Positions 1 to 64,000 of a stretch of DNA of 64,000 nucleotides are shown piece by piece. The stretch is from positions 60,408 through 124,407 of the forward strand of contig CACIDF010000001.1 of the NCBI GenBank assembly GCA_902585365.1, written 5' to 3'. This stretch comes from an uncultured Pelagibacteraceae bacterium. Its GTDB lineage: Bacteria; Pseudomonadota; Alphaproteobacteria; Pelagibacterales; Pelagibacteraceae. The notes under the pieces are model-generated. The model had not been told where the DNA came from. It made no database searches and was given only the letters and a program-made list of their open reading frames with translations. Position 1 is the first letter of the stretch. Every line of letters starts with the position of its first letter. The position numbers and the translations under genes were made by a program.

Positions 1-994
1 CCATGTTAGTCTTACCATCTTTATACCATGGCTCACCTGCTGCCATAACTTTAAGTGATGATTTTCTCCAAGGTGCATATGCAATATATTTTGCACTTCC
101 TGCTAAACCTTCTGTACTTGTCATCATCGCTAGTGCTTTTTTAGCATCAGCTTCGTTTGGTCCACCCTTAACTAGTACGAAATATTCGTAGTCAAGACCT
201 TGACCATCCCAAACTTGTTTGATTGGAGCGCCTTCACCGATTTCTGCGTTGAAGAATCTACCATTCCAACCAGTTGCCATAACAACTTCACCAGATACTA
301 ATAGTTCTGGTGGTTGAGCACCTGCTGACCAAAATACACATCCACCGTTAGGGTCTGTGCAAAGTTCTTTGATCTTGTTCATTGCTCTGTTTACACCTTT
401 TTCAGTTTCAAGAGCTTTGTAGATTTTTGCTCCACCTTTTCCTGGCTTAATACCATCTGCTGCTAAAGCAATCTCTAAGTTTGTTAGAGCGCTTTTATAG
501 ATAGCTCTTTTTCCAGGGAATTTCTTTGTATTAAAGAAATCTTTTATAGTCTTCGGTGTGCCTTTAACATTGTTCGTGTTGTAAGCATAGTTCCAAGAAT
601 ATAAAATGTTTCCTACAGCACACTTACTTGGCATAGGAGCGAAGAAATCTTTACTCGCTGCAGTACCATCTGGTGCTGGCGGGAAGTCTTTGTCGAAATC
701 AAATTCTACAAATAAACCTTCGTCACATCCAGTGATAGTGTCCATAGCAAATACGTCAATAATATCCCACGTGATTTTGCCTGCCTCTTTTTGTGCTTTA
801 ATCTCTGATAATCCACCTGAGTAGTCGACCCAATTGATCGGTACACCAAGTTTCTTAGCAGTAGGGTCACCATATCCTAACTTTTGTGACTCTGTATATG
901 CTCCACCCCAAGATGCAACAGTAACTGCAAATGCGGATGAGCTTATAGAAAGTGCAAAAGATAGAACTAGTAACAATTTACTTAGTTTTTTCAT
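1..994 (-). CDS. ABC transporter substrate-binding protein, PotD/PotF-like family; 3' end runs off the window
   Basis: Not in the ORF track. Read by hand on the minus strand from ATG at 994 with GGAGG RBS just upstream: MKKLSKLLLVLSFALSISSSAFA-VTVASWGGAYTESQ...WDIID...KKFPGKRA...GEVVMATGWNGRF. Signal peptide present; lies downstream of a PotA-like ATPase. Confidence 0.88.
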   Translation of the reverse strand, partial: MKKLSKLLLVLSFALSISSSAFAVTVASWGGAYTESQKLGYGDPTAKKLGVPINWVDYSGGLSEIKAQKEAGKITWDIIDVFAMDTITGCDEGLFVEFDFDKDFPPAPDGTAASKDFFAPMPSKCAVGNILYSWNYAYNTNNVKGTPKTIKDFFNTKKFPGKRAIYKSALTNLEIALAADGIKPGKGGAKIYKALETEKGVNRAMNKIKELCTDPNGGCVFWSAGAQPPELLVSGEVVMATGWNGRFFNAEIGEGAPIKQVWDGQGLDYEYFVLVKGGPNEADAKKALAMMTSTEGLAGSAKYIAYAPWRKSSLKVMAAGEPWYKDGKTNM

Positions 995-1115
995 TATTCC
1001 TCCGTTTAAACGTTTTATAAAAGCTAATTACAGCAATATATGAGTAAGGAGTCAACAGGGCATTTGACTAAAATAAGCCCAATTTTATTAAGATAAATTT
1101 ATTTAAACCTGAGGT

Positions 1116-2204
1116 TTATTTTGGGTCTAAGGCTCTCGCATCATGACTATTCCAACTAACATTTATTTCATTACCCATTTTTATATCCATGTTAGCGGAA
1201 CTATTTGGGACTTTTAAAATGAATTCTTTATTCCCTAATAGATCTATTCTAACTCTAGTGTGATCTCCATGATATATAATTTCTTCAATTTTACCTTTAA
1301 AATTATTATCCATTTTATTTTTTGTATTAATAAGAGCTCTTTCTGGTCTTAATGACACAGTAGTTCTGTCACCATTTGAATTTACAGAAATCGGATTGGC
1401 AATTATTTCTGATCCATTTGATAGTTTTACTTTACATTGATCCTTTTGAAAGTTTGTAACCTCGCCCGCAAAAGTATTATTTTCTCCAATGAACTCTGCT
1501 ACGAAAGAATTAACAGGCTCCTCATATAACTTATCTGGAGAAGAGAGTTGTTGAACTTTTCCATCATTAAATACGGCAATTCGATTGGACATTGTAAGAG
1601 CCTCACTTTGATCATGTGTAACGTAAACAACAGTTACACCAATGCTTTCATGGATATGTTTAATTTCATATTGCATACTTTCTCTAAGATTTTTATCTAA
1701 GGCTCCTAAGGGCTCGTCCATTAAAACTACCTGAGGATCAAACACTAAAGCTCTAGCAACGGCTACCCGTTGTTGTTGTCCACCAGATAATTGTCCTGGC
1801 ATTCTATTTTCAAAACCAGATAATGATACCATAGATAATGCCTTATCAACTTTCTTATCTATATCATCTTTATTTATTTTTCTTACCTTAAGAGGAAAGG
1901 CTAAGTTTTCATAAACAGTCATGTGCGGGAACAATGCATAATTTTGAAAAACCATTCCAATACCTCTTTTATGAGGTGGTATGTTTGATATAGGATTTTT
2001 ATCTAAAAAAATTTCTCCATTTGTTGGTGTTTCAAAACCGGCTAACATCATTAAACAAGTAGTCTTACCTGAACCTGATGGTCCAAGCATGGTAATAAAT
2101 TCTCCTTCGGCAATATCTAGATTTAAATCTTTTACAACTAGGACCTTGCCATCATAACTTTTGTCTACTTTATCAAATTTTACAAATTCTTGGTTCTTTG
2201 ACAT
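1116..2204 (-). CDS. potA: ABC transporter ATP-binding protein, PotA-like
   Basis: Walker A GPSGSGKT, signature LSGGQQQ, Walker B VLMDEP, C-terminal TOBE-like region. Confidence 0.88.
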   Translation of the reverse strand: MSKNQEFVKFDKVDKSYDGKVLVVKDLNLDIAEGEFITMLGPSGSGKTTCLMMLAGFETPTNGEIFLDKNPISNIPPHKRGIGMVFQNYALFPHMTVYENLAFPLKVRKINKDDIDKKVDKALSMVSLSGFENRMPGQLSGGQQQRVAVARALVFDPQVVLMDEPLGALDKNLRESMQYEIKHIHESIGVTVVYVTHDQSEALTMSNRIAVFNDGKVQQLSSPDKLYEEPVNSFVAEFIGENNTFAGEVTNFQKDQCKVKLSNGSEIIANPISVNSNGDRTTVSLRPERALINTKNKMDNNFKGKIEEIIYHGDHTRVRIDLLGNKEFILKVPNSSANMDIKMGNEINVSWNSHDARALDPK

Positions 2205-2246
2205 TGGATAAGGTTTAAAACATTTGTGGGCTAATATTTCAAGTTT

Positions 2247-3413
2247 TTATTTCACGTGTAAATCTCTTGAAAAGTTGCATAATAACTCGTTTCCCTCTTC
2301 TGTAATCCTTATAGACTCAGATGCTTCAACTCCCCATTCACCAAATTGCATCACAGCTATCATATGATAACAAACATTTGGTTTTAAAATTGTCATATCA
2401 CCTTTAGAAATATTAAGAGTATGTTCTCCCCAATCTGGTGGATAGCCTATTCCGATTGAATAACCAGTTCTAGATTCTTTTTTAATTTTGTATTTATCTA
2501 ATATTGCCCAAAATTTTTCAGCAACATCATTTGCGGTATTTCCAGGTTTACTTGCTTCTATCCCAGCTTCTAAAGCCTCATTTGTAGCATTCATCGCGTC
2601 AATTTTTTTTTGTTCTGGTTTACCAAGGTTTACAGTTCTTGCCATTGGAGCATGATATCTCTTGTAAGTACCAGATAATTCTACAACGGTGGCTTCTCCT
2701 GTAACAAACTTTTCATCACTTGCTGTGAGATGAGATGCAGACGTTCCTTTGCCAGTGGGCAAAAGAGTAGCGATACTTGCATATTCACCACCAAAATTAT
2801 TTGTTCCTTTAAATAATGTTTTTTGAATTTCAGCAACAGCATCACATTGTCTTATACCTGGGTTAATTATATCCATCGCTGTCTTCATTGCATTTTCTGA
2901 GATAACTGCAGCCTTTTTCATAAAATCTATCTCAGCATTCGATTTTACTACTCTTACCCAATTTACTAATCTTTCTGAGTCTTTTATTGTGGCGTTTGGC
3001 AATCCCTGTTTGAGCTTTTCATAGCAGTATGCTGTAAAATAATGCGCGTCCATCTCTACACCAATTTGTAGCTTATCCCATTTATTTTTTTTTAATAAAT
3101 TCACTAATGCATCGTATGGGTGAGAAGGCCAAGTATGAATATACTTCTCATCGTAAATTACTATATTCTCTTTTTTAAGATATGTTTTTATAAATGCTCC
3201 ACCTGCATCTTGAGCTCTTATAAAACAAATAGGCTCATCTGAATTAATATGCACAATTACACATTGAGCATAATAAAATGACCATGCATCATAACCAGTT
3301 AAATAATTTATATTTGCAGTGTCTTGGGATATTAAAAGTTCAATACCTTTTTTTTGCATTGATAATTGAACTTTTTTTAGTCGATCTTTGTACTCATTTT
3401 TAGAAAAGTTCAT
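2247..3413 (-). CDS. doeA: M24-family hydrolase, ectoine hydrolase DoeA/EutD-like
   Basis: Creatinase N-domain (NYLTGYDAWSFY) plus M24 fold with RTGYSIGIGYPPDWGEHT, typical of DoeA/EutD; adjacent to an EutA-like gene. Confidence 0.72.
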   Translation of the reverse strand: MNFSKNEYKDRLKKVQLSMQKKGIELLISQDTANINYLTGYDAWSFYYAQCVIVHINSDEPICFIRAQDAGGAFIKTYLKKENIVIYDEKYIHTWPSHPYDALVNLLKKNKWDKLQIGVEMDAHYFTAYCYEKLKQGLPNATIKDSERLVNWVRVVKSNAEIDFMKKAAVISENAMKTAMDIINPGIRQCDAVAEIQKTLFKGTNNFGGEYASIATLLPTGKGTSASHLTASDEKFVTGEATVVELSGTYKRYHAPMARTVNLGKPEQKKIDAMNATNEALEAGIEASKPGNTANDVAEKFWAILDKYKIKKESRTGYSIGIGYPPDWGEHTLNISKGDMTILKPNVCYHMIAVMQFGEWGVEASESIRITEEGNELLCNFSRDLHVK

Positions 3414-3421
3414 ATTTTATA

Positions 3422-4162
3422 TTAAGAAAATAAACTTCCGTATCCTTTAATAGAATTGTTTTTATTTATATTTTCTAAAGTTTCCCAAATTAATGCTTGA
3501 TTACTAGACAAAACAGTCATACTTAATTTTTTTTCTAATTTTTCAATTATATTTAACACTGGTAATGAGGTGCAAGATACAAACAAAGCCTCAGCATCTT
3601 TATGATCTATTTTAGATAAAATTTCAAACAATTGATCCTGATCTACTTTTCCAATATCAACGTCAGACTCAATATCAAAATAGGTGTTTGAAGAAATTTT
3701 AAAATGATTTTTCTTAAAAAAATTAACAACATCATCATTTACACTTTTTATATAAGGGGTTACTATTGAAATCTTTTTAATATTTTTTTTCTTTAAAGCA
3801 TTTAATGCTGCTGTACTTGGAGCAGTTACCAAGGCATCTGGTTTTGCAATATTAATCTTTTTTTTAATACTATCATAGCCCGAAACTATTGTTCCCGATG
3901 TGCAGCCATAAACAACACAATCAATTTTCTCTCCAGGGAGAATATTTTCAGTAACAGATGTAATATTATTTGTCATTTTTTTAAGATTGTCAGCAGTGAC
4001 AGGATTGTAATTAGTTATTCTATTTACAAATAGATCAGCGGATATACTGCTAAAAACTTTTAAAAAATCTTTTTCGATCATCACATCTGTTGCTAATACA
4101 ATTAGACCTACTCTTGGATTTGTTTTTTTTATAAATTTGGGTTTAATTTTTTTTGAATCCAT
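3422..4162 (-). CDS. Asp/Glu racemase / maleate isomerase family protein, EutA-like
   Basis: VGLIVLATD, YGCTSG, VTPY, FVSCTSL (two catalytic Cys), SSNQA motifs. Confidence 0.8.
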   Translation of the reverse strand: MDSKKIKPKFIKKTNPRVGLIVLATDVMIEKDFLKVFSSISADLFVNRITNYNPVTADNLKKMTNNITSVTENILPGEKIDCVVYGCTSGTIVSGYDSIKKKINIAKPDALVTAPSTAALNALKKKNIKKISIVTPYIKSVNDDVVNFFKKNHFKISSNTYFDIESDVDIGKVDQDQLFEILSKIDHKDAEALFVSCTSLPVLNIIEKLEKKLSMTVLSSNQALIWETLENINKNNSIKGYGSLFS

Positions 4163-4199
4163 ATTAATAAGTTATATTATATTTAAAGATACCAATTTT

Positions 4200-5414
4200 A
4201 TGACTATGTTAACAGACAAAATTAATACCACTTTTAACAAATTTTTTATTTACTTATTTATTTATATTTTGTTATTTGTGCCAAATTGTTTTGCTGAGAA
4301 AAAAAAAGAAATCAAAGTAGGAATTTTATTAGGTTTCACAGGCGCAGTTGAAAGCTTAACACCATCGATGGCTGACTCAGCTGAATTAGCTTTTAATGAG
4401 ATAAAAAATAACGAATTAACTTTTAAAATATTAAGATCTGATACAGCTTGTAATAATATGAATTTAGCAAAAAATGCCACCAACAAACTTGTTAACGACG
4501 GTGTTAGTGCCATTATTGGTGCTGCCTGTCCAAATATTACTAGAGAAATTGCAAATGAAATTTCAATTCCTAAAGAAATATTAACAATAACACCAGCTGA
4601 TAATTCTAATGAATTAACAAATTTAAAGGATAACGGTTATGTATTTAGAACAACGCCGTCAAAAATAAGAGGAAGTCAAATATTAGCCGATATTACAAAT
4701 GACCGTGGAATAAAAAAATTAGCTATCTCTTACAGTAATGATGAAGACTATAAAAGGTTTGCAATGGCCTATAAAGATGCGCTAGATGAAAACAATATAA
4801 AAATATCAACTATGTTATCACACAATAAAAATACCAATGACTACTCAAAACACATATCTACTTTAGGTGCTGCTGGAGGAGACGCTTTAGCTATAATAAG
4901 TGATACAGATTTAGGGGGCGATCAAGTTATTAAATCTATGTTAGATACAGGAATGTTTAATGTATTTATCCTCTCAGAAAATATGATAAATGAGAAAACA
5001 ATAAACAATTTTAAAGAAAAAAATTTAAAAAGATCATTTGGATACGTTTTAGGGCTCTCAAATTTAGGCTCAGAAAAATTTATAAATCTTGCTCAAAAAT
5101 CAGGAATAGATCCGTTTAGTCCATATACTAGTGAGTCTTATGATGCTGCAGCAGTTATAATATTATCAAATTTTGCAAAAATTTATTCAGAGATAAAATC
5201 TATAAATGATATTATTTATCTTATATCTAATAAACCTGGAATTAAAATTTATCCTGGTGAAATAAATAAAGCTATAAATTTTATTAAAGAAGGTAAATTA
5301 ATTAACTATGAGGGTGCGACAGGTGTAGAATTTGATAAATTTGGTGACACATTTGGATCATTTGTAGAAGTTGACTTAAAAAAAGGGAAATTAAAAAGTA
5401 AAAAAATAAGATAA
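4200..5414 (+). CDS. Orphan LivK/LivJ-type (periplasmic binding protein type 1) ABC substrate-binding protein, divergent
   Basis: Hydrophobic signal, IKVGILLGFTG, D-T-A-C, GYVFRT-P, YDAAA, YEGATG-V-FD motifs. Start moved from 4137 to ATG 4200 to avoid overlap with the divergent gene. Confidence 0.8.
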   Translation: MTMLTDKINTTFNKFFIYLFIYILLFVPNCFAEKKKEIKVGILLGFTGAVESLTPSMADSAELAFNEIKNNELTFKILRSDTACNNMNLAKNATNKLVNDGVSAIIGAACPNITREIANEISIPKEILTITPADNSNELTNLKDNGYVFRTTPSKIRGSQILADITNDRGIKKLAISYSNDEDYKRFAMAYKDALDENNIKISTMLSHNKNTNDYSKHISTLGAAGGDALAIISDTDLGGDQVIKSMLDTGMFNVFILSENMINEKTINNFKEKNLKRSFGYVLGLSNLGSEKFINLAQKSGIDPFSPYTSESYDAAAVIILSNFAKIYSEIKSINDIIYLISNKPGIKIYPGEINKAINFIKEGKLINYEGATGVEFDKFGDTFGSFVEVDLKKGKLKSKKIR

Positions 5415-5417
5415 ATA

Positions 5418-6194
5418 TTAATAGCTAAATTTACTCGAGGGATACTTTTTGTTTTTTACTTCTTTGATAAATTTTTTTACAGCTGACTTAATATGTTTTC
5501 TAATATTGCTAAAACTTTTCACGAATTTAATAGATGTTAAATTTAAACCTATTAAATCATCAGTAACTAAAACTTGACCATCACAATTAACAGAGGAGCC
5601 AATTCCAATGGTAGGGATTTTTAACTCTTTAGTAATTCTTTTCGCTAAATTTGTTTCAATACACTCAAGCACAATTGAAAATACACCACTTTTTTGAAGT
5701 AAGAGTGCTTCATTAATCAATTTTTTTCTCTCAGAAATAGTTTTACCTTTATATCTGAATTTGCCTCTATGGCTTTGGGGTAAAATTCCTAAATGCCCCA
5801 TAACATTTATTTTGTTTTTTCTAAGATGATCAATAATTTTTATTATTTTTTTTCCTCCCTCAACCTTAATAGCATCTGCTCGTGAGTACTTGATTATTTT
5901 TTTTGCGTTTTTTAGCGCTTCCGATTTATTTCGATAAGTGTTATATGGCATATCTACAACCATCAAACTTTTTTTGATACCTTGTCTGACACTTTTTGAA
6001 TGTTCTATCATCATGTTTAAATTTACTTTTTTGGTTGTGTCAAAAGAGTACAAAACAGAACCTAAAGAGTCCCCTACTAAAATTATATCAGTAAATTTAT
6101 CTAAAATTTCTGAAAAATTTTTAGAATATGAAGTTAAACAAATTATTTTGTTTTTATTTTTTTTTTTTAATATTTGTTTGATTTTTAAATTCAT
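5418..6194 (-). CDS. panB: 3-methyl-2-oxobutanoate hydroxymethyltransferase
   Basis: LVGDSLG, VDMPY, AIKVEGG, GHLGILPQ, IPTIGIG, DGQVLV motifs. Confidence 0.93.
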   Translation of the reverse strand: MNLKIKQILKKKNKNKIICLTSYSKNFSEILDKFTDIILVGDSLGSVLYSFDTTKKVNLNMMIEHSKSVRQGIKKSLMVVDMPYNTYRNKSEALKNAKKIIKYSRADAIKVEGGKKIIKIIDHLRKNKINVMGHLGILPQSHRGKFRYKGKTISERKKLINEALLLQKSGVFSIVLECIETNLAKRITKELKIPTIGIGSSVNCDGQVLVTDDLIGLNLTSIKFVKSFSNIRKHIKSAVKKFIKEVKNKKYPSSKFSY

Positions 6195-7138
6195 ATAATT
6201 CTATTAAGAATATTGTTAGTTTCCATAGTATATAATTTATACAAATTTTCAGCATCCTTGAGCTTAATTTCCTTAAATTTTATTTTTGAACCAGGTGTAA
6301 TTTGAACAATTTTATCGTAATCAGCACTTATTACTACTCCTATTTTAGGATAACCTCCAATAGTCCCGTGATCAGATAATAAAATAATAGGCTGTCCATC
6401 AGCTGGCACTTGTATAGTGCCCTTTATTAAACCTTCAGATTTAATGTTTGTGCTTTTAATGTTATTTAACTTATTTCCCTCTAGTCTCATACCCATTCTA
6501 TCTGTAAGCTTTGTTACTGTGTAATATTTTGAAAAAAAGTCTTTTATTGATTGCTCGGAAAAAAAATCAAAATTTGTTCCTTTAATTACTCTTATAAATT
6601 CAATCTTTGAGTCTAAAAAATTTAGTTTTCTATGTGGGGAATTGCTTGGGTCATTAAGTAAAATCTTTTGACCGTCTATTAATTTATTGCCATTATTAGG
6701 TCCAACTTTTGCTCTTACTGTAGTTGAAAAACTATCCCAAACTTTATCCAATTTAAAACCACCATTTATACAAAAGTAACCATAGACTGACTTATTTGTA
6801 GATATGATATCTATAATATCGCCGTTATCTATTTTAATTGTTTTATAACACTCGCCATTCTCTTGAGAGTTATTATCTTTATATATTTTGAAATTAACAC
6901 TGCCAGTAATAACAATGTTTCTTGGTAGTCCAAAATATTTTAGGGATGGTCCTTGAAATGCAAATTCAATAGCTGCATCATTTTTATTATTATTAATAAG
7001 TTTATTAGCAATTAAATAATTTCTTTTATCCATTGATCCACTAAACGGTAAACCAATATGGTAAAGATTTTTTCTTCCATGGTCTTGAAAAGTTGAATTT
7101 AATCCTGCTCTTATTACTTTAAAATAATCATTTTTCAT
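6191..7138 (-). CDS. pxpC: 5-oxoprolinase subunit C (KipA/AHS2 family)
   Basis: TFQDHGR, DRMGMRL, GTIQVPADGQPIILL, TIGGYPKIG motifs; coupled to pxpB. Confidence 0.88.
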   Translation of the reverse strand: MKNDYFKVIRAGLNSTFQDHGRKNLYHIGLPFSGSMDKRNYLIANKLINNNKNDAAIEFAFQGPSLKYFGLPRNIVITGSVNFKIYKDNNSQENGECYKTIKIDNGDIIDIISTNKSVYGYFCINGGFKLDKVWDSFSTTVRAKVGPNNGNKLIDGQKILLNDPSNSPHRKLNFLDSKIEFIRVIKGTNFDFFSEQSIKDFFSKYYTVTKLTDRMGMRLEGNKLNNIKSTNIKSEGLIKGTIQVPADGQPIILLSDHGTIGGYPKIGVVISADYDKIVQITPGSKIKFKEIKLKDAENLYKLYTMETNNILNRII

Positions 7139-7805
7139 AAAATTTTTCGTATTCCTTTTTTTTAATTTCGTAGAATGTTACCTGATCGCCGGGGCTAATT
7201 AAATTTGGTTTTTTCACATTTGTAGAATTAAAAATTTCTAATGGAGTTTTACCAATTATGTTCCAGCCCCCTGGGCTTTCAAAAGTATAAATATTGCAAA
7301 ATTGACCTGTCAATCCAACTGAGCCTTTTGGAACTTTTACTCTTGGAGTTTCCAATCTATCTAATTGAATTTTTTCGTCTATATCCCCCAGAAATGGCAT
7401 GCCAGCAATAAATCCTGTCATATAACAAAAATAATTTTTATTTAAAAATAAATTTATTATTTCACTTTTAGATTTTTGAAATTTTTCCTCAATCCTTTCT
7501 ATATCTATTGAAAATTCATCATCACAACATATTGGAATATTAATTTTTTGAAACCGGTTTTCAATTTTCACATTTAATTTCAAATCTAATACTACTTTTT
7601 TTAAATCCTCATAATTAGTTTCATTTAGATCAAAAGAGATTATTAATTTATTATAAGAAGGCGATAAATTAGTAATACCTTTTATATTTTTTTCTTTTAA
7701 TGCCATAAAATATTTAATAACTTTTGAATTTATTTCTTTATTAACATCGCTTCCAAAATCACAATAGATTGCTGCGTCACCAAGATTGACTATATTTTTA
7801 ATCAT
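7128..7805 (-). CDS. pxpB: 5-oxoprolinase subunit B (KipI/AHS1 family)
   Basis: LGDAA, GFIAGMPFLG, TPRVKVPKGSVG, IYTFESPGGWNIIGKTP motifs. Confidence 0.9.
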   Translation of the reverse strand: MIKNIVNLGDAAIYCDFGSDVNKEINSKVIKYFMALKEKNIKGITNLSPSYNKLIISFDLNETNYEDLKKVVLDLKLNVKIENRFQKINIPICCDDEFSIDIERIEEKFQKSKSEIINLFLNKNYFCYMTGFIAGMPFLGDIDEKIQLDRLETPRVKVPKGSVGLTGQFCNIYTFESPGGWNIIGKTPLEIFNSTNVKKPNLISPGDQVTFYEIKKKEYEKFYEK

Positions 7806-7832
7806 ACAATGTTATACTTCATGATAAATTTT

Positions 7833-8606
7833 ATGGAAATTAATATTAATTGTGATTTAGGAGAGAAATCTGTACATCATTCTACCAAGCATGATCCAGA
7901 TCTACTTAAGATTGTTAACTCAGCTAATATTGCTTGTGGATTTCATGCTGGTGACGAACAAACTATGATAAATACGATAAAAATTTCTAAAAATAATAAC
8001 GTCAGTATTGGAGCACATCCCTCTTTTAATGATCCACAAAATTTTGGAAGAAAAAGACACCATTTGTCTGAGAAAGATTTAAAAAAACTTATAATTGACC
8101 AATATGAAGTATTGCAGAATTTAGCAATAAAACTCGGAACAAAAGTTACCCACATTAAACCTCATGGTGCTTTAAATAATATGGCATGTGAGGATTTGCA
8201 TTTATCAAAAATATTAGCTGAAACTATTTATAAGATTGATAAAAATCTCATTTATTTAGTACCAACTGGATCAAAAATGGAAATGGCTGCTAAAAAATTT
8301 GATATGAAAATAGCATGTGAAATATTTGCCGACAGAAATTATGAGGATGATGGAAACCTTGTTTCAAGAAATAAGGATAATGCTATTATAACAGATCCAG
8401 AGAAATGTAAAAAACACGTTCTCGATATGGTTGAAAATCAATCTATCAACTGCATGTCTGGTAAGAAAATAAAATGTGAAATAGACTCTGTTTGTATCCA
8501 TGGGGATAATGTAGAATCTTTAGAAACTGCTAAACAAATAAAAAAAGTTCTTGAAGAAAATAGTATTTACCTTAAATCATTGACTAATTTAAAAAAGTTT
8601 ATTTAA
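7833..8606 (+). CDS. pxpA: 5-oxoprolinase subunit A (LamB/YcsF family)
   Basis: INCDLGE, SANIACGFHAGD, IGAHPS, HIKPHGALNN, EIFADRNY, CIHGD motifs; start placed at ATG 7833. Confidence 0.92.
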   Translation: MEININCDLGEKSVHHSTKHDPDLLKIVNSANIACGFHAGDEQTMINTIKISKNNNVSIGAHPSFNDPQNFGRKRHHLSEKDLKKLIIDQYEVLQNLAIKLGTKVTHIKPHGALNNMACEDLHLSKILAETIYKIDKNLIYLVPTGSKMEMAAKKFDMKIACEIFADRNYEDDGNLVSRNKDNAIITDPEKCKKHVLDMVENQSINCMSGKKIKCEIDSVCIHGDNVESLETAKQIKKVLEENSIYLKSLTNLKKFI

Positions 8607-8610
8607 AATT

Positions 8611-9123
8611 ATGAAAAAAATAATATTAATAATATTTGTTACTCTTTATAGTACGCTAATATTTGCTGCAGGTCCCGCTCCTACAGATAATAAAATGAAA
8701 ACTACTGCAAGCACGGGAGTTAAAGCTGCAACTAAATATGATATTGGAGCGAAATGGGTTTCTAAGGCAAAAAAATTCGAAAAGAAAAAAAAACCAACTA
8801 AAGCTGAAAATGCTTACAAAAAAGCGATCAAAAGTTTATTAGAGGCTAACTCGCAAGATCCAGGAAATCCAGACACGCTAAATCTTTTAGGTTTTTCTCA
8901 CAGAAAAATTGGTGACTACAATAATGCTGAAATTTATTACGCGATGGGATTAGAAATTGATCCAAAGCACATAGGTATTAATGAATATATGGGTGAACTT
9001 TTTGTAGCTACAAACAGAATAGATGAAGCAAAAAAAAGGTTGGCTGTTTTAGAAGGTTGTGATTGCAAAGAATACGATGAACTTAAACAAGTAATAGATG
9101 GAACTAAGCAGTCAAAATATTAG
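8611..9123 (+). CDS. Exported tetratricopeptide-repeat protein
   Basis: Signal peptide; TPR-like PDTLNLLGFSHRKIGDYNNAEIYYAMGLEIDPKH and NEYMGELF; C-terminal CDC. Confidence 0.75.
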   Translation: MKKIILIIFVTLYSTLIFAAGPAPTDNKMKTTASTGVKAATKYDIGAKWVSKAKKFEKKKKPTKAENAYKKAIKSLLEANSQDPGNPDTLNLLGFSHRKIGDYNNAEIYYAMGLEIDPKHIGINEYMGELFVATNRIDEAKKRLAVLEGCDCKEYDELKQVIDGTKQSKY

Positions 9124-10430
9124 TTGATCTTTTTTATCATTTGATCTGGTAACCACATTACAATTTCAGGAAAAATAATTAATATTATTGTAGCAAGCAC
9201 CATTAACAAAAATAATGGAAAAGCACTTTTTGCAATAAAACCCATATCCTTTCCCGCCATTCCCTGAAGAACAAACAAATTAAATCCAACAGGAGGAGTA
9301 ATTTGTGCCATTTCGACTACAACTACTAGAAATATTCCAAACCAAATCATATCAAAACCTGCTTGTCTAATCATAGGTTCTATAATTGCCATTGTTAAAA
9401 CTACAGCTGATATTCCATCTAAAAACATTCCTAGAATTATATAAAATATCATCAAAACAAAAATTAGAATATAAGGTGAAAGTTCAAGACTATTTATCCA
9501 TAAAGCTAAATTTCTTGGCAAACCTGTAAATCCCATTGAGAGAGATAAAAAAGCAGACCCGGCTAATATGAAAGAAATCATGCAGGATGTTTTTGTAGCT
9601 CCTAATAATGAGCTTTTAAAAGTGCTCCAACTTAAACTTTTTTGAAAATAGGAAAGAATTAATGCACCAACAACTCCTAATGATGCAGCCTCTGTGGCGG
9701 TTGCAATTCCAGTATAGATAGAGCCAATAACTGAAAGGATTAAAATTATTACAGGAATTAATTGGCCAGATCTTTTAATTTTATCAATAAAACTATATTG
9801 ATTAACAATATTTGGCATTTGTTTTTTATTAAACAAAGACCATAAAATCACGTAGCTCATAAAAATTAATGCAATCATTATTCCTGGTATAATTCCAGCA
9901 ACAAACAGTTTTGCAATAGACTCTTGGACCGTTACACCATAAATAATCAAAATTATAGAAGGTGGAATTAATAGTCCTAAGGTCCCAGATCCCGCAAGAC
10001 TTCCTAGTAAAATTTTTTCGGGATAATTTCTTTTTCTAAGCTCTGGAATTGACATTTTTCCAACTGTAGCGACAGTAGCAGCTGATGACCCTGATATAGC
10101 AGCGAATAGTGCGCACCCAACGACATTGACGTGAATTAATCCGCCAGGTAGTTTTTGCATCCAAGGTGATAATCCCTCAAATAAATTCTCTGATAATTTT
10201 GTTCTAAATAAAATCTCTCCCATCCAAACAAATAATGGTAAGGCTGTTAAAGTCCACGAAGAGGATGTCCCCCAAATAGTTGTTGCCATTGCATCTCCAA
10301 CTGGTCTTGAAGTAAATAAAGTCATTGCGATTGTGGAAACACCAATCATGCTTAAAGCAACCCAAACGCCAGTGCTTAGGAATAACAAAAGAACTGAAAT
10401 AAAAAATACACTAAGCAATATTTCAGTCAT
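9120..10430 (-). CDS. dctM: TRAP transporter large permease
   Basis: Multi-TM; LTALPLF, FAAISGSSAAT, GTLGLLIPPSI, ATATEAA, ITPPVGFNLFV motifs. Confidence 0.93.
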   Translation of the reverse strand: MTEILLSVFFISVLLLFLSTGVWVALSMIGVSTIAMTLFTSRPVGDAMATTIWGTSSSWTLTALPLFVWMGEILFRTKLSENLFEGLSPWMQKLPGGLIHVNVVGCALFAAISGSSAATVATVGKMSIPELRKRNYPEKILLGSLAGSGTLGLLIPPSIILIIYGVTVQESIAKLFVAGIIPGIMIALIFMSYVILWSLFNKKQMPNIVNQYSFIDKIKRSGQLIPVIILILSVIGSIYTGIATATEAASLGVVGALILSYFQKSLSWSTFKSSLLGATKTSCMISFILAGSAFLSLSMGFTGLPRNLALWINSLELSPYILIFVLMIFYIILGMFLDGISAVVLTMAIIEPMIRQAGFDMIWFGIFLVVVVEMAQITPPVGFNLFVLQGMAGKDMGFIAKSAFPLFLLMVLATIILIIFPEIVMWLPDQMIKKIN

Positions 10431-10908
10431 TTTTATGAAAATATTTTAATAGTTGATGTGAAATACATATAAAAAGAATAATAGAGCCTAGGGCCAGAGG
10501 TGATTGAGGAATCCATATTAATATTTCATCAGCGCCCTCACTTCGCTCTTTAAATTTAAAAGAAATAACAAGCATTTTTACAAAATAAAATGATATATAG
10601 CCTGAAAATATCGAAGCTACTGTTAGACACCATATTTCAAAGATCTTTCTAAATTTCTTATTTAGTTTTTCAATGAATAATGTAATTCTTATATGTCCTC
10701 CCTCGCCGAATGTATAAGCTAAAGCGAAGAACGTAGAGGCGGCCATACAATAACCTGAATATTCGGATAATCCGCGAATATAGAAACCAAATATTCTAGA
10801 GGAGATACCTAACAATATAAAAATAGCTATGAAAATTAGAAATATAGCAGCGATGTACCCAGAAAATTTATAGATTCTTTCTAGATAAAAATTGATTTTA
10901 TTAAGCAT
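10423..10908 (-). CDS. dctQ: TRAP transporter small permease
   Basis: Four TM helices, GGHIRI motif, located between dctP and dctM. Confidence 0.9.
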   Translation of the reverse strand: MLNKINFYLERIYKFSGYIAAIFLIFIAIFILLGISSRIFGFYIRGLSEYSGYCMAASTFFALAYTFGEGGHIRITLFIEKLNKKFRKIFEIWCLTVASIFSGYISFYFVKMLVISFKFKERSEGADEILIWIPQSPLALGSIILFICISHQLLKYFHKND

Positions 10909-10913
10909 ATGAT

Positions 10914-10943
10914 AAAAGGCCGTTAAAATATCAACGGCCTTTT
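10914..10943 (-). terminator. Hairpin between dctP and dctQ (intrinsic terminator/attenuator or mRNA-stabilising stem)
   Basis: Perfect 11-bp inverted repeat AAAAGGCCGTT-(8 nt)-AACGGCCTTTT beginning about 11 nt after the dctP stop. Confidence 0.7.
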
Positions 10944-10954
10944 AGAATAATTAT

Positions 10955-11923
10955 TTAATAAGCTGATAAAACAGATTGACCTCTAGCACCAGCTTTCTTT
11001 GTCCACTCAGATGCCATTTGAGATCCAACTTTTTCAAAATGTTGCTTCAATGCAGAATTAACTTTACCAACACTCATTCCAGCATCAGCTAAAGCCTTCT
11101 TATCATTCTTGTTTCCCATTTTTGAAAGTTGCCACCCTTTTCTTTCAGCAAGAGCCGCTTCTTTCATAATTAAATCTTGAGTTTCTTTATCTAATTTGTT
11201 CCAGGCTTTTTTATTTGCAATTATCATATTTTTTGGAAACCACGCAGCTATATCATAAAAATACTTAACACCGTTTTCCCAAATCTTACTGTTCTTTCCA
11301 GTTGTTGGTGAAGTAATCATACTTTCAACAGCTCCTGTAGAAAATGCCTGAGATATTTCTGCTGCTTCAATTTTAGTTGGGGCCATACCAGTCAGCTCAG
11401 CAATTCTAATTGTAGCACCATTATAAGCTCTAAACTTTAATCCTTTTAAATCTGCAACGCTATTTATCTCTTTTTTAGAATATAAACCTTGAGCAGGCCA
11501 AGGCACTGCATATAAAAATACTAGACCTTTCGCATCTAAACTTTTTGCTATTTCAGCTTTTGATGCTTTATATAATTTCATAGCATCTGTGTAGGATGTA
11601 GCTAAAAAAGGTAAAGAGTCGATCTCAAGTAAAGGATCTTCCTTCCCTAATGCCGACATAAATCTTTCACCAATAGGGGCTTGTCCTGTTCTTACTGCTC
11701 TAAAAATTTCTCCACCTTTGAATAATGATCCACCCGGATGTGTGACTATAGTTAATTTGCCACCACTTTTTTCAGTTACATTTTTTGCAAATTCAGTTGC
11801 ATTTGCAGAATGAAAATTACCCGCACCATAAGCTAACGCCATATCCCATTTTTCAGCATATGATGCATTCGAAAGTAAAAGTAGTGATGTTAATATTGAA
11901 ATAAAGTATTTTATTATTCTCAT
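10955..11923 (-). CDS. dctP: TRAP transporter substrate-binding protein, resembling the DctP6/DctP7 pyroglutamate-binding subfamily
   Basis: Signal peptide; KWDMALAYGAGNFHS, HPGGSLFKG, DSLPFLATSY, DLKGLKFR motifs; strong RBS GAGGAGGTGAA before the ATG. Confidence 0.9.
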   Translation of the reverse strand: MRIIKYFISILTSLLLLSNASYAEKWDMALAYGAGNFHSANATEFAKNVTEKSGGKLTIVTHPGGSLFKGGEIFRAVRTGQAPIGERFMSALGKEDPLLEIDSLPFLATSYTDAMKLYKASKAEIAKSLDAKGLVFLYAVPWPAQGLYSKKEINSVADLKGLKFRAYNGATIRIAELTGMAPTKIEAAEISQAFSTGAVESMITSPTTGKNSKIWENGVKYFYDIAAWFPKNMIIANKKAWNKLDKETQDLIMKEAALAERKGWQLSKMGNKNDKKALADAGMSVGKVNSALKQHFEKVGSQMASEWTKKAGARGQSVLSAY

Positions 11924-12038
11924 TTCACCTCCTCTTTTTAAAAATATATTTGATTATTAATTTAATGTTAAATCAATAAAAAAATTGTCTACTTTTAATT
12001 GAAAAATCCTAATATTTATTTATTATCTAAGAATTCCA

Positions 12039-12665
12039 ATGGAGCAATCACTATTTTTTGAGCAATCTTTAATTCTTTTGCAAATAATATTCATTGATAT
12101 TATTTTGGCTGCAGATAACGCAATAATAATTGGTTTAATAGCTGCTAACTTTGTTCCAAAACATAGAAGACAAATTATACTTTGGGGTGTAGCAGGTGCA
12201 TTAATTTTCAAAGTAATTTTTGCAATTTTTGCAACTTATTTATTCAAGTTCTATTTTATTAAAATTTTAGGTGGGCTACTATTAATTTGGATAGTTTATG
12301 ATTTAAGAAAAGACTTATTTGAAATTAAGAAAGTAAAATCACCAACTAAAGTTTCTAAAGAGCCCTCATACATACAAAGTGTTTATAAAGTTTTATTCGC
12401 AGATATAACAATCAGTTTTGATAATGTTATTGGTGTTGTTGGGGCTTCCAAAGGTTATTTTGGTTTTATGATTTTTGGTTTAGTTTTGTCAGTTATTTTA
12501 ACTGGTGCGCTTGCAACTTATCTTGCAAACTATATTCAAAAACATTTATGGATTGCTTATGTGGGTTTAGCATTTATTTTACTTGTTGCTATTCAATTAG
12601 TCATAGGTGGACTAGTAGATTTAGAAATTTTACGCGTGAATGAGGAATTTAAGAAATATTTTTAA
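12039..12665 (+). CDS. TerC family membrane protein (YjbE-like)
   Basis: IDIILAADNAIII and ADITISFDNVIGV motifs, multiple TM helices. Confidence 0.85.
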   Translation: MEQSLFFEQSLILLQIIFIDIILAADNAIIIGLIAANFVPKHRRQIILWGVAGALIFKVIFAIFATYLFKFYFIKILGGLLLIWIVYDLRKDLFEIKKVKSPTKVSKEPSYIQSVYKVLFADITISFDNVIGVVGASKGYFGFMIFGLVLSVILTGALATYLANYIQKHLWIAYVGLAFILLVAIQLVIGGLVDLEILRVNEEFKKYF

Positions 12666-12674
12666 ATATTAAAT

Positions 12675-13367
12675 ATGAAAAAGTTATTTATAATTATAGT
12701 ATTAATTTTTTCAACACAGTTAGCACAAAGTCAGGAATGCAATTTAAATCCAGAGCGAGGGAGTAAAAATTATATTATTGGCTATGGATCCTTAATGGAT
12801 AAAGAGTCTAGAATTAGAACAAATAAATCAGCTTTTGTAGTTAAACCTATTTTAATTAAAGGTTTTGAGAGAACTTGGGGTCTTCAAGGGGGGATGTACA
12901 AAATTACTTTTTTGACAATCATTAAAAAAGAAAACTCATCTGTTAATGCAGTTTATTACCCAGTTTCAATAAAGGACTTGAATAAAACAGATAATAGAGA
13001 GAGTGGCTATTGTAGAGTAAAAGTTGAAGGTAAGGACTTAAGTTTCTATGGAAAAAAAATTAAAACTAAAAATAAAAACTTTTGGGTTTATGCAGCTAAT
13101 CCTGGAAAAATAAAAAAACCAACTAATAGTCATCCAATTGTTCAATCATATGTCGATTTATTTATAGGTGGTTGTTTTCAAATTAAAGAGAGATATAAAA
13201 TAAATGAATTTCCGAAACAATGTGTAGAGACAACTACTGAATGGTCAAAGCACTGGGTAAATGATAGAGTGCATGCTAGAAGGCCGTTCTTAGTGCCAAA
13301 TTTTTATAAAATAGATAATCTTTTATCAAATTATTTTAATTATTATTTAGATAATAAATACCAGTAA
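12675..13367 (+). CDS. Exported gamma-glutamylcyclotransferase-fold protein
   Basis: Signal peptide; IIGYGSLM, GFERTW, D-N-R-E-S-G-Y (catalytic Glu position), FWVY motifs of the GGCT/ChaC/AIG2 fold. Confidence 0.75.
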   Translation: MKKLFIIIVLIFSTQLAQSQECNLNPERGSKNYIIGYGSLMDKESRIRTNKSAFVVKPILIKGFERTWGLQGGMYKITFLTIIKKENSSVNAVYYPVSIKDLNKTDNRESGYCRVKVEGKDLSFYGKKIKTKNKNFWVYAANPGKIKKPTNSHPIVQSYVDLFIGGCFQIKERYKINEFPKQCVETTTEWSKHWVNDRVHARRPFLVPNFYKIDNLLSNYFNYYLDNKYQ

Positions 13368-14003
13368 TCACATTTTATACTCAAAATTTTGAGTGGTTTC
13401 GTTAACTCCAATCTCTACGGCTCCGTTACTTAAATGAAATTTCCTAGCCATATCAGTAAGTGGTGATAGTGTTACTAATCTATTTAAATGATTTGTTTTT
13501 TTTATTTTTTTGAAAACTTCTTTTACAATTAATCTTCCACCACCTCTTTTTTTTGACCAAACAGTGTATGCAATTGCAATTTGACCAACTTTAAAATCTC
13601 TATTGATACTCTGGAGATAAGCATCTTTACTCATCATATCTAGCTCTTCTACAGTTTTCGGAATGCTATTTGTAAATGCAAAACACATCACCGCATGTAT
13701 TTCATCTTGATACTTCACACCATAAATTTTCCTTCCAAAACTTGTTCTAAACTCATTATCTAATTCTGGCCTTACTGGATCCTCACTAGTATTGCAGTTT
13801 GGCAACTCAATAATTTCTGCACCTTTTACCCAGTCAAAAAAATTTTTTACCGATTTTCCAATATCAATTTTTTTACCTTTAATGGAAGTATTAAATTTTT
13901 CAGATATTAAATCTCTTTTTTTTGTAATTGAGCGTTTGAATATTTTGCCTTTTCTTTTTAAAGCAACTTTTATTTTTCTTTTTAATAGTTTTTTTTTATT
14001 CAT
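13368..14003 (-). CDS. Hypothetical protein with basic N-terminus and GNAT/malonyl-CoA-decarboxylase-like C-domain
   Basis: 211-aa ORF abutting its neighbour; AIAYTVWSKKRGGGRLIV...LVTLSP...ARKFHLSNGA pattern. Confidence 0.6.
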   Translation of the reverse strand: MNKKKLLKRKIKVALKRKGKIFKRSITKKRDLISEKFNTSIKGKKIDIGKSVKNFFDWVKGAEIIELPNCNTSEDPVRPELDNEFRTSFGRKIYGVKYQDEIHAVMCFAFTNSIPKTVEELDMMSKDAYLQSINRDFKVGQIAIAYTVWSKKRGGGRLIVKEVFKKIKKTNHLNRLVTLSPLTDMARKFHLSNGAVEIGVNETTQNFEYKM

Positions 14004-14029
14004 TTTTTAAATTTATAAACTAAATTATG

Positions 14030-14806
14030 TTAATTAGATTGTGACTTATTTAACCTTTTTATTATTCTATTAGATGTTTTTTCAAGTAATTTATAAAAAC
14101 CTGCTTTTCGCAAATCTTTAACTGCTTGCTCGTTCAAACCACCGGGTGTTTGAGATTCTCTAACTAGTCTTTTTAGATTTTTGTTATGATTAAAAGCGTC
14201 TTCTGATAACGCAAGGAATAGAGATGATATATATTTTTGTGCATTTTCTTTTTTTATTCCTCTCTTAATTAACCAATTTGATAACGAGTATAAGATTTCA
14301 TAAAAAGGAGCCATCATAGCAGAAGTTGTCCAAAAATTTAGTGATAACTTCTCATTATTGATTTCAACTGTAGATCCTAATTTATCAAAAAACTTTTTAA
14401 CCTTACTATTTGGTGGATAAATTGGAACAGGACCTTTGCATAATGCAATTGGTGGTAATGGTATGGCTCTAATAATATTTGATTTTAATCCTGTAATTAT
14501 TTTTAATTGATTTAAATTAATTGTTGAAATGAAACTAATTATCATCTTATTTTTATTGAATTTTAAATTCCTTAAAATTTTATTTGCTACAGTTGGTGTT
14601 ACTGCAAGAAATACCCAGTCAGATCTATTAATAATGTCTTGATTTTTCTTAATTATTGTAATTTTTTTACTTTTAAATTTTAAAATTCTTGAAATTTTTT
14701 TATTTCTTTCAGATACAAATATTTTTGTAACTTTTAATTTCGAATTTATTACACCTGTTACAACCGCTTTTGTTATCTGTCCCGTGCCTATAAAACCTAT
14801 TTTCAT
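14030..14806 (-). CDS. proC: Pyrroline-5-carboxylate reductase family protein (divergent)
   Basis: KIGFIGTGQI Rossmann motif, SDWVFLAV, C-terminal SQTPGGLNEQ dimerisation motif. Confidence 0.72.
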   Translation of the reverse strand: MKIGFIGTGQITKAVVTGVINSKLKVTKIFVSERNKKISRILKFKSKKITIIKKNQDIINRSDWVFLAVTPTVANKILRNLKFNKNKMIISFISTINLNQLKIITGLKSNIIRAIPLPPIALCKGPVPIYPPNSKVKKFFDKLGSTVEINNEKLSLNFWTTSAMMAPFYEILYSLSNWLIKRGIKKENAQKYISSLFLALSEDAFNHNKNLKRLVRESQTPGGLNEQAVKDLRKAGFYKLLEKTSNRIIKRLNKSQSN

Positions 14807-14824
14807 AATAAATTAATATAGATG

Positions 14825-15439
14825 TTAATAATTTTGTGTAAATCCAATAAAAATTGCAATTAAGATCAATACACACGCCGAAATTGTGTTTATTACTCTT
14901 GGATTTGCCTTGATCCATGTCAAAAGTTTTTTAGCTAAAATTGCATAGCCAATTAGTGAAAGAAAATCTAATACCATGTATGTAATTATAAGAATTACAA
15001 ATTGGAAAATATAATTTTCATTAAAATTTATAAACTGTGGAAAGATTAATGGAAAAAATATCCAAGCTTTTGGACTTGTTCCAGCTACAATAAATCCATC
15101 TTTAAAAAAAGATAACAATTTTTTTGATTTTGTTGATGCTTTGTTAAAATTTGTTGGTCTAGACTTATAGATATCGTAAGACAGATAAAATAAATAAGCT
15201 ACACCAAACCATTTCAAAATATTTAATGTTTCACTATTATTAGCAATGAAGGATCCTATAAAAAATATTACTAAAGTAGCTTGTATTAGATTTGCAGTAA
15301 TATCACCTAGTGCAATCCAAATACAATTTCTTGTTCCATAATTCATAGCATATGAAATAATTACAATTCTTGGTGTGCCTGGAGTTATAAATAAAAAAAG
15401 TATAATTTGTAAAAAGAGAAAATAATCTAAGGGGAGCAT
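14825..15439 (-). CDS. LysE/RhtB family amino-acid exporter
   Basis: ITPGTP, LKWFGVAYL, F-DGF-V--TSPKA motifs, about six TM helices. Confidence 0.88.
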   Translation of the reverse strand: MLPLDYFLFLQIILFLFITPGTPRIVIISYAMNYGTRNCIWIALGDITANLIQATLVIFFIGSFIANNSETLNILKWFGVAYLFYLSYDIYKSRPTNFNKASTKSKKLLSFFKDGFIVAGTSPKAWIFFPLIFPQFINFNENYIFQFVILIITYMVLDFLSLIGYAILAKKLLTWIKANPRVINTISACVLILIAIFIGFTQNY

Positions 15440-15443
15440 TTTT

Positions 15444-15494
15444 GGGATAGTCCTAAAAAACCGGGAGCTAAAGATGGCTAGATAGGACTATCTT
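15444..15494. promoter_or_regulatory. Structured intergenic RNA element candidate upstream of lysE/rhtB
   Basis: Perfect 10-bp inverted repeat GATAGTCCTA (15446-15455) / TAGGACTATC (15483-15492) enclosing a GC-richer loop, 6 nt from the lysE ATG. Confidence 0.5.
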
Positions 15495-15557
15495 ATCTAT
15501 AATAACATAGTCAGTAAAAATTGCATTATTCATTTTTTTGATATTTATTAAGAATTT

Positions 15558-15851
15558 ATGAAAAAAAGTCGCAGACCCCTCACAAAGGTTAAAAATCCTG
15601 AACCCAAAGTGGGCAGTGAGAGCTGGGTGATATGGGCTGCTTGGGCAGACCGAATAACTTTCGAAGACATCAAATCAAAAACAGGTTTATCAGAGGGCGA
15701 TGTTATAAAAATTATGAGAAGATCACTTAAACCTTCGTCATTTAGGCTTTGGAGAAAGAGGGCTAAAGGTCAAAGTATAAAGCACAGAAAAAAATTTGAA
15801 GAAACAAGAAAAGAAATAAGAAGAAAAATTAAAAAAAATGATTATATATAA
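15558..15851 (+). CDS. TIGR03643/DUF2805 family protein
   Basis: AW-DR--FE-I----GL-E--VI-IMR--LKPSSFRLWRKR motif. Confidence 0.85.
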   Translation: MKKSRRPLTKVKNPEPKVGSESWVIWAAWADRITFEDIKSKTGLSEGDVIKIMRRSLKPSSFRLWRKRAKGQSIKHRKKFEETRKEIRRKIKKNDYI

Positions 15852-15854
15852 ATA

Positions 15855-16109
15855 ATGAAAAAAATTACCATTTATACTGGTCCGGTTTGCAATTATTGCG
15901 ATGCTGCGAAAAGATTATTAAAGAGAAATAATGCGTCATATTCTGAAATTAATATTGCAGAAGTTGATGGAGCATTAAATGAGATGCTTAAGAAAACAAA
16001 CGGTAAAAGAACTATTCCACAAATTTTTTTTGATGATCAGCACATCGGTGGATATGAAGAAATCAGAGCTTTAGAAAAAGATAATAAGCTACAAGACCTT
16101 TTAAAATAA
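15855..16109 (+). CDS. grxC: Glutaredoxin 3
   Basis: CNYC active site, RTIPQIF, HIGG motifs. Confidence 0.9.
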   Translation: MKKITIYTGPVCNYCDAAKRLLKRNNASYSEINIAEVDGALNEMLKKTNGKRTIPQIFFDDQHIGGYEEIRALEKDNKLQDLLK

Positions 16110-16442
16110 AACGTAATAAATAATTAAAAATATAAGTGTATATTCAAAAAACCTTTTAAAATTTAATATTTGTTTTTCGTTAAACTTCTGATTAATTATT
16201 TTTCTTAAGAAATAAAATCCTAAATTAACAATTATCAATCCAATAATTAATCCTATTAAAACAAATTTAATTTGGAAGTTTTTATAACCAAAATAAATTG
16301 CGGCTAAAAAAGTAAACCAAGATACTTTGGAAATAAATATTTTAAATAAAAGACCAGCTTTTCTACTAAAAATAGATTGAGTTTTAATTATAGAATAAGA
16401 CCAAATAATCCCAATTAAAAAAGTAAAATATTTTATAATCAT
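16101..16442 (-). CDS. Hypothetical membrane protein
   Basis: 113-aa hydrophobic ORF with ATGA overlap to msrB. Confidence 0.65.
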   Translation of the reverse strand: MIIKYFTFLIGIIWSYSIIKTQSIFSRKAGLLFKIFISKVSWFTFLAAIYFGYKNFQIKFVLIGLIIGLIIVNLGFYFLRKIINQKFNEKQILNFKRFFEYTLIFLIIYYVLF

Positions 16443-16813
16443 TTTAATTTTTTAGGTTTAAATACTAAACATAAACCATTATTACAATATCTTTTACCTG
16501 TTGGTTGAGGACCATCATCAAATATATGTCCATGATGCCCACCACAGCTCTTACAATGATACTCGGTTCTTGCGTAACCAACATGGTGATCTGTTTTTGT
16601 TTCAAATACATCAGGCAGAGATTCGAAGAACGATGGCCAACCAGAACCACTTTCGTATTTTTTTTTTGACTCAAAAAGTTTTACATCGCAATTTGCACAA
16701 TGATAATTGCCTTCTCTTTTTTCAAAATTTAATTCACTAGATCCAGGTCTTTCTGTTCCCTCTTCAAATAAAATTAATTTTTGTTCTGAGGATAAATTTG
16801 GATTTTTTTTCAT
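16439..16813 (-). CDS. msrB: Peptide-methionine (R)-S-oxide reductase
   Basis: GTERP, two CxxC, SGSGWPSF, GHIFDDGP, RYCNNG motifs; start at 16813 gives an ATGA overlap with the upstream gene. Confidence 0.93.
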   Translation of the reverse strand: MKKNPNLSSEQKLILFEEGTERPGSSELNFEKREGNYHCANCDVKLFESKKKYESGSGWPSFFESLPDVFETKTDHHVGYARTEYHCKSCGGHHGHIFDDGPQPTGKRYCNNGLCLVFKPKKLK

Positions 16814-17703
16814 ATAACAGATGCACAAGTTTTATGTAATATAGCATGGAGTCTTACTAAAGTTTCAAAATCTTTGTTATAACCGCCTCCTAAAACTCCA
16901 CAAATAGGAACATTTTTTTCAAAAAAGTTGTTTATTATCATTTCGTCTCTTCTCTTTATTCCATCCTCTGAGATTTTCAATTTACCTAACCTATCATTTA
17001 AATGTATATCAACTCCTGCAATATAAAATACAAAATCATATTTTTCTTTATTTAGTAATAAAATATTATCCTTTAGCTTTTTTAGATATTCGTCATCTTC
17101 AATATTATCATCTAAACTTACATCTAAATCACCGTTGTTTTTTTTTGCGGGATAATTAGATTTACAATGCATACTAAAGGTAAAAACAGATTTGTCGTTT
17201 TTGAAAATATCTGAAGTTCCATTTCCTTGATGAACATCAAGATCAACTATTAAAACATTTTTTACATAGCCTTTAGATTGTAAATATCTAGTAGCAACTG
17301 CCACATCATTAAAAACGCAGTAACCTGCTCCTTCATTATAAGTTGCGTGATGGCTTCCTCCTGCGGTGTTACATGCAATACGGTATTCAATAGCAAGTTT
17401 ACTTGCTAAGACAGTTCCGCCTGTCGCCCTGAAAGATCTATTCACCACACTATCATTTATTGGAAAACCAATTTTTTTTTGGGATTTAGTGTCTATAGTT
17501 TTTTTTTTTATACTAGTAATATACTCTAAAGAGTGAGCTCTACTCAAAGTCTCTTCAGAACAATAGTCTGGTTTATAAAATCTATCTACTATTTTTTGGT
17601 TAATTAAATAATTTGCAAGTTCACCAAACTTTCTTATTGGAAACTTATTATCATCATTTATCTTTGCGACGTAATCCTGGTGGTTGACTACTGGTAATTT
17701 CAT
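16810..17703 (-). CDS. Histone deacetylase family protein
   Basis: GGSHHA, GYCVFND, DLDVHQGNGT, AGVD, GGGY motifs. Confidence 0.9.
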   Translation of the reverse strand: MKLPVVNHQDYVAKINDDNKFPIRKFGELANYLINQKIVDRFYKPDYCSEETLSRAHSLEYITSIKKKTIDTKSQKKIGFPINDSVVNRSFRATGGTVLASKLAIEYRIACNTAGGSHHATYNEGAGYCVFNDVAVATRYLQSKGYVKNVLIVDLDVHQGNGTSDIFKNDKSVFTFSMHCKSNYPAKKNNGDLDVSLDDNIEDDEYLKKLKDNILLLNKEKYDFVFYIAGVDIHLNDRLGKLKISEDGIKRRDEMIINNFFEKNVPICGVLGGGYNKDFETLVRLHAILHKTCASVI

Positions 17704-18593
17704 TTGGCAGTTTTTTTATTAGATAAATAAATTCCTGAAAGAATAAATGAAGCTCCTATAAAATGGTATAGTTCAAATGTCTCTTGAAAAATCAAAATTG
17801 CTAGCACTGCACTTAGTAGTGGCATTAATTGGATGAACATTGTGGCACGATTTGGCCCAACTATCTCGATGCCTTTCTGCCAGCAGTAATAAGCAGCTAG
17901 CGCAGGGAACATTACAACATAAAAAAGAATTATAAAAAATGTTGTATTAAAATTTGTTTCTAAACCAATTGACTTTTCATAAAAAAATTGTGGTATTAAA
18001 AATAAAATTCCCATCGATACCATTAATTGAATTAATGTAAATTGCGAAAACCTAAAACTATGCTTTTTAAGTAGTGTTGAATAAAGCGACCAACAAATAA
18101 CACAAACTAACATCCACAGGTCACCTTTATTAAAATTTAGAGCTAAAATTTTGTTTATGTCTGCATTAGAAATAATTGAGCTAATTCCAATTACAGACAA
18201 CAATAATCCAATTAGTTGAAAAATATTTGTTTTATCTACTTTCATAAACGATGAGATAATTATTGTTACTGCCGGAATAGCTGCTAAAACCAAAGCTACA
18301 TTTATTACCTGTGTGTAATTCAATGCAAAATATACAACTGAGTTAAATGTACTTATTGTCATTATTCCCATAAAACTTATTACAATCAAATTTTTTTTAA
18401 TATAATTCCAATTGTTAAAAATTTCTTTGTATGTAAATGGTATTAAAATCAACCAGACTGAAATCCATCTAAAAAAATTTAAAGTGAGTGGAGGTACTTC
18501 GTATAGATATGCAAATTTTCCTACTATAAAATTTCCAGACCAACAAAATGTAGCAAATACGAGCAAAGTATAAGCTAAGTAATTTTTTGACAA
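17700..18593 (-). CDS. DMT/EamA family transporter
   Basis: WSGNFIVGK, PLTLNFFRW, GDLWML; ten-TM duplicated architecture; TTG start. Confidence 0.88.
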   Translation of the reverse strand: MSKNYLAYTLLVFATFCWSGNFIVGKFAYLYEVPPLTLNFFRWISVWLILIPFTYKEIFNNWNYIKKNLIVISFMGIMTISTFNSVVYFALNYTQVINVALVLAAIPAVTIIISSFMKVDKTNIFQLIGLLLSVIGISSIISNADINKILALNFNKGDLWMLVCVICWSLYSTLLKKHSFRFSQFTLIQLMVSMGILFLIPQFFYEKSIGLETNFNTTFFIILFYVVMFPALAAYYCWQKGIEIVGPNRATMFIQLMPLLSAVLAILIFQETFELYHFIGASFILSGIYLSNKKTAK

Positions 18594-18601
18594 ATTAATC
18601 C

Positions 18602-19846
18602 TTAATTAAATCTTAATGAACTATAAGGCGTTAAATCTAAATTAGTTTTTTCACCAAGAATCATTCTGGATACTATTTTCCCCGAAATCGCTCCTAATGT
18701 CCATCCCAAATGGTGATGGCCAAAAGAATAGTAAACATTATTATAATTTTTTGATTTACCAATCACTGGAAGAAAATCAGGTAATGTTGGTCTAAAACCT
18801 AGCCATTCATCTTCATGATCCTCATTTTCTGGTAAACCATTTAACATATCTTTTGCATTTAATATTAAATTTTTAATTCTCGACTTAGATAAAGGATTTT
18901 CCAAACCTCCAAATTCAACTGTTCCAACAACTCTAAGACCCTGTTCCATAGGTGTTATACCGAATCCTCTATCAGCCCAAACAACTGGTCTGGATAAAAG
19001 ATTAGAGTAATTTTTAAAATGAATATGATAGCCTCTTTCAGTGTCTAATGGAATTTTTTCATCTAATTTGTCAGTTAGCTTTTTTGAAAAAGCACCACAA
19101 GCTATAACAACTTTATCAAATAATAATTTGTCGCTTTCTGTAATTAAAATAGGTTTCTGATCTTTAAAATTTATGTTGTTAATATTTGTTTTTTTAAATT
19201 TCCCTCCTTTTTTTAAAAAATCTGCAAATAGCTTTTCAATAATTTTTTTTGGATTTCTTGCATGTCTAGCATACTCATAAAATACACCACCGTCATAAAA
19301 TGGTTTTAAATTTGGTTCCAAATCATGAACTTCCTTTGGATTTAAAATTTTTTGTTTTACACCTAATTTTTCTCGAATATTAATTTCGATCTTTCTACTT
19401 TTAATTCCTTTTTTTTCCCATACATACATAATTCCTTTTTTTTCAACTAGACCGTCTAAATTAATATCTGCAAACAGTTCATCATATGCATCTAATGAAA
19501 TGTCCAGAATTTGATGCATATATTTTGCGGTATGCATCATTTTTTTTTCCGAGCAGTTCATAATATATTTTGAAAACCAAGGAATCATTTTAACAAAATA
19601 ATTCCATTTTAAAGCTAGCGGTCCTCTACTGCTTAACAGCATAGCAGGTACATCTGATAGCACATCTGATCTGTTTAACTGTAAGGAGGCGTATGGTGAA
19701 AAATGACCTGCATTTCCATAAGAAGCTGCACAACCTGGTTCATCTTTGTCAAATAAAGTTACACCAATTCCTTTTTTTTGTAAAAATAAAGCATTGCAGA
19801 CGCCTTGAATACCAGCACCAATTATAGCTACTTCACTTTTTGACAT
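18602..19846 (-). CDS. dadA: FAD-dependent D-amino acid dehydrogenase family protein
   Basis: IIGAGIQG, ASYGNAG, ERGYH, WLGFRPTLPD, FGHHHLGWTLG motifs. Confidence 0.8.
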   Translation of the reverse strand: MSKSEVAIIGAGIQGVCNALFLQKKGIGVTLFDKDEPGCAASYGNAGHFSPYASLQLNRSDVLSDVPAMLLSSRGPLALKWNYFVKMIPWFSKYIMNCSEKKMMHTAKYMHQILDISLDAYDELFADINLDGLVEKKGIMYVWEKKGIKSRKIEINIREKLGVKQKILNPKEVHDLEPNLKPFYDGGVFYEYARHARNPKKIIEKLFADFLKKGGKFKKTNINNINFKDQKPILITESDKLLFDKVVIACGAFSKKLTDKLDEKIPLDTERGYHIHFKNYSNLLSRPVVWADRGFGITPMEQGLRVVGTVEFGGLENPLSKSRIKNLILNAKDMLNGLPENEDHEDEWLGFRPTLPDFLPVIGKSKNYNNVYYSFGHHHLGWTLGAISGKIVSRMILGEKTNLDLTPYSSLRFN

Positions 19847-19889
19847 TAAAATAATCTACATCATGAGAAAAAAAAATTATCGCGACAAA

Positions 19890-21014
19890 TTAAGCAATAA
19901 TCTGTTTTTGATAAATTTTTGTGCTCATTACAACACTAAAACCTATCATTGTAGCTAGCATAGAAGAACCTCCGTAGGACATGATAGGTAGGGGTGATCC
20001 TACAATTGGAAGTAGTCCTAAAACCATGCTCATGTTAACAGTAACATAAATAAATATAGAGGATGCGAATCCGTAACAAAATAATTTTCCAAAAAAGCTT
20101 CTGGCAGACGCACCAATTTTTGCGGTTCTGTAAATTATAATTGCGTAAAGAAAAAGTAATAAAACTGAACCGATAAATCCATGTTCTTCTGAAAATAATG
20201 TAAATATAAAATCTGTATGCTTTTCAGGTAAAAAGTCTAAATAGCTTTGTGTCCCTTTGAGGAAACCTTTTCCTGATAAACCGCCTGAACCTACGGCAAT
20301 TTTTGATTGTATTATTTGATATCCTGCACCAAGAGGATCTCTATCTGGATTAAAAAAAGTTAATATTCTAAGTTTTTGGTAGGGTTTTAAAAAAGATATT
20401 ACAAACGGTAAAGAAATTAATAAAACTAAAGAAGAATAGATGAAATATTTTGCATTAACTCCAGATAACCATAAAACAACTAAACCACTCAAACCAATTA
20501 AAATTGAGGTACCTAAATCTGGTTGGCTTACAACTAATAGAATTGGTACAATTAATACTACCATTGGAATTATTATATTCTTAAAACTATTTACTAAATG
20601 AATCTGTGTTCGGTGATAAAATTTTGCAAAACACATTATTATTGCAACTTTCATTAATTCTGAAGGTTGAAGATTAATAAAGTATAGGTCTACCCATCTT
20701 TGAGAGCCGGATGCTTTCACGCCATACAAAGAAGCCCAAATTAATAAGCATAAAACTACAAAGTAAAAAATATAGCCGATTGAATGCCATAATTTTATAT
20801 TCACAAAAGAAAATATTAACATCATGGAAAAGAAAACTATAAATCTAATTACATGACTTTTTGTGTGGTAAAGAATTTCTCCTCCCTCTGTTGAATACAT
20901 TGATAAGGAACTTATAAGACCAAGGGTTAATAAACAAAAAAGTAAGATATAGTCTAATGATCTAAGTTTTTGAAAGAAGGTGATTTGTCCACTTAGTGCT
21001 GTTTCTTGAAACAT
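19890..21014 (-). CDS. rodA: Rod shape-determining SEDS protein
   Basis: LQPSELMK, QPDLGT, GYQIIQSKIAVGSGG, LPEKHTDFIF, SYGGSS motifs; follows mrdA. Confidence 0.95.
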   Translation of the reverse strand: MFQETALSGQITFFQKLRSLDYILLFCLLTLGLISSLSMYSTEGGEILYHTKSHVIRFIVFFSMMLIFSFVNIKLWHSIGYIFYFVVLCLLIWASLYGVKASGSQRWVDLYFINLQPSELMKVAIIMCFAKFYHRTQIHLVNSFKNIIIPMVVLIVPILLVVSQPDLGTSILIGLSGLVVLWLSGVNAKYFIYSSLVLLISLPFVISFLKPYQKLRILTFFNPDRDPLGAGYQIIQSKIAVGSGGLSGKGFLKGTQSYLDFLPEKHTDFIFTLFSEEHGFIGSVLLLFLYAIIIYRTAKIGASARSFFGKLFCYGFASSIFIYVTVNMSMVLGLLPIVGSPLPIMSYGGSSMLATMIGFSVVMSTKIYQKQIIA

Positions 21015-22993
21015 TATGCTAAAAAATTAATATTTTTTTGTTTAAATTTTTCTCTTTCTTCATGCCTATCGATTACAACTTTAAATAACTTTTTAGCCAT
21101 TGGAGCAGCCGTTGACCCGCCAGATCCACCATGTTCTATAAATACACTCATTGCATATCTTGGATTTTTGTAAGGTCCAAATGCAATATAAAGAGCATGG
21201 TCTCTGTCTTCATAAGGAATTTGAGAAATATCTAAATCAAGTTCTCTTTGAGCTTCAGTTATTCTTTTTACCTGTGAAGTCCCTGTTTTTCCCGCAAACT
21301 GATATTTCTTGTCTTCAATTCTTGAAGAATAAGATGTTCCTCTAACCTCATTAGTAGAAGCAAACATTGCTTCCAAAACAAACTTTACATTTTCTTGATT
21401 TCTAAAAAGAGGGCTATATAGATTATCATCTTTACTGGATGACGCTCCAAGGTCCACCAATGCATCGTCAAAATCTGGACCTTGTATTTTTTTTTCTAAA
21501 TTTTTGCTCATTCTAGATTTTATATCCTCAAAAGTTAAGTCATCTTTATTTACAATTACTTTTGGATTTATTCTAAAACCACCATTCGCTAATTGTGCAG
21601 TCATCAGACATAGCTGTAAAGGAGTAGTTTGGATATAACCTTGGCCAATACCTGTTATAAGTGTCTCACCAAGAACCCATCCTCTACCAAGAGCATTTTT
21701 TTTCCATTCTGTTGAAGGAACTAAACCAGCTTTTTCTTCATTAAAAATATTATTAAAGACCTTGTTACCTAATCCGAATTTTTTTGCAGTTTCATTTAGA
21801 CGGTCAACTCCCAATCTTCTGGACATTTCATAAAAAAAAGTATCACACGAAACTTTTAGAGCATCTCTAAGATTGACTACTCCATGACCTTTCTTTTTCC
21901 AACAGTTATATGTTTGTCCATACATCTCAATTTTTCCTGAACAATTAACTTTAAAATTTGTGGAAATAACATTGTTTTCTAACGCTGATAGTGCAACAAT
22001 CGGTTTTATTGTTGAGCCAGGAGGATATAATCCTGTAATCGATCTATTTATAAGTGGTTTTTTTGGATTATTTCTGATTGCTTCCCAATTCTCATAACTT
22101 ATTCCATATAAAAATAAATTTGGATCAAAGGAAGGTGATGAATGCATTGCAAGTATATCTCCAGTGTAAATGTCCATAACACTTATCGATCCTGCTCTAT
22201 TTTTTAAAAGCTCGTTGCACTTCTGTTGAATTTTTGTGTCAACTGTTAATCTTACTGATTTACCTTTTTGACCTTCTATGTGATCTATTTGATTTATTCT
22301 TTTGCCATATGCATTGACTTCGTATCTTTGAACTCCATTCATACCTATTAAATCGTTCTCTAAGGATCTCTCTAATCCAATTTTTCCAACTCTCAATCCA
22401 GGAACATGTTTCTTTTTAATTTCATCATTATTAGTGAGATCATTTTGACTTGCTTGTGCAACGTACCCTAAAAGATGAGTATAATTTTCGTTGTAAGGAT
22501 AGCTTCTTGCTACTGACAAAACTGGTTTGACACCTGACAGTTCATGTAAATAAAAATTTATTTTTACAAATTGATCCCAGGATAGATTCTCTGAAATTAT
22601 TAATGTTTCCCAAGGCTTTTGAGAGTTTTTCTTTTTTATAATTTTATTAAAAGTCTTTTGGTCTAGTTCTAAGATATCTTTTACTCTAATTATTAAATTA
22701 TTAAAATTTTCGACTTGTTCTGGTATAATGTGAAGTTGATAAACTTTTAAATTACCAGCAATTATATTCCCGAAAAAGTCTTGGAAATCTCCTCTTATTG
22801 GTGGAAGTTTCCACTCCCTTAATCGATTTTTGTCTGAAAGTGTTAAGTATTTTTTATTTTGATTTATTTGAAGTGAAAATAGTTGTGCAATTATTCCACC
22901 AAAAACAACTAGTTTAGCAGCAGATAGAATAAACATTCTTCTACCAACCACGCTTTGTTTTCTGTAACTAGTATCTGAGCCACCACTAATCAT
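21014..22993 (-). CDS. mrdA: Penicillin-binding protein 2
   Basis: GSTIK (SxxK), SCD, KTGTSQV motifs; in the mre operon. Confidence 0.95.
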   Translation of the reverse strand: MISGGSDTSYRKQSVVGRRMFILSAAKLVVFGGIIAQLFSLQINQNKKYLTLSDKNRLREWKLPPIRGDFQDFFGNIIAGNLKVYQLHIIPEQVENFNNLIIRVKDILELDQKTFNKIIKKKNSQKPWETLIISENLSWDQFVKINFYLHELSGVKPVLSVARSYPYNENYTHLLGYVAQASQNDLTNNDEIKKKHVPGLRVGKIGLERSLENDLIGMNGVQRYEVNAYGKRINQIDHIEGQKGKSVRLTVDTKIQQKCNELLKNRAGSISVMDIYTGDILAMHSSPSFDPNLFLYGISYENWEAIRNNPKKPLINRSITGLYPPGSTIKPIVALSALENNVISTNFKVNCSGKIEMYGQTYNCWKKKGHGVVNLRDALKVSCDTFFYEMSRRLGVDRLNETAKKFGLGNKVFNNIFNEEKAGLVPSTEWKKNALGRGWVLGETLITGIGQGYIQTTPLQLCLMTAQLANGGFRINPKVIVNKDDLTFEDIKSRMSKNLEKKIQGPDFDDALVDLGASSSKDDNLYSPLFRNQENVKFVLEAMFASTNEVRGTSYSSRIEDKKYQFAGKTGTSQVKRITEAQRELDLDISQIPYEDRDHALYIAFGPYKNPRYAMSVFIEHGGSGGSTAAPMAKKLFKVVIDRHEEREKFKQKNINFLA

Positions 22994-23498
22994 TAGTTCT
23001 TCTAAGTAAATTTAAATAATAACCAAAAATATACGAAAAAAAATAATAGAACAAGAAAGTATACAAGACATTAAAAAGTAAATTGTAATAATCAATTTTA
23101 ACATTAAAAAAAACTACTAAAATTGAATAGAAGATTGAGTTTATGACTAAAATAGTAAAAAGGAAGAAAAACCAATCTTTTATTAAACTAACTCTTAATG
23201 TGATATTTCTTAAATAAACCGCAAAAACACAAATAAATAGATAGGTAACGCTACTAATTCCCAAAGGTAATCCAATTACAACATCATTTATTAGACCAGC
23301 TAAAAACACCAATACGTAACTTAATCTTCCTTCTCCTTTTAAACTCCAATAAAAAATTAAAATATACGGAAAATTAAAAGAAAAATATTTTAAATTTAAA
23401 TAATTAAAATCAAACTCATTTAGTACTGAGACATAAAGTAAAATAATTGGGCCTAATGATAGAAGTTTTCTTGAAAATGGTAGTTTTGTTAAACTCAT
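22986..23498 (-). CDS. mreD: Rod shape-determining protein MreD
   Basis: Hydrophobic, IFYW...GLINDVVIGLPLG; located between mreC and mrdA. Confidence 0.85.
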   Translation of the reverse strand: MSLTKLPFSRKLLSLGPIILLYVSVLNEFDFNYLNLKYFSFNFPYILIFYWSLKGEGRLSYVLVFLAGLINDVVIGLPLGISSVTYLFICVFAVYLRNITLRVSLIKDWFFFLFTILVINSIFYSILVVFFNVKIDYYNLLFNVLYTFLFYYFFSYIFGYYLNLLRRTND

Positions 23499-23502
23499 AA
23501 AT

Positions 23503-24351
23503 TCAATTTATATTTTCGTATAAAACAATTTTTACTAATCTTAACTGCGAAAAATTTGAGTGGAACAAAACATAGCTTTCCTTGCTCTCATCAATTATAT
23601 TTATTTCACCAACAGGAATACCTGATTTAAATATTCCACCAGAGCCTGAGGTGTAGACTTGATCGCCATTATTTAGATCAAAACTTTCTAATTGTGTATA
23701 TTGTAGTTTGCCAAATTTTTCCCCAGTCCCTGTCAAAATAGATTGGACACTATTAGGTTCAACAGATACTGGAACCTTGCTGTTCAAGTCAGATAATAGC
23801 AATACTCTTGAAGTTAAATAATTAACTTCTACAACTTTTCCAATTAAAAAATCTCCATCTAAAACAGCCATGCCTAATTTTACTTTATCTTTACTTCCTT
23901 TATTGACGATAATAGATTTAAGAAATGGGCTTTGTTTATCAACTAATACCTTTGCCAGAATTTCAGATGAGATATCTACAATATCCCCTATCTTAGATTT
24001 AAGCATTATATTTTCAGATATAATAAAATTATTGCTTAAGTTTTCAGCTTTCAATGCCTTAAAATCTTTTTTAAGTTTTTTATGATCATCATACAAATTG
24101 ATATGTGACATTGTTAACTTGTAAGTATTTACAACAAAATTTTCTGGTGCTGAAATTATAAAAGAAGCACGATAAACAATTTCATTTAAACCTGATTTTA
24201 AAAAGGATATGCCTTTGAAATTATATTTGCTCAATGTTAAAATTGTTATTGAGAAAAATAATAATACAATTAATGAAAATCTTTGCTTTGTTCCTTTTTT
24301 TAAAAAGGCAGATCTGATCGCGATTATGAAATCATCTCTGTTAGTTTCCAT
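23503..24351 (-). CDS. mreC: Rod shape-determining protein MreC
   Basis: TM plus coiled coil, NKGS, SRVLLLSD, VYTSG-GGIF-SGIPVG motifs. Confidence 0.92.
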   Translation of the reverse strand: METNRDDFIIAIRSAFLKKGTKQRFSLIVLLFFSITILTLSKYNFKGISFLKSGLNEIVYRASFIISAPENFVVNTYKLTMSHINLYDDHKKLKKDFKALKAENLSNNFIISENIMLKSKIGDIVDISSEILAKVLVDKQSPFLKSIIVNKGSKDKVKLGMAVLDGDFLIGKVVEVNYLTSRVLLLSDLNSKVPVSVEPNSVQSILTGTGEKFGKLQYTQLESFDLNNGDQVYTSGSGGIFKSGIPVGEINIIDESKESYVLFHSNFSQLRLVKIVLYENIN

Positions 24352-24357
24352 TTTATC

Positions 24358-26968
<2,611 letters not shown>

Positions 26969-27057
26969 TAATTTGTAAATAATTTTTTTTGGATAATACA
27001 ATCTCTAGCAGAGATTGCAAAACAAAACAGTCAATTATGGGTTTTATTTGTTATTTT

Positions 27058-28092
<1,035 letters not shown>

Positions 28093-28641
28093 TTATTTAA
28101 AAATTTCTGATCCTCTAGTCATAGCTACTGCACCAGTTCTAGATACACTAACTAATCCAAATTTTTTTAAATCTCCCATCACAGTATCTATTTCTCTTCT
28201 TAATGCAGTTATTTGAAGTACAACTGATTTTTGAGTTTTGTCTAATACTACTGGATTAAATTTTTTGCAAACTTTTAATGCCTTATTTCTCTTAGAAGTA
28301 TTCCCAACAAGCTTTAATAAAGCCATTTCCTTAAATATAATTTTTTTATCACCTCTCATAAAATCTGCAACTTTATGAACTGGCACAAGTTTACCTAGTT
28401 GTAATTTAATCTGCTCAATTACCTGGGGTGTTCCAGTAGTTACAATAGTTATTCTTGATATACCTCTTTTAGGATCAACCTCTGCAACAGCTAAAGACTC
28501 TATGTTATATCCTCTGCCAGAGAATAGACCCACTACTCTAGCTAAAACTCCAGCCTCATTATCCACCCATACTACTATTATATGTGTATCTAGTTTTCCT
28601 TTTTTGCCTGGATCGCTATAAGCTGATTTTGATTTAGCCAT
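28093..28641 (-). CDS. ilvN: Acetolactate synthase small subunit
   Basis: ACT domain NEAGVLARVVGLFSGRGYNIESL. Confidence 0.93.
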   Translation of the reverse strand: MAKSKSAYSDPGKKGKLDTHIIVVWVDNEAGVLARVVGLFSGRGYNIESLAVAEVDPKRGISRITIVTTGTPQVIEQIKLQLGKLVPVHKVADFMRGDKKIIFKEMALLKLVGNTSKRNKALKVCKKFNPVVLDKTQKSVVLQITALRREIDTVMGDLKKFGLVSVSRTGAVAMTRGSEIFK

Positions 28642-30407
28642 TAAACTAAAGTTTTTCCTTTTCCTGTAATTTTATTTTCTTTTTGATCGTTAGGACCTAA
28701 TAACATTTGATTATGAGGTTTGCCTGAAGGAATCATTGGAAAACAATTTTCTTCTTTATCAACTAAACAATCAAATATTACAGGTTTTTTTACATCAATC
28801 ATTTCTTGAATTTTTTGATCTAGTTCATCAGGGGTTTTCGCTCTTATTCCAACACATCCATAAGCTTCTGCTAGTTTTACAAAATCAGGTAGAGCTGCAG
28901 TATAACTCTCAGAATAATTTTTTTCATGAAGTAATTCTTGCCATTGCCTTACCATCCCCATGTACTCATTATTTAGAATAAATATCTTTATTGGTAAATT
29001 ATATTGAACAGCTGTGGACATTTCCTGCATTGTCATAAGAACTGAAGCTTCTCCAGCAATATCAACTACTAATTTATCAGGATGAGCTATCTGGACACCA
29101 ACTGCCGCTGGTAAACCGTAACCCATTGTACCAAGACCACCTGATGTCATCCATCTATTTGGTTTATCGAATTTATAATGTTGAGCAGCCCACATTTGAT
29201 GCTGGCCAACCTCAGTAGTAATAAATGTATCTTTATTTTTAGTTAATTCGTAAAGTCTTTGAATTGCAAATTGTGGTTTTATTGTTTTATCACTATTAAT
29301 AAAGTTTAGAGAGTTCACAGATCTCCATTTTCCTATTTGCTCCCACCATTTTGAAATATTTTCTTTGTTAGAATTTAAAAAATTTGGTTTATGTTTTTTA
29401 ATTGTTTTTATTAGTAACGAAATTACTTCTGATACATCTCCAACAATTGGAAGGTCTACCTTCACATTTTTATTTATAGACGATGGATCTATATCTATAT
29501 GAACTTTTTTAGATTTAGGAGAAAATTCATCAATTTTTCCTGTTATCCTATCATCAAATCTTGCACCTATATTAATCATAAGATCACAATCGTGCATAGC
29601 ATTATTAGCTTCGTATGTACCATGCATGCCAAGCATCCCTAAAAATTGATTGTCATCTCCTGGAAACGAACCAAGACCTTGTAGTGTAGAGGTTATTGGA
29701 AAACCAGTAATTGAAACTAATTCTCTTAATTGCCCACTTGCCTTAGGTCCAGAATTAATTACACCACCACCTGTATAAAATATTGGTTGTTTTGCTTTAC
29801 TCATCATTTCAATAAGTTTATCGATATCTTTTTGTGAAAATCTATTATTTGATTTTCCATTAAGTTTTTTTTGTTTTTTAAAATTTGTGTATTTGGCTTT
29901 TTGAAATTGAATATCTTTTGGTATATCAACCAAAACTGGTCCAGGTCTTCCAGTAGTTGCAACTTCAAAAGCCTTATGAATTGTTTTTGCTAAATCCTTA
30001 ACATCTTTTACCAACCAATTATGCTTAGTGCACGGTCTAGTAATTCCTGTGGTATCACATTCTTGAAAAGCATCAGTGCCTATTAAATGTGTTGGAACTT
30101 GTCCTGAAATACATACTAATGGAATAGAGTCCATGTATGCATCTGTTAAAGCTGTAACAACATTTGTTGCACCAGGACCAGATGTAACTAAAACTACACC
30201 AGGTTTTCCACATGACCTTGCATAACCCTCTGCAGCATGTCCTGCTCCTTGCTCGTGTCGTGCAAGTATATGTTTAATGCTATCGTGATTTTTCAATTCA
30301 TCGTAAATTGGTAATACAGCACCACCAGGATAACCAAAAATAAATTCAACTTTTTGATCCTCCATACATTTAAAAACTATTTCCGCGCCTGTATATAATT
30401 TTGACAT
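28641..30407 (-). CDS. ilvB: Acetolactate synthase large subunit
   Basis: FGYPGGA, RHEQGA, TSGPGATN, SGGLGTMGYG, GMVRQWQ motifs. Confidence 0.95.
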   Translation of the reverse strand: MSKLYTGAEIVFKCMEDQKVEFIFGYPGGAVLPIYDELKNHDSIKHILARHEQGAGHAAEGYARSCGKPGVVLVTSGPGATNVVTALTDAYMDSIPLVCISGQVPTHLIGTDAFQECDTTGITRPCTKHNWLVKDVKDLAKTIHKAFEVATTGRPGPVLVDIPKDIQFQKAKYTNFKKQKKLNGKSNNRFSQKDIDKLIEMMSKAKQPIFYTGGGVINSGPKASGQLRELVSITGFPITSTLQGLGSFPGDDNQFLGMLGMHGTYEANNAMHDCDLMINIGARFDDRITGKIDEFSPKSKKVHIDIDPSSINKNVKVDLPIVGDVSEVISLLIKTIKKHKPNFLNSNKENISKWWEQIGKWRSVNSLNFINSDKTIKPQFAIQRLYELTKNKDTFITTEVGQHQMWAAQHYKFDKPNRWMTSGGLGTMGYGLPAAVGVQIAHPDKLVVDIAGEASVLMTMQEMSTAVQYNLPIKIFILNNEYMGMVRQWQELLHEKNYSESYTAALPDFVKLAEAYGCVGIRAKTPDELDQKIQEMIDVKKPVIFDCLVDKEENCFPMIPSGKPHNQMLLGPNDQKENKITGKGKTLV

Positions 30408-30455
30408 TTGTCCAATCTAGCTGAAGTTGTACTAATTGGTCAAGTTTATCTGCTG

Positions 30456-30932
30456 TTATTGTGATAAAAATTTTTGAACTTCTGAGAAATGCACTGCAAA
30501 ATTCATACCTTCGGATGTATCTTTGTGCAATCCTTGCGTATTTACCCCTACAACTTTATTTTTTAGAAATAATGGACCACCAGAGTTACCTGGGTTTATA
30601 GCTGCATCAGTTTGTATGAATAAAACATCCTTAGAGTTGGTTGCATTATAAGTGCTACTTTCTTTTCTGACTGCGCTAATCCATCCCTTGGTTAACGAAA
30701 ATTTACGACCTTTTGGGTGTCCTAAAGCCTCAACCATATCTCCTTGTTTAAGTTTTCCATTAAAAAAAGTTACAGGCTTACCTTTCATATTTGTCTTTAA
30801 TAATGCCAGATCTCTTTTCAAGTCTTTTTTAATAATTACCGCTGACGATTTTTTTTTATTTTTATCAATTATTGAGATAGACATTGCGTTTTCAACAACA
30901 TGATAATTCGTCAGTATTTCATCTGAACTTAT
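30456..30932 (-). CDS. Trypsin-like (S1C) serine protease domain; C-terminal half of a frameshifted gene starting at 32619
   Basis: TNYHVV (His), DLALL (Asp), INPGNSGGP (Ser); joins the upstream ORF if one T is removed from the T8 run at 30933-30940. Confidence 0.82.
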   Translation of the reverse strand: MSSDEILTNYHVVENAMSISIIDKNKKKSSAVIIKKDLKRDLALLKTNMKGKPVTFFNGKLKQGDMVEALGHPKGRKFSLTKGWISAVRKESSTYNATNSKDVLFIQTDAAINPGNSGGPLFLKNKVVGVNTQGLHKDTSEGMNFAVHFSEVQKFLSQ

Positions 30933-32619
30933 AAAAAAAACCAGATCCCATTCCTGAGGGGCTTTTAATAACAACAACACTGTCAAACCTTAAGTCTTTT
31001 GTTTCATAGGACTTAGAGGAAATTATACTTTTATTTTTTGGCTTTGATGAAAATAAGTTTGACCAAAAAGAATTATTTGAATTTTCGTTGCCTAAAAGTT
31101 TAAATGCATCTCTTGATCTAATTTTACGTGAACTTTGATTATTATTAATTTTCATTAATAATGTTTGGTCTGTTAAATTTTCCATTTTAACATTATTCCA
31201 CTCTGAAAGATCATTTTCACTCGAATATTGATTGTTTAATTTCTTAAAGTTTTTATCTTGAGAACTAATCCCGTAAGCAATTTTAAAGTCTTTTTGTTCT
31301 TTAATATAGAAATTTTCAATTAAATTATAATTATCTTTATTAAATTTTATTACATCATAAATAGATTTTTTTTCAGATTTAATAATTGCTACATCGTATT
31401 TGTATGAACCTAATCTTTCTTTTTCCAAATACATCGGAGTTGAGGAAAGTTTTGCTGACCATCTCTCTAATCTTTGTCTTGCGTTAGCTCTTTCTTTTCC
31501 TGCGGCAGATTGTTCAGCTAAACCTGCCCACTGATTTAGCACTGAAGCCCATCCGCCATACGGATTATAGTTTGTTGCTGCTGCAGTTCCTCTCTGGAAC
31601 TTTCTTTCAGCAATTAAATAGTCTTGTTCTGCTCTTCTCAATTCTGCTTCTATTCTATTTATCTCTGGGTTTGGTATTTGATCTATTCCTATTACTTGCT
31701 GTGATAACATTTTATTTTCTGAAACTCTTACTGAGCTTTGTTGAAAATCTCTAGGTATTAGAACTATAAGATTTTTATTGTATTTAAATAGCTGTTCAAC
31801 TATTTCTTTACTCGGATCAATTAAATTTTCTAACTCACCATCTATGTTAGGTAAAAGTTCTTTATTAACAATATCGTTATCTAGTATGACCACTTTTAAA
31901 TTATGACTAATTGTTTGATTTTCAATTTGATTTGATGACGTGACAGTTCCCAAATTTTGTTCATCAATTATTTTTTGCTTAGCTATTGTTTTTGACTCTT
32001 TTTTTTCTTTGAGTTTGTTTTTTTTCTCAAGTGCCTGTAATTTTCTTAATTCTTGTTCTTTTTTCCTTGCTAAAATTTTTAATTCTTTTTCTTTTTTCTT
32101 TCGTTCAATTTCTTCTAATCTTTTTTGTTTTTTTAATTCTTTTTCTTTTTTCTTTGCTAATCTCTTTGAAGCTAATTCAGCTAATCTTTTTTTTTGTTCT
32201 AGTAATCTTTTTTCTTTTTTTATTTTAAATTCTTCTTTTTTTTTAAGTTCATTAGCTAATCTAGCTAATTTTTTTTGCTCGAGTTCTAATTTTCTTTTTT
32301 CATGAGTAGTAAGATTTTTTTTGGGGGTTTTGTTTTCAGTTTCAATTTTAGTTTCGGTTTTCTCTTCAGCATAAATTTGAGGATTATTTCTAATTTCTGT
32401 TAATTTTTCTATTCTAAGATTTTGAGATAAATCTATTAAATGATTAAATTCATTTTTTGTAATTAATTCTTCAGCATTGTCATCACAGTTTTTTTCAGTA
32501 AACAAAGGGTACATAAAACCTGAATCATCTAAACAGAAACGTTCTTCCGCTATAGAGAAATTTGAAATCCATACTGAAAGTATGAAAGATAAAATAACTG
32601 TTTTTAATCTACTTGACAT
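30919..32619 (-). CDS. Exported coiled-coil protein; N-terminal part of the frameshifted serine protease
   Basis: Signal peptide, long K/E/R-rich helix; ends SVVVIKSPSGMGSGFF, the first strands of an S1C protease domain, just before the frameshift. Confidence 0.78.
   Translation of the reverse strand: MSSRLKTVILSFILSVWISNFSIAEERFCLDDSGFMYPLFTEKNCDDNAEELITKNEFNHLIDLSQNLRIEKLTEIRNNPQIYAEEKTETKIETENKTPKKNLTTHEKRKLELEQKKLARLANELKKKEEFKIKKEKRLLEQKKRLAELASKRLAKKKEKELKKQKRLEEIERKKKEKELKILARKKEQELRKLQALEKKNKLKEKKESKTIAKQKIIDEQNLGTVTSSNQIENQTISHNLKVVILDNDIVNKELLPNIDGELENLIDPSKEIVEQLFKYNKNLIVLIPRDFQQSSVRVSENKMLSQQVIGIDQIPNPEINRIEAELRRAEQDYLIAERKFQRGTAAATNYNPYGGWASVLNQWAGLAEQSAAGKERANARQRLERWSAKLSSTPMYLEKERLGSYKYDVAIIKSEKKSIYDVIKFNKDNYNLIENFYIKEQKDFKIAYGISSQDKNFKKLNNQYSSENDLSEWNNVKMENLTDQTLLMKINNNQSSRKIRSRDAFKLLGNENSNNSFWSNLFSSKPKNKSIISSKSYETKDLRFDSVVVIKSPSGMGSGFFYKFR
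31990..32310 (-). repeat. Low-complexity K/E/R-rich coding repeat (charged helix / coiled coil)
   Basis: Repeated KKKEKELK, KKRL(A/E)E units; purine-rich on the coding strand. Confidence 0.6.
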
Positions 32620-32647
32620 AAATGTTATTTTCATTTGATAATAACTC

Positions 32648-33295
32648 ATGTGCAAAAAACTACAAGTTGTATTTATATCGGCAATTTTGTTTTTAATAAG
32701 TAATTTTGCTTTTAGTGATTCTCATACACCTAAAAATCAATCTAAAATTGATGTTGGTAAACTGTTAAAGTTGCAGAATCAAAAATATTTAATGACACCT
32801 CCTAAAAAGGCCAGGAACATATTTATGTCATCAATAAATAAAATAAGTGATGAATGTTGTGAAGAAGACTATCCAAAAAAGTCACGATTGGAAGAGATAA
32901 AGCTAACTTTGGAAGATTGTTTAAATACTAAATGTGAAAATAAACTAATTCCTATTTTTGATCCTAAAAATCCACCCAAAAAAATTATTTCTTTTAAAAT
33001 GAATGCTGAGGTGGATGATTTAATTTTAGATCATGAAAACTTTAAGTTTAATAAATTATCATTGAAAATGGAAAGTGGTCTGTCATCTGAAGCAAAGAAA
33101 AATGAAACAATAAAAAAATTTGAAGAAGAAAACAAAAAATTAAAAAAAACGGTAGATAAAATGCTTAAAAATTATCAAAATAAAATTACAAAGCTTGAAG
33201 AAGAAAATAAAAAATTAACTATAAAATATGACGAAGTATTTAATATGTTACCGCCATTTAAACAAAAAAAGCTAAAAGAAACAGCTAAAGATTAA
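32648..33295 (+). CDS. Hypothetical exported protein with Cys pairs and C-terminal coiled coil
   Basis: Signal peptide (…NFAFS), ECCE, C-LNTK-C, duplicated EEENKKL heptads. Confidence 0.7.
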   Translation: MCKKLQVVFISAILFLISNFAFSDSHTPKNQSKIDVGKLLKLQNQKYLMTPPKKARNIFMSSINKISDECCEEDYPKKSRLEEIKLTLEDCLNTKCENKLIPIFDPKNPPKKIISFKMNAEVDDLILDHENFKFNKLSLKMESGLSSEAKKNETIKKFEEENKKLKKTVDKMLKNYQNKITKLEEENKKLTIKYDEVFNMLPPFKQKKLKETAKD

Positions 33296-34193
33296 AAAAT
33301 CTTTCAAAGTCAGAAGATTTTAATTTTTTCCATTCTTGCATATTTCCTCTAGACCAGGTCAACTGTCTCTTAACATATCTCATTGTTCTAAAGATTATTC
33401 TGTCTTTAAGAATAGTTTTGTTTGGGATCTTATTATTAATATATTCGTCAATTTCCTTAATACCTATTATATAATTTGCGCTTTTTAATTTATTAAGTTT
33501 AAGGTTTAGAATTTTCCTTGCTTCTTTAATTGCACCTAATTTTAGCATTTTATCAACTCTTTTATTAATCTTTTTTTCAAGATCTTTTTTAGAATAATCA
33601 AAATATATTTTTAGAAAATCTTCATCTTTAAAAAATTTTTTAGTTTTTTTCTGCCATTCATAGATTGATATTTTTGTTTTTTTTTTAACTTCATACGCTC
33701 TTATTGATCTATTGATATCATTTAACGAAATTTTTTTTTTTACTAATGGGTCAATTTTTAATAATTCATTATAAAAGTTTTTTTGCCCAATTTTTTTTTG
33801 AGTTTTAATGATATTATTTCTAAAACTTAAGGGTATACTTGGAATTTTTGCAATTCCACAAACTAAACTTTTAAAATATAACCCAGTTCCACCAACTACA
33901 ATGGGTACTTTATTTTTTTTTTTTATTTCTCGTATTTTTTTAAGACATAAATTTATCCATTGACCAGTAGAAAAATTTTTTTTTACACTTTGAAAACCAT
34001 AAAGATGATGTTTAATCTCAGTTTGGTCTTTTTTTGACGGTCTAGCAGATAAAATCTTACACTCTTTAAATATTTGCATACTGTCAGCATTGATAATTTC
34101 CCCATCAATTTTTTTTGCAAGCTTAATTGCAAATTTAGATTTGCCTGATGCTGTGGGTCCTGAAATTAAAATTATTTTGGACTTTAGGTCCAT
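33285..34193 (-). CDS. miaA: tRNA dimethylallyltransferase
   Basis: GPTASGKS, INADSMQ, VGGTGLY, YVKRQLTW motifs. Confidence 0.95.
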   Translation of the reverse strand: MDLKSKIILISGPTASGKSKFAIKLAKKIDGEIINADSMQIFKECKILSARPSKKDQTEIKHHLYGFQSVKKNFSTGQWINLCLKKIREIKKKNKVPIVVGGTGLYFKSLVCGIAKIPSIPLSFRNNIIKTQKKIGQKNFYNELLKIDPLVKKKISLNDINRSIRAYEVKKKTKISIYEWQKKTKKFFKDEDFLKIYFDYSKKDLEKKINKRVDKMLKLGAIKEARKILNLKLNKLKSANYIIGIKEIDEYINNKIPNKTILKDRIIFRTMRYVKRQLTWSRGNMQEWKKLKSSDFERFFNL

Positions 34194-34194
34194 A

Positions 34195-35601
34195 CTAATC
34201 CAATTTTACACCAATATATCTTTTTTGATTTTGATTATTAAATATTGCAATTAGTATAGTTTTATTTTGTGACTTTAATGCTGTGTTAACTAAATTATTT
34301 AACTGATTAGCAGACTTAATTCTTCTTTTGCCCGCTTCTACAATTATGTCATTTACCTTTAAATAATTTATAGGACTATCTGGCTCTATTTTAGTTATTA
34401 TTAAACCTGATATATTTGGAGGTAGCTGCCTTTGTGCTATATCTTCTTTTGTCGTAGGTCTTACCTCAATTTTTAAAGCATTTATAACTTCAACCTTTGG
34501 AATATTTGGAGTTTCAGCTTTAAAATCTTCAGAGGTTTCAAGTCTACCAAGTGTAATAGTTTTTGTTATTTCTTTTTTATTTCTCCAAACTTTAAGTTTA
34601 ACAACCTTGCCAACTTTAGTCTGAGCAACTATTAGTGGAAGTTCTTGCATTTCATTTATTTTTTTTCCATCAAACTCTAATATTATATCCCCGTCTTTAA
34701 TTCCTCCTTTGTCCGAAGGACTTCCTGGTGCAACACTTGCAACTAATGCACCTCTCGCTTTTCCTAATTTTTCAATTTCTGCTATTTCTTTTGAAACATT
34801 TTGAATTCTAACACCTAACCAACCTCTTTTCGTTTCACCAAACTCAATTAATTGATCTATTACTTGTTTTGCGCTATTCGATGGAATTGCAAAACCAATT
34901 CCTATTGATCCTTGTTGGCCAAGTATAGCAGTATTAATTCCTATGACATCTCCATTCATATTAAATAAAGGTCCTCCAGAATTTCCTGTATTAATCGATG
35001 CATCTGTTTGAATGAAATCTTCATATCTTGATAATCCAATATTTCGATTTCTTGCTGAAATTATTCCTGAAGTTACAGTTCCGCCCAATCCAAAAGGATT
35101 TCCAATAGCAATTACCCAGTCACCTATTCTAGCCTTGTCAGAGTTTCCAAATTTAACAGGCTGAAACTTATCGTCTGATTTAATTTTTAAAACTGCAACA
35201 TCTGATAATGGATCGGCACCAATTATTTCTGCTTTATATTCTTTATCATTGCTAAATCTAACGACAATATCCTCAGCACCTTTAATTACATGATTATTTG
35301 TTATAACTGTTCCATTACTATCTATTACAAAACCTGATCCTAAAGCGCTTGCTTTTCTTTTCTGAGGTGAACCAAATTCTTTAAACATATCTCCAAAAGG
35401 AGACCCTGGAGGAAATTCAAACGGAAAAGGATTTGTATTTTGTACGACAGTTGTTGTTGTTGAAATATTTACAACAGATGGCATTAATTCCTCTGCCAAA
35501 TCAGCAAAAGAAGCTGGTCTATCTTGTGAGTTTGTTGGCAAAATAGTTGCTATTGAAAACAACAAGATCAAAGTAAAATATTTTTTTAAAATTACTCTCA
35601 T
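34195..35601 (-). CDS. degP: Do/DegP family periplasmic serine protease with two PDZ domains
   Basis: LGSGF, TNNHV, DVAVL, GNPFGLGGTVTSGI, QTDASINTGNSGGP, RGWLGV motifs. Confidence 0.9.
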   Translation of the reverse strand: MRVILKKYFTLILLFSIATILPTNSQDRPASFADLAEELMPSVVNISTTTTVVQNTNPFPFEFPPGSPFGDMFKEFGSPQKRKASALGSGFVIDSNGTVITNNHVIKGAEDIVVRFSNDKEYKAEIIGADPLSDVAVLKIKSDDKFQPVKFGNSDKARIGDWVIAIGNPFGLGGTVTSGIISARNRNIGLSRYEDFIQTDASINTGNSGGPLFNMNGDVIGINTAILGQQGSIGIGFAIPSNSAKQVIDQLIEFGETKRGWLGVRIQNVSKEIAEIEKLGKARGALVASVAPGSPSDKGGIKDGDIILEFDGKKINEMQELPLIVAQTKVGKVVKLKVWRNKKEITKTITLGRLETSEDFKAETPNIPKVEVINALKIEVRPTTKEDIAQRQLPPNISGLIITKIEPDSPINYLKVNDIIVEAGKRRIKSANQLNNLVNTALKSQNKTILIAIFNNQNQKRYIGVKLD

Positions 35602-35786
35602 AAAAATTTCATATACCAGATGATTAAAAAGCCAACTAATACAAATATTACTCCTCCAAATCTTAGTTGTGAGTCTTTCATCAACTTTAACTTTTCTAAC
35701 ATATTTCTCATTTTTGTGGGAAATAAGGCATATAAAGCGCCTTCTATAAATAAGAATAGTCCAAAAGCGACTATTATTTCTCTCAT
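35598..35786 (-). CDS. DUF2065 family small membrane protein
   Basis: L--EG--YALFP...LR-GG motif; conserved position after hflC. Confidence 0.85.
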   Translation of the reverse strand: MREIIVAFGLFLFIEGALYALFPTKMRNMLEKLKLMKDSQLRFGGVIFVLVGFLIIWYMKFL

Positions 35787-35790
35787 ACTT

Positions 35791-36660
35791 TTACTGATTT
35801 AACTGTTTCGCTTTTATATCCCCAAAGAATTTGAAAAATTCACTATCCGGCGAAAGGATCAAAGAAGTTTCGCCACCTATTAAAGCTTTTTCGTAAGCTT
35901 GCATTGCTCTGTAAAAAGCGAAGAATTGTGGATCTTGACCAAATGCATCTGCAAATATTTTATTTCTTTTTCCATCACCTTCACCCTTCATGATTTGAGA
36001 TTTTTTTTCCGCGTCTGCTAGTATTACTGTAACTTCTTTATCTGCAGTTGAAGTTATTGTAACGGCCATTTCTGCGCCCTTAGCTCTAAATTCTTTTGCT
36101 TCTCTCTCTCTTTCAGTTTGCATTCTTCTATAAATCGCATCACTATTTGCTTGAGGAAGATCTGCTCTTTTAATTCTTACATCAACTATTTTAATACCAA
36201 AATTTTCAGCCTCATTATTTACACCCTCTTGTATTAAAGACATTTGTTTTGTTCTATCTTGTGATAACAAAGTTTGCAATTCTTGCTGACCTAGAACGTT
36301 TCTAATTCTTGAGTTGATAATTGTTGATAGTCTTGATCTTGCAACTCTCTCGTTACCAACTGATATATAGAATTTTAATGGATCGATAATTTGAAATCTC
36401 GCAAAAGCATCGACAATTAATCTTTTTTGATCTGATGCAATTACCTCTTCTGGTGGTGTGTCCAAATTTAAAATTCTTTTATCTAAATAAACGACGTTTT
36501 GGATGAAAGGTAATTTAAAATTTATACCTGGTTTTAAAATAATCTTTTTAGGATCACCAAATTGTAAAACGATAGCTTGGTTAACTTCTTTAACAATAAA
36601 AATTGAAAAGAAAGCTGTGAATGCTAAAACAAGAACTATTGGTAATGCAAATTTTTTCAT
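35791..36660 (-). CDS. hflC: FtsH protease modulator HflC
   Basis: SPFH domain, DVRIKRADLP, RMQTEREREA, FYRAMQAY; start placed at 36660. Confidence 0.94.
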   Translation of the reverse strand: MKKFALPIVLVLAFTAFFSIFIVKEVNQAIVLQFGDPKKIILKPGINFKLPFIQNVVYLDKRILNLDTPPEEVIASDQKRLIVDAFARFQIIDPLKFYISVGNERVARSRLSTIINSRIRNVLGQQELQTLLSQDRTKQMSLIQEGVNNEAENFGIKIVDVRIKRADLPQANSDAIYRRMQTEREREAKEFRAKGAEMAVTITSTADKEVTVILADAEKKSQIMKGEGDGKRNKIFADAFGQDPQFFAFYRAMQAYEKALIGGETSLILSPDSEFFKFFGDIKAKQLNQ

Positions 36661-36661
36661 A

Positions 36662-37759
36662 TTAATTAGTTTTCTTTTTAAGCTCTGGTAATGGAAGATA
36701 AGGAACAACTCCTGATCCTGAGTCTTTATCTATTATAACCTTATCAATATCTGCTAAGACTTTTTCCATCGTTTCTAAATACATTCTTTCCTGAGTTACC
36801 TCTTTAGCTTTTCTATACTCATTAAATATGGACAAAAATCTGCTTGCTTCACCTTCTGCTTTTGCAACAACTTCTTTTTGATAAGCTTCAGCTGCTTGTA
36901 ATATCTTTGCTGCTTCACCTCTTGCTCTTGGTATCACATCATTAGCATAAGCCTCGGCTTCATTTTTCGATCTTTCCATGTCTGCTCTTGCTGCTTGAAC
37001 ATCTCTAAATGCATCAATAACTTGATCCGGTGGATCTGCTTTTTGCGTTTGAACCTGTGTTACTTGAATACCACTCTGGTATTCGTCTAAAATTTGTTGG
37101 ATAATAGTTTCGGTTTCCTGTTCTATTACTGATCTTCCTTCAGTCAAAATTGGTTGTATATCACTCTTTGCAATTACTTCCCTCATAGCTGTTTCTGCAG
37201 CAGCTTTCACTGTTCCTTCTGGATCTTGAATTTTAAATAAAAATTTGCCAGCATCTTTTATCACCCAAAAAACTGAAAAATCGATGTTCACAATGTTCTC
37301 ATCTCCAGTTAACATCAAGCTTTCCTCTGGAACATCTGCTACTACACCTGAACTAAATCCTGAGTCTCTTTCTGATCTAAAACCAATATCAATTCTGTTT
37401 ACTTTTGTTACCTTTGGAGTAAGCACACTCTCAATTGGGAAAGGTATGTGATAATTTAACCCTGGTTGAGTAGTAGAAACAAATTTTCCAAATCTTAAAA
37501 CAACTCCCTGCTCATCTGGTAAAACTCGGTATAAACCACTTAAAGCATAAATTACCAATAAAATTGAAATTCCAAATACTAATGGCTTCCCACCTTTAGA
37601 CGCGCCACCTGGTAGAAATTTATTAATCTTATCTTGTAAATTTTTGATTATCTCATCGATGTTTGGAGGGGTCGGACCTCTTCTTCCTGAACCATTACCT
37701 CCGCTTCCTGGGGGAGATCCCCAAGGACTGCCACCTCTACTTCTAAAATCATCTACCAT
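36662..37759 (-). CDS. hflK: FtsH protease modulator HflK
   Basis: PWG N-terminus, MLTGDENIV, DAFRDVQAA, VTQERMYLETM, PYLPL motifs. Confidence 0.95.
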   Translation of the reverse strand: MVDDFRSRGGSPWGSPPGSGGNGSGRRGPTPPNIDEIIKNLQDKINKFLPGGASKGGKPLVFGISILLVIYALSGLYRVLPDEQGVVLRFGKFVSTTQPGLNYHIPFPIESVLTPKVTKVNRIDIGFRSERDSGFSSGVVADVPEESLMLTGDENIVNIDFSVFWVIKDAGKFLFKIQDPEGTVKAAAETAMREVIAKSDIQPILTEGRSVIEQETETIIQQILDEYQSGIQVTQVQTQKADPPDQVIDAFRDVQAARADMERSKNEAEAYANDVIPRARGEAAKILQAAEAYQKEVVAKAEGEASRFLSIFNEYRKAKEVTQERMYLETMEKVLADIDKVIIDKDSGSGVVPYLPLPELKKKTN

Positions 37760-37840
37760 GCACTTTATATAGTGTCTTTGTTGGGAAAAACAAGTTTAGT
37801 ATGTTAAAAGAACCCTTAAAAATTCGGACTTAATGTAGCA

Positions 37841-38638
37841 ATGATAGGAAAACCTTATAAAAAAACCTTTGTCAAAAACCCAATTTCGGGCACTAAGTTT
37901 ACAATTGCGATTTCAAGTGCAAAAGGAGGTGTTGGTAAATCTACTTTTGCAACAAACCTTGCCTTAGCATTAAAAAACTTAGGTTGCAAAGTTGGATTAT
38001 TAGACGCTGATATCTATGGTCCATCATTACCAAAACTTTTTTCAATTAATCAAAAACCCGAAAGTGACGGTTCAAATCTAAAACCTATTGTTAAATACGA
38101 CATTCAATGCATGTCGATCGGTTTTCTAACTGATGAACAAACTCCGATGATTTGGAGAGGTCCTATGGTAACCAGTACTATTAAAACTTTTGCACAAAAA
38201 GTAAGTTGGAACAATCTAGATTTTATAATTGTAGATATGCCTCCAGGAACAGGTGATACTCAACTTACATTTGCACAAGAAATAGAAATGGATGGTGCAA
38301 TAATAGTTTCAACTCCACAAGAGCTTGCGCTTCAAGATGTTAAAAGAGGAATTAAAATGTTTGATAAATTAGGTGTTAAAATTATAGGTCTCGTAGATAA
38401 TATGAGTTTTTTTAAAGGTGAAGACGGAAAAAAATATCCTATTTTTGGTGAGGGTGGAGTTAAAAGAACTGCAGAAGAATTCAGTAAAGAATTTTTGTGT
38501 GAAATTCCAATTGATCCTGAGGTTGGTAGGTCGGGTGATCAAGGAAAGCCAATTGTTGAGAGCAACCCAGACAATGAGATTTCTAAAATCTATTTAGATA
38601 TTGCAAAAAAGATCAAATCTTCTTTTATTGAAAATTAG
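37841..38638 (+). CDS. mrp: Mrp/ApbC/NBP35 family P-loop ATPase
   Basis: SAKGGVGKST, LDADIYGPS, IWRGPM, DMPPGTGD, VSTPQ motifs. Confidence 0.92.
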   Translation: MIGKPYKKTFVKNPISGTKFTIAISSAKGGVGKSTFATNLALALKNLGCKVGLLDADIYGPSLPKLFSINQKPESDGSNLKPIVKYDIQCMSIGFLTDEQTPMIWRGPMVTSTIKTFAQKVSWNNLDFIIVDMPPGTGDTQLTFAQEIEMDGAIIVSTPQELALQDVKRGIKMFDKLGVKIIGLVDNMSFFKGEDGKKYPIFGEGGVKRTAEEFSKEFLCEIPIDPEVGRSGDQGKPIVESNPDNEISKIYLDIAKKIKSSFIEN

Positions 38639-38640
38639 TG

Positions 38641-40740
38641 TTATTTTAAAGTATAGACTTTTAAATAAATACCATACTCAGGGTCTTCAGCAAAAAAATC
38701 TAAATTACTAGTCACATCAATATTTAAATTATCACGCTTACTTTTATAAGAGATTTCAGTTGAAGTTTCATGAATAGAAAGAGTGTAAGATGAATTGTAT
38801 GATGATCTATAATCTCCTGCAATTACAAAATTATCATTGTAACTGCCTCCTGTAGTTTGGTCTCTAGTATACTTTGTCATTAAATTGAAACCACTATCTG
38901 TATTTAAATCGAAACCTATTCCAGTATGTACACTGTGGGTGGCATTATTAATGTTATCTAAAGTGTATTTATCTCCACTTGATGAATATGAAAATTTTTG
39001 TTTTGTTGACGGGCTCATATCAGCTGAGTAATTAAAATCAAAATAAGGTAAAAAGGTCTTATTTTTTAAGTCAAATTTTTTATCAATATTAGCACCAACT
39101 GAGGTAATAAAATTTCCAATGTACTGATCTTTAAATTTTAAATTTAAACCTGCGGCACCTGTTTCCGTATATTCTGCAAAATGTGTTACACCGTAGTCTA
39201 TTTTAATTTTGGGTGTAAAATTTAAGTTATTTTTTGAAAGAGTATCTCTTAAACTAAAAGAGCCATACATTTGCTCCCCTGATCTCTCACCATTAGTTGA
39301 AGTTGAACCACTATTATTAATTAAATCAGAATTTATAAAACTTAAACCTAACAAGTGATCAGTAAATCTTTCTTCTCCTTTAGGTTTAGTCTCATAAAAA
39401 GTCAGGCCAAATGTACTCATATTTAATGCACTTCCTAGGTCTCCCACATCAACATCATCACTTCCAAATCTTAATGCAATACCTCTCATTATGTTATCTT
39501 TTCCTCTTTTGTCTGCACCTATTGTGATTGCTGAAGTATTTATTTTTTTTGAGGATGAAACAGAGGTATCACCTATTCGACCTACGCTAATTGTTCCTTC
39601 GCTCCATAGAGACCAACTAGAATTTTCATTATCAGTTTTTGAAGAATTATAATTAGATAAATAAACTGGTAGCAACGTTTTTGATAAAGAGTTTAAAATT
39701 TCATTATTAAATTGAAATTTAATATTTTGATTAGTTAAATTTCTCCTACTGTTGTTCCTTCTTAACCATTGCATACGATTGATCACTGGATATGTGGTGT
39801 GTTGTATTAATTTTTTTGCGCTTTCAGATTGAGTCTCAATAGAAGCAACATCATCTTTATTAGCTGTTGGATCAATACAATTAATCACCCCAAAACCACA
39901 ACTTAAATTATATTCACTAACAGTTTTGTTGTTTGTTTTAAAATCTAAAACAAACATTTTTAAACCATCTGAACTGAATGCTATACCTGAAACTTGATCA
40001 GCTTCACCTGAAACATCGTAACCCCCTTCTTTTTTTATATTAGATAAATCGAATGGTGTACTTAAATTGAATTCTTGAACTTTATCTTTTCCATGTCCTG
40101 TTATATACATTTTAGAACCATCAGAACTGAATGCTAATCCCTGTGGATTACCTTCAAGTTGTGAAAAGGTTTTGCTACTTGTTCCGGTAGATTGTTGTTC
40201 AAAAGTAGCGTTTGAAATATTAAAAGGGCTAGTAAGTGAATATTTTTTAATAAAGTCATTCCCAGTTCCATCATAGATAAATAATTTTGTTCCACTATTG
40301 TTAAATGCAATATCTCTTATATTCATTTCTCCCTCAAAGTGTGTAGTCACAAAGTCACAAGATGAGACATCATAAGCAGTATCTAATTTATACTCTTCTA
40401 TTCCTTCTGCTCCAGAGTCTGAACCAATTAAAAACATTTTAGTTCCATCTGAACTTAATTTTAAACCAATTACATCTTCATCTTCGTCTGAATGAGTACA
40501 TTCGTTGGAATTTCTTGTAGCTGTTGAAACGTCAAAACCCACAGTTAAATCAAATTCATAAACTTTATTTTGACTTGAGCCAGAGATAAACATTTTGGTT
40601 CCATTTGCGTTAAATGCTATCCCATGTGCAATTCTTTGAGTAATATCTTTACTATCAACAAATGATGAAACTTCTCCAAAAGCATTAATATTTACAAATA
40701 AGAAAATAATTATGAAAGTTATTTTATTTATAAGTTTCAT
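38641..40740 (-). CDS. Autotransporter-like outer-membrane protein with beta-propeller repeat passenger
   Basis: Signal peptide; five G-AF---G-KM(F/Y)...EY-L---FD repeats; helical linker; C-terminal alternating beta-strand barrel (WSEGTISVG, TIGAD, YTETG). Confidence 0.75.
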   Translation of the reverse strand: MKLINKITFIIIFLFVNINAFGEVSSFVDSKDITQRIAHGIAFNANGTKMFISGSSQNKVYEFDLTVGFDVSTATRNSNECTHSDEDEDVIGLKLSSDGTKMFLIGSDSGAEGIEEYKLDTAYDVSSCDFVTTHFEGEMNIRDIAFNNSGTKLFIYDGTGNDFIKKYSLTSPFNISNATFEQQSTGTSSKTFSQLEGNPQGLAFSSDGSKMYITGHGKDKVQEFNLSTPFDLSNIKKEGGYDVSGEADQVSGIAFSSDGLKMFVLDFKTNNKTVSEYNLSCGFGVINCIDPTANKDDVASIETQSESAKKLIQHTTYPVINRMQWLRRNNSRRNLTNQNIKFQFNNEILNSLSKTLLPVYLSNYNSSKTDNENSSWSLWSEGTISVGRIGDTSVSSSKKINTSAITIGADKRGKDNIMRGIALRFGSDDVDVGDLGSALNMSTFGLTFYETKPKGEERFTDHLLGLSFINSDLINNSGSTSTNGERSGEQMYGSFSLRDTLSKNNLNFTPKIKIDYGVTHFAEYTETGAAGLNLKFKDQYIGNFITSVGANIDKKFDLKNKTFLPYFDFNYSADMSPSTKQKFSYSSSGDKYTLDNINNATHSVHTGIGFDLNTDSGFNLMTKYTRDQTTGGSYNDNFVIAGDYRSSYNSSYTLSIHETSTEISYKSKRDNLNIDVTSNLDFFAEDPEYGIYLKVYTLK

Positions 40741-40766
40741 TTATAGTTTTTATTTTTTTCTGTAAA

Positions 40767-41714
40767 CTATATCAACTTATCTTTAAGATCAAAAGCCAAC
40801 ATAAGCTCATTCCACTCCCTTTTTGATAGACCTGACTGTTCAGAATCTACTTTTTCACCACTGATCAGCTTTTGAATAATCTTTTTTCCTTTAGATGATA
40901 CCTCCGTGCCACCTACTCTATAGTCCATAAAAGCTTCATAAGTTGTTGGCACCCATCTTTTTAAAGTATCTAACATAACATCAGCGTAAGCTCTAATTTC
41001 ATATTGAGCATGATGATCAGCTCTTAATCTTAAAAAATTCATTAAATTTAAAAGATCTGTTTTCCAATACCATTGAGTGTAAGTGTTTAAAGTTAAATTC
41101 ATTCTAGCAAGTTCTCTTGCAAGACCAGTTTCTTTTTCGTCAACAACTGAACCATCGTATCTTTCATTTAACATTGTTTCGTAATTTTCGTATGTTCGCT
41201 CTGCATCATTTTTTAAAAGGCTTAAAACCTTTTTAGCTTGTTCACCTTGAAGCACATCTCCTCTTCCTTGTCTGTTACTTTTCGATTGAGCAGCTAAGTG
41301 TTCATTCTTTGGTAAATAAAATTCTTTGTCTAAAATTGAATAACGTGCTGAGTATTCATTAACATTTGCCGTTCTATGTCTTATCCATTGTCTAGCTATA
41401 AAAATTGGAAGCTTTACATGGTATTTAATTTCACACATTTCAAATGGTGTACTGTGCCAATGACGCATTAAATATTTAATTAGTCCGCTATCTGTAGAAA
41501 CTTTTTTTGTACCCTTTCCGTATGAAACTCTAGCTGCTTGAACAATTGAAGTATCATCACCCATGTAATCAATAACTCTAACAAATCCGTGATCTAAAAC
41601 TGATATTGCATCGTAAAGGATTTTTTCAAGCTCTGGTGCTACTACTCTTTTAGTTTTATTTTCTTGAGATTGTAAATCCTTTATTTCCTGCTCTTGTTCC
41701 TTTGTAAGTTTCAT
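40767..41714 (-). CDS. thyX: FAD-dependent thymidylate synthase
   Basis: [37 protein letters not shown] motifs. Confidence 0.96.
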
Positions 41715-41759
41715 GAATTATTTATTGAATCTAATATAATTGCTTTTATATTATTAGTG

Positions 41760-42020
41760 TTGGTTTTCCAACTACGACGATAAACGAATTTCGTAATAAA
41801 CATTGCGGACGTGGGGGCAGTACCCACCACCTCCACCAATAATTTACAACTTATGGGGGTGAACTAGGATCGACGGATGTCTAAAAGTCTTTCTTTCGTT
41901 CGGAATTGTTCCACCGTAACGGGCTATTTATAATTGCAAATAATAAATTTGCACTTGCAGCTTAATTAATTTTTTAATTAAGTTACGGGGTTTTGGGGCA
42001 CCTGGCAACAGAACGCCCCT
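41760..42020 (+). ncRNA. ssrA: Permuted (two-piece) alphaproteobacterial tmRNA
   Basis: Acceptor piece with T-arm GTGGGGGCAGTACCCAC and CCTCCACCA ending at 41838; 16-nt spacer; coding piece starting GGGGGTGAACTAGGATCGAC at 41855; tag frame ANNKFALAA-stop at 41936-41965. Outer ends are approximate. Confidence 0.92.
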
Positions 42021-42054
42021 TTTTATTTTTAAAAAAATTTTATAAATTAATATA

Positions 42055-42351
42055 ATGTTTTTTGGTTTTATAGTTCTATTAATAATTTATCTACTGCATG
42101 AATATATAACTGCTTGGATAAGATACTATAATAAGACTGATAAAAGATTTGGTGACTCGGTCTGGAGATGGTCATATGACTATCAGGTAAAAGGAGTCAG
42201 AGATGTTTCTGATTTAGACGATAAAGAATTCGTGAGAAAAAGAAGAATTAGAAACCGAACAGTTTCATTTATGTATTGGAATTTTTTTATTGGATTTACG
42301 GTTACAATGTATTTGATAAGTGACGTTTTAATGTTTATTTTAAACAATTAA
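42055..42351 (+). CDS. Hypothetical small membrane protein
   Basis: 98-aa ORF with two TM segments filling the gap between ssrA and the convergent MazG-like gene. Confidence 0.65.
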   Translation: MFFGFIVLLIIYLLHEYITAWIRYYNKTDKRFGDSVWRWSYDYQVKGVRDVSDLDDKEFVRKRRIRNRTVSFMYWNFFIGFTVTMYLISDVLMFILNN

Positions 42352-42355
42352 GCTA

Positions 42356-42727
42356 TTAATACAAAAATTTTTTCAAATCAGGTTTAAAATATTTAGGTCC
42401 TTTCATAACTTTTCCCTTTTCATCGTAAATTGGCTTCCCGTCATCACCTAATTTACTCATATTGGATTTTTGAACCTCCTCAAAACACTTATCTAAATTT
42501 ATGCCAAATGCATGACCGGCACCATATGTAACGTATAAAATATCTGTTAATGCATCAGCGGCTTCTTTTAAATCTTTTTTTATTACAGCTTCTTTAAATT
42601 CATTAAGCTCTTCCTCAATTAAATTAATTCTTAAGTTGTTAATATTTTCACTACTTAAACTAGCTTTATTTTTAACTTCTTGTCCAAATGTCGTCATAAA
42701 TAATCTGACCTTTTCAAAATTTGTCAT
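42356..42727 (-). CDS. NTP pyrophosphohydrolase (MazG-like / PRA-PH family)
   Basis: LIEEELNE, DALTDILYVTYG, EVQKSNMSK, GKVMKGP motifs. Confidence 0.88.
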   Translation of the reverse strand: MTNFEKVRLFMTTFGQEVKNKASLSSENINNLRINLIEEELNEFKEAVIKKDLKEAADALTDILYVTYGAGHAFGINLDKCFEEVQKSNMSKLGDDGKPIYDEKGKVMKGPKYFKPDLKKFLY

Positions 42728-42784
42728 TTCTCTCCTATATGATTCTTTTAATTTTTAATGTATAAGATAAAATAAATTATCCAA

Positions 42785-44173
42785 ATGAAATTTAGAAAAG
42801 AATTTGATAGCATTGGTAAAATTAATGTGCAAAATGATAAATATTGGGGCGCATCTACCGAGAGATCAAAAAAGTTTTTTGATATAGGCGAAATTTATGT
42901 TCAAAAGATTCTTATAAAGTCAATCGCAATCATAAAAAAAGCAGCAGCAATTGTTCATAAAAAAGATAAACAAATTGAAACAGAAATCGCTAGAGCAATT
43001 ATAAAAGCATCAAACGAAATAATTTCTGGAAAACTTCAAAATAACTTTCCTTTAAAAGTTTGGCAAACAGGATCGGGAACTCAAACTAATATGAATGTAA
43101 ACGAGGTTATTTCAAATCGTGCAATCAAAATTTTAGGGGGTAAGTTAGGTTCAAAAAAACCAGTACATCCTAACGATCATGTAAATAAATCTCAATCCAC
43201 CAATGATGTTTTTCCCACTGCCATGCATATAGCAATAGCCTTGGAAACAAAAAATAAACTGCTACCAAACTTAAATCTTTTAAATAAAGAATTAAAAAAA
43301 AAAATTATAAAATTTAAAAAAATAATAAAAGTTGGCAGAACTCATTTACAAGACGCAACACCATTGACACTTGGTCAAGAATTTTCTGGTTACCAGTCTC
43401 AATTGCAAGACTGTATTAAAAGAATTAAAATTGCTATTAAAGAGATATATTTTTTAGCTCAGGGTGGCACAGCTGTAGGAACAGGTATCAACACAAAAAA
43501 AAACTTTGATAAAAAAATTTGTAAAGAAATTAGAAAATTGACAAATATTAATTTTAAACCGTCCAGAAATAAATTTGCTGCACTTGCTGCTCATGATTCT
43601 ATTGTTAATTTTTCTGGCACTTTAAATACCACTGCTGTGTGTCTATTAAAAATAGCAAACGATATTAGATTTCTTGGATCTGGACCTAGAGCAGGTTATG
43701 GTGAATTAAATTTACCAGCAAATGAGCCTGGATCTTCAATAATGCCAGGGAAAGTAAATCCGACTCAATCTGAGGCAGTTACGATGGTTTGTGTCAAAGT
43801 AATAGGTAATCATACAGGTATCACGATCGCTGGGTCTCAAGGACAATTTGAACTTAATGTGTTCAAACCATTGATTGCCTACAACATTTTGCAATCAATT
43901 GATCTACTTTCTGACAGTACAAAAAATTTTGCAAATTTTTGTGTTAAAGGAATTAAAGCAAATAAAGATAAAATGAAGAAAGATTTGGATAATTCTCTAA
44001 TGTTAGTCACTGCATTGGCTCCTAAAATTGGTTATGATAAAGCTGCTCAAATTGCAAAAAGGGCTCTAAAAAATAATACAACTCTTAAGACCGAAGTAAT
44101 CAAAAGTGGTTTAATGAATGAAAAAGAGTATCACAAAATTGTAGATCCAAAAAAAATGATTCAGCCGGCATAA
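42785..44173 (+). CDS. fumC: Class II fumarate hydratase
   Basis: WQTGSGTQTNMN, HPNDHVN, GRTHLQDATP, GSSIMPGKVNP motifs. Confidence 0.96.
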   Translation: MKFRKEFDSIGKINVQNDKYWGASTERSKKFFDIGEIYVQKILIKSIAIIKKAAAIVHKKDKQIETEIARAIIKASNEIISGKLQNNFPLKVWQTGSGTQTNMNVNEVISNRAIKILGGKLGSKKPVHPNDHVNKSQSTNDVFPTAMHIAIALETKNKLLPNLNLLNKELKKKIIKFKKIIKVGRTHLQDATPLTLGQEFSGYQSQLQDCIKRIKIAIKEIYFLAQGGTAVGTGINTKKNFDKKICKEIRKLTNINFKPSRNKFAALAAHDSIVNFSGTLNTTAVCLLKIANDIRFLGSGPRAGYGELNLPANEPGSSIMPGKVNPTQSEAVTMVCVKVIGNHTGITIAGSQGQFELNVFKPLIAYNILQSIDLLSDSTKNFANFCVKGIKANKDKMKKDLDNSLMLVTALAPKIGYDKAAQIAKRALKNNTTLKTEVIKSGLMNEKEYHKIVDPKKMIQPA

Positions 44174-45729
44174 GATGAAATTATTTTATTTGCAAATATT
44201 TTAAATTCAATCCAATTTGAAATTTTTATACCTCCACTATTAAATTCATAAATTAATTCGTCAATCTGTTGAAATTCTTTATCTTTAAAGCTATCGTTTG
44301 TTATTTTTAAGATTTTAAAGTCATTATTTGTAAGGTTGATCAATAACGCAAAATTTATTTTTTTTAAATTATTCCTATTTTTTTTTGGTACTACAAATTT
44401 ATTATACAATTTGTTTAAATCATTAATTAAAAATTCGACATCTCCTTTAAACATTAAATTATTTTGTTCTTCATATATAAGTCCTTTTTTAATTATTAAA
44501 TTCGCAATTTTATCATTGAAAAATATTGAGTTACTAAGTTCTAAAGTTTGACCTTTGAAATTTGCGTTTATTTTTAAATTATCAAATAACGGATTATTTT
44601 CTAATTTTTTTATATTTAATTGTATTTTACCATTAAAATTATCGTTTAGAATAAAATTCTTTGATAAAATTTCTTTCAAAAATAAATTATTTGAAAATAA
44701 TTTCTTAAGTTTAAGACTATCTAAAGATGAATTTACATCAAAATTAAATGGATCTAAAAATATATTTCCAGAAAAAATAAATTTATTGTTTCCAATAAAT
44801 GATTTAATAGAATTAAAATTAACTTTTTTATTACTCAATTCATAATTAATAATATATCTTGACCTATTTAAATAGATTTGTAACTTATTTTTTAACTTTT
44901 GATCTATATATTTCGTTGAATTTATAATATTTAGTTTTATTTTTTTAAATTTTAAATTTGTTAATTGCTCTTGTTTGTTAGAATCTTGCTTCCAGGTTAC
45001 TCTAAATGGAATATTAAATATTTCTCCATCTGATGTGATAACATCATTATTTATTTTATCATTATATAATATATCAATTTTCCTTATATTTAAAAATGAA
45101 ATGGTTTCATTGTTCATATCTTGATAAAATAAATTTGCCCTTTTAATTATCATTGATTTTTCCTTAAAACCTGTTTTCAAGAATTTATTAACGTAATTTA
45201 AATCTAACTTATTAATAAAAAAATTTGTCTCAAAGAGCTCTACGGATTTTATCTTTAATTCTCTTTTTTTAAAAAAATTAGTTTGAAATAAATAAATTTT
45301 TAATTTTTTTATTTCTGCAATTTCTTTTTGGAAATTATTGTTATTATGAAATATAACTACATCGTTAATTTGGAAGTGGGGTTTTGGAAGTATTGAATAA
45401 CTAATTTCAGGAGTTAGCGAAAATTCTAAACCGTATTGATCATTTATTAATTTGGTTAAATAGTTTTGATCAGTTTTATTATGCATTATTCCAGGAAAAG
45501 ATAGATAAACAAGGTAAGAAAATAACACTAAACTAAAAAAAAAGATTAAATAATTTATCTTAAATTTTTTTACATAAAACTTATTATATATATCTAATAT
45601 CTCTTTTTTTATATTTTGTGTTTTTAAGAGGTTTTTTGTATGTTCAAAGATATTATTAAAATGTTTAAAAATTTTATTTTTTTTGAATAAATTTAATAAA
45701 AAATTTAATTTCAATTTAAAATTTTTCAT
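44161..45729 (-). CDS. Hypothetical membrane-anchored protein, AsmA-like
   Basis: N-terminal TM followed by ISYSILPKPHF and a long beta-rich body; extremely AT-rich. Confidence 0.55.
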   Translation of the reverse strand: MKNFKLKLNFLLNLFKKNKIFKHFNNIFEHTKNLLKTQNIKKEILDIYNKFYVKKFKINYLIFFFSLVLFSYLVYLSFPGIMHNKTDQNYLTKLINDQYGLEFSLTPEISYSILPKPHFQINDVVIFHNNNNFQKEIAEIKKLKIYLFQTNFFKKRELKIKSVELFETNFFINKLDLNYVNKFLKTGFKEKSMIIKRANLFYQDMNNETISFLNIRKIDILYNDKINNDVITSDGEIFNIPFRVTWKQDSNKQEQLTNLKFKKIKLNIINSTKYIDQKLKNKLQIYLNRSRYIINYELSNKKVNFNSIKSFIGNNKFIFSGNIFLDPFNFDVNSSLDSLKLKKLFSNNLFLKEILSKNFILNDNFNGKIQLNIKKLENNPLFDNLKINANFKGQTLELSNSIFFNDKIANLIIKKGLIYEEQNNLMFKGDVEFLINDLNKLYNKFVVPKKNRNNLKKINFALLINLTNNDFKILKITNDSFKDKEFQQIDELIYEFNSGGIKISNWIEFKIFANKIISSYAG

Positions 45730-45771
45730 AATGTGTTAAATAATTTATATTAGTTTAATTTATTAATTAAA

Positions 45772-47805
45772 ATGGCAAATCTTAAATATATAGATAATTT
45801 AAATAAGTCTCAAAAAGATGCTGTTTTATGTATCGATGGTCCACTTTTAATTGTTGCTGGAGCAGGATCTGGTAAAACTAAGGTGCTAACCTCAAGGATA
45901 GCCCATATTTTGAGGGAAAATAAAGCATTCCCTAATGAAATACTATCTGTAACTTTCACAAATAAAGCTGCTAGGGAAATGCAAAATAGAGTCAGTAAAA
46001 TTCTTAATAATAAAGAGATTGGATTACCATGGCTAGGCACTTTCCACTCAATATGTGCTAAAATTTTAAGAAGACACGCTAAGGCAGTTAATTTAAATCA
46101 AAATTTTACAATTATAGATCAAGACGATCAATCCAGACTAATTAAATCAATCTGTAACGCAGAAAATATTGACATTAAAAAAATTTCGCCAAATTTTATA
46201 ATTTCTTTAATTAATAAGTGGAAAAATTTAGGTTGGTATCCAGAAAATGTAATTTTGAAAAAAAATGATACTCTTGAAAAAAATTTGTTAAAAATTTATA
46301 AGATTTATCAATCAAAACTTATTGATCTTAACGCATGTGATTTTGGTGATTTAATTTTACATTGTGTATCTATTTTTGAAAGGAATCGCGATATTAATGA
46401 AATGTACTCTAAAAATTTTAAATATATTTTAGTGGATGAGTATCAAGATACAAATTTCATTCAAAGCAAATGGTTAAAACTATTAACAAAAAATCATGAG
46501 AATATTTGCTGCGTAGGTGATGATGATCAATCTATTTATAGTTGGAGGGGCGCTGAGATAAAAAATTTTTTAGAATTTGATAAGATGTTTAAAAATACCA
46601 AAATTATTAAACTTGAGGAAAACTATAGATCTACTCAAAATATTCTTAATGTTGCTTCAGAATTGATATCTAATAATGAAAATAGAATGGGAAAGACTCT
46701 TAATTCAAATCAAAGTCAAGGAGAATTAATTAATCTAAATTGTTTTAAGAATGGTAAAGATGAGGCAACAGGTATTTCTAAAATCCTTGAAAATAAAATT
46801 TCTAAAAAATATAAATTAAACGATGTGGCTATATTAGTTAGAGCAATTTTTCAAACTAGAGAATTTGAAGAAAGATTTCTCAAAATAGGATTACCATATA
46901 GAATATTGGGTGGGGTAAAATTTTATGAACGAGCCGAGATAAAAGATTGTGTGGCATACCTTAGAATTGTCTATCAAAAAAAAGATGATTTAGCTTTTGA
47001 GAGAATTATAAATGTACCCAAAAGATCAATAGGTGATACATCATTTAAAATGATAAGCGAACATGCAAAAAAAAATGGTTTATCTCTTGAACAATCATCA
47101 AAAAATTTAATTAGTTTAAATAAAATAAAACCTAAAACTAAAATAGGTTTATTAAGTTTTTTGAATTTATTAGAAAAGTGGAGAGATGATTATTTTAATA
47201 AAAAAATTGGGCATGTAAAATTGCTGCAAATAATATTAGATGAGTCTGGATACTCGTTATTATTAAAAAATAAAAAAGATTTAGAAAATGAAAACAGACT
47301 TGAAAATATTAAAGAACTTTTAAATGCGATGAAAGATTTTGATAATTTAGAAAGTTTTTTAGAACATGTGTCTCTTGCTTCATCAATAGATAATGATTGG
47401 GATGGTGAAAAAATTAATTTAATGACTATGCATGCATCAAAAGGTCTTGAATTCGATACTGTTTTTTTGCCGGGTTGGGAGGAGGGTCTATTTCCGCATC
47501 AAAAATCAATAGATGAAAAAGGGCAAAAAGGTTTGGAAGAAGAAAGAAGACTTGCGTATGTAGGTATTACTAGGGCTAAATACGAAGTATATATATCATT
47601 TTCACTTAACAGATTTTATCAAGGAGATTGGATAGATAGTATTTCATCAAGATTTGTTGATGAGCTACCAGAAAAATATATTAAAAAAGTTAATAATTAT
47701 GAGAGAGAGGAAGATGAATTTTTTGACTTCAATCAGGATCAAGATAATGAGGAAGACATTTACAGAAGTCCAGGCTGGATAAGATATCAAAAGCGATTAA
47801 AATGA
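45772..47805 (+). CDS. uvrD: UvrD/PcrA ATP-dependent DNA helicase
   Basis: AGAGSGKT, TFTNKAA, VDEYQD, VGDDDQSIY, ENYRS, HASKGLEF, EERRLAYVGITRA motifs. Confidence 0.95.
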   Translation: MANLKYIDNLNKSQKDAVLCIDGPLLIVAGAGSGKTKVLTSRIAHILRENKAFPNEILSVTFTNKAAREMQNRVSKILNNKEIGLPWLGTFHSICAKILRRHAKAVNLNQNFTIIDQDDQSRLIKSICNAENIDIKKISPNFIISLINKWKNLGWYPENVILKKNDTLEKNLLKIYKIYQSKLIDLNACDFGDLILHCVSIFERNRDINEMYSKNFKYILVDEYQDTNFIQSKWLKLLTKNHENICCVGDDDQSIYSWRGAEIKNFLEFDKMFKNTKIIKLEENYRSTQNILNVASELISNNENRMGKTLNSNQSQGELINLNCFKNGKDEATGISKILENKISKKYKLNDVAILVRAIFQTREFEERFLKIGLPYRILGGVKFYERAEIKDCVAYLRIVYQKKDDLAFERIINVPKRSIGDTSFKMISEHAKKNGLSLEQSSKNLISLNKIKPKTKIGLLSFLNLLEKWRDDYFNKKIGHVKLLQIILDESGYSLLLKNKKDLENENRLENIKELLNAMKDFDNLESFLEHVSLASSIDNDWDGEKINLMTMHASKGLEFDTVFLPGWEEGLFPHQKSIDEKGQKGLEEERRLAYVGITRAKYEVYISFSLNRFYQGDWIDSISSRFVDELPEKYIKKVNNYEREEDEFFDFNQDQDNEEDIYRSPGWIRYQKRLK

Positions 47806-49493
47806 TCTCTACAAAAATTAAGAAGTTAAGGCAAAAATTTTCAAAATATAATATTGATGGATATATTGTGCCTAAAAATGATGAGTATTTTAACGAGTAT
47901 TCATTTCCTGACAGATTAAAATTCATATCTGATTTTGATGGATCAGCAGGACTAGCTGTTATTTTGTTTAAAAAAAATTATCTATTTGTAGATGGGAGAT
48001 ATACGATACAAGCCAAATTCCAATCTGGAAAAAATTTCAATATTTTTGAGATACACAAAAAATTACCATGGAAAGTTTTAAAACATAGGATCAAGTTAGG
48101 TTATAATCCATATTGTTTCACGAGCATAGGTTTAAAAAGATATTTTAAAAATTACTTTACATTAGTACCAATACACACAGATTTAGTTAGAACCATAAAA
48201 TCGAAAAAAATTAATAATAAATTTTTTTTTTTAAAGAATAATATTTCAGGGGAAAGTTCTAAAAATAAAATTAAAAAAGTTATAAATTTCCTTAATAAAG
48301 ACAAATCTGATTGTATTTTCATAACCGCGCCTGAAAACGTTGCTTGGTTATTAAATATTAGAGGTAAAGATAATCCCCACAGTCCAATTCCAAATTGCAG
48401 GGTAATTTTGAAAAAAAATGGTAAAATACATTTATTCACAAAAAAAACAAAAATACAATATTTGCTCAAAAAAAATAATTCATTGAAAATAACATTGGTG
48501 GATCAAAATAAAATTAGTATTTTTTTAAAAAATCTTAATTCAAAGAAAATTATATTAGATAACTTGAGTTGTTCCTTAGCTTATGAAAATTTAATAAAAA
48601 ATAAAATCGATATATCAAGTCAAAACGACCCAATATATAATATGAAATCTATAAAAAATAATATTGAAATTAAAAATATTATTAAGTCACATATTTTTGA
48701 TGGAGTGGCAGTAACTAAATTCTTGTACTGGATTAAAAAATGTAAAAAAAAAATTACTGAATTAGCGGCTGAAAAGAAATTAGAATACTTTAGAAAAAAA
48801 AATCAAAATTATTTATATCCAAGTTTTAATACAATTTCTGCATCAGGAGCACATGGTGCAATTATTCATTATAGAGCCACTAAAAACTCAAATAGATTAA
48901 TCAAAAAACAAGATATTTACTTGTGCGACTCAGGTGGTCAATATAAATATGGGACAACTGATGTTACAAGAACAATGAGTTTAAACAAACAAACTAAAAA
49001 AATTAAAGATATATTTACTTATGTTTTAAAGGGTCACATAGCAGTTGCTAGTGCTAATTTAAATAAAATTAAAAGGGCAAATTTATTAGATAATTTAGCT
49101 AGAAAATTTCTAAATAAAAAAGGTTTAGATTACCCACATGGCACAGGGCACGGGGTAGGTTTTTTTCTTAATGTGCATGAGGGTCCTATAGCAATATCTA
49201 AGGGTTATAAAGTGATGATTAAACCAGGACAAGTGATGAGCAATGAACCAGGATTTTATAAAAAAGGTAAATTTGGTATTAGATTAGAAAATATGATTTA
49301 TGTTAAACAATTAAAAAATAAAATATTTTTTAAAAATTTAACGATGGTGCCATTTGATAAAGATTTAATAAATATTGATCTTCTTACTTATAAGGAAAAG
49401 AATTATCTGATCAATTACAATTTGGAGATTTACTCAAATATCCAAAAACATTTAACTTATAAGGAAAAGTTTTGGCTATTGTCTCAATTTTGA
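47802..49493 (+). CDS. Aminopeptidase P family protein (M24B)
   Basis: DGRY, DSGGQY, GTTDVTRT, HGTGHGVG, VHEGP, SNEPG, GIRLEN motifs. Confidence 0.9.
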   Translation: MISTKIKKLRQKFSKYNIDGYIVPKNDEYFNEYSFPDRLKFISDFDGSAGLAVILFKKNYLFVDGRYTIQAKFQSGKNFNIFEIHKKLPWKVLKHRIKLGYNPYCFTSIGLKRYFKNYFTLVPIHTDLVRTIKSKKINNKFFFLKNNISGESSKNKIKKVINFLNKDKSDCIFITAPENVAWLLNIRGKDNPHSPIPNCRVILKKNGKIHLFTKKTKIQYLLKKNNSLKITLVDQNKISIFLKNLNSKKIILDNLSCSLAYENLIKNKIDISSQNDPIYNMKSIKNNIEIKNIIKSHIFDGVAVTKFLYWIKKCKKKITELAAEKKLEYFRKKNQNYLYPSFNTISASGAHGAIIHYRATKNSNRLIKKQDIYLCDSGGQYKYGTTDVTRTMSLNKQTKKIKDIFTYVLKGHIAVASANLNKIKRANLLDNLARKFLNKKGLDYPHGTGHGVGFFLNVHEGPIAISKGYKVMIKPGQVMSNEPGFYKKGKFGIRLENMIYVKQLKNKIFFKNLTMVPFDKDLINIDLLTYKEKNYLINYNLEIYSNIQKHLTYKEKFWLLSQF

Positions 49494-51497
49494 AATTTTT
49501 TCAAAATCTGTTTGGTTCAATATTTTGACTTTCAAATCATTGGCCATTTTTACTTTTCTTGACGTGGGCTTTTCACCTGTAATTAAATAATCTAGTTTTT
49601 TGGAGACATTGCTTACAATTTTTCCTCCATTATTCTCAACTATTGATTTAGCCTCTGCTCTACTAATATTGTTTAGCTTTCCAGTGAACATTAAGATTTT
49701 ATTGGAAAATACTCCCCCTTTTTTTTTAGTAATATTCTTTTCAATAAATAAAATTTTACTTAAAGATGAAATAACTTTTAGATTTAAATTATTTTTAAAA
49801 AAATTTTTTAAAGAAGTTATTTGTGTCCCTCCGATGCCATCAATATTTGATAAATCTTCAATATTTTTTTGGTCTTTTAATTTAATAAAATTAGAATAGT
49901 TACCTAAAAATTCAGATATTAGCTTTGCATTTTCTTGGCCTATGTGTCTAATACCGAGAGAATAAATAAATCTGTCTAATTTTAATTTTTTTGATTTATT
50001 AATTGAGTTCTTTAAATTTTCTGCTGATTGAGAACCCCAGCCCTCTAGTTTAGAGATTTTTTCAAAGTTTAAATTAAATATATCATTAGGAAGTTTTATA
50101 AATTTTAAATCCCAAAACTTTTCAATTACCTTTTTCCCAAGCCCTTCTATATTTAGTGCATCTTTAGATACAAAATGTTTAAGTTTTTCCTTAGCTATTC
50201 TATTGCAATCAAAACCTACATCAGGACATCTTCTGACTGCATCAATTTTTTTTGTGACTTCATTAAATTCTTTAATAGTGTCGTAACCACAAGGACATTT
50301 TTTTGGAAAAGTAAATTTTTTTATATTTGAGTTTCTTAAATTTTTATCTACCGAAATAACGTGTGGAATTACATCGCCAGCTCTCTCGATTTTAACAGTG
50401 TCACCTATTCTTATATCTTTTCTTATTATTTCATCTTCATTGTGTAAAGTTGCATTAGAAACCATTACACCACCTATGTTAACAGGTTTGACTTTCGCAA
50501 CCGGCGTTAAAGCTCCAGTTCTTCCAACTTGAATATCAATATCAATAATTTTAGTGACTGAATAATTAGCAGAAAATTTATGTGCAACAGCCCATCTAGG
50601 TGCTGTAGCCATAAAACCCAATCTTTTTTGTAAGCTAAAATCATTGACCTTATACACAATGCCATCGATATCATATTTCAAATCAAATCTTCTTTTTTCA
50701 ATGTCAAAATGGTACTTAACTAAATTATCAACACCCTTAATTGTTTTATTTAATTCAGAAGTTTTAAAATTCCATTTATCTAAATCTTTTATAAAATCAC
50801 TTTGATTTTTTGATTTCATATCTGAAGTAAAACCAAAGGTATAGGCAATAAATTTTAATGGTATTAATTTAGTTTTGTTTGGATCTTTTTGCCTTAGTGA
50901 TCCTGAAGCTGCATTTCTTGGATTAGCAAAATCTTTTTCGATCTTTTTAAAATCATCTGTTTCAATGAAGACCTCGCCTCTTATATCAATTTCCTCGGGA
51001 AAATCTGGATGAGAAACATTCAATGGAATATCCCTAATCGTTTTTAAATTTTCAGTTATATCTTCGCCTTCTTCACCGTCACCTCTTGACAAGCCTCTTA
51101 TCAATTTCCCATTCTTGTAATTAAGTGAGGCAGAAATACCATCTATTTTAGGTTCGGCACTATATTCAAATTCATAATTTTTATCTAAGGCTAGAAAATT
51201 AATATTTTTTTTTTGAAAATTAATTAAATCTTCCTGATTAAATGCATTTGATAGCGACAACATTTTCACTTTATGCTTAAATTTTTGAAATTTTTTTGAG
51301 GGTTTATAACCAATTTTAGTGCTTGGCGATTTCGTGTCATCAAAACCATGTTTCTTCTCTAATTCTAAAATTTCTCTTTTTAATTTGTCAAACTCCTTAT
51401 CAGATACAATTGGCTTTTGATCTTGGTAATAAAATTTATTATACTTTTCTAATAAATTTAACTTATTTTTATAGTCTTTTAATGATGAACTGCTCAT
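49476..51497 (-). CDS. ligA: NAD-dependent DNA ligase
   Basis: EPKIDG, RGDG-EGEDIT, NPRNAASGSLRQ, QVGRTG, RAGDVIP, C-terminal BRCT. Confidence 0.96.
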   Translation of the reverse strand: MSSSSLKDYKNKLNLLEKYNKFYYQDQKPIVSDKEFDKLKREILELEKKHGFDDTKSPSTKIGYKPSKKFQKFKHKVKMLSLSNAFNQEDLINFQKKNINFLALDKNYEFEYSAEPKIDGISASLNYKNGKLIRGLSRGDGEEGEDITENLKTIRDIPLNVSHPDFPEEIDIRGEVFIETDDFKKIEKDFANPRNAASGSLRQKDPNKTKLIPLKFIAYTFGFTSDMKSKNQSDFIKDLDKWNFKTSELNKTIKGVDNLVKYHFDIEKRRFDLKYDIDGIVYKVNDFSLQKRLGFMATAPRWAVAHKFSANYSVTKIIDIDIQVGRTGALTPVAKVKPVNIGGVMVSNATLHNEDEIIRKDIRIGDTVKIERAGDVIPHVISVDKNLRNSNIKKFTFPKKCPCGYDTIKEFNEVTKKIDAVRRCPDVGFDCNRIAKEKLKHFVSKDALNIEGLGKKVIEKFWDLKFIKLPNDIFNLNFEKISKLEGWGSQSAENLKNSINKSKKLKLDRFIYSLGIRHIGQENAKLISEFLGNYSNFIKLKDQKNIEDLSNIDGIGGTQITSLKNFFKNNLNLKVISSLSKILFIEKNITKKKGGVFSNKILMFTGKLNNISRAEAKSIVENNGGKIVSNVSKKLDYLITGEKPTSRKVKMANDLKVKILNQTDFEKISKLRQ

Positions 51498-51501
51498 TAT
51501 A

Positions 51502-52332
51502 TTAATAAAGAAGTTTTTTGAATTTTTTAAATATACCCTCTTTTTCTTTTTTGATCTCTATATCGGACTTATAATTTTCATTGAAAATTTTATAGGTTTT
51601 TGAATACCATTCGCTTGATTGATAATTATAACCTAATAATGAGGCATATTTTTGAGACTCCTCTACAAGGCCTAGCTTATAATGAAGTTCTACTAATCTA
51701 TGAAGAGCTTCGTCTATAAATGAAGTTTCGTCATATTTATCTACAACATTTTTAAAACGATTTATTGCAGCAATCCACTTATTCTTTTTGACGTAATGCA
51801 TACCAATATACATCTCTTTTGATGCAAGGTAATCTTGAATTAGATCTAATTTATAACCAGAGTCTAGTGCAAAATCTGTGTTAGGGTAATTTTTTTCAAT
51901 AAACTTAAATTTTTCCTCAGCCATTATTAAAGGTCTTAGATCTTTTTTTTCATCTATAATTTTTTCATAGTAAATCATAGCTAGCAAGTAATGAGCATAA
52001 GGAATATTTTTTTCATTGGGATAAACTTTTAAATATCTATTTAATTCATACTCAGCATCATAATAATAATCTTGAGAATAATAAGAGTAAGCCGCCATCA
52101 AAGCTGCTCTGGGTGCCCATTGAGATTGTGGATAAAGAAGTTCAGCTTCATTAAATTTTTTCGCAGCAAATAAAACATCTCCATTTTCAAGTTCTTTGTA
52201 ACCCTCCTCAAAAGCTTCTATCATTTGTGTTTCAATATTTTTTTCTTTAACTACAGAAATCTTTTCGTCTTTTGAGCAAGAAATTGTTAAAATTACCAAT
52301 ATTAATAAAATAAAATTATTTAAAATTTTCAT
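51502..52332 (-). CDS. bamD: Outer membrane protein assembly lipoprotein BamD
   Basis: Lipobox TISC, TPRs, AAINRF, EALHRLVE, LGYNY--SEWY motifs. Confidence 0.92.
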   Translation of the reverse strand: MKILNNFILLILVILTISCSKDEKISVVKEKNIETQMIEAFEEGYKELENGDVLFAAKKFNEAELLYPQSQWAPRAALMAAYSYYSQDYYYDAEYELNRYLKVYPNEKNIPYAHYLLAMIYYEKIIDEKKDLRPLIMAEEKFKFIEKNYPNTDFALDSGYKLDLIQDYLASKEMYIGMHYVKKNKWIAAINRFKNVVDKYDETSFIDEALHRLVELHYKLGLVEESQKYASLLGYNYQSSEWYSKTYKIFNENYKSDIEIKKEKEGIFKKFKKLLY

Positions 52333-52371
52333 TAGTAAATTATTAACAGATAAACTTAAAAGCTTAAATGT

Positions 52372-53292
52372 TTAAGCTGTAGATTTTAAAGGATTCTTTA
52401 CCAAAAAAGAATGTGGTATATTTTTTTCTTTTAGTTCAATTACTGAAAAGTTCTCATTATTGCTCAATAAATCTCTTAAACCTTGATTTGTTACATTATG
52501 ACCACCCTGACTAGAGGTAATTTTGCCGACCATTCTATACCCAACCAGATAAATATCTCCAAGACAATCTAAAATTTTATGATTAACGAACTCTTTTGAA
52601 TTTCTTAATTTTTCAGAATTAAGTATCTCGTTATCTTTTAAAACTATAGCATTATCTAAACTTCCTCCCTGAGCTAAACCCATTTTTTTTAATTTTTCTA
52701 CATCCTCAAATAAGCAGAATGTTCTTGAATTATACATATCCGTTAAATCATCCATGTATATATTCTTATTATTTTTTTGGTTTAAAATTGAACTTTGTTT
52801 ATATTTAATTTCAAAATCTATTTCTAAACTGATTTTGTTTGGCTCAAATGTAATAAATTTTTCACCATCTTTGTAAGTAATTTTCTTATTAATCTTAATT
52901 ATTCTAATTGGTTGATCACTAACTTTAAAACCTACTTCATTAATATTTTCTACAAAATTTTTGGCAGACCCATCCATTATTGGTAGTTCCTCAGAATTTA
53001 AATCAATTAGAAGATTGTCTATGCCTAATCCACAAAGTGCAGCCATTAAATGCTCAACAGTTGAAACACTAATACCGTATTCATTTGTCAATTTTGTACA
53101 ATAGGAAGCACTAGAGACATTGTGCACACTTGGATATATTAAGTTATTTTTTTTTATATCAGTTCTTTTAAATATAATTCCATGGTTTGGTGGAGCTGGA
53201 TGCAAAGTCATTGAAACTTTATTTCCAGAATGAAGTCCAACTCCTCTAAAATTTAAGCTATCATTAATTGTTTTTTGGTTTAAAACCGACAT
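52372..53292 (-). CDS. lpxC: UDP-3-O-acyl-N-acetylglucosamine deacetylase
   Basis: GVGLHSG, TVEHLMAAL, PIMDGSA, SRTF, HKILD--GD motifs; start placed at 53292. Confidence 0.95.
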   Translation of the reverse strand: MSVLNQKTINDSLNFRGVGLHSGNKVSMTLHPAPPNHGIIFKRTDIKKNNLIYPSVHNVSSASYCTKLTNEYGISVSTVEHLMAALCGLGIDNLLIDLNSEELPIMDGSAKNFVENINEVGFKVSDQPIRIIKINKKITYKDGEKFITFEPNKISLEIDFEIKYKQSSILNQKNNKNIYMDDLTDMYNSRTFCLFEDVEKLKKMGLAQGGSLDNAIVLKDNEILNSEKLRNSKEFVNHKILDCLGDIYLVGYRMVGKITSSQGGHNVTNQGLRDLLSNNENFSVIELKEKNIPHSFLVKNPLKSTA

Positions 53293-53358
53293 TAAACGCT
53301 TATAGATCTTAGTAATTAACAAGGAAAAACAAGTTATGTTACAAAAGAATACAAATAT

Positions 53359-54069
53359 TTAATCAAAAAAATTGAAAATTTTATCAAAAATAGCTTGTTT
53401 TTTTTGGGTTTTTTTCTCCTGATAAACTTCTGATTGATTTATGCCATTTAGAACTTTGTGAGCAGAAAGACACATCGTATCATCTGTGTGATTTTTTGAA
53501 AATTTTTTAGCGTAATCATATGACACGATTTTTCTTATATTAATTTTACATTCATTAAATAACTTTTTTAACTTATTGATAAGGTTTTTATCTATACAAA
53601 TAAATTCAATTTCTAAGATAATTTTTTTAAATTTGATATTATTTGGTAAGAATTTATAAACCTTATCATCAATTACATATTTGTTTATAATAATATGAAT
53701 AATAGATAAATTTTGTTCATCCATATAAAATTTTTGAATATAACTTTGCAATAAATTAGCGACGACTTTTTTATCAAGTTTTTTTTCATCAAAAATATTT
53801 TTAATACTAAATAAGATGCTTTGATAGGAATCGGACTGAATAGATATATTCCCGTTGTTTAGAAAAAAACCTAGGTTTTTTTCTATTTTTCTAATATTAT
53901 CTCTTAATAAGTTTAATATTATTTTAAAATTTAAGTTGTTATTTAAATTATCAGGAATTTCAAAATTTAAGCTTTCTTTATATACATTTTTTCCTTCCTC
54001 AAAAAAACATATATGAATTTTTTTATCAGATATCCCAAAGTAAAAATCTCCTTTTTCAAAGTTACTCAT
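53359..54069 (-). CDS. ftsA: Truncated, divergent FtsA-like protein
   Basis: Directly after ftsQ; R-IEK-LG and IIHII---Y-ID resemble FtsA 1A/1C (SHS2); C-terminal amphipathic helix IFDKIFNFFD; only 236 aa. Confidence 0.6.
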   Translation of the reverse strand: MSNFEKGDFYFGISDKKIHICFFEEGKNVYKESLNFEIPDNLNNNLNFKIILNLLRDNIRKIEKNLGFFLNNGNISIQSDSYQSILFSIKNIFDEKKLDKKVVANLLQSYIQKFYMDEQNLSIIHIIINKYVIDDKVYKFLPNNIKFKKIILEIEFICIDKNLINKLKKLFNECKINIRKIVSYDYAKKFSKNHTDDTMCLSAHKVLNGINQSEVYQEKKTQKKQAIFDKIFNFFD

Positions 54070-54736
54070 ATTTTATTATTTTATTTTTGATTCTTAAATC
54101 AATTACTTTAGAATTTGCAAATTCTTTTCTGTTCAACAATTCGCTGCTGTAATCAATTATTTTTTGATTAAACTTTATTGGAAATTTAATAATTATACCT
54201 TTGCTTAAATACACATCAAACCTTCCACTTTTAAAAAATTTGATTTCACTTATCATTTTATAATCTAAATTTGATTGATTTATTAAATTTACTACATCGT
54301 AAATATTTTCGATATCATCAGAGCCTGAGATAGTTGGAAAATTATTTTCATTTAGTTCAGTTTTTAATATTTTGCCATTATCACCTAAGATAATTTTATT
54401 ATTATCATTTTCAACTATATACATTGGTTTTGCAGGTATAAAATTGATAACTAACTTGTTAGGAAAATTTTTTTTTATAAATAAATATTTTATATCATTT
54501 CTATTTGTTAAATCTGTAAAATAATTTTTACTTATAAACAAAATGTTTTTTTCATATAAATTTTTAAATTCATTTTTTATTAATTCGTTTTTTTCTTTGG
54601 AAAATCCCTCAACATTAATATATTTAATGTTAAATATATTTTTGTTAATTAGTTTATAGTTATTTATTGAAGTTAATATTATTATTAATGAACTGTAAAA
54701 AAAAAATTTAGTTTTTTTATCTATTTTTTGATGCAT
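54062..54736 (-). CDS. ftsQ: Cell division protein FtsQ/DivIB
   Basis: TM, POTRA (INVEG...KKNFPNKL), GRFD, IDLR motifs; follows ddl. Confidence 0.85.
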   Translation of the reverse strand: MHQKIDKKTKFFFYSSLIIILTSINNYKLINKNIFNIKYINVEGFSKEKNELIKNEFKNLYEKNILFISKNYFTDLTNRNDIKYLFIKKNFPNKLVINFIPAKPMYIVENDNNKIILGDNGKILKTELNENNFPTISGSDDIENIYDVVNLINQSNLDYKMISEIKFFKSGRFDVYLSKGIIIKFPIKFNQKIIDYSSELLNRKEFANSKVIDLRIKNKIIKYE

Positions 54737-55625
54737 CTTTTATCATCCAGTTAATTAATGAACTAAAATTTATTCCTTTATATGCAGCAATCTCTGGAAC
54801 TAATGAAAGATCAGTCATACCTGGTTGAGTATTAAGTTCCAGTAAATAAAATTTATTTTTATAAAATTTAAAGTCAGACCTGGTTACACCTCTACAATTT
54901 AATAATCTATGTGCTTTCAGAGCAATTTTATTAATTTTATCATAATTTTTTTTGCTTAAATTCACAGGGATTATATGTTCGGTTTTTGCGTTAGTGTAAT
55001 ATTTTGCTTTATAATCGTAAAATTTTCTTTTTGGTTTAAGCTCTATTGGACCTAGTGCTTTATTGCCCATTACGGCCACTTGTATCTCTCTTCCCGGGAT
55101 AAACTTTTCGATAAGTATTTCTTTATAATTTCTCATTTTTTTCAGCTTATTTGATAATGAAAACTTATTATTACAAATATAAACATCTAAACTTGATCCT
55201 TCATTAATTGGTTTGATAACTACTGGAAAATTCAAATAATTTTTAATTCTTCTATAATCTAAATTTCTAATATTTTTTATTTTAATATATTTAGGTGTGG
55301 GTATTTTATTTTTTATGAATATTTTTTTTGAAATTTCTTTGTCAATTGCCATCATTGAAGATTTAACACCTGAATGGGTGTATTTGACTCCCAGAGTCTC
55401 TAAGACTGATTGCATGTAACCATCTTCACCAAATCTTCCATGTAAAGCATTAAAAATTACATCAGGCTTGAAACTTTTAACTGCTCCCAAAAAATTTCTG
55501 CTTGGATCAGAAAATTTAACATTATGAATTTTCTTAATTGATTTGATAATAGCTTTAGCAGATTTAAGACTTATGAAGCGCTCTTTTGAGTATCCACCCC
55601 CTAAGACTAAAACCTTTTTTTTCAT
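54717..55625 (-). CDS. ddl: D-alanine--D-alanine ligase
   Basis: GGYSKER, LHGRFGEDG, KPINEGSS, YDYKAKY, ELNTQPGMT motifs. Confidence 0.95.
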   Translation of the reverse strand: MKKKVLVLGGGYSKERFISLKSAKAIIKSIKKIHNVKFSDPSRNFLGAVKSFKPDVIFNALHGRFGEDGYMQSVLETLGVKYTHSGVKSSMMAIDKEISKKIFIKNKIPTPKYIKIKNIRNLDYRRIKNYLNFPVVIKPINEGSSLDVYICNNKFSLSNKLKKMRNYKEILIEKFIPGREIQVAVMGNKALGPIELKPKRKFYDYKAKYYTNAKTEHIIPVNLSKKNYDKINKIALKAHRLLNCRGVTRSDFKFYKNKFYLLELNTQPGMTDLSLVPEIAAYKGINFSSLINWMIKDASKNR

Positions 55626-56534
55626 TTAATTCACTATTTCCAGTTCTAGTTCAAGTGATACACCAGTACTTTCTTTTACTCTTTTTTTAACAAAGTTGAT
55701 TAAATCATACATATTATTAAATGAGGCATTATTGCTATTTATAAAAAAGTTACTATGCTTTTCAGATATTTTTGCATCGCCGAAACTTACTTGGTTGTCT
55801 ACATTTTCTCTTATAAGTTCCCAAACTTTTTTTTTTAAACTATTTTTTGGGTTCTTAAAAGTGCTTCCACCAGTTTTAACTCTTAATGGTTGAGAGTTCT
55901 GTTTTTTTTCTTTTAATTTAATAATATTTTCTACTATTTGTGTTTTGTCTTTTTTACTTGTTTTAAAAGATGCGCTTAAAAAAATAAGATTTTTTGGTAG
56001 ATCTGTTTGTCTATAATCAAATTTTATGTTTTTTGAATTAATTGTGTGCACATTACCATTTAGATCAATAACTTGAACAGAAAGTAGAACATCTTTGAAC
56101 TCTGTACCAAAACATCCAGAATTCATCCTTATTCCACCTCCAATAGATCCTGGTATACATGATAAAAACTCTAAACCACTTAAATGATTCTCACATGCAA
56201 AATTTGATACATTTTTGTCTAAAATTGAGCAACCTGCAATAATAACATTATCCTTTGTTAGTGAAATTTTATTAAAATTTTTACCTAATTTAATAAAAAT
56301 ACGATTTTGAATATTTTCTGATATAAGCAAATTTGAGCCAGCCCCGATTATAAAAGGGCTTAGATTTTTTTTTTTTAGATATAATAAAAAATCTTTTAGT
56401 TCAATTAAAGTCTCTGGAACAAAAAAAATTTTTGCATTTCCACCAATGTTTAACCAAGTATGTTTTTTTAAGCTATAATTAAATTTTATTTTTCCTTGGA
56501 TTTTTTTTGAAAAACTATTTAAATCTTCTAACAT
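55626..56534 (-). CDS. murB: UDP-N-acetylmuramate dehydrogenase
   Basis: IGG-A, GAGSNLL, IPGSIGG, GGSTFKNP, KHSNF, LELE motifs; start placed at 56534. Confidence 0.93.
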   Translation of the reverse strand: MLEDLNSFSKKIQGKIKFNYSLKKHTWLNIGGNAKIFFVPETLIELKDFLLYLKKKNLSPFIIGAGSNLLISENIQNRIFIKLGKNFNKISLTKDNVIIAGCSILDKNVSNFACENHLSGLEFLSCIPGSIGGGIRMNSGCFGTEFKDVLLSVQVIDLNGNVHTINSKNIKFDYRQTDLPKNLIFLSASFKTSKKDKTQIVENIIKLKEKKQNSQPLRVKTGGSTFKNPKNSLKKKVWELIRENVDNQVSFGDAKISEKHSNFFINSNNASFNNMYDLINFVKKRVKESTGVSLELELEIVN

Positions 56535-57934
56535 TATTTTCTCATTAAACTTGGTAACTCTTTTATCCAATTTGATATAGAGCCGGCACCCATACCTATC
56601 ACTATATCTTCTTGATTTAAAAAGTTTTTTAAAAATTTTGCTAACTGATTTTGGCTATTTACAAAAAATACTCTAACTTTTGATTGTTTTATAATTTGTT
56701 TTGCAAACTCACTGTAATTTAAATTTAGCTTTAAGTTTTCACCTGCTTTATAAATTGGGCATAATATAACTGAGTCTGATTTCTTAAATGAAGAGGAAAA
56801 TTCATTTTTTAAATCATTTAATCTAGAAATTCTATGTGGTTGGAACACACATATTATCTTTTTTTCTTTATAACTATTGTTTACCCCATTTATAACCTCT
56901 TTTATCTCTGTAGGATGATGTGCATAATCATCATAAATATCTGCACCATTGTATGAAAAAATTTTATTAAATCTTCTCTCTACTCCTTTAAAATTTTTTA
57001 AGCTATTTTTCAAAGTTGTGGGAGATATACCTATAAAATATGAAACAGCTATGGCAGCTGTTGCATTTTTTATGTTATGATACCCAATCAAGGGGATCTC
57101 AATTTTTTTTAAAAGAGTTTTTTTTTTATTAGGAAGACGCATTTCAATATCAAATATAGATTTATTTTTTAAGAATGAGCAATTCTTGATTTTGAAATTT
57201 GAGTCTTTGCTAAATCCATATGTAAGTATATTTTTGATTTTACTTCTTTTCCAAATTTCTCTGTTATTCTTATCATCTATGCAAATAAATGTTTTACCAA
57301 AAGATGGTACTTTTTGCATAAATTTTATAAAATGTCTTTTTAGATCATCTAAAGATTTATAATAATCCATGTGTTCTCTATCAACATTTGTTACTACAGC
57401 ATATGTAGATGGAACTTTTATAAAACTTCCATCGGATTCATCAGACTCCAGAATGCTCCACTCACTTTTGCCAAGTTTGGCTGAATTATCTAGTGAATTG
57501 ATCACTCCACCATTAATAATGGTTGGGTCTAATTTTGCTTTTGCAAAAATAGATGCTATTAAAGAAGTGGTCGTAGTTTTTCCATGGGATCCTGACACGA
57601 CAATATTTTTTTTTAATGAAGTTATATGTGCTAACATATCTCCTCTCTTATAAATCGGTAAATTTCTTTTTTTTGCCTCTCTTATTTCTATATTGTTTTT
57701 CTTAATCGCTGAGGAGATTACTAAGATGGTTGCTTTTTTAATATTTGTTGAAGAGTGACCTAAAAAAAATTTAATACGACTTTTTTTTAACCTTTCTACA
57801 TTTTTATTAAGAGATTTGTCACTTCCTTGTACTTTAAAACCTAGCCCTATCATTATTAGAGCTAATCCACTCATACCAATCCCACCTATTCCTACAAAAT
57901 GTATAATTTCGGACTTAGCTAAGTTTATATTCAT
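56534..57934 (-). CDS. murC: UDP-N-acetylmuramate--L-alanine ligase
   Basis: HFVGIGGIGMSG, GSHGKTTTT, ESDESDGSF, DDYAHHPTE, FQPHR motifs. Confidence 0.96.
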   Translation of the reverse strand: MNINLAKSEIIHFVGIGGIGMSGLALIMIGLGFKVQGSDKSLNKNVERLKKSRIKFFLGHSSTNIKKATILVISSAIKKNNIEIREAKKRNLPIYKRGDMLAHITSLKKNIVVSGSHGKTTTTSLIASIFAKAKLDPTIINGGVINSLDNSAKLGKSEWSILESDESDGSFIKVPSTYAVVTNVDREHMDYYKSLDDLKRHFIKFMQKVPSFGKTFICIDDKNNREIWKRSKIKNILTYGFSKDSNFKIKNCSFLKNKSIFDIEMRLPNKKKTLLKKIEIPLIGYHNIKNATAAIAVSYFIGISPTTLKNSLKNFKGVERRFNKIFSYNGADIYDDYAHHPTEIKEVINGVNNSYKEKKIICVFQPHRISRLNDLKNEFSSSFKKSDSVILCPIYKAGENLKLNLNYSEFAKQIIKQSKVRVFFVNSQNQLAKFLKNFLNQEDIVIGMGAGSISNWIKELPSLMRK

Positions 57935-57937
57935 AAT

Positions 57938-58999
57938 TTATATTAGATTATTTATTTGATTAGAATTTTTAACCCAATCATATTTTTTATGGAAAATATA
58001 CATATTTTTTTTTTTTTGAAATATTATTTTTTTGTTTTTAATCAAGTTTGTAACAAATTTATACAAAAAATTTTTTTTAACATTAGTTTCTCTTATTAAC
58101 CAACCAAGATTTTTTTTTACATAATATTTCGCATTATAAAATTGATGATCATCCTTAGCGAATGGGTAAGGTATGGCTAAAAAAGGTGTTCCCAAAAATA
58201 CTAATTCGTTAATAGTGGATGCGCCTGATCTTGTTATTGCAAAATCACTTTTTTTTATAAATTTATGTAAGTCCTTAACATATGAAAAAACCCTAAAATT
58301 TATGTTTTTTGACAAATAAAAATTTTTAAGATCTTTTAAATTATTTTTGCTAGTTTGATGAAAAATTTTAATTTTATATTTTTTTGATAGTTTGATTAAA
58401 TCTTTATTAAATAAAGTATCGAATTTTTTTGCGCCTTGACTCCCGCCTATTATTAATATTGTAAATAATTTTGATTTTTTCTTAACTCTATATTTTGAAA
58501 GAAAAATATTTTTTCTAATTAATGGTTTGATTACAAAATTTTTGTAAATCATTTTTTTTGGTAAATTTTTTATTTTTTTGTTATATGTGATTATTTTATC
58601 ACAATAATTCAATAATAATAGATTTGATCTTCCTATAACCATATTTGGTTCAAATAAAAAAATTTTTAAATTTAACATTCTAGCAGCTAAACAGATAGGT
58701 ACAGACATGTAGCCTCCCGTAGATATTAATATTTCAATTTTTTTATTAATTAAAAACAGGTATGACTTTAATACAGATAAGGCAAAAGAAATTATGAATG
58801 GAATAAATAGTAATATATTTCTGCTAAATTTAGGTAAATCTATTTGCTTAATTTTATATTTTTTTTTGTTTAAATAAGTAATTCCTCTTTTATCAGTACA
58901 AATGAAAATTTTATTTTTGTCTGATAAGTAATCATATAAAACCTGAGCTGGAATTACGTGACCTCCTGTACCTCCAGTACTGATGACAATTTTTTTCAT
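57938..58999 (-). CDS. murG: Undecaprenyl-PP-MurNAc-pentapeptide GlcNAc transferase
   Basis: GGTGGHVIPA, TGGY, GGSQGA, RSGAST, DHQFYNA motifs. Confidence 0.94.
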   Translation of the reverse strand: MKKIVISTGGTGGHVIPAQVLYDYLSDKNKIFICTDKRGITYLNKKKYKIKQIDLPKFSRNILLFIPFIISFALSVLKSYLFLINKKIEILISTGGYMSVPICLAARMLNLKIFLFEPNMVIGRSNLLLLNYCDKIITYNKKIKNLPKKMIYKNFVIKPLIRKNIFLSKYRVKKKSKLFTILIIGGSQGAKKFDTLFNKDLIKLSKKYKIKIFHQTSKNNLKDLKNFYLSKNINFRVFSYVKDLHKFIKKSDFAITRSGASTINELVFLGTPFLAIPYPFAKDDHQFYNAKYYVKKNLGWLIRETNVKKNFLYKFVTNLIKNKKIIFQKKKNMYIFHKKYDWVKNSNQINNLI

Positions 59000-59003
59000 A
59001 AAT

Positions 59004-60122
59004 TTAAATCTTTCTTTTTGTAAAGTTTAATATTAATCCTGCAAGTATTGATGAGCTTAATATTGAAGATCCTCCGTAACTTAAAAAAGGTAAGGTCATA
59101 CCTGTTGTTGGTAGAAATCTAATATTTACACCAATGTGAATTAACACCTGGAATATAATTAATAATATAGATCCGATTAAAACAAGTTTATTAATATTAT
59201 TTTTTTCAGTCGGAATTTTTTTAAATACTTTAAATATCAAAAGTAAGAAAATGAATAAAATAAATAATATTATCAAAATTCCGAACTCTTCGGCAATAAC
59301 TGAAATTACGTAATCTGTATGAGCCTCGGGAACACGTGCATTTAATGTTCCTTCACCGATCCCTTTTCCAAAAAAACCTCCATCAACAATTGCGTCAGTT
59401 GCCTTTTCTGACTGATAATTACCGCTTGATTTTGGATCAAAAAATGCTGCTATTCTATATTTTATATAAGAAAATTTTGGTAAAAATATAACTAAATATC
59501 CTAACAATGAGATCGAGGCTAATATTAAAAAGTTAAATAAATAAAGATTAATTCCTGACACAAATATAAGACACAACCACACACAAGATATTAATAAAGT
59601 TTGTCCAATATCTGGTTGCAAAACCAAAAAAAACAAAATGGGCAAAACAATTAATGTGCTTAAAAAAAATTTTAGGTAATCATTAGACGTAAACCTTGAG
59701 CCAATAACCATTGATAAAAATATTATTAAAAAAGGTTTTAGAAACTCAATGGGCTGAAATCTTGGTATAATTGGGATATCTAACCACCTTTTTGAGCCTT
59801 TAATTTCAATTCCGAAAATTGGAACTAATAATAGAGAAATAAAAAAGATAAAAAATATTATTGCTCCTATTTTGTAAATATCGCTCTCCGGAATAGCTGA
59901 AAAAAAAATTATTAAAGTTAAACCAAGAAAAATATAAATTATGTGTCTCATAAAAAAATAATAATTATTTGTTCCTAACTTAGAAGATGCAATTAATGAT
60001 GTTGATACTAAAGAAAAAAAAATACCTAATACAATTAAGGATATAAATAAAAAAAAAATTACTTTATCTAAATTTTTCCACCAATCATAAATAAAGTTAT
60101 CGTAAATATTTTTATTTTCCAT
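59004..60122 (-). CDS. ftsW: SEDS family cell division protein FtsW
   Basis: GSKRW, FQPIEFLKP, QPDIGQ, PEAHTDY, LPFLSYGGSS motifs; dcw position. Confidence 0.93.
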   Translation of the reverse strand: MENKNIYDNFIYDWWKNLDKVIFFLFISLIVLGIFFSLVSTSLIASSKLGTNNYYFFMRHIIYIFLGLTLIIFFSAIPESDIYKIGAIIFFIFFISLLLVPIFGIEIKGSKRWLDIPIIPRFQPIEFLKPFLIIFLSMVIGSRFTSNDYLKFFLSTLIVLPILFFLVLQPDIGQTLLISCVWLCLIFVSGINLYLFNFLILASISLLGYLVIFLPKFSYIKYRIAAFFDPKSSGNYQSEKATDAIVDGGFFGKGIGEGTLNARVPEAHTDYVISVIAEEFGILIILFILFIFLLLIFKVFKKIPTEKNNINKLVLIGSILLIIFQVLIHIGVNIRFLPTTGMTLPFLSYGGSSILSSSILAGLILNFTKRKI

Positions 60123-61407
60123 ATAAATTTATTTTTTTTAATATTGAATTAAAACGTTCTCCACGATGTTCGAAATTTTTGAATTGATCAAATGAAGCAG
60201 CCGCAGGGCTAAACAATATTGTTTTTTTATTTTTGTCTTTTTTAATGTCTTTTTTTATAGTTATAATTGCTTTTTTTAAATTTTTTAAATATTTAAAATT
60301 TATCTTATTTTTAAATTGACTGATAAAATAATCTTTATTTTTGCCAATTATATAAGCGCAAATATTTTTATAATATTTTTTTTCTAAAATAAATTTATCG
60401 CCTTTTTTAAACAAACCACCCACTATCCAATAAATATTTTTATAAGTAGATAAAAGACCATTGGTAGAGGAAAAAGTGGTAGATTTTGAATCATTAATTA
60501 TTTTTAAATTATATTTATTGTAGACAATTTGTTTTCTAAATTTTAATCCCTTGAATGAGTTAAGAGATTTGAATATTTTATCATTAGATATTCCAAAAAT
60601 TTTTGATATCCTATAAACGAAATGAATATTATTTAAATTATTTTTATCTAATAAATAGTCATTATTAATATTTTTCTTAAAAAAATAAGATTTGTTATAA
60701 CTAACTTTTATAATTTTAGATTGAATATTTTTGTTCAATATAAATCTATTTATTATTACACTATCCCTTTCTATAAATGATAGTTTATTTTTTTCTTGAT
60801 CACAAATTAGTTTAATTTTGGCTTTTGCGTATTTTTTGAGACTTTTGTGTCTTTCTAAATGATCTACATTTAAGTTTAAAATCACTGCATAATCAGTTTT
60901 AAAATACTTGTTATAAGATATTTGATATGATGATGCCTCAACGATAAAAATAGTATTTTTTTTAATTTTTTTTTCTTGTAAAGGTGGTTTTCCAATATTG
61001 CCAACTAACCTAACATCTAATTTTTTTAATCTAAAAATATTATATAGCATTTGACAAGTAGTAGATTTTCCATTCGTTCCAGTAATAGTTATTTTTTTGT
61101 TATTCGGATATGTTAAGTAAAAAATATCAAGCTCAGTGATTACCCTACTCCAATTCTTGATTATATATTTTTTAAGATTGCATCTTTGAAAATCTATACC
61201 GGGGCTTAATATAATAAAATCAAATTTTAGCTTAATAATATTGTTTTTACTTAGGAAATATTTTTTGTTTTTTTTATCTTTTAATGAAATATTGTCATCA
61301 AAAATCTTAACGTTATTTTTCTTTTTCAGAAAATTTAAGCATGAATGACCGGAAAGGCCTAAACCATAAATTAATATTTTCTTTTTTACTAGATCTCCGG
61401 TTTGCAT
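60112..61407 (-). CDS. murD: UDP-N-acetylmuramoyl-L-alanine--D-glutamate ligase
   Basis: YGLGLSG, SPGI, TGTNGKST, EASSYQ, DHLERH, NDSKST, SPAAASFDQF motifs; start placed at 61407. Confidence 0.93.
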   Translation of the reverse strand: MQTGDLVKKKILIYGLGLSGHSCLNFLKKKNNVKIFDDNISLKDKKNKKYFLSKNNIIKLKFDFIILSPGIDFQRCNLKKYIIKNWSRVITELDIFYLTYPNNKKITITGTNGKSTTCQMLYNIFRLKKLDVRLVGNIGKPPLQEKKIKKNTIFIVEASSYQISYNKYFKTDYAVILNLNVDHLERHKSLKKYAKAKIKLICDQEKNKLSFIERDSVIINRFILNKNIQSKIIKVSYNKSYFFKKNINNDYLLDKNNLNNIHFVYRISKIFGISNDKIFKSLNSFKGLKFRKQIVYNKYNLKIINDSKSTTFSSTNGLLSTYKNIYWIVGGLFKKGDKFILEKKYYKNICAYIIGKNKDYFISQFKNKINFKYLKNLKKAIITIKKDIKKDKNKKTILFSPAAASFDQFKNFEHRGERFNSILKKINLYGK

Positions 61408-62492
61408 TATCTTAATTTTAATGTTGCAAGACCAATCATTGCTAAAATTAGAGAAATAATCCAAAATCTTATGACCACTGTAGACTCTGCCCACCCTTTT
61501 TTCTCAAAATGATGATGAATAGGGGCCATCATGAATATTCTTTTTCCAGTTAATTTAAAAGAAATTACCTGCACAATTACAGACACAGCTTCTAAAACAA
61601 AAAGCCCTCCTGTTATTGCTAAAACTATCTCATGTTTTGTTACTACTCCTACAGCACCCAAAGAGCCACCTAATGCTAAAGAACCTGTATCGCCCATAAA
61701 TATTTTTGCAGGTGGTGCATTAAACCATAAAAATCCTATCGAGGCCCCAATAATTGCTCCACAAAAAACAGCGACCTCTCCAACTCCTTTTATGTAAGGT
61801 ATCAAAAGATATTCGGCAAAAATTATATTACCAGATACGTAACTTATAAAAGCAAAACATCCTGCAACTAAAATGACTGGTACAGTAGCTAACCCGTCAA
61901 GACCATCTGTTAAATTAACTGCATTAGATGATCCAACAACCACAAATAAGTAAAAAGGAATAAAAAACCATCCTAAATTTATTACTAGGTTTTTGAAAAA
62001 AGGAAAATATAAATTATTAGTTAATTCTGACCCTATGAATTTATATAAGATTATTAAAGAAATTAGACTAATAATAATTTGTATTAAAAATTTTAATTTT
62101 GATGAAATTCCAGAAGAATTTTTGTTTTTTATTTTTTTATAATCATCAAAGGCACCGAGTATTCCAAATGAAAAAGTTATAAAGATTAGCAACCAATTGT
62201 ATGGGTTAAATAAGTCTGACCATAGAAAAACCCCAACAAATAATCCAATTAAAATTAACACACCTCCCATCGTTGGTGTTCCTATTTTTTTTATGAGATG
62301 TTCCTCTGGTCCATCTAATCTTATTGGGTTGGTAATTTTTTTTGCAGAAAAAAAATTTATAAATCTATCACCAATAATAAAAACTATAATCATTGATGTA
62401 ATAACTGCTAATCCAGTTCGTACGGTTAAAAAATTAAAAAAATTTAAAAAAGAGTAAGTATCTGAATAGTTAGTTAATAGATTATAAAGCAT
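61407..62492 (-). CDS. mraY: Phospho-N-acetylmuramoyl-pentapeptide transferase
   Basis: GTPTMGG, NAVNLTDGLDG, FMGDTGS, MAPIHHHFE motifs. Confidence 0.97.
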   Translation of the reverse strand: MLYNLLTNYSDTYSFLNFFNFLTVRTGLAVITSMIIVFIIGDRFINFFSAKKITNPIRLDGPEEHLIKKIGTPTMGGVLILIGLFVGVFLWSDLFNPYNWLLIFITFSFGILGAFDDYKKIKNKNSSGISSKLKFLIQIIISLISLIILYKFIGSELTNNLYFPFFKNLVINLGWFFIPFYLFVVVGSSNAVNLTDGLDGLATVPVILVAGCFAFISYVSGNIIFAEYLLIPYIKGVGEVAVFCGAIIGASIGFLWFNAPPAKIFMGDTGSLALGGSLGAVGVVTKHEIVLAITGGLFVLEAVSVIVQVISFKLTGKRIFMMAPIHHHFEKKGWAESTVVIRFWIISLILAMIGLATLKLR

Positions 62493-64000
62493 TATAATTT
62501 TTTAATAATTTTATTTAATCCTGTTGAATTTGATCCTTTTACCATCAAAAAACTGTTATTTGGCAGATCATTATTTATTAGTTTGTAAATATCCATTCTA
62601 TTTTGTATCACTCTTCCCCTAATTTGTGGTTTTAATTTGTTAAATGTATGATTAATTTGATTTCCATAAACGTAGATTTTATTTATATTCGACTTATTTA
62701 AATATTTCGCAATTTCATTATGTAATTTTTTAGAATGTTTTCCAAGTTCAAGCATATCACCTAATAGTAAAAATTTTTTGTTATTTTTCTTATAAAGAGA
62801 ATCATATTTTTCTAAAGCAAATTTTAAAGATAACGGGTTTGAATTATAGCTTTCATCAATAATCGTTATTCTTTTTGAACCATTTCTAAAATTAATTATT
62901 GATCCCCGGCTTTCAGGAATACAAAAACCTGAAAACAAGTTACGATTGAGTTTTTCAATATCGAAATAAACGCTTATTATGCTTATAGACGCAAGAATAT
63001 TTTCGATTTGATTAGACAAATTTTTTGAAACTAAGAAAGATTTTTTTACTCCTTTAATTTTTAATTTTATTAAATAACCTTTTTTCCATTTTTTTTTTTC
63101 TAAAAAAAGGATGTCAGCATTAATATTAGATTTACTATATTTTATAATTTTAAGACTACGATTTTTTGATTTTTTTAATAAATATTTAAAATATTGATCA
63201 TCCATATTCATAACCATTGTTCCATCACTGACAATATTATCTATTATTTCTGACTTAGCGTTTGCAATATGATCAAGATTTTTAAAATTTTTTATATGTG
63301 CATAAGAAATATTTGTTATTAACCCTAAATTTGGTTTAATCAATTTAGTTAAATAATCTATCTCTCCCTTTTTATCCATACCTGCCTCTAGTACAGAAAA
63401 TTTTGAGGTTTCTGGTATATTAAAAATGCTTAATGGAACTCCAAATTTATTGTTGAGTGAACGTTTTGAAGAATAGGTTTTTTCTAATTTATTAAGACAA
63501 AAACCTGTTAATTCTTTTACTGAAGTCTTTCCTGCTGAACCAGTAATTGTTATTGTATTTATATTCAAAGATTTCCTTAGTATTGAGCTTGCAGTGTTTA
63601 ATAAATTTAATGGATTTCCAACAAATTTAACTTTTGAATTTTTATTTCTAAAATTTGATATTGCTAAAATTGCACCATTTTTTATAGCCTCAATTGCAAA
63701 CTTGTTTCCGTCAAATTTTTTTCCCTTAATCCCGAAAAATATTGAATTTTTATTAATACTTTTTGAATTAATTGATGCTGAACTTAGAGTTTTTTTTTTA
63801 TTAATAATGTTATAACCAAAAATTTCGTTTAAGATATTTGTTTTAATTGATTTAGATAAAATTTTATTTTTTTTTTTTATGGCATTTAGAATTTCTATTT
63901 TATCAGAAAATTTAATTTGTTTTTTATACTCTTGATAATTTTCATGTCCTTTTCCCGCTACTATCAAAATATCTCCTGATCTTAATTTTTTTATAGCAGT
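62492..64000 (-). CDS. murF: MurE-MurF fusion protein (MurE C-terminus plus complete MurF); 5' end outside the window
   Basis: Frame is open to the window edge: TAIKKLRSGDILIVAGKGHENYQ...FSD (MurE C-terminal motif) continues without a stop into MurF motifs ITGSAGKTS, NNKFGVP, EAGM, DESYNSNP, GDMLELG, VKGS. Confidence 0.88.
   Translation of the reverse strand, partial: TAIKKLRSGDILIVAGKGHENYQEYKKQIKFSDKIEILNAIKKKNKILSKSIKTNILNEIFGYNIINKKKTLSSASINSKSINKNSIFFGIKGKKFDGNKFAIEAIKNGAILAISNFRNKNSKVKFVGNPLNLLNTASSILRKSLNINTITITGSAGKTSVKELTGFCLNKLEKTYSSKRSLNNKFGVPLSIFNIPETSKFSVLEAGMDKKGEIDYLTKLIKPNLGLITNISYAHIKNFKNLDHIANAKSEIIDNIVSDGTMVMNMDDQYFKYLLKKSKNRSLKIIKYSKSNINADILFLEKKKWKKGYLIKLKIKGVKKSFLVSKNLSNQIENILASISIISVYFDIEKLNRNLFSGFCIPESRGSIINFRNGSKRITIIDESYNSNPLSLKFALEKYDSLYKKNNKKFLLLGDMLELGKHSKKLHNEIAKYLNKSNINKIYVYGNQINHTFNKLKPQIRGRVIQNRMDIYKLINNDLPNNSFLMVKGSNSTGLNKIIKKL

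Follow-up and report, generated by a model that had tools for sequence, protein, structure and literature searches.

The window analysed in this study, a 64,000-nucleotide stretch of a Pelagibacteraceae genome, carries a pyroglutamate module conserved in SAR11 (Pelagibacterales) next to a gene for a predicted exported gamma-glutamyl cyclotransferase (GGCT). We think it probable that the GGCT was acquired separately from the module, and that the adjacency of the two is no evidence for a dedicated system. On this reading, the module would consist of terC, dctPQM, an exported TPR gene, pxpA and pxpBC. The original prediction had joined GGCT, the TRAP transporter and PxpABC into one scavenging system. 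The DctP subfamily, the linkage to pxp and the exported GGCT were supported. The dedicated three-part system was not: the adjacency occurs in one subclade only, GGCT persists after deletion of the TRAP genes, and GGCT is also found in SAR11 genomes without a DctP6-like protein, two of which lack pxpA as well.

Each gene named in the prediction for positions 4200-13367 (pxpC, pxpB, pxpA, dctM, dctQ, dctP and the GGCT-fold protein with a signal peptide) was found with open reading frames, Pfam and NCBIfam (Table 1). The region also contains four genes that the prediction had left out: a LivK-type binding protein, panB, an exported TPR protein and a TerC/YjbE membrane protein. There are four transcription units, pxpCB-panB (-), pxpA-TPR (+), dctPQM (-) and terC-GGCT (+). 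The pxp, TRAP and GGCT genes do not form a single operon. The pxpB gene overlaps the start of pxpC, and pxpA is divergent from pxpB. The terC-GGCT unit and dctP diverge from a common intergenic region of 115 bp. GGCT starts 9 nt past the stop of terC, which probably supplies its promoter, and no riboswitch was found upstream of terC.

Table 1. Features of the locus, with positions in the window
Feature	Position	Strand	Length	Support
LivK-type binding protein	4137-5414			
panB	5418-6194			
pxpC, 5-oxoprolinase subunit C	6191..7138	-	315 aa	Pfam CT_A_B 232 bits; NCBIfam TIGR00724 246.1 bits (cut-off 230.2)
pxpB, 5-oxoprolinase subunit B	7128..7805	-	225 aa	Pfam CT_C_D 189 bits; NCBIfam TIGR00370 133.8 bits (slightly below cut-off 145.55)
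pxpA, 5-oxoprolinase subunit A	7809..8606	+	265 aa	Pfam LamB_YcsF 288 bits; NCBIfam NF003814 299.3 bits (cut-off 226)
Exported TPR protein	8611..9123	+	170 aa	TPR_1 and TPR_2 matches; signal-peptide-like N-terminus
dctM, TRAP large permease	9120..10430	-	436 aa	Pfam DctM 285.8 bits; TIGR00786 380.5 bits (cut-off 268)
dctQ, TRAP small permease	10423..10908	-	161 aa	Pfam DctQ 64.4 bits
dctP, TRAP solute-binding protein, signal peptide	10955..11923	-	322 aa	DctP6/DctP7/6WGM subfamily by PDB matches
terC/yjbE-family membrane protein	12039..12665	+	208 aa	Pfam TerC 139.9 bits; TIGR03717 153.4 bits
Predicted exported gamma-glutamyl cyclotransferase, Francisella ChaC (FTN_0599) type	12675..13367	+	230 aa	NF049903 161.8 bits; predicted fold

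The N-terminus of DctP reads EKWDMALAYGAGNFH, exactly as quoted before, and the proposed resemblance to Bordetella DctP6 and DctP7 was confirmed. The closest solved relatives, all in full-length alignments, were PDB 2PFZ (E 5e-82), 6WGM (1e-79) and 2PFY (2e-77). The following match among TRAP binding proteins reached only 1e-17, a gap of 60 orders. The protein belongs to the DctP6/DctP7/6WGM subfamily (E 1e-77 to 1e-82) and, from these alignments, is a predicted pyroglutamate binder. The carboxylate-binding arginine of TRAP proteins is kept, in KWRAY in Bordetella pertussis DctP6 (2PFZ) and in KFRAY in the SAR11 DctP. 6WGM, a marine metagenome protein, presumably carries bound pyroglutamate, going by its PDB title. 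Crystals of Bordetella DctP6 and DctP7 are described as containing 5-oxoproline, with a Kd of 0.3 uM for DctP7; the oxoprolinase nearby is given there as the eukaryotic type, whereas the SAR11 locus has PxpABC (PMC13274462).

The synteny of pxpABC and TRAP expected across Pelagibacterales was tight. Of the 50 genomes with this TRAP dctP, 48 have pxpA at a distance of about 3.3 kb from it, which is far beyond chance. The TPR gene stands between pxpA and dctM in every TRAP-positive locus examined and is a conserved member of the module. terC adjoins dctP in every TRAP-positive locus with sequence reaching that far (28/30) and is its ancestral divergent neighbour. TRAP plus PxpABC thus forms a conserved SAR11 pyroglutamate module, whose gene set is solid and already published.

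Pyroglutamate uptake with pxpABC is not new in SAR11. Clifton et al. (2024, Nature; PMC11485210) described L-pyroglutamate uptake with pxpABC, the ABC binding protein SAR11_0655 (PDB 8WCH) being encoded beside SAR11_0662-0664. For SAR11 strains without the ABC system, an "alternative transporter" is mentioned in that paper, and 2PFY, 2PFZ and 6WGM are cited. As described there, the system resembles the present locus in organism group and in having a high-affinity periplasmic pyroglutamate binder adjoining pxpABC, with glutamate as the end product, but the importer is ABC there and TRAP here. The LivK-type binding protein in the window does not belong to the 8WCH type. In Corynebacterium glutamicum, a 5-oxoproline importer is likewise clustered with pxpABC (pxpTABC) and permits growth on 5-oxoproline as carbon and nitrogen source. 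That importer, however, is PxpT, a single-component permease controlled by the regulator PxpR (PMC13274462, 2026), and neither a regulator gene nor PxpT was seen in the window.

The N-terminus of GGCT, MKKLFIIIVLIFSTQLAQS followed by QEC, was exactly as first quoted, and so were the YGSLM and DNRESGY motifs. The protein has a predicted signal peptide (residues 1-19), the YGSL loop (37-40), a glutamate at the catalytic position (109) and cysteines at 22, 113, 167 and 183. Pfam support was weak (GGACT 23.6 bits, cut-off 22.8; no match to ChaC). The NCBIfam NF049903 score (E 2e-47) is far under the naming cut-off of 480 bits. The assignment is firm because this score is joined by the predicted fold: AF2 gave a confident model (pLDDT 91.3) with the GGCT fold, and the best Foldseek matches of this model were human GGCT, ChaC2 and yeast ChaC. 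Within the family, no variation occurs at G38, S39, L40, D106, R108, E109 and Y112. Of 84 leader-bearing relatives, 73 have all four cysteines, versus 2 of 42 leaderless ones, so by alignment the cysteines co-vary with the predicted export leader. This GGCT-fold protein thus retains its catalytic motifs intact, and its export is very probable.

Human GGCT and ChaC1/ChaC2 are cytosolic, lack the four cysteines and share <20% identity with the SAR11 GGCT. The prediction had called GGCT/ChaC enzymes normally cytoplasmic, which passes over the periplasmic Francisella ChaC (FTN_0599 / FTL_1548; NF049903), a DsbA-dependent enzyme that converts exogenous glutathione to 5-oxoproline and Cys-Gly (Ramsey et al. 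2020, PMC7340319). Given this precedent, a GGCT in the periplasm would be nothing new. The SAR11 protein is 40% identical to Francisella adeliensis ChaC over 186 residues, and both are GGCT-fold proteins with an export signal, all four cysteines, the YGSL loop and the RE-x-x-Y motif. Francisella ChaC is membrane-anchored with a linker of about 50 residues, whereas the signal peptide of the SAR11 GGCT is short and looks cleavable. GGT and DptA, a Cys-Gly transporter, are further present in Francisella; members of these two families were not found in the SAR11 clade. A link to 5-oxoproline import is not described in Francisella. Human GGCT (PDB 2PN7, 3CRY) shares this fold (target-normalised Foldseek TM 0.68-0.70), and its YGS(L/N) loop and catalytic E98 align with the SAR11 protein, E98 with E109. 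As in the gamma-glutamyl cycle, 5-oxoproline would be formed and its ring then opened by an oxoprolinase, but here the cyclotransferase would act extracytoplasmically, and PxpABC is the oxoprolinase.

Among 201 Pelagibacterales genomes, 9 carry GGCT, 50 the TRAP system and 116 pxpA, and GGCT is missing from 46 of the 50 TRAP-positive genomes. Just one Pelagibacter subclade has GGCT next to the TRAP genes; there, 12 of 17 species-level genomes keep the full arrangement, and this adjacency traces to one evolutionary event. Four subclade relatives keep terC-GGCT and have cleanly lost dctMQP; in a fifth, GGCT is flanked by secB and dnaQ. A DctP6-like gene was found in none of these five. A DctP6-like protein is also missing from five genomes with GGCT that belong to other SAR11 genera, and two of them, each at least 99% complete, lack pxpA as well. 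In two genomes, G001 and G023, an 8WCH-type ABC system adjoins pxpABC more than 270 kb away from GGCT. At 63 loci of other lineages (Francisella, Burkholderiales, Nitrotoga, cyanobacteria, Legionella and others), the available flank of up to 10 kb contained neither pxp nor a DctP6-like gene. A lack of co-occurrence with pxp and TRAP had been named beforehand as speaking against the proposal, and this is largely what the other SAR11 genera and outside loci showed.

This distribution makes it unlikely that the genes were co-selected as a dedicated system, with a periplasmic GGCT making 5-oxoproline for TRAP and PxpABC opening the ring, even though GGCT is one gene away from dctP across the shared divergent region and most of the subclade retains the arrangement. 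The chemistry would fit such a system, as GGCT obligatorily yields 5-oxoproline, in the compartment of DctP itself. So would the apparent recent sweep of the gene, which suggests an advantage, and the account of pyroglutamate in Clifton et al. (2024; PMC11485210) as an unexpected ligand whose marine source is not known. GGT, POT-family and family-5 (Dpp/Opp) peptide-binding transporters were not found in the GGCT subclade genomes, which also favours it.

We consider it quite improbable that the role of GGCT has nothing to do with pyroglutamate supply and is instead to release Cys-Gly or cysteine-containing fragments from glutathione as reduced sulfur, or to cleave other gamma-glutamyl or related amides, with 5-oxoproline as a by-product. 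Francisella ChaC does enable growth with glutathione as sole cysteine source (PMC7340319), and the family is widespread (505 representatives at E<=1e-10) with pxp/TRAP not a conserved neighbour. In HIMB114-type genomes, a P-loop gene overlaps GGCT, and genes close by encode a PLP enzyme of Cys/Met metabolism and a pyridine nucleotide-disulfide oxidoreductase; pxpA was not found in 2 of the 3 such genomes searched. However, the missing POT-family and family-5 importers, likewise undetected in HIMB114, leave no evident uptake route for Cys-Gly, and GGCT neighbourhoods elsewhere are heterogeneous, without a consistent sulfur signal.

In the explanation we favour, a conserved module with a separately acquired GGCT, periplasmic DctP would bind L-pyroglutamate (5-oxoproline), DctQM would import it on an ion gradient, and PxpABC would open the ring with ATP to give glutamate. 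A Francisella ChaC-type GGCT would have been acquired recently in one Pelagibacter subclade, just downstream of terC, and recombination would then have spread it between the species of that subclade. Once exported by Sec and folded with two disulfides, the enzyme would most likely cleave external gamma-glutamyl compounds in the periplasm. Glutathione or gamma-Glu-amino acids are candidate substrates, and their cleavage would yield 5-oxoproline along with an amino acid or dipeptide as the leaving group. 5-Oxoproline is the sole product with an obvious importer, because GGT and the two peptide transporter families are absent from these genomes. Its opportunistic salvage by the neighbouring TRAP/Pxp route is chemically plausible in this clade, while GGCT would be independent of that route. 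The joint pathway is plausible and no firmer, because GGCT appears to have joined this locus late and within a single narrow lineage, and its link to TRAP/Pxp is weak.

The slot between terC and a 211-aa gene varies by lineage and holds GGCT, an MFS transporter or panB. Counting identical residues only, the codon identity of GGCT to the window was 82-87% in all 14 relatives, and that of its immediate neighbours was 60-73% in the more diverged genomes. GGCT appears to have spread recently. Codon bias, instead of recency, could partly account for the high codon identity. Selection could still explain the adjacency: by our own rough estimate, random insertion would fall beside the nine-gene module in about 1% of trials.

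The genes that the original prediction joined into one scavenging system are all in the sequence: an exported gamma-glutamyl cyclotransferase-fold protein (GGCT), a DctP6/7-type TRAP transporter and the prokaryotic 5-oxoprolinase PxpABC. The motifs quoted for them (the signal peptide, YGSLM, DNRESGY and the KWDM...NFH start of DctP) are also present. The window is AT-rich (G+C content of 21-36% per 2-kb window) and belongs to a 0.9-Mb genome, 74% complete, of the Pelagibacter genus of SAR11. The region is organized as four transcription units and not as a single operon. Promoter and terminator scans gave the same counts as shuffled controls. An Rfam scan of 4000-16500 detected no Mn riboswitch or other RNA element upstream of terC-GGCT.

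Features of the pyroglutamate and GGCT region (window positions)
Feature	Position	Strand	Remarks
LivK-type binding protein	4137-5414	+	
panB	5418-6194	-	
pxpC	6191-7138	-	CT_A_B
pxpB	7128-7805	-	CT_C_D
pxpA	7809-8606	+	LamB/YcsF
Exported TPR protein	8611-9123	+	170 aa
dctM	9120-10430	-	286 bits
dctQ	10423-10908	-	64 bits
dctP	10955-11923	-	138 bits
TerC/YjbE membrane protein (terC)	12039-12665	+	
GGCT-like protein	12675-13367	+	230 residues; start 9 nt past terC stop
211-aa protein	13368-14003	-	convergent with GGCT, zero intergenic space
lysE/rhtB-family gene	14825-15439		
rhtB sRNA motif (RF01814)	15434-15510	-	full-length match

PxpA, PxpB and PxpC are clustered at 6191-8606, with Pfam domain scores of 189-288 bits. 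Among the NCBIfam models, PxpA scored 299.3 bits against NF003814 (cut-off 226), and PxpC scored 246.1 bits against TIGR00724 (cut-off 230.2) and 187.5 bits against the equivalog NF045499 (cut-off 500). PxpB scored 133.8 bits against TIGR00370 (cut-off 145.55). The TRAP set is complete according to Pfam, with DctP, DctQ and DctM contiguous on the minus strand (9120-11923). The closest solved relatives of DctP, all aligned over the full length, are Bordetella pertussis DctP6 (2PFZ, 5e-82), the metagenomic protein 6WGM (1e-79) and DctP7 (2PFY, 2e-77), and the next solved TRAP binding protein follows only at 1e-17. An arginine is conserved where LKGLKFRAY of DctP is aligned with MKGLKWRAY of 2PFZ and QGIKFRSY of 6WGM. 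In TRAP binding proteins generally, the arginine at this position contacts the carboxylate of the ligand. The structures of DctP6 and DctP7 hold 5-oxoproline, and the Kd of DctP7 is 0.3 uM (PMC13274462).

A sample of 201 Pelagibacterales genomes was surveyed. Close DctP homologues (E<=1e-60) were found in 50 of them and pxpA in 116, a tally that takes in one unpublished genome (G111) used for no other claim. When the coordinates of both searches were compared, pxpA lay approximately 3.3 kb from dctP in 48 of the 50 dctP genomes, with dctQM and the TPR gene in between. The two exceptions were a contig edge and a distant paralogue of 50% identity. Comparative genomics thus gives strong support to a predicted module for pyroglutamate import and ring opening in SAR11. 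Indirectly, the pxp neighbourhood conserved in these 48 genomes also favours L-pyroglutamate as the putative high-affinity ligand of DctP. Clifton et al. 2024 showed for the ABC binding protein SAR11_0655 (PDB 8WCH), encoded beside pxpABC, a Kd for L-pyroglutamate of less than 5 nM. The same paper states that other SAR11 have an alternative transporter and cites 2PFY, 2PFZ and 6WGM; judging from these PDB codes, the alternative appears to be the TRAP type present here. Pyroglutamate use through TRAP and PxpABC is a real route, but one known before and not new.

Several neighbouring features were also recorded. The exported TPR protein, whose gene follows pxpA after a 4-nt gap, carries a signal peptide and, C-terminally, a CDC motif. 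All TRAP-positive loci examined have it between pxpA and dctM, and it is retained where dctMQP has been lost. This pairs an exported protein with a cytoplasmic oxoprolinase subunit. In two GGCT-carrying genomes of other SAR11 genera, G023 (locus L131, 4185-8826) and G001 (locus L132, 9716-14322), a five-gene ABC system flanks pxpABC. The G023 binding protein matched 8WCH with an E value of 1.4e-173 and represents the published ABC-type pyroglutamate system. The LivK-type protein of the window was considered as such a binder and rejected, as its best PDB matches were LivJ-type (E 1e-7) and it had no real similarity to the G023 protein. It is an orphan beside panB-pxpCB, with 42-97% identity among close relatives.

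The only Pfam match of the GGCT-like protein was a marginal one to GGACT (PF06094, 23.6 bits), and the canonical ChaC family PF04752 did not match it. Against NCBIfam NF049903, the Francisella FTN_0599 ChaC family, it scored 161.8 bits (E 2e-47; naming cut-off 480), so the NCBI rule would not give it the name ChaC. It is a clear homologue all the same: ChaC of Francisella adeliensis, recovered in a representative search, was 40% identical over 186 residues (E 1e-46). A PDB search with the single sequence returned nothing relevant; the protein was linked to GGCT only by the family profile and a fold search. The AF2 model (pLDDT 91.3) matched human GGCT (3CRY/2RBH), ChaC2 (6KY1), yeast ChaC (5HWK) and GGACT with a Foldseek probability of 1.00. 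In an alignment of 32 relatives, residues G38, S39, L40, D106, R108, E109, Y112, R114, C167 and C183 were invariant. When a profile of this alignment was matched to human GGCT, YGSL fell on YGSN, and E109 took the position of the catalytic E98. The near-invariance extends further, to G38, S39 and L40 of the YGSL loop and to E109 across 126 full-length family representatives. The alignments and the model are evidence for an intact catalytic apparatus.

GGCT begins with a charged MKK, followed by 13 residues of hydrophobic core and a site resembling a cleavage site, AQS|Q. An N-terminal hydrophobic leader was borne by 84 of the 126 representatives, and 42 were leaderless. Four cysteines, C22, C113, C167 and C183, are conserved in the relatives of GGCT, C22 and C113 at >=90% in the 32-sequence alignment. 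All four were present in 73/84 leader forms versus 2/42 leaderless forms, and C183 was replaced by Phe in 35/42 of the latter. The leader forms without C22 also had no C113 (3/3 in the 32-sequence alignment). The simplest reading of these co-loss patterns, the sole basis for the pairing, is that there are probably two export-linked disulfides, C22-C113 and C167-C183. From the catalytic motifs, the fold and the leader-linked cysteine patterns, both export and cyclotransferase chemistry appear well supported by sequence. The location of the protein had been presented as a novelty, since such enzymes are normally cytoplasmic. This premise falls because Francisella ChaC is already periplasmic; it is membrane-anchored and DsbA-dependent, and together with GGT it lets the cells grow when glutathione is their only source of cysteine (Ramsey et al. 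2020). The putatively exported GGCT is real, and it is a further member of the Francisella ChaC kind.

GGCT was found in only 9 of the 201 genomes. Four of these are the genome of the window and three close relatives, in which GGCT is 93-96% identical and the whole neighbourhood is syntenic. The other five belong to three other genera and include HIMB114, and none encodes a protein of the DctP6/DctP7/6WGM subfamily (DctP6-like). Two of the five, both >=99% complete, have no pxpA; in the remaining three, pxpA is elsewhere, on a separate contig in G160 and, within the pxp-ABC cluster, more than 270 kb from GGCT in G001 and G023. Their GGCT neighbours differ by lineage (P-loop protein, Cys/Met PLP enzyme, SDR, SelO, MOSC, SRAP, BT1 transporter). 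There was no enrichment of pxpA, which occurred in 7/9 GGCT-positive genomes versus 115/140 family-wide. In HIMB114-type genomes (loci L044, 8965-10457; L045; L046), the GGCT start overlaps by 4 nt the stop of a gene for a 269-aa P-loop NTPase-like protein, and genes for a Cys/Met-metabolism PLP enzyme and for a pyridine nucleotide-disulfide oxidoreductase are no more than 5 kb away. A sulfur/thiol context for GGCT in these genomes is possible.

The wider scan took one genome per species and compared 80 loci, 17 of them from the window's own Pelagibacter subclade. In 12 of the 17, GGCT immediately adjoined terC and the TRAP genes, and the 9 of these 12 with contigs reaching far enough all had pxpABC as well. 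Four loci (L057, L062, L064 and L066) had the order TPR-terC-GGCT, with dctMQP cleanly missing and about 65 nt between TPR and terC (in L057 at ~9260-9330). In these loci terC-GGCT was kept in 4/4, and pxpABC in the 3/3 with enough contig. In the last of the 17, GGCT was located between secB and dnaQ. No DctP6-like gene was found in these five TRAP-less genomes of 0.9-1.1 Mb, whose completeness was not given. The TRAP system itself is a presence/absence variant.

The other 63 loci came from other SAR11, Francisella, Burkholderiales, Nitrotoga, cyanobacteria, Legionella and Magnetospirillum, and none (0/63) had a pxp or DctP6-like gene within flanks of up to 10 kb. A conserved neighbour of the GGCT family across taxa was sought and rejected, as the sole recurrent cluster consisted of generic ABC ATPases of varied length. 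Beyond these, each lineage had neighbours of its own, for example cysS, a radical-SAM/SPASM gene, an ABC-2 exporter and a PPIase in Nitrotoga. The original prediction of a dedicated GGCT, TRAP and PxpABC system itself named missing co-occurrence of GGCT homologues with pxp/TRAP as speaking against it, and this is largely what was found. Adjacency was confined to one subclade and did not recur in independent lineages, and GGCT was kept without TRAP in 5 of the 17 subclade genomes. Comparative genomics does not support a dedicated three-part system.

We considered how GGCT came to its place. Of 30 TRAP-positive loci, 28 have enough sequence, and in all of these dctP has terC as its divergent neighbour. 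In the window, a 115-bp intergenic region is shared by terC-GGCT and dctP. terC is followed by panB in most genomes, by an MFS_1 transporter in G193 and by GGCT in the subclade; because the gene after terC differs between genomes, GGCT sits in a variable slot. In G193, the closest GGCT-negative relative, the slot (locus L136, 6470-7648, equal to 12675-13367 of the window) holds a 392-aa MFS_1 protein between terC and the 211-aa gene. The search for a known glutathione or pyroglutamate carrier in this protein gave only generic MFS_1 matches. Where the amino acids are identical, GGCT shared 82-87% of its codons with the window in 14/14 relatives compared (loci L051-L066 and L101); in the more diverged genomes this identity was 60-73% for terC and the 211-aa gene and 55-75% for the pxp genes. 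This suggests that GGCT is younger than its carrier species and was passed between them by recombination, in what looks like a gene-specific sweep in the subclade. Because of this spread, the GGCT-TRAP adjacency counts as one event. By a rough estimate, random insertion next to the nine-gene module has a chance of ~1%, and at least one such adjacency ~5%, given that GGCT is found in at least five different contexts within the order. This calculation is post hoc and is suggestive at most.

An opportunistic coupling of GGCT with TRAP and Pxp in the subclade is plausible. 5-Oxoproline is the obligatory product of GGCT chemistry. GGT, a POT-family transporter, a family-5 peptide-binding protein and canonical ChaC were not found in the clade genomes (one of them 99% complete) or in HIMB114; the products with obvious importers are therefore 5-oxoproline and, if the substrate is gamma-Glu-X, the free amino acid. 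The 5-oxoproline would be released in the same compartment as DctP. In the furthest-reaching reading, a recently swept, exported cyclotransferase of the subclade would make periplasmic 5-oxoproline from external gamma-glutamyl compounds, with glutathione and gamma-Glu-amino acids that phytoplankton release as candidate substrates, and the adjacent TRAP, of presumed nanomolar affinity, and PxpABC would capture it. Cells would thus make their own pyroglutamate supply and gain the leaving amino acid, and an extracytoplasmic half of a gamma-glutamyl cycle would be used for foraging. We consider this reading rather unlikely, and likewise a selected functional link between GGCT and TRAP/Pxp.

No paper in the literature searched proposes that a periplasmic GGCT supplies an importer of 5-oxoproline. 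To Clifton et al. 2024, pyroglutamate among the substrates was a surprise, with no known marine source. If GGCT feeds TRAP and Pxp, a source would be named, gamma-glutamyl peptides including glutathione, and a step of periplasmic pre-processing would be added in an organism believed to depend almost entirely on direct uptake. As the evidence stands, the importer and the oxoprolinase are known and the exported GGCT has a characterised Francisella relative. What is left is modest: a predicted periplasmic GGCT in SAR11 that is flexible and seems to have spread recently.

Two further features lie beyond GGCT. The 211-aa protein has a lysine-rich N-terminus, and a paralogue of 67% identity adjoins hslU in one subclade locus (L061). 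It matched no family except, in its homologues, a sub-threshold malonyl-CoA decarboxylase C-terminal (GNAT-like) domain. The sole Rfam match within 4000-16500 was the rhtB motif (79.7 bits, E 6e-15; gathering score 55), immediately upstream of the lysE/rhtB-family gene. Because RF01814 matches there, the GC-enriched stem-loop noticed earlier as abutting lysE is this known motif.

What the first reader, a model, noticed from the sequence alone, without database searches (positions are those of the whole stretch)
53293..53358. dcw cluster has no ftsZ: ftsA-like gene is followed by lpxC after only 66 bp
Seen: murEF-mraY-murD-ftsW-murG-murC-murB-ddl-ftsQ-ftsA'-lpxC-bamD-ligA is contiguous, no ORF in the window has the tubulin signature GGGTG(T/S)G, and no ftsZ remnant is visible in the gap. 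Known: ftsQ-ftsA-ftsZ-lpxC is among the most conserved gene orders in Proteobacteria, and FtsZ-less walled bacteria (Chlamydiae, Planctomycetes) are rare, with MreB driving division in Chlamydiae. The complete mreBCD-mrdA-rodA operon is present in this window. Inference: either ftsZ has been relocated (the simplest explanation) or this lineage divides by a modified, possibly FtsZ-independent mechanism. A 64-kb window cannot distinguish these.
Basis: partly seen in the sequence, partly recalled or inferred. Interest (0 to 1): 0.78.

Follow-up and report, generated by a model that had tools for sequence, protein, structure and literature searches.

The report
ftsZ moved to operon front
The cell-division gene ftsZ is not missing from this SAR11-type marine bacterium: it has moved about 15 kb up the same gene cluster to sit right behind the regulator gene mraZ, an old change shared by the whole order, so there is no sign of FtsZ-free division.

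Summary
On the minus strand ftsQ is followed by a 236-aa FtsA-like gene, exactly 66 bp (53293-53358), then lpxC. The window holds no tubulin signature and no ftsZ remnant.

The FtsZ-less reading is refuted. One intact ftsZ lies on the same contig and strand, 4.3 kb beyond the window end. It sits between mraZ and rsmH and starts 13 nt after the mraZ stop, behind a strong ribosome-binding site. It scores 387 bits against TIGR00065 and keeps GGGTGTG and the C-terminal EIPAFLRRQ peptide.

- The mraZ-ftsZ-rsmH order was found in all 18 loci examined in both families of the order.
- ftsA-lpxC adjacency was found in all 25 loci examined, and in three independent Tara assemblies.
- Of 60 other alphaproteobacterial families, 53 keep ftsA-ftsZ. 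One, the order TMED127, shares the SAR11 layout.
- 10-nt-periodic CCCA repeats at the mraZ promoter suggest ftsZ is now under direct MraZ control. This is inferred, not tested.

This scan has already reported the same move on other SAR11 DNA and, convergently, in SAR86. I found no paper that discusses it.

The side result is more interesting. The FtsA-like gene is a selected half-FtsA (1A and 1C domains plus the membrane tail) that lacks the lobe which binds FtsZ in Thermotoga FtsA.

The parts
53293..53358 (-). The 66-bp ftsA'-lpxC intergenic gap, which is the empty canonical ftsZ slot. It holds a conserved block GTAACA-N4-TTGTTTTT (53325-53342) and TATAAG (53299-53304) 6 nt before the lpxC ATG. 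This may be an lpxC promoter or control site.
   Evidence: Sequence. No ftsZ remnant. Of the 23 gap sequences listed, 22 carry a GTAA[CT]A-like hexamer; in most it is followed 3-5 nt later by TTGT. The consensus scan calls no sigma-70 promoter or terminator in the gap.
53359..54069 (-). ftsA' encodes a 236-aa half-FtsA: domains 1A and 1C, followed directly by the C-terminal amphipathic tail. The 2A/2B lobe is deleted.
   Evidence: TIGR01174 27.6 bits against a cut-off of 175.85, matching profile positions 53-185 only. No Pfam hit. Alignment with the 370-410-aa forms shows the internal deletion. AF2 pLDDT 79. The top Foldseek hits are all FtsA, e.g. 4a2a at E 3e-12. dN/dS 0.17. 225 protein clusters match at E<=0.001, and the 120 listed are 231-237 aa.
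52372..53292 (-). lpxC
   Evidence: PF03331, 309.8 bits. The start codon was fixed by frame.
54062..54736 (-). ftsQ
   Evidence: PF03799, 31.3 bits.
54717..62492 (-). ddl, murB, murC, murG, ftsW, murD and mraY, in canonical order and tightly packed.
   Evidence: Pfam for ddl to ftsW. ORF positions for murD and mraY, with Pfam families on the matching genes of the Tara contigs.
62492..64000 (-). The 3' part of a 940-aa murE-murF fusion gene that runs off the window end. Beyond the window follow, in window-equivalent coordinates: ftsI 65327-66982, ftsL 66963-67238, rsmH 67235-68239, ftsZ 68258-69730, mraZ 69744-70199, the promoter with CCCA boxes at about 70230-70270, rnpB 70332-70686, and an amidase 70724-71455.
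   Evidence: Locus L002 is G000:C1:122000-140000. Pfam. FtsZ sequence and junction. rnpB, RF00010 at 289 bits. Promoter-like site. CCCA repeats.
49476..52332 (-). bamD and ligA, downstream of lpxC.
   Evidence: Pfam.
19890..25392 (-). rodA, mrdA (PBP2), an mreD-position ORF, mreC and mreB.
   Evidence: Pfam. The 170-aa ORF has no Pfam hit.

Best explanation
ftsZ was cut out of its ancestral place between ftsA and lpxC and re-inserted between mraZ and rsmH, at the promoter-proximal end of the same division and cell-wall operon. This happened before the order (SAR11/Pelagibacterales) diversified.

Shown:
- There is a single intact ftsZ. It is the second cistron, 13 nt after mraZ, with an AAGGGGGA ribosome-binding site.
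- rsmH follows 18 nt later, and no terminator-like site was called on the coding strand between mraZ and the start of rsmH.
- The rest of the cluster keeps the textbook order down to ftsQ-ftsA'-lpxC.
- The old slot holds only a 66-bp spacer with a conserved motif.

Inferred:
- ftsZ is transcribed from the mraZ promoter. That promoter carries 2-5 CCCA (TGGG on the other strand) repeats at a 10-nt period, overlapping the -10 region in this genome, laid out like known MraZ operator boxes.
- FtsZ supply would then be set by promoter-proximal position and MraZ autoregulation, not by the internal ftsQ/ftsA promoters of E. coli.
- ftsZ expression would also be uncoupled from ftsA.
- Division itself remains FtsZ-based.

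In this genus the uncoupling goes further. FtsA has shrunk to a 236-aa membrane-tailed 1A+1C half. It lacks the 2B lobe that binds the FtsZ tail in the Thermotoga FtsA-FtsZ complex. The unchanged FtsZ C-terminal peptide is therefore probably held at the membrane by another partner. A heparinase-II/III-like candidate for the FzlC role is present.
For: - One Tubulin/FtsZ match in the whole assembly, at G000:C1:129607-130092(-), on the window's own contig.
- Pfam Tubulin 164.7 bits plus FtsZ_C 118 bits, flanked by MraZ and MraW/RsmH. TIGR00065 386.9 bits against a cut-off of 295.2.
- GGGTGTG and EIPAFLRRQ are present. The junction sequence carries the ribosome-binding site.
- No terminator on the coding strand in L002 6000-9300.
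- amidase-(rnpB)-mraZ-ftsZ-rsmH in 12 loci of the second family, in 5 further genera of the window's own family, and in the own genome.
- ddl-ftsQ-ftsA-lpxC-bamD in 25 of 25 order loci and in 3 Tara assemblies.
- 53 of 60 other alphaproteobacterial families have ftsA directly before ftsZ, mostly followed by lpxC. The ancestral state is therefore clear.
- CCCA repeats at a 10-nt period lie upstream of mraZ in all 18 loci. Known MraZ boxes are 4-nt GTG(G/T) repeats with 6-nt spacers, usually three of them, lying upstream of the dcw cluster, with the transcription start inside the first box in M. genitalium (PMC12957436).
- Half-FtsA.
- The FtsZ tail is invariant whatever the FtsA length.
- A 547-aa PF07940 protein occurs in the own genome and in 4 relatives, and the control search rings in Caulobacter. 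FzlC binds the FtsZ C-terminal peptide and anchors FtsZ to the membrane (bioRxiv 10.1101/171280).
Against: - No transcript data, so co-transcription of mraZ and ftsZ and MraZ binding to the CCCA boxes are untested.
- The boxes read TGGG on the strand opposite to mraZ, which is not the published GTG(G/T) form.
- Promoter-like hexamers are no more frequent than in shuffled sequence.
- The own genome is only 74% complete, so absences in it (ZapA, full-length FtsA) rest on complete relatives.
- That FzlC is the heparinase-II/III-like protein of Caulobacter is from my memory plus the control hit, not from a sequence comparison.
- The half-FtsA might still bind FtsZ through another surface.
Confidence: 0.9

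Rival explanations
1. The lineage has lost ftsZ and divides by an FtsZ-independent, MreB/elongasome-driven mechanism, as Chlamydiae do.
For: Only the empty slot itself, the presence of mreBCD-mrdA-rodA in the window, and the published loss of several Z-ring regulators in SAR11 (zipA, ftsE, mipZ, minCD, sepF; bioRxiv 10.1101/2025.06.25.661606).
Against: An intact ftsZ with all its motifs lies on the same contig. ftsZ was found in 35 of 41 relatives, and five of the six genomes without a match are 55-72% complete assemblies. It was found in 5 of 5 further genera of the family.
Confidence: 0.01
2. The junction is an assembly artefact, for example a collapsed or chimeric join that dropped ftsZ.
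For: The genome is a 43-contig, 74%-complete assembly.
Against: The same junction is present in three independent Tara assemblies from different samples and in 25 genomes of the order, among them single-contig assemblies. ftsZ is found once, at the other end of the cluster, in every locus examined.
Confidence: 0.01
3. The native ftsZ was lost and the copy behind mraZ is a horizontally acquired replacement, rather than a translocated native gene.
For: The same mraZ-ftsZ-rsmH layout appears in another order (TMED127). Earlier notes of this scan report it in SAR86. A mobile mraZ-ftsZ module is therefore conceivable.
Against: In an FtsZ-core tree the order's sequences form one clade (support 94) nested among alphaproteobacterial FtsZ, with no foreign affinity. 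The flanking amidase, rnpB and mraZ context is also found in other alphaproteobacterial families. No mobile-element genes lie at either junction.
Confidence: 0.04
4. The move is real but selectively neutral. ftsZ keeps a promoter of its own and MraZ plays no part, so nothing about regulation has changed.
For: No expression data exist. Promoter-like hexamers occur at chance frequency, one of them (CTGAAA-16-TAGAAT) just inside the start of ftsZ. MraZ is dispensable in several model bacteria (my knowledge).
Against: The junction is 13-30 nt with a conserved strong ribosome-binding site in all 18 loci, which leaves little room for a promoter. The layout has been kept across an order-level divergence and recurs in TMED127. 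Per earlier scan notes it also recurs in SAR86. Recurrence argues for selection on position.
Confidence: 0.2

Closest known systems
Canonical proteobacterial dcw cluster (E. coli and Caulobacter type: mraZ-rsmH-ftsL-ftsI-murE-murF-mraY-murD-ftsW-murG-murC-(murB)-ddl-ftsQ-ftsA-ftsZ-lpxC)
   Same: Same gene set, same strand, tight packing, and the same order for every gene other than ftsZ. lpxC still closes the cluster.
   Different: ftsZ is gene 2 instead of the last division gene. This breaks both the mraZ-rsmH and the ftsA-ftsZ adjacencies. murE and murF are fused into a 940-aa protein. ftsA is half-size.
Minimal Mycoplasma dcw operon (mraZ-mraW-ftsA*-ftsZ) under MraZ control (PMC12957436)
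   Same: ftsZ lies in a short line behind mraZ and a promoter that carries repeated 4-nt boxes at a 10-nt period. Both genomes are streamlined.
   Different: In Mycoplasma the order mraZ-mraW is kept and ftsZ is still last. Here ftsZ is inserted between mraZ and rsmH, and a full cell-wall gene set follows. The box sequence here is CCCA/TGGG, and binding is untested.
mraZ-ftsZ-rsmH layouts noted earlier by this scan in SAR11 and, convergently, in SAR86 and other marine Gammaproteobacteria (e1-5050539, e1-2348512, e1-2334159, e1-2315759, e1-2330113, e1-3211113)
   Same: The same move is seen from the other end: those notes started at the mraZ-ftsZ junction, this one at the empty slot.
   Different: Added here:
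- TMED127 shares the layout.
- The empty slot carries a conserved motif.
- FtsA length falls from 393-410 aa to 368-371 and then 232-236 within the genus.

I did not re-test the SAR86 claims.
FtsZ-less walled bacteria (Chlamydiae, Planctomycetes)
   Same: Only the superficial absence of ftsZ from its usual place.
   Different: This genome has an intact FtsZ. It is not a member of that group.
FtsA (PDB 4a2a, 7q6d) and the half-actin adaptors GspL/EpsL (1yf5, 1w97, 4pht)
   Same: The 236-aa protein superposes on FtsA domains 1A and 1C (TM 0.57-0.67 over about 190 residues). More weakly it also matches cyto-EpsL/GspL, which are likewise roughly 230-residue proteins.
   Different: It has no 2A/2B lobe, no intact phosphate-binding motifs, and a score far below the FtsA family cut-off. 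The full-length forms in sister genera are ordinary FtsA, e.g. E 3e-24 to E. coli FtsA 7q6d.

Membership tests
FtsZ (TIGR00065; Pfam Tubulin + FtsZ_C), tested on the relocated gene | Score over the curated family cut-off | tested here: met
   TIGR00065 386.9 bits against a cut-off of 295.2. PF00091 164.7 bits and PF12327 118 bits.
FtsZ (TIGR00065; Pfam Tubulin + FtsZ_C), tested on the relocated gene | Tubulin signature GGGTG(T/S)G | tested here: met
   GMGGGTGTGAA in the translation.
FtsZ (TIGR00065; Pfam Tubulin + FtsZ_C), tested on the relocated gene | Disordered linker followed by a conserved C-terminal peptide for membrane anchors | tested here: met
   ...DELEIPAFLRRQRN at the C-terminus. 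The peptide is invariant across the order.
Canonical dcw cluster | mraZ immediately followed by rsmH | tested here: not met
   ftsZ lies between them in all 18 order loci.
Canonical dcw cluster | ftsQ-ftsA-ftsZ-lpxC order | tested here: not met
   ftsA' is followed by 66 bp and then lpxC. The same holds in 25 of 25 order loci.
Canonical dcw cluster | Remaining genes (ftsL to ftsQ) in conserved order on one strand | tested here: met
FtsZ-less bacteria (Chlamydiae/Planctomycetes type) | No ftsZ anywhere in the genome | tested here: not met
   One intact ftsZ in the assembly.
FtsA (TIGR01174), tested on the 236-aa gene | Score over the curated family cut-off | tested here: not met
   27.6 bits against 175.85. 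Only profile positions 53-185 of 371 are matched.
FtsA (TIGR01174), tested on the 236-aa gene | 1A + 1C (SHS2) domains | tested here: met
   The AF2 model (pLDDT 79) matches FtsA structures best, e.g. 4a2a at E 3e-12 with 188 aligned columns.
FtsA (TIGR01174), tested on the 236-aa gene | 2A/2B lobe (nucleotide binding; the FtsZ-tail binding site in PDB 4a2a) | tested here: not met
   The alignment with the 370-410-aa forms shows this whole segment deleted.
FtsA (TIGR01174), tested on the 236-aa gene | C-terminal amphipathic membrane-targeting helix | tested here: inconclusive
   The tail ...GxF(D/E)K(I/L)FxFF aligns with the tails of the long forms. AF2 gives it low confidence. Membrane binding is untested.
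MraZ-controlled dcw promoter | Three or so repeated 4-nt boxes with 6-nt spacers at the promoter (PMC12957436) | tested here: inconclusive
   2-5 CCCA repeats at a 10-nt period in all 18 loci, overlapping the -10 hexamer in this genome. The box reads TGGG on the opposite strand, not GTG(G/T). Binding is not testable here.

The most novel reading that the evidence does not exclude
The gene-order uncoupling of ftsZ from ftsA at the base of SAR11 (and of TMED127) was followed in one SAR11 genus by physical uncoupling.
- FtsA lost its FtsZ-binding and ATP-binding lobe.
- It survives under purifying selection as a membrane-tethered 1A+1C adaptor.
- The Z-ring is anchored only through another partner of the unchanged FtsZ tail, with an FzlC-like protein as the candidate.

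This would be a natural, very abundant bacterium dividing with FtsZ but without a functional FtsZ-FtsA link. A second possibility is that the shared ftsZ move is a rare genomic change marking common ancestry of Pelagibacterales and TMED127/Methylaequorales.
Probability: 0.3. Interest if true: 0.65.

Novelty: new variant of a known kind. Interest (0 to 1): 0.4.

Why it matters
The alarming reading, a walled free-living proteobacterium without FtsZ, is wrong, and that needs to be on record.

What remains is a clean, ancient exception to one of the most conserved gene orders in bacteria, in the most abundant bacterial order of the ocean. It puts ftsZ directly behind mraZ and its operator-like repeats. 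That makes SAR11 a natural test case for what MraZ is for, and for how a cell with almost no regulators sets its FtsZ dose. It also bears on the cell-cycle fragility recently reported for SAR11 (bioRxiv 10.1101/2025.06.25.661606).

The shared layout in TMED127 is an independent character for the disputed deep branching of streamlined marine Alphaproteobacteria.

The stepwise shrinkage of FtsA next to the empty slot raises a testable question: how is the Z-ring tethered when FtsA has lost the lobe that holds the FtsZ tail?

Tried and rejected
- **Literature.** Searches for SAR11/Pelagibacter together with dcw, mraZ, ftsZ or ftsA found no paper on the gene order. The Megrian et al. dcw-evolution paper is not in the held library.
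- **Identity of the second lineage.** I first guessed that the outgroup sharing the layout (G150) was HIMB59/AEGEAN-169. The HIMB59 papers hold none of the isolate names. bioRxiv 10.1101/2025.06.11.659106 names MED715, MED652, MED657, AG-892-F10 and TMED13 as order TMED127. A 1.41-Mb single-contig AT-rich genome (G168) keeps the canonical ftsA-ftsZ-lpxC order.
- **rnpB as a second shared character.** Rejected. rnpB lies just upstream of mraZ in 8 of 28 other alphaproteobacterial families as well.
- **MipZ.** The PF09140 hits are weak partial matches, and the control search hits every control genome, so they are unspecific. The one in the window is a NUBPL/Mrp-type ATPase. No true MipZ.
- **FtsX.** Only weak hits, far below the cut-off, to 410-425-aa open frames.
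- **The 'broken' ftsA' in complete genome G013.** It is a single frameshift at a T6A8 run, possibly a sequencing error. It is not evidence of pseudogenisation or of an altered genetic code.
- An off-frame lpxC query made lpxC invisible in the first outgroup survey. This was corrected.
- **Promoter in the gap.** I could not assign a sigma-70 promoter to the conserved motif.

Full report
**Observation**

The dcw genes lie on the minus strand of the window. ORF listing and Pfam give:
- ligA (49476-51497) and bamD (51502-52332)
- lpxC (52372-53292)
- an ORF with no Pfam hit (53359-54069, 236 aa)
- ftsQ (54062-54736), then ddl, murB, murC, murG and ftsW
- murD, mraY and the 3' part of a gene that runs off the window end

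The in-frame lpxC ATG is at 53292. I first took 53293 and the tool rejected the frame.

No six-frame translation of the window has a tubulin G-box. tblastn with the genome's own FtsZ finds no remnant, only chance hits at E 0.6 and 3.3 elsewhere. The mreB, mreC, (mreD), mrdA and rodA block is at 19890-25392.

**Where ftsZ is**

A Tubulin/FtsZ profile search of the whole assembly gives one match. The assembly is 897 kb in 43 contigs and 74% complete. The match is at C1:129607-130092(-), on the window's own contig (window = C1:60408-124407).

I fetched C1:122000-140000 as L002. Pfam reads, on the same strand as the rest of the cluster:
- amidase (L002 9132-9863)
- mraZ (8152-8607)
- ftsZ (ORF 6666-8234)
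- rsmH (5643-6647)
- a 91-aa ORF in the ftsL position
- ftsI
- a 940-aa murE-murF fusion (900-3722), whose 3' part is the last gene of the window

The 520-bp space between the amidase and mraZ holds the RNase P RNA gene (RF00010, 289 bits).

The true ftsZ start is the ATG at L002 8138. It lies 13 nt after the mraZ stop and is preceded by AAGGGGGA. The 490-aa product has GGGTGTG and ends in DELEIPAFLRRQRN. It scores 386.9 bits on TIGR00065 against a cut-off of 295.2.

In window-equivalent coordinates ftsZ is at 68258-69730. That is 14.9 kb from its old slot and 4.3 kb past the window end. The twist is that the gene moved within the operon.

**How old and how general**

- With the window's own MraZ, FtsZ, RsmH and amidase as queries, 12 loci from the second family of the order all read amidase-mraZ-ftsZ-rsmH. 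Two of these loci are cut before rsmH.
- Five further genera of the window's own family read the same.
- ftsZ itself was found in 35 of 41 relatives. Five of the six genomes without a match are 55-72% complete; the sixth is 98% complete.
- At the other end, ddl-ftsQ-ftsA-lpxC-bamD holds in 25 of 25 loci from nine genera.
- Three Tara Oceans contigs from different samples show the 236-aa gene, 63 bp, then lpxC. An assembly artefact is excluded.

**Outgroups**

I sampled one genome from each of 60 other alphaproteobacterial families.
- 53 have ftsA directly before ftsZ, usually followed by lpxC or bamD.
- Five show ftsZ without recognised neighbours, some of them on short contigs.
- One, G150, has amidase-rnpB-mraZ-ftsZ-rsmH, just like SAR11, and also has ftsA-lpxC-bamD.

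One of the 60 outgroup counts (L038) and one count come from genomes flagged as unpublished (G175 and G134). No conclusion depends on them.

**The second lineage**

A scan of genome records with G150's FtsZ returned 27 relatives at 50-100% identity, all at about 30% G+C. The 25 loci that reach upstream of ftsZ all read amidase-mraZ-ftsZ; two are cut inside ftsZ. rsmH follows ftsZ in all 27, but is inverted in one single-cell assembly.

Their record titles include MED715, MED652, MED657, AG-892-F10 and TMED13. bioRxiv 10.1101/2025.06.11.659106 assigns these to the GTDB order TMED127 ('Methylaequorales'), streamlined marine methylotrophs.

Is this one event or two?
- rnpB before mraZ is no extra evidence. 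It occurs in 8 of 28 other families too.
- In an FtsZ-core tree, SAR11 (support 94) and TMED127 (support 98) are each one clade on an unresolved backbone.
- Holding the two together is not rejected (p-AU 0.92). The constrained tree is even 42 log-likelihood units better than the quick free search.
- Both groups are long-branched and AT-rich, so this shows compatibility and not proof.
- Earlier notes of this scan report the same layout arising independently in SAR86 (I did not re-test this). Convergence is therefore a live alternative.

**How it probably works**

No terminator-like site is called on the coding strand between mraZ and the start of rsmH. The mraZ-ftsZ spacer is 13-30 nt with a strong ribosome-binding site in all 18 loci.

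Upstream of mraZ lies a TTGACT-17-TAATAT promoter-like site. It is overlapped and followed by CCCA repeats at an exact 10-nt period: aaCCCAtaatatCCCAaataatCCCAaatt. Every one of the 18 loci has 2-5 such repeats.

Published MraZ operators are repeated 4-nt GTG(G/T) boxes with 6-nt spacers, usually three of them, lying upstream of the dcw cluster. In M. genitalium the transcription start lies inside the first box (PMC12957436). The SAR11 repeats share number, period and place, but read TGGG on the other strand.

My inference is that ftsZ is co-transcribed with mraZ and subject to MraZ feedback. Its level would be fixed by promoter-proximal position rather than by internal ftsQ/ftsA promoters. 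This fits a lineage reported to lack zipA, ftsE, mipZ, minCD and sepF (bioRxiv 10.1101/2025.06.25.661606).

My own spot checks on this genome and four relatives agree:
- ZapA is present in the four relatives, all 99% complete. It was not found in the incomplete own genome.
- FtsK is present in all five genomes.
- There is no true MipZ.
- There is no FtsX over the cut-off.

All of the regulatory part is inference. No expression data were available.

**The gene next to the empty slot**

The 236-aa ORF matches the FtsA equivalog model only weakly and partially: 27.6 bits, profile positions 53-185 of 371. No full-length FtsA is found in the assembly; the only other hits look like MreB and DnaK.

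Across the order the gene in this position varies in length:
- 393-410 aa in the other genera. These are ordinary FtsA, e.g. E 3e-24 to E. coli FtsA 7q6d.
- 387 aa in one member of the window's genus and 368-371 aa in others.
- 232-236 aa in the rest, including this genome.

The alignment shows that the short form keeps the N-terminal 1A strands and the 1C domain. It then joins straight onto the C-terminal EV...KK.GFF(E/D)K(I/L)FxFF tail. The whole 2A/2B lobe is gone and the phosphate-1 motif has degenerated.

AlphaFold2 gives pLDDT 79. Foldseek's best matches are all FtsA, at E about 1e-11 to 1e-12 and TM 0.57-0.67 over about 190 residues. PilM and the half-actin adaptors GspL/EpsL follow.

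The gene is not decaying. 225 protein clusters match it at E<=0.001, and the 120 listed are 231-237 aa at 62-87% identity. Against a Tara contig dN/dS is 0.17, compared with 0.22 for ftsQ and 0.07-0.09 for the neighbouring enzymes. The one 'broken' copy, in G013, is a single frameshift at a T6A8 run.

The FtsZ tail LEIPAFLRRQ is identical whether FtsA is 236 or about 400 aa. Something other than the FtsA 2B lobe must therefore constrain it. A 547-aa heparinase-II/III-like protein (PF07940) is present in this genome and in four relatives, and the control search rings in Caulobacter. In Caulobacter, FzlC binds the FtsZ C-terminal peptide and recruits FtsZ to the membrane before FtsA arrives (10.1101/171280). 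That FzlC is that Pfam family rests on my memory. I offer it as a candidate only.

This FtsA topic is the subject of a separate first-stage note on this window (e1-5463255). My results agree with it.

**The gap itself**

The 66 bp are not random filler. Of the 23 gap sequences listed from both families, 22 carry a GTAA[CT]A-like hexamer, in most of them followed 3-5 nt later by TTGT (here 53325-53342). In the window's genus a TA(T/A)AAG box lies 6-7 nt before the lpxC start (here 53299-53304).

The consensus scan finds no sigma-70 promoter or terminator in the gap. I read the motif as a candidate lpxC promoter or control site, unproven.

**Verdict**

The relocation alternative is confirmed and made precise. 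FtsZ-independent division is refuted.

The layout is a lineage-wide variant of the dcw cluster. It is visible in public genomes and has already been noted several times by this scan on other DNA, but no paper I could search discusses it.

New here:
- The view from the vacated slot, with its conserved motif.
- The TMED127 co-occurrence.
- The graded loss of the FtsA second lobe in the genus that holds this genome.

Noticed in passing
L107 and L112-L138 (G150 and 27 related records): The order TMED127 ('Methylaequorales') shares the amidase-rnpB-mraZ-ftsZ-rsmH layout and the ftsA-lpxC junction with SAR11. 53 of 60 other alphaproteobacterial families keep ftsA-ftsZ. This is either a shared derived character or convergence.
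   Followed up: partly
window 53359-54069; L020-L028, L064-L078: FtsA length falls from 393-410 aa in other genera to 368-371 and then 232-236 aa within the window's genus. The short form is 1A+1C plus the membrane tail, is under purifying selection (dN/dS 0.17), and is widespread in marine metagenomes.
   Followed up: yes
window 53299-53342 (-): A conserved GTAACA-N3-5-TTGT block and a TATAAG box 6 nt before the lpxC start lie in the 66-bp gap. The GTAACA-like block is kept across both families of the order and the TATAAG box within the window's genus. Function unknown; possibly an lpxC promoter or a leaderless start.
   Followed up: partly
L002:8640-8672 (-), window-equivalent about 70232-70264: Three CCCA repeats at a 10-nt period overlap the -10 of the mraZ promoter. 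All 18 order loci have 2-5 copies. They look like MraZ operator boxes.
   Followed up: partly
L002:900-3722 (-); window 62492-64000 is its 3' part: murE and murF are fused into a single 940-aa ORF with two Mur_ligase_M and two Mur_ligase_C domains. The same 940-aa gene is called on the Tara contigs.
   Followed up: no
L139-L142 (gammaproteobacterial / 'Piscirickettsiaceae' MAGs, G+C 0.52-0.56): ftsZ lies directly upstream of mraZ-rsmH, with no ftsA detected before it. This is a different relocation of ftsZ.
   Followed up: no
L048/L111 (G195, 0.9 Mb), L088 (G162), L090 (G149), L097 (G165), L100 (G156): In five other alphaproteobacterial families ftsZ has neither ftsA, mraZ nor lpxC recognisably next to it. 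Some of these are on short contigs. G195 also gave no MraZ hit.
   Followed up: no
G000:C2:24676-25377 (547-aa ORF): A heparinase-II/III-like (PF07940) protein is conserved in this genome and 4 relatives. It is a candidate counterpart of the Caulobacter FtsZ membrane anchor FzlC.
   Followed up: partly
L069:2263-2962 (G013, complete genome): The short ftsA' is interrupted by one frameshift at a T6A8 homopolymer. This could be a sequencing error, a real inactivation or slippage.
   Followed up: partly
L154 (G150:C4:201971-202750): lpxC of the long-read TMED127 MAG is split over several frames. Homopolymer errors are the likely cause.
   Followed up: no
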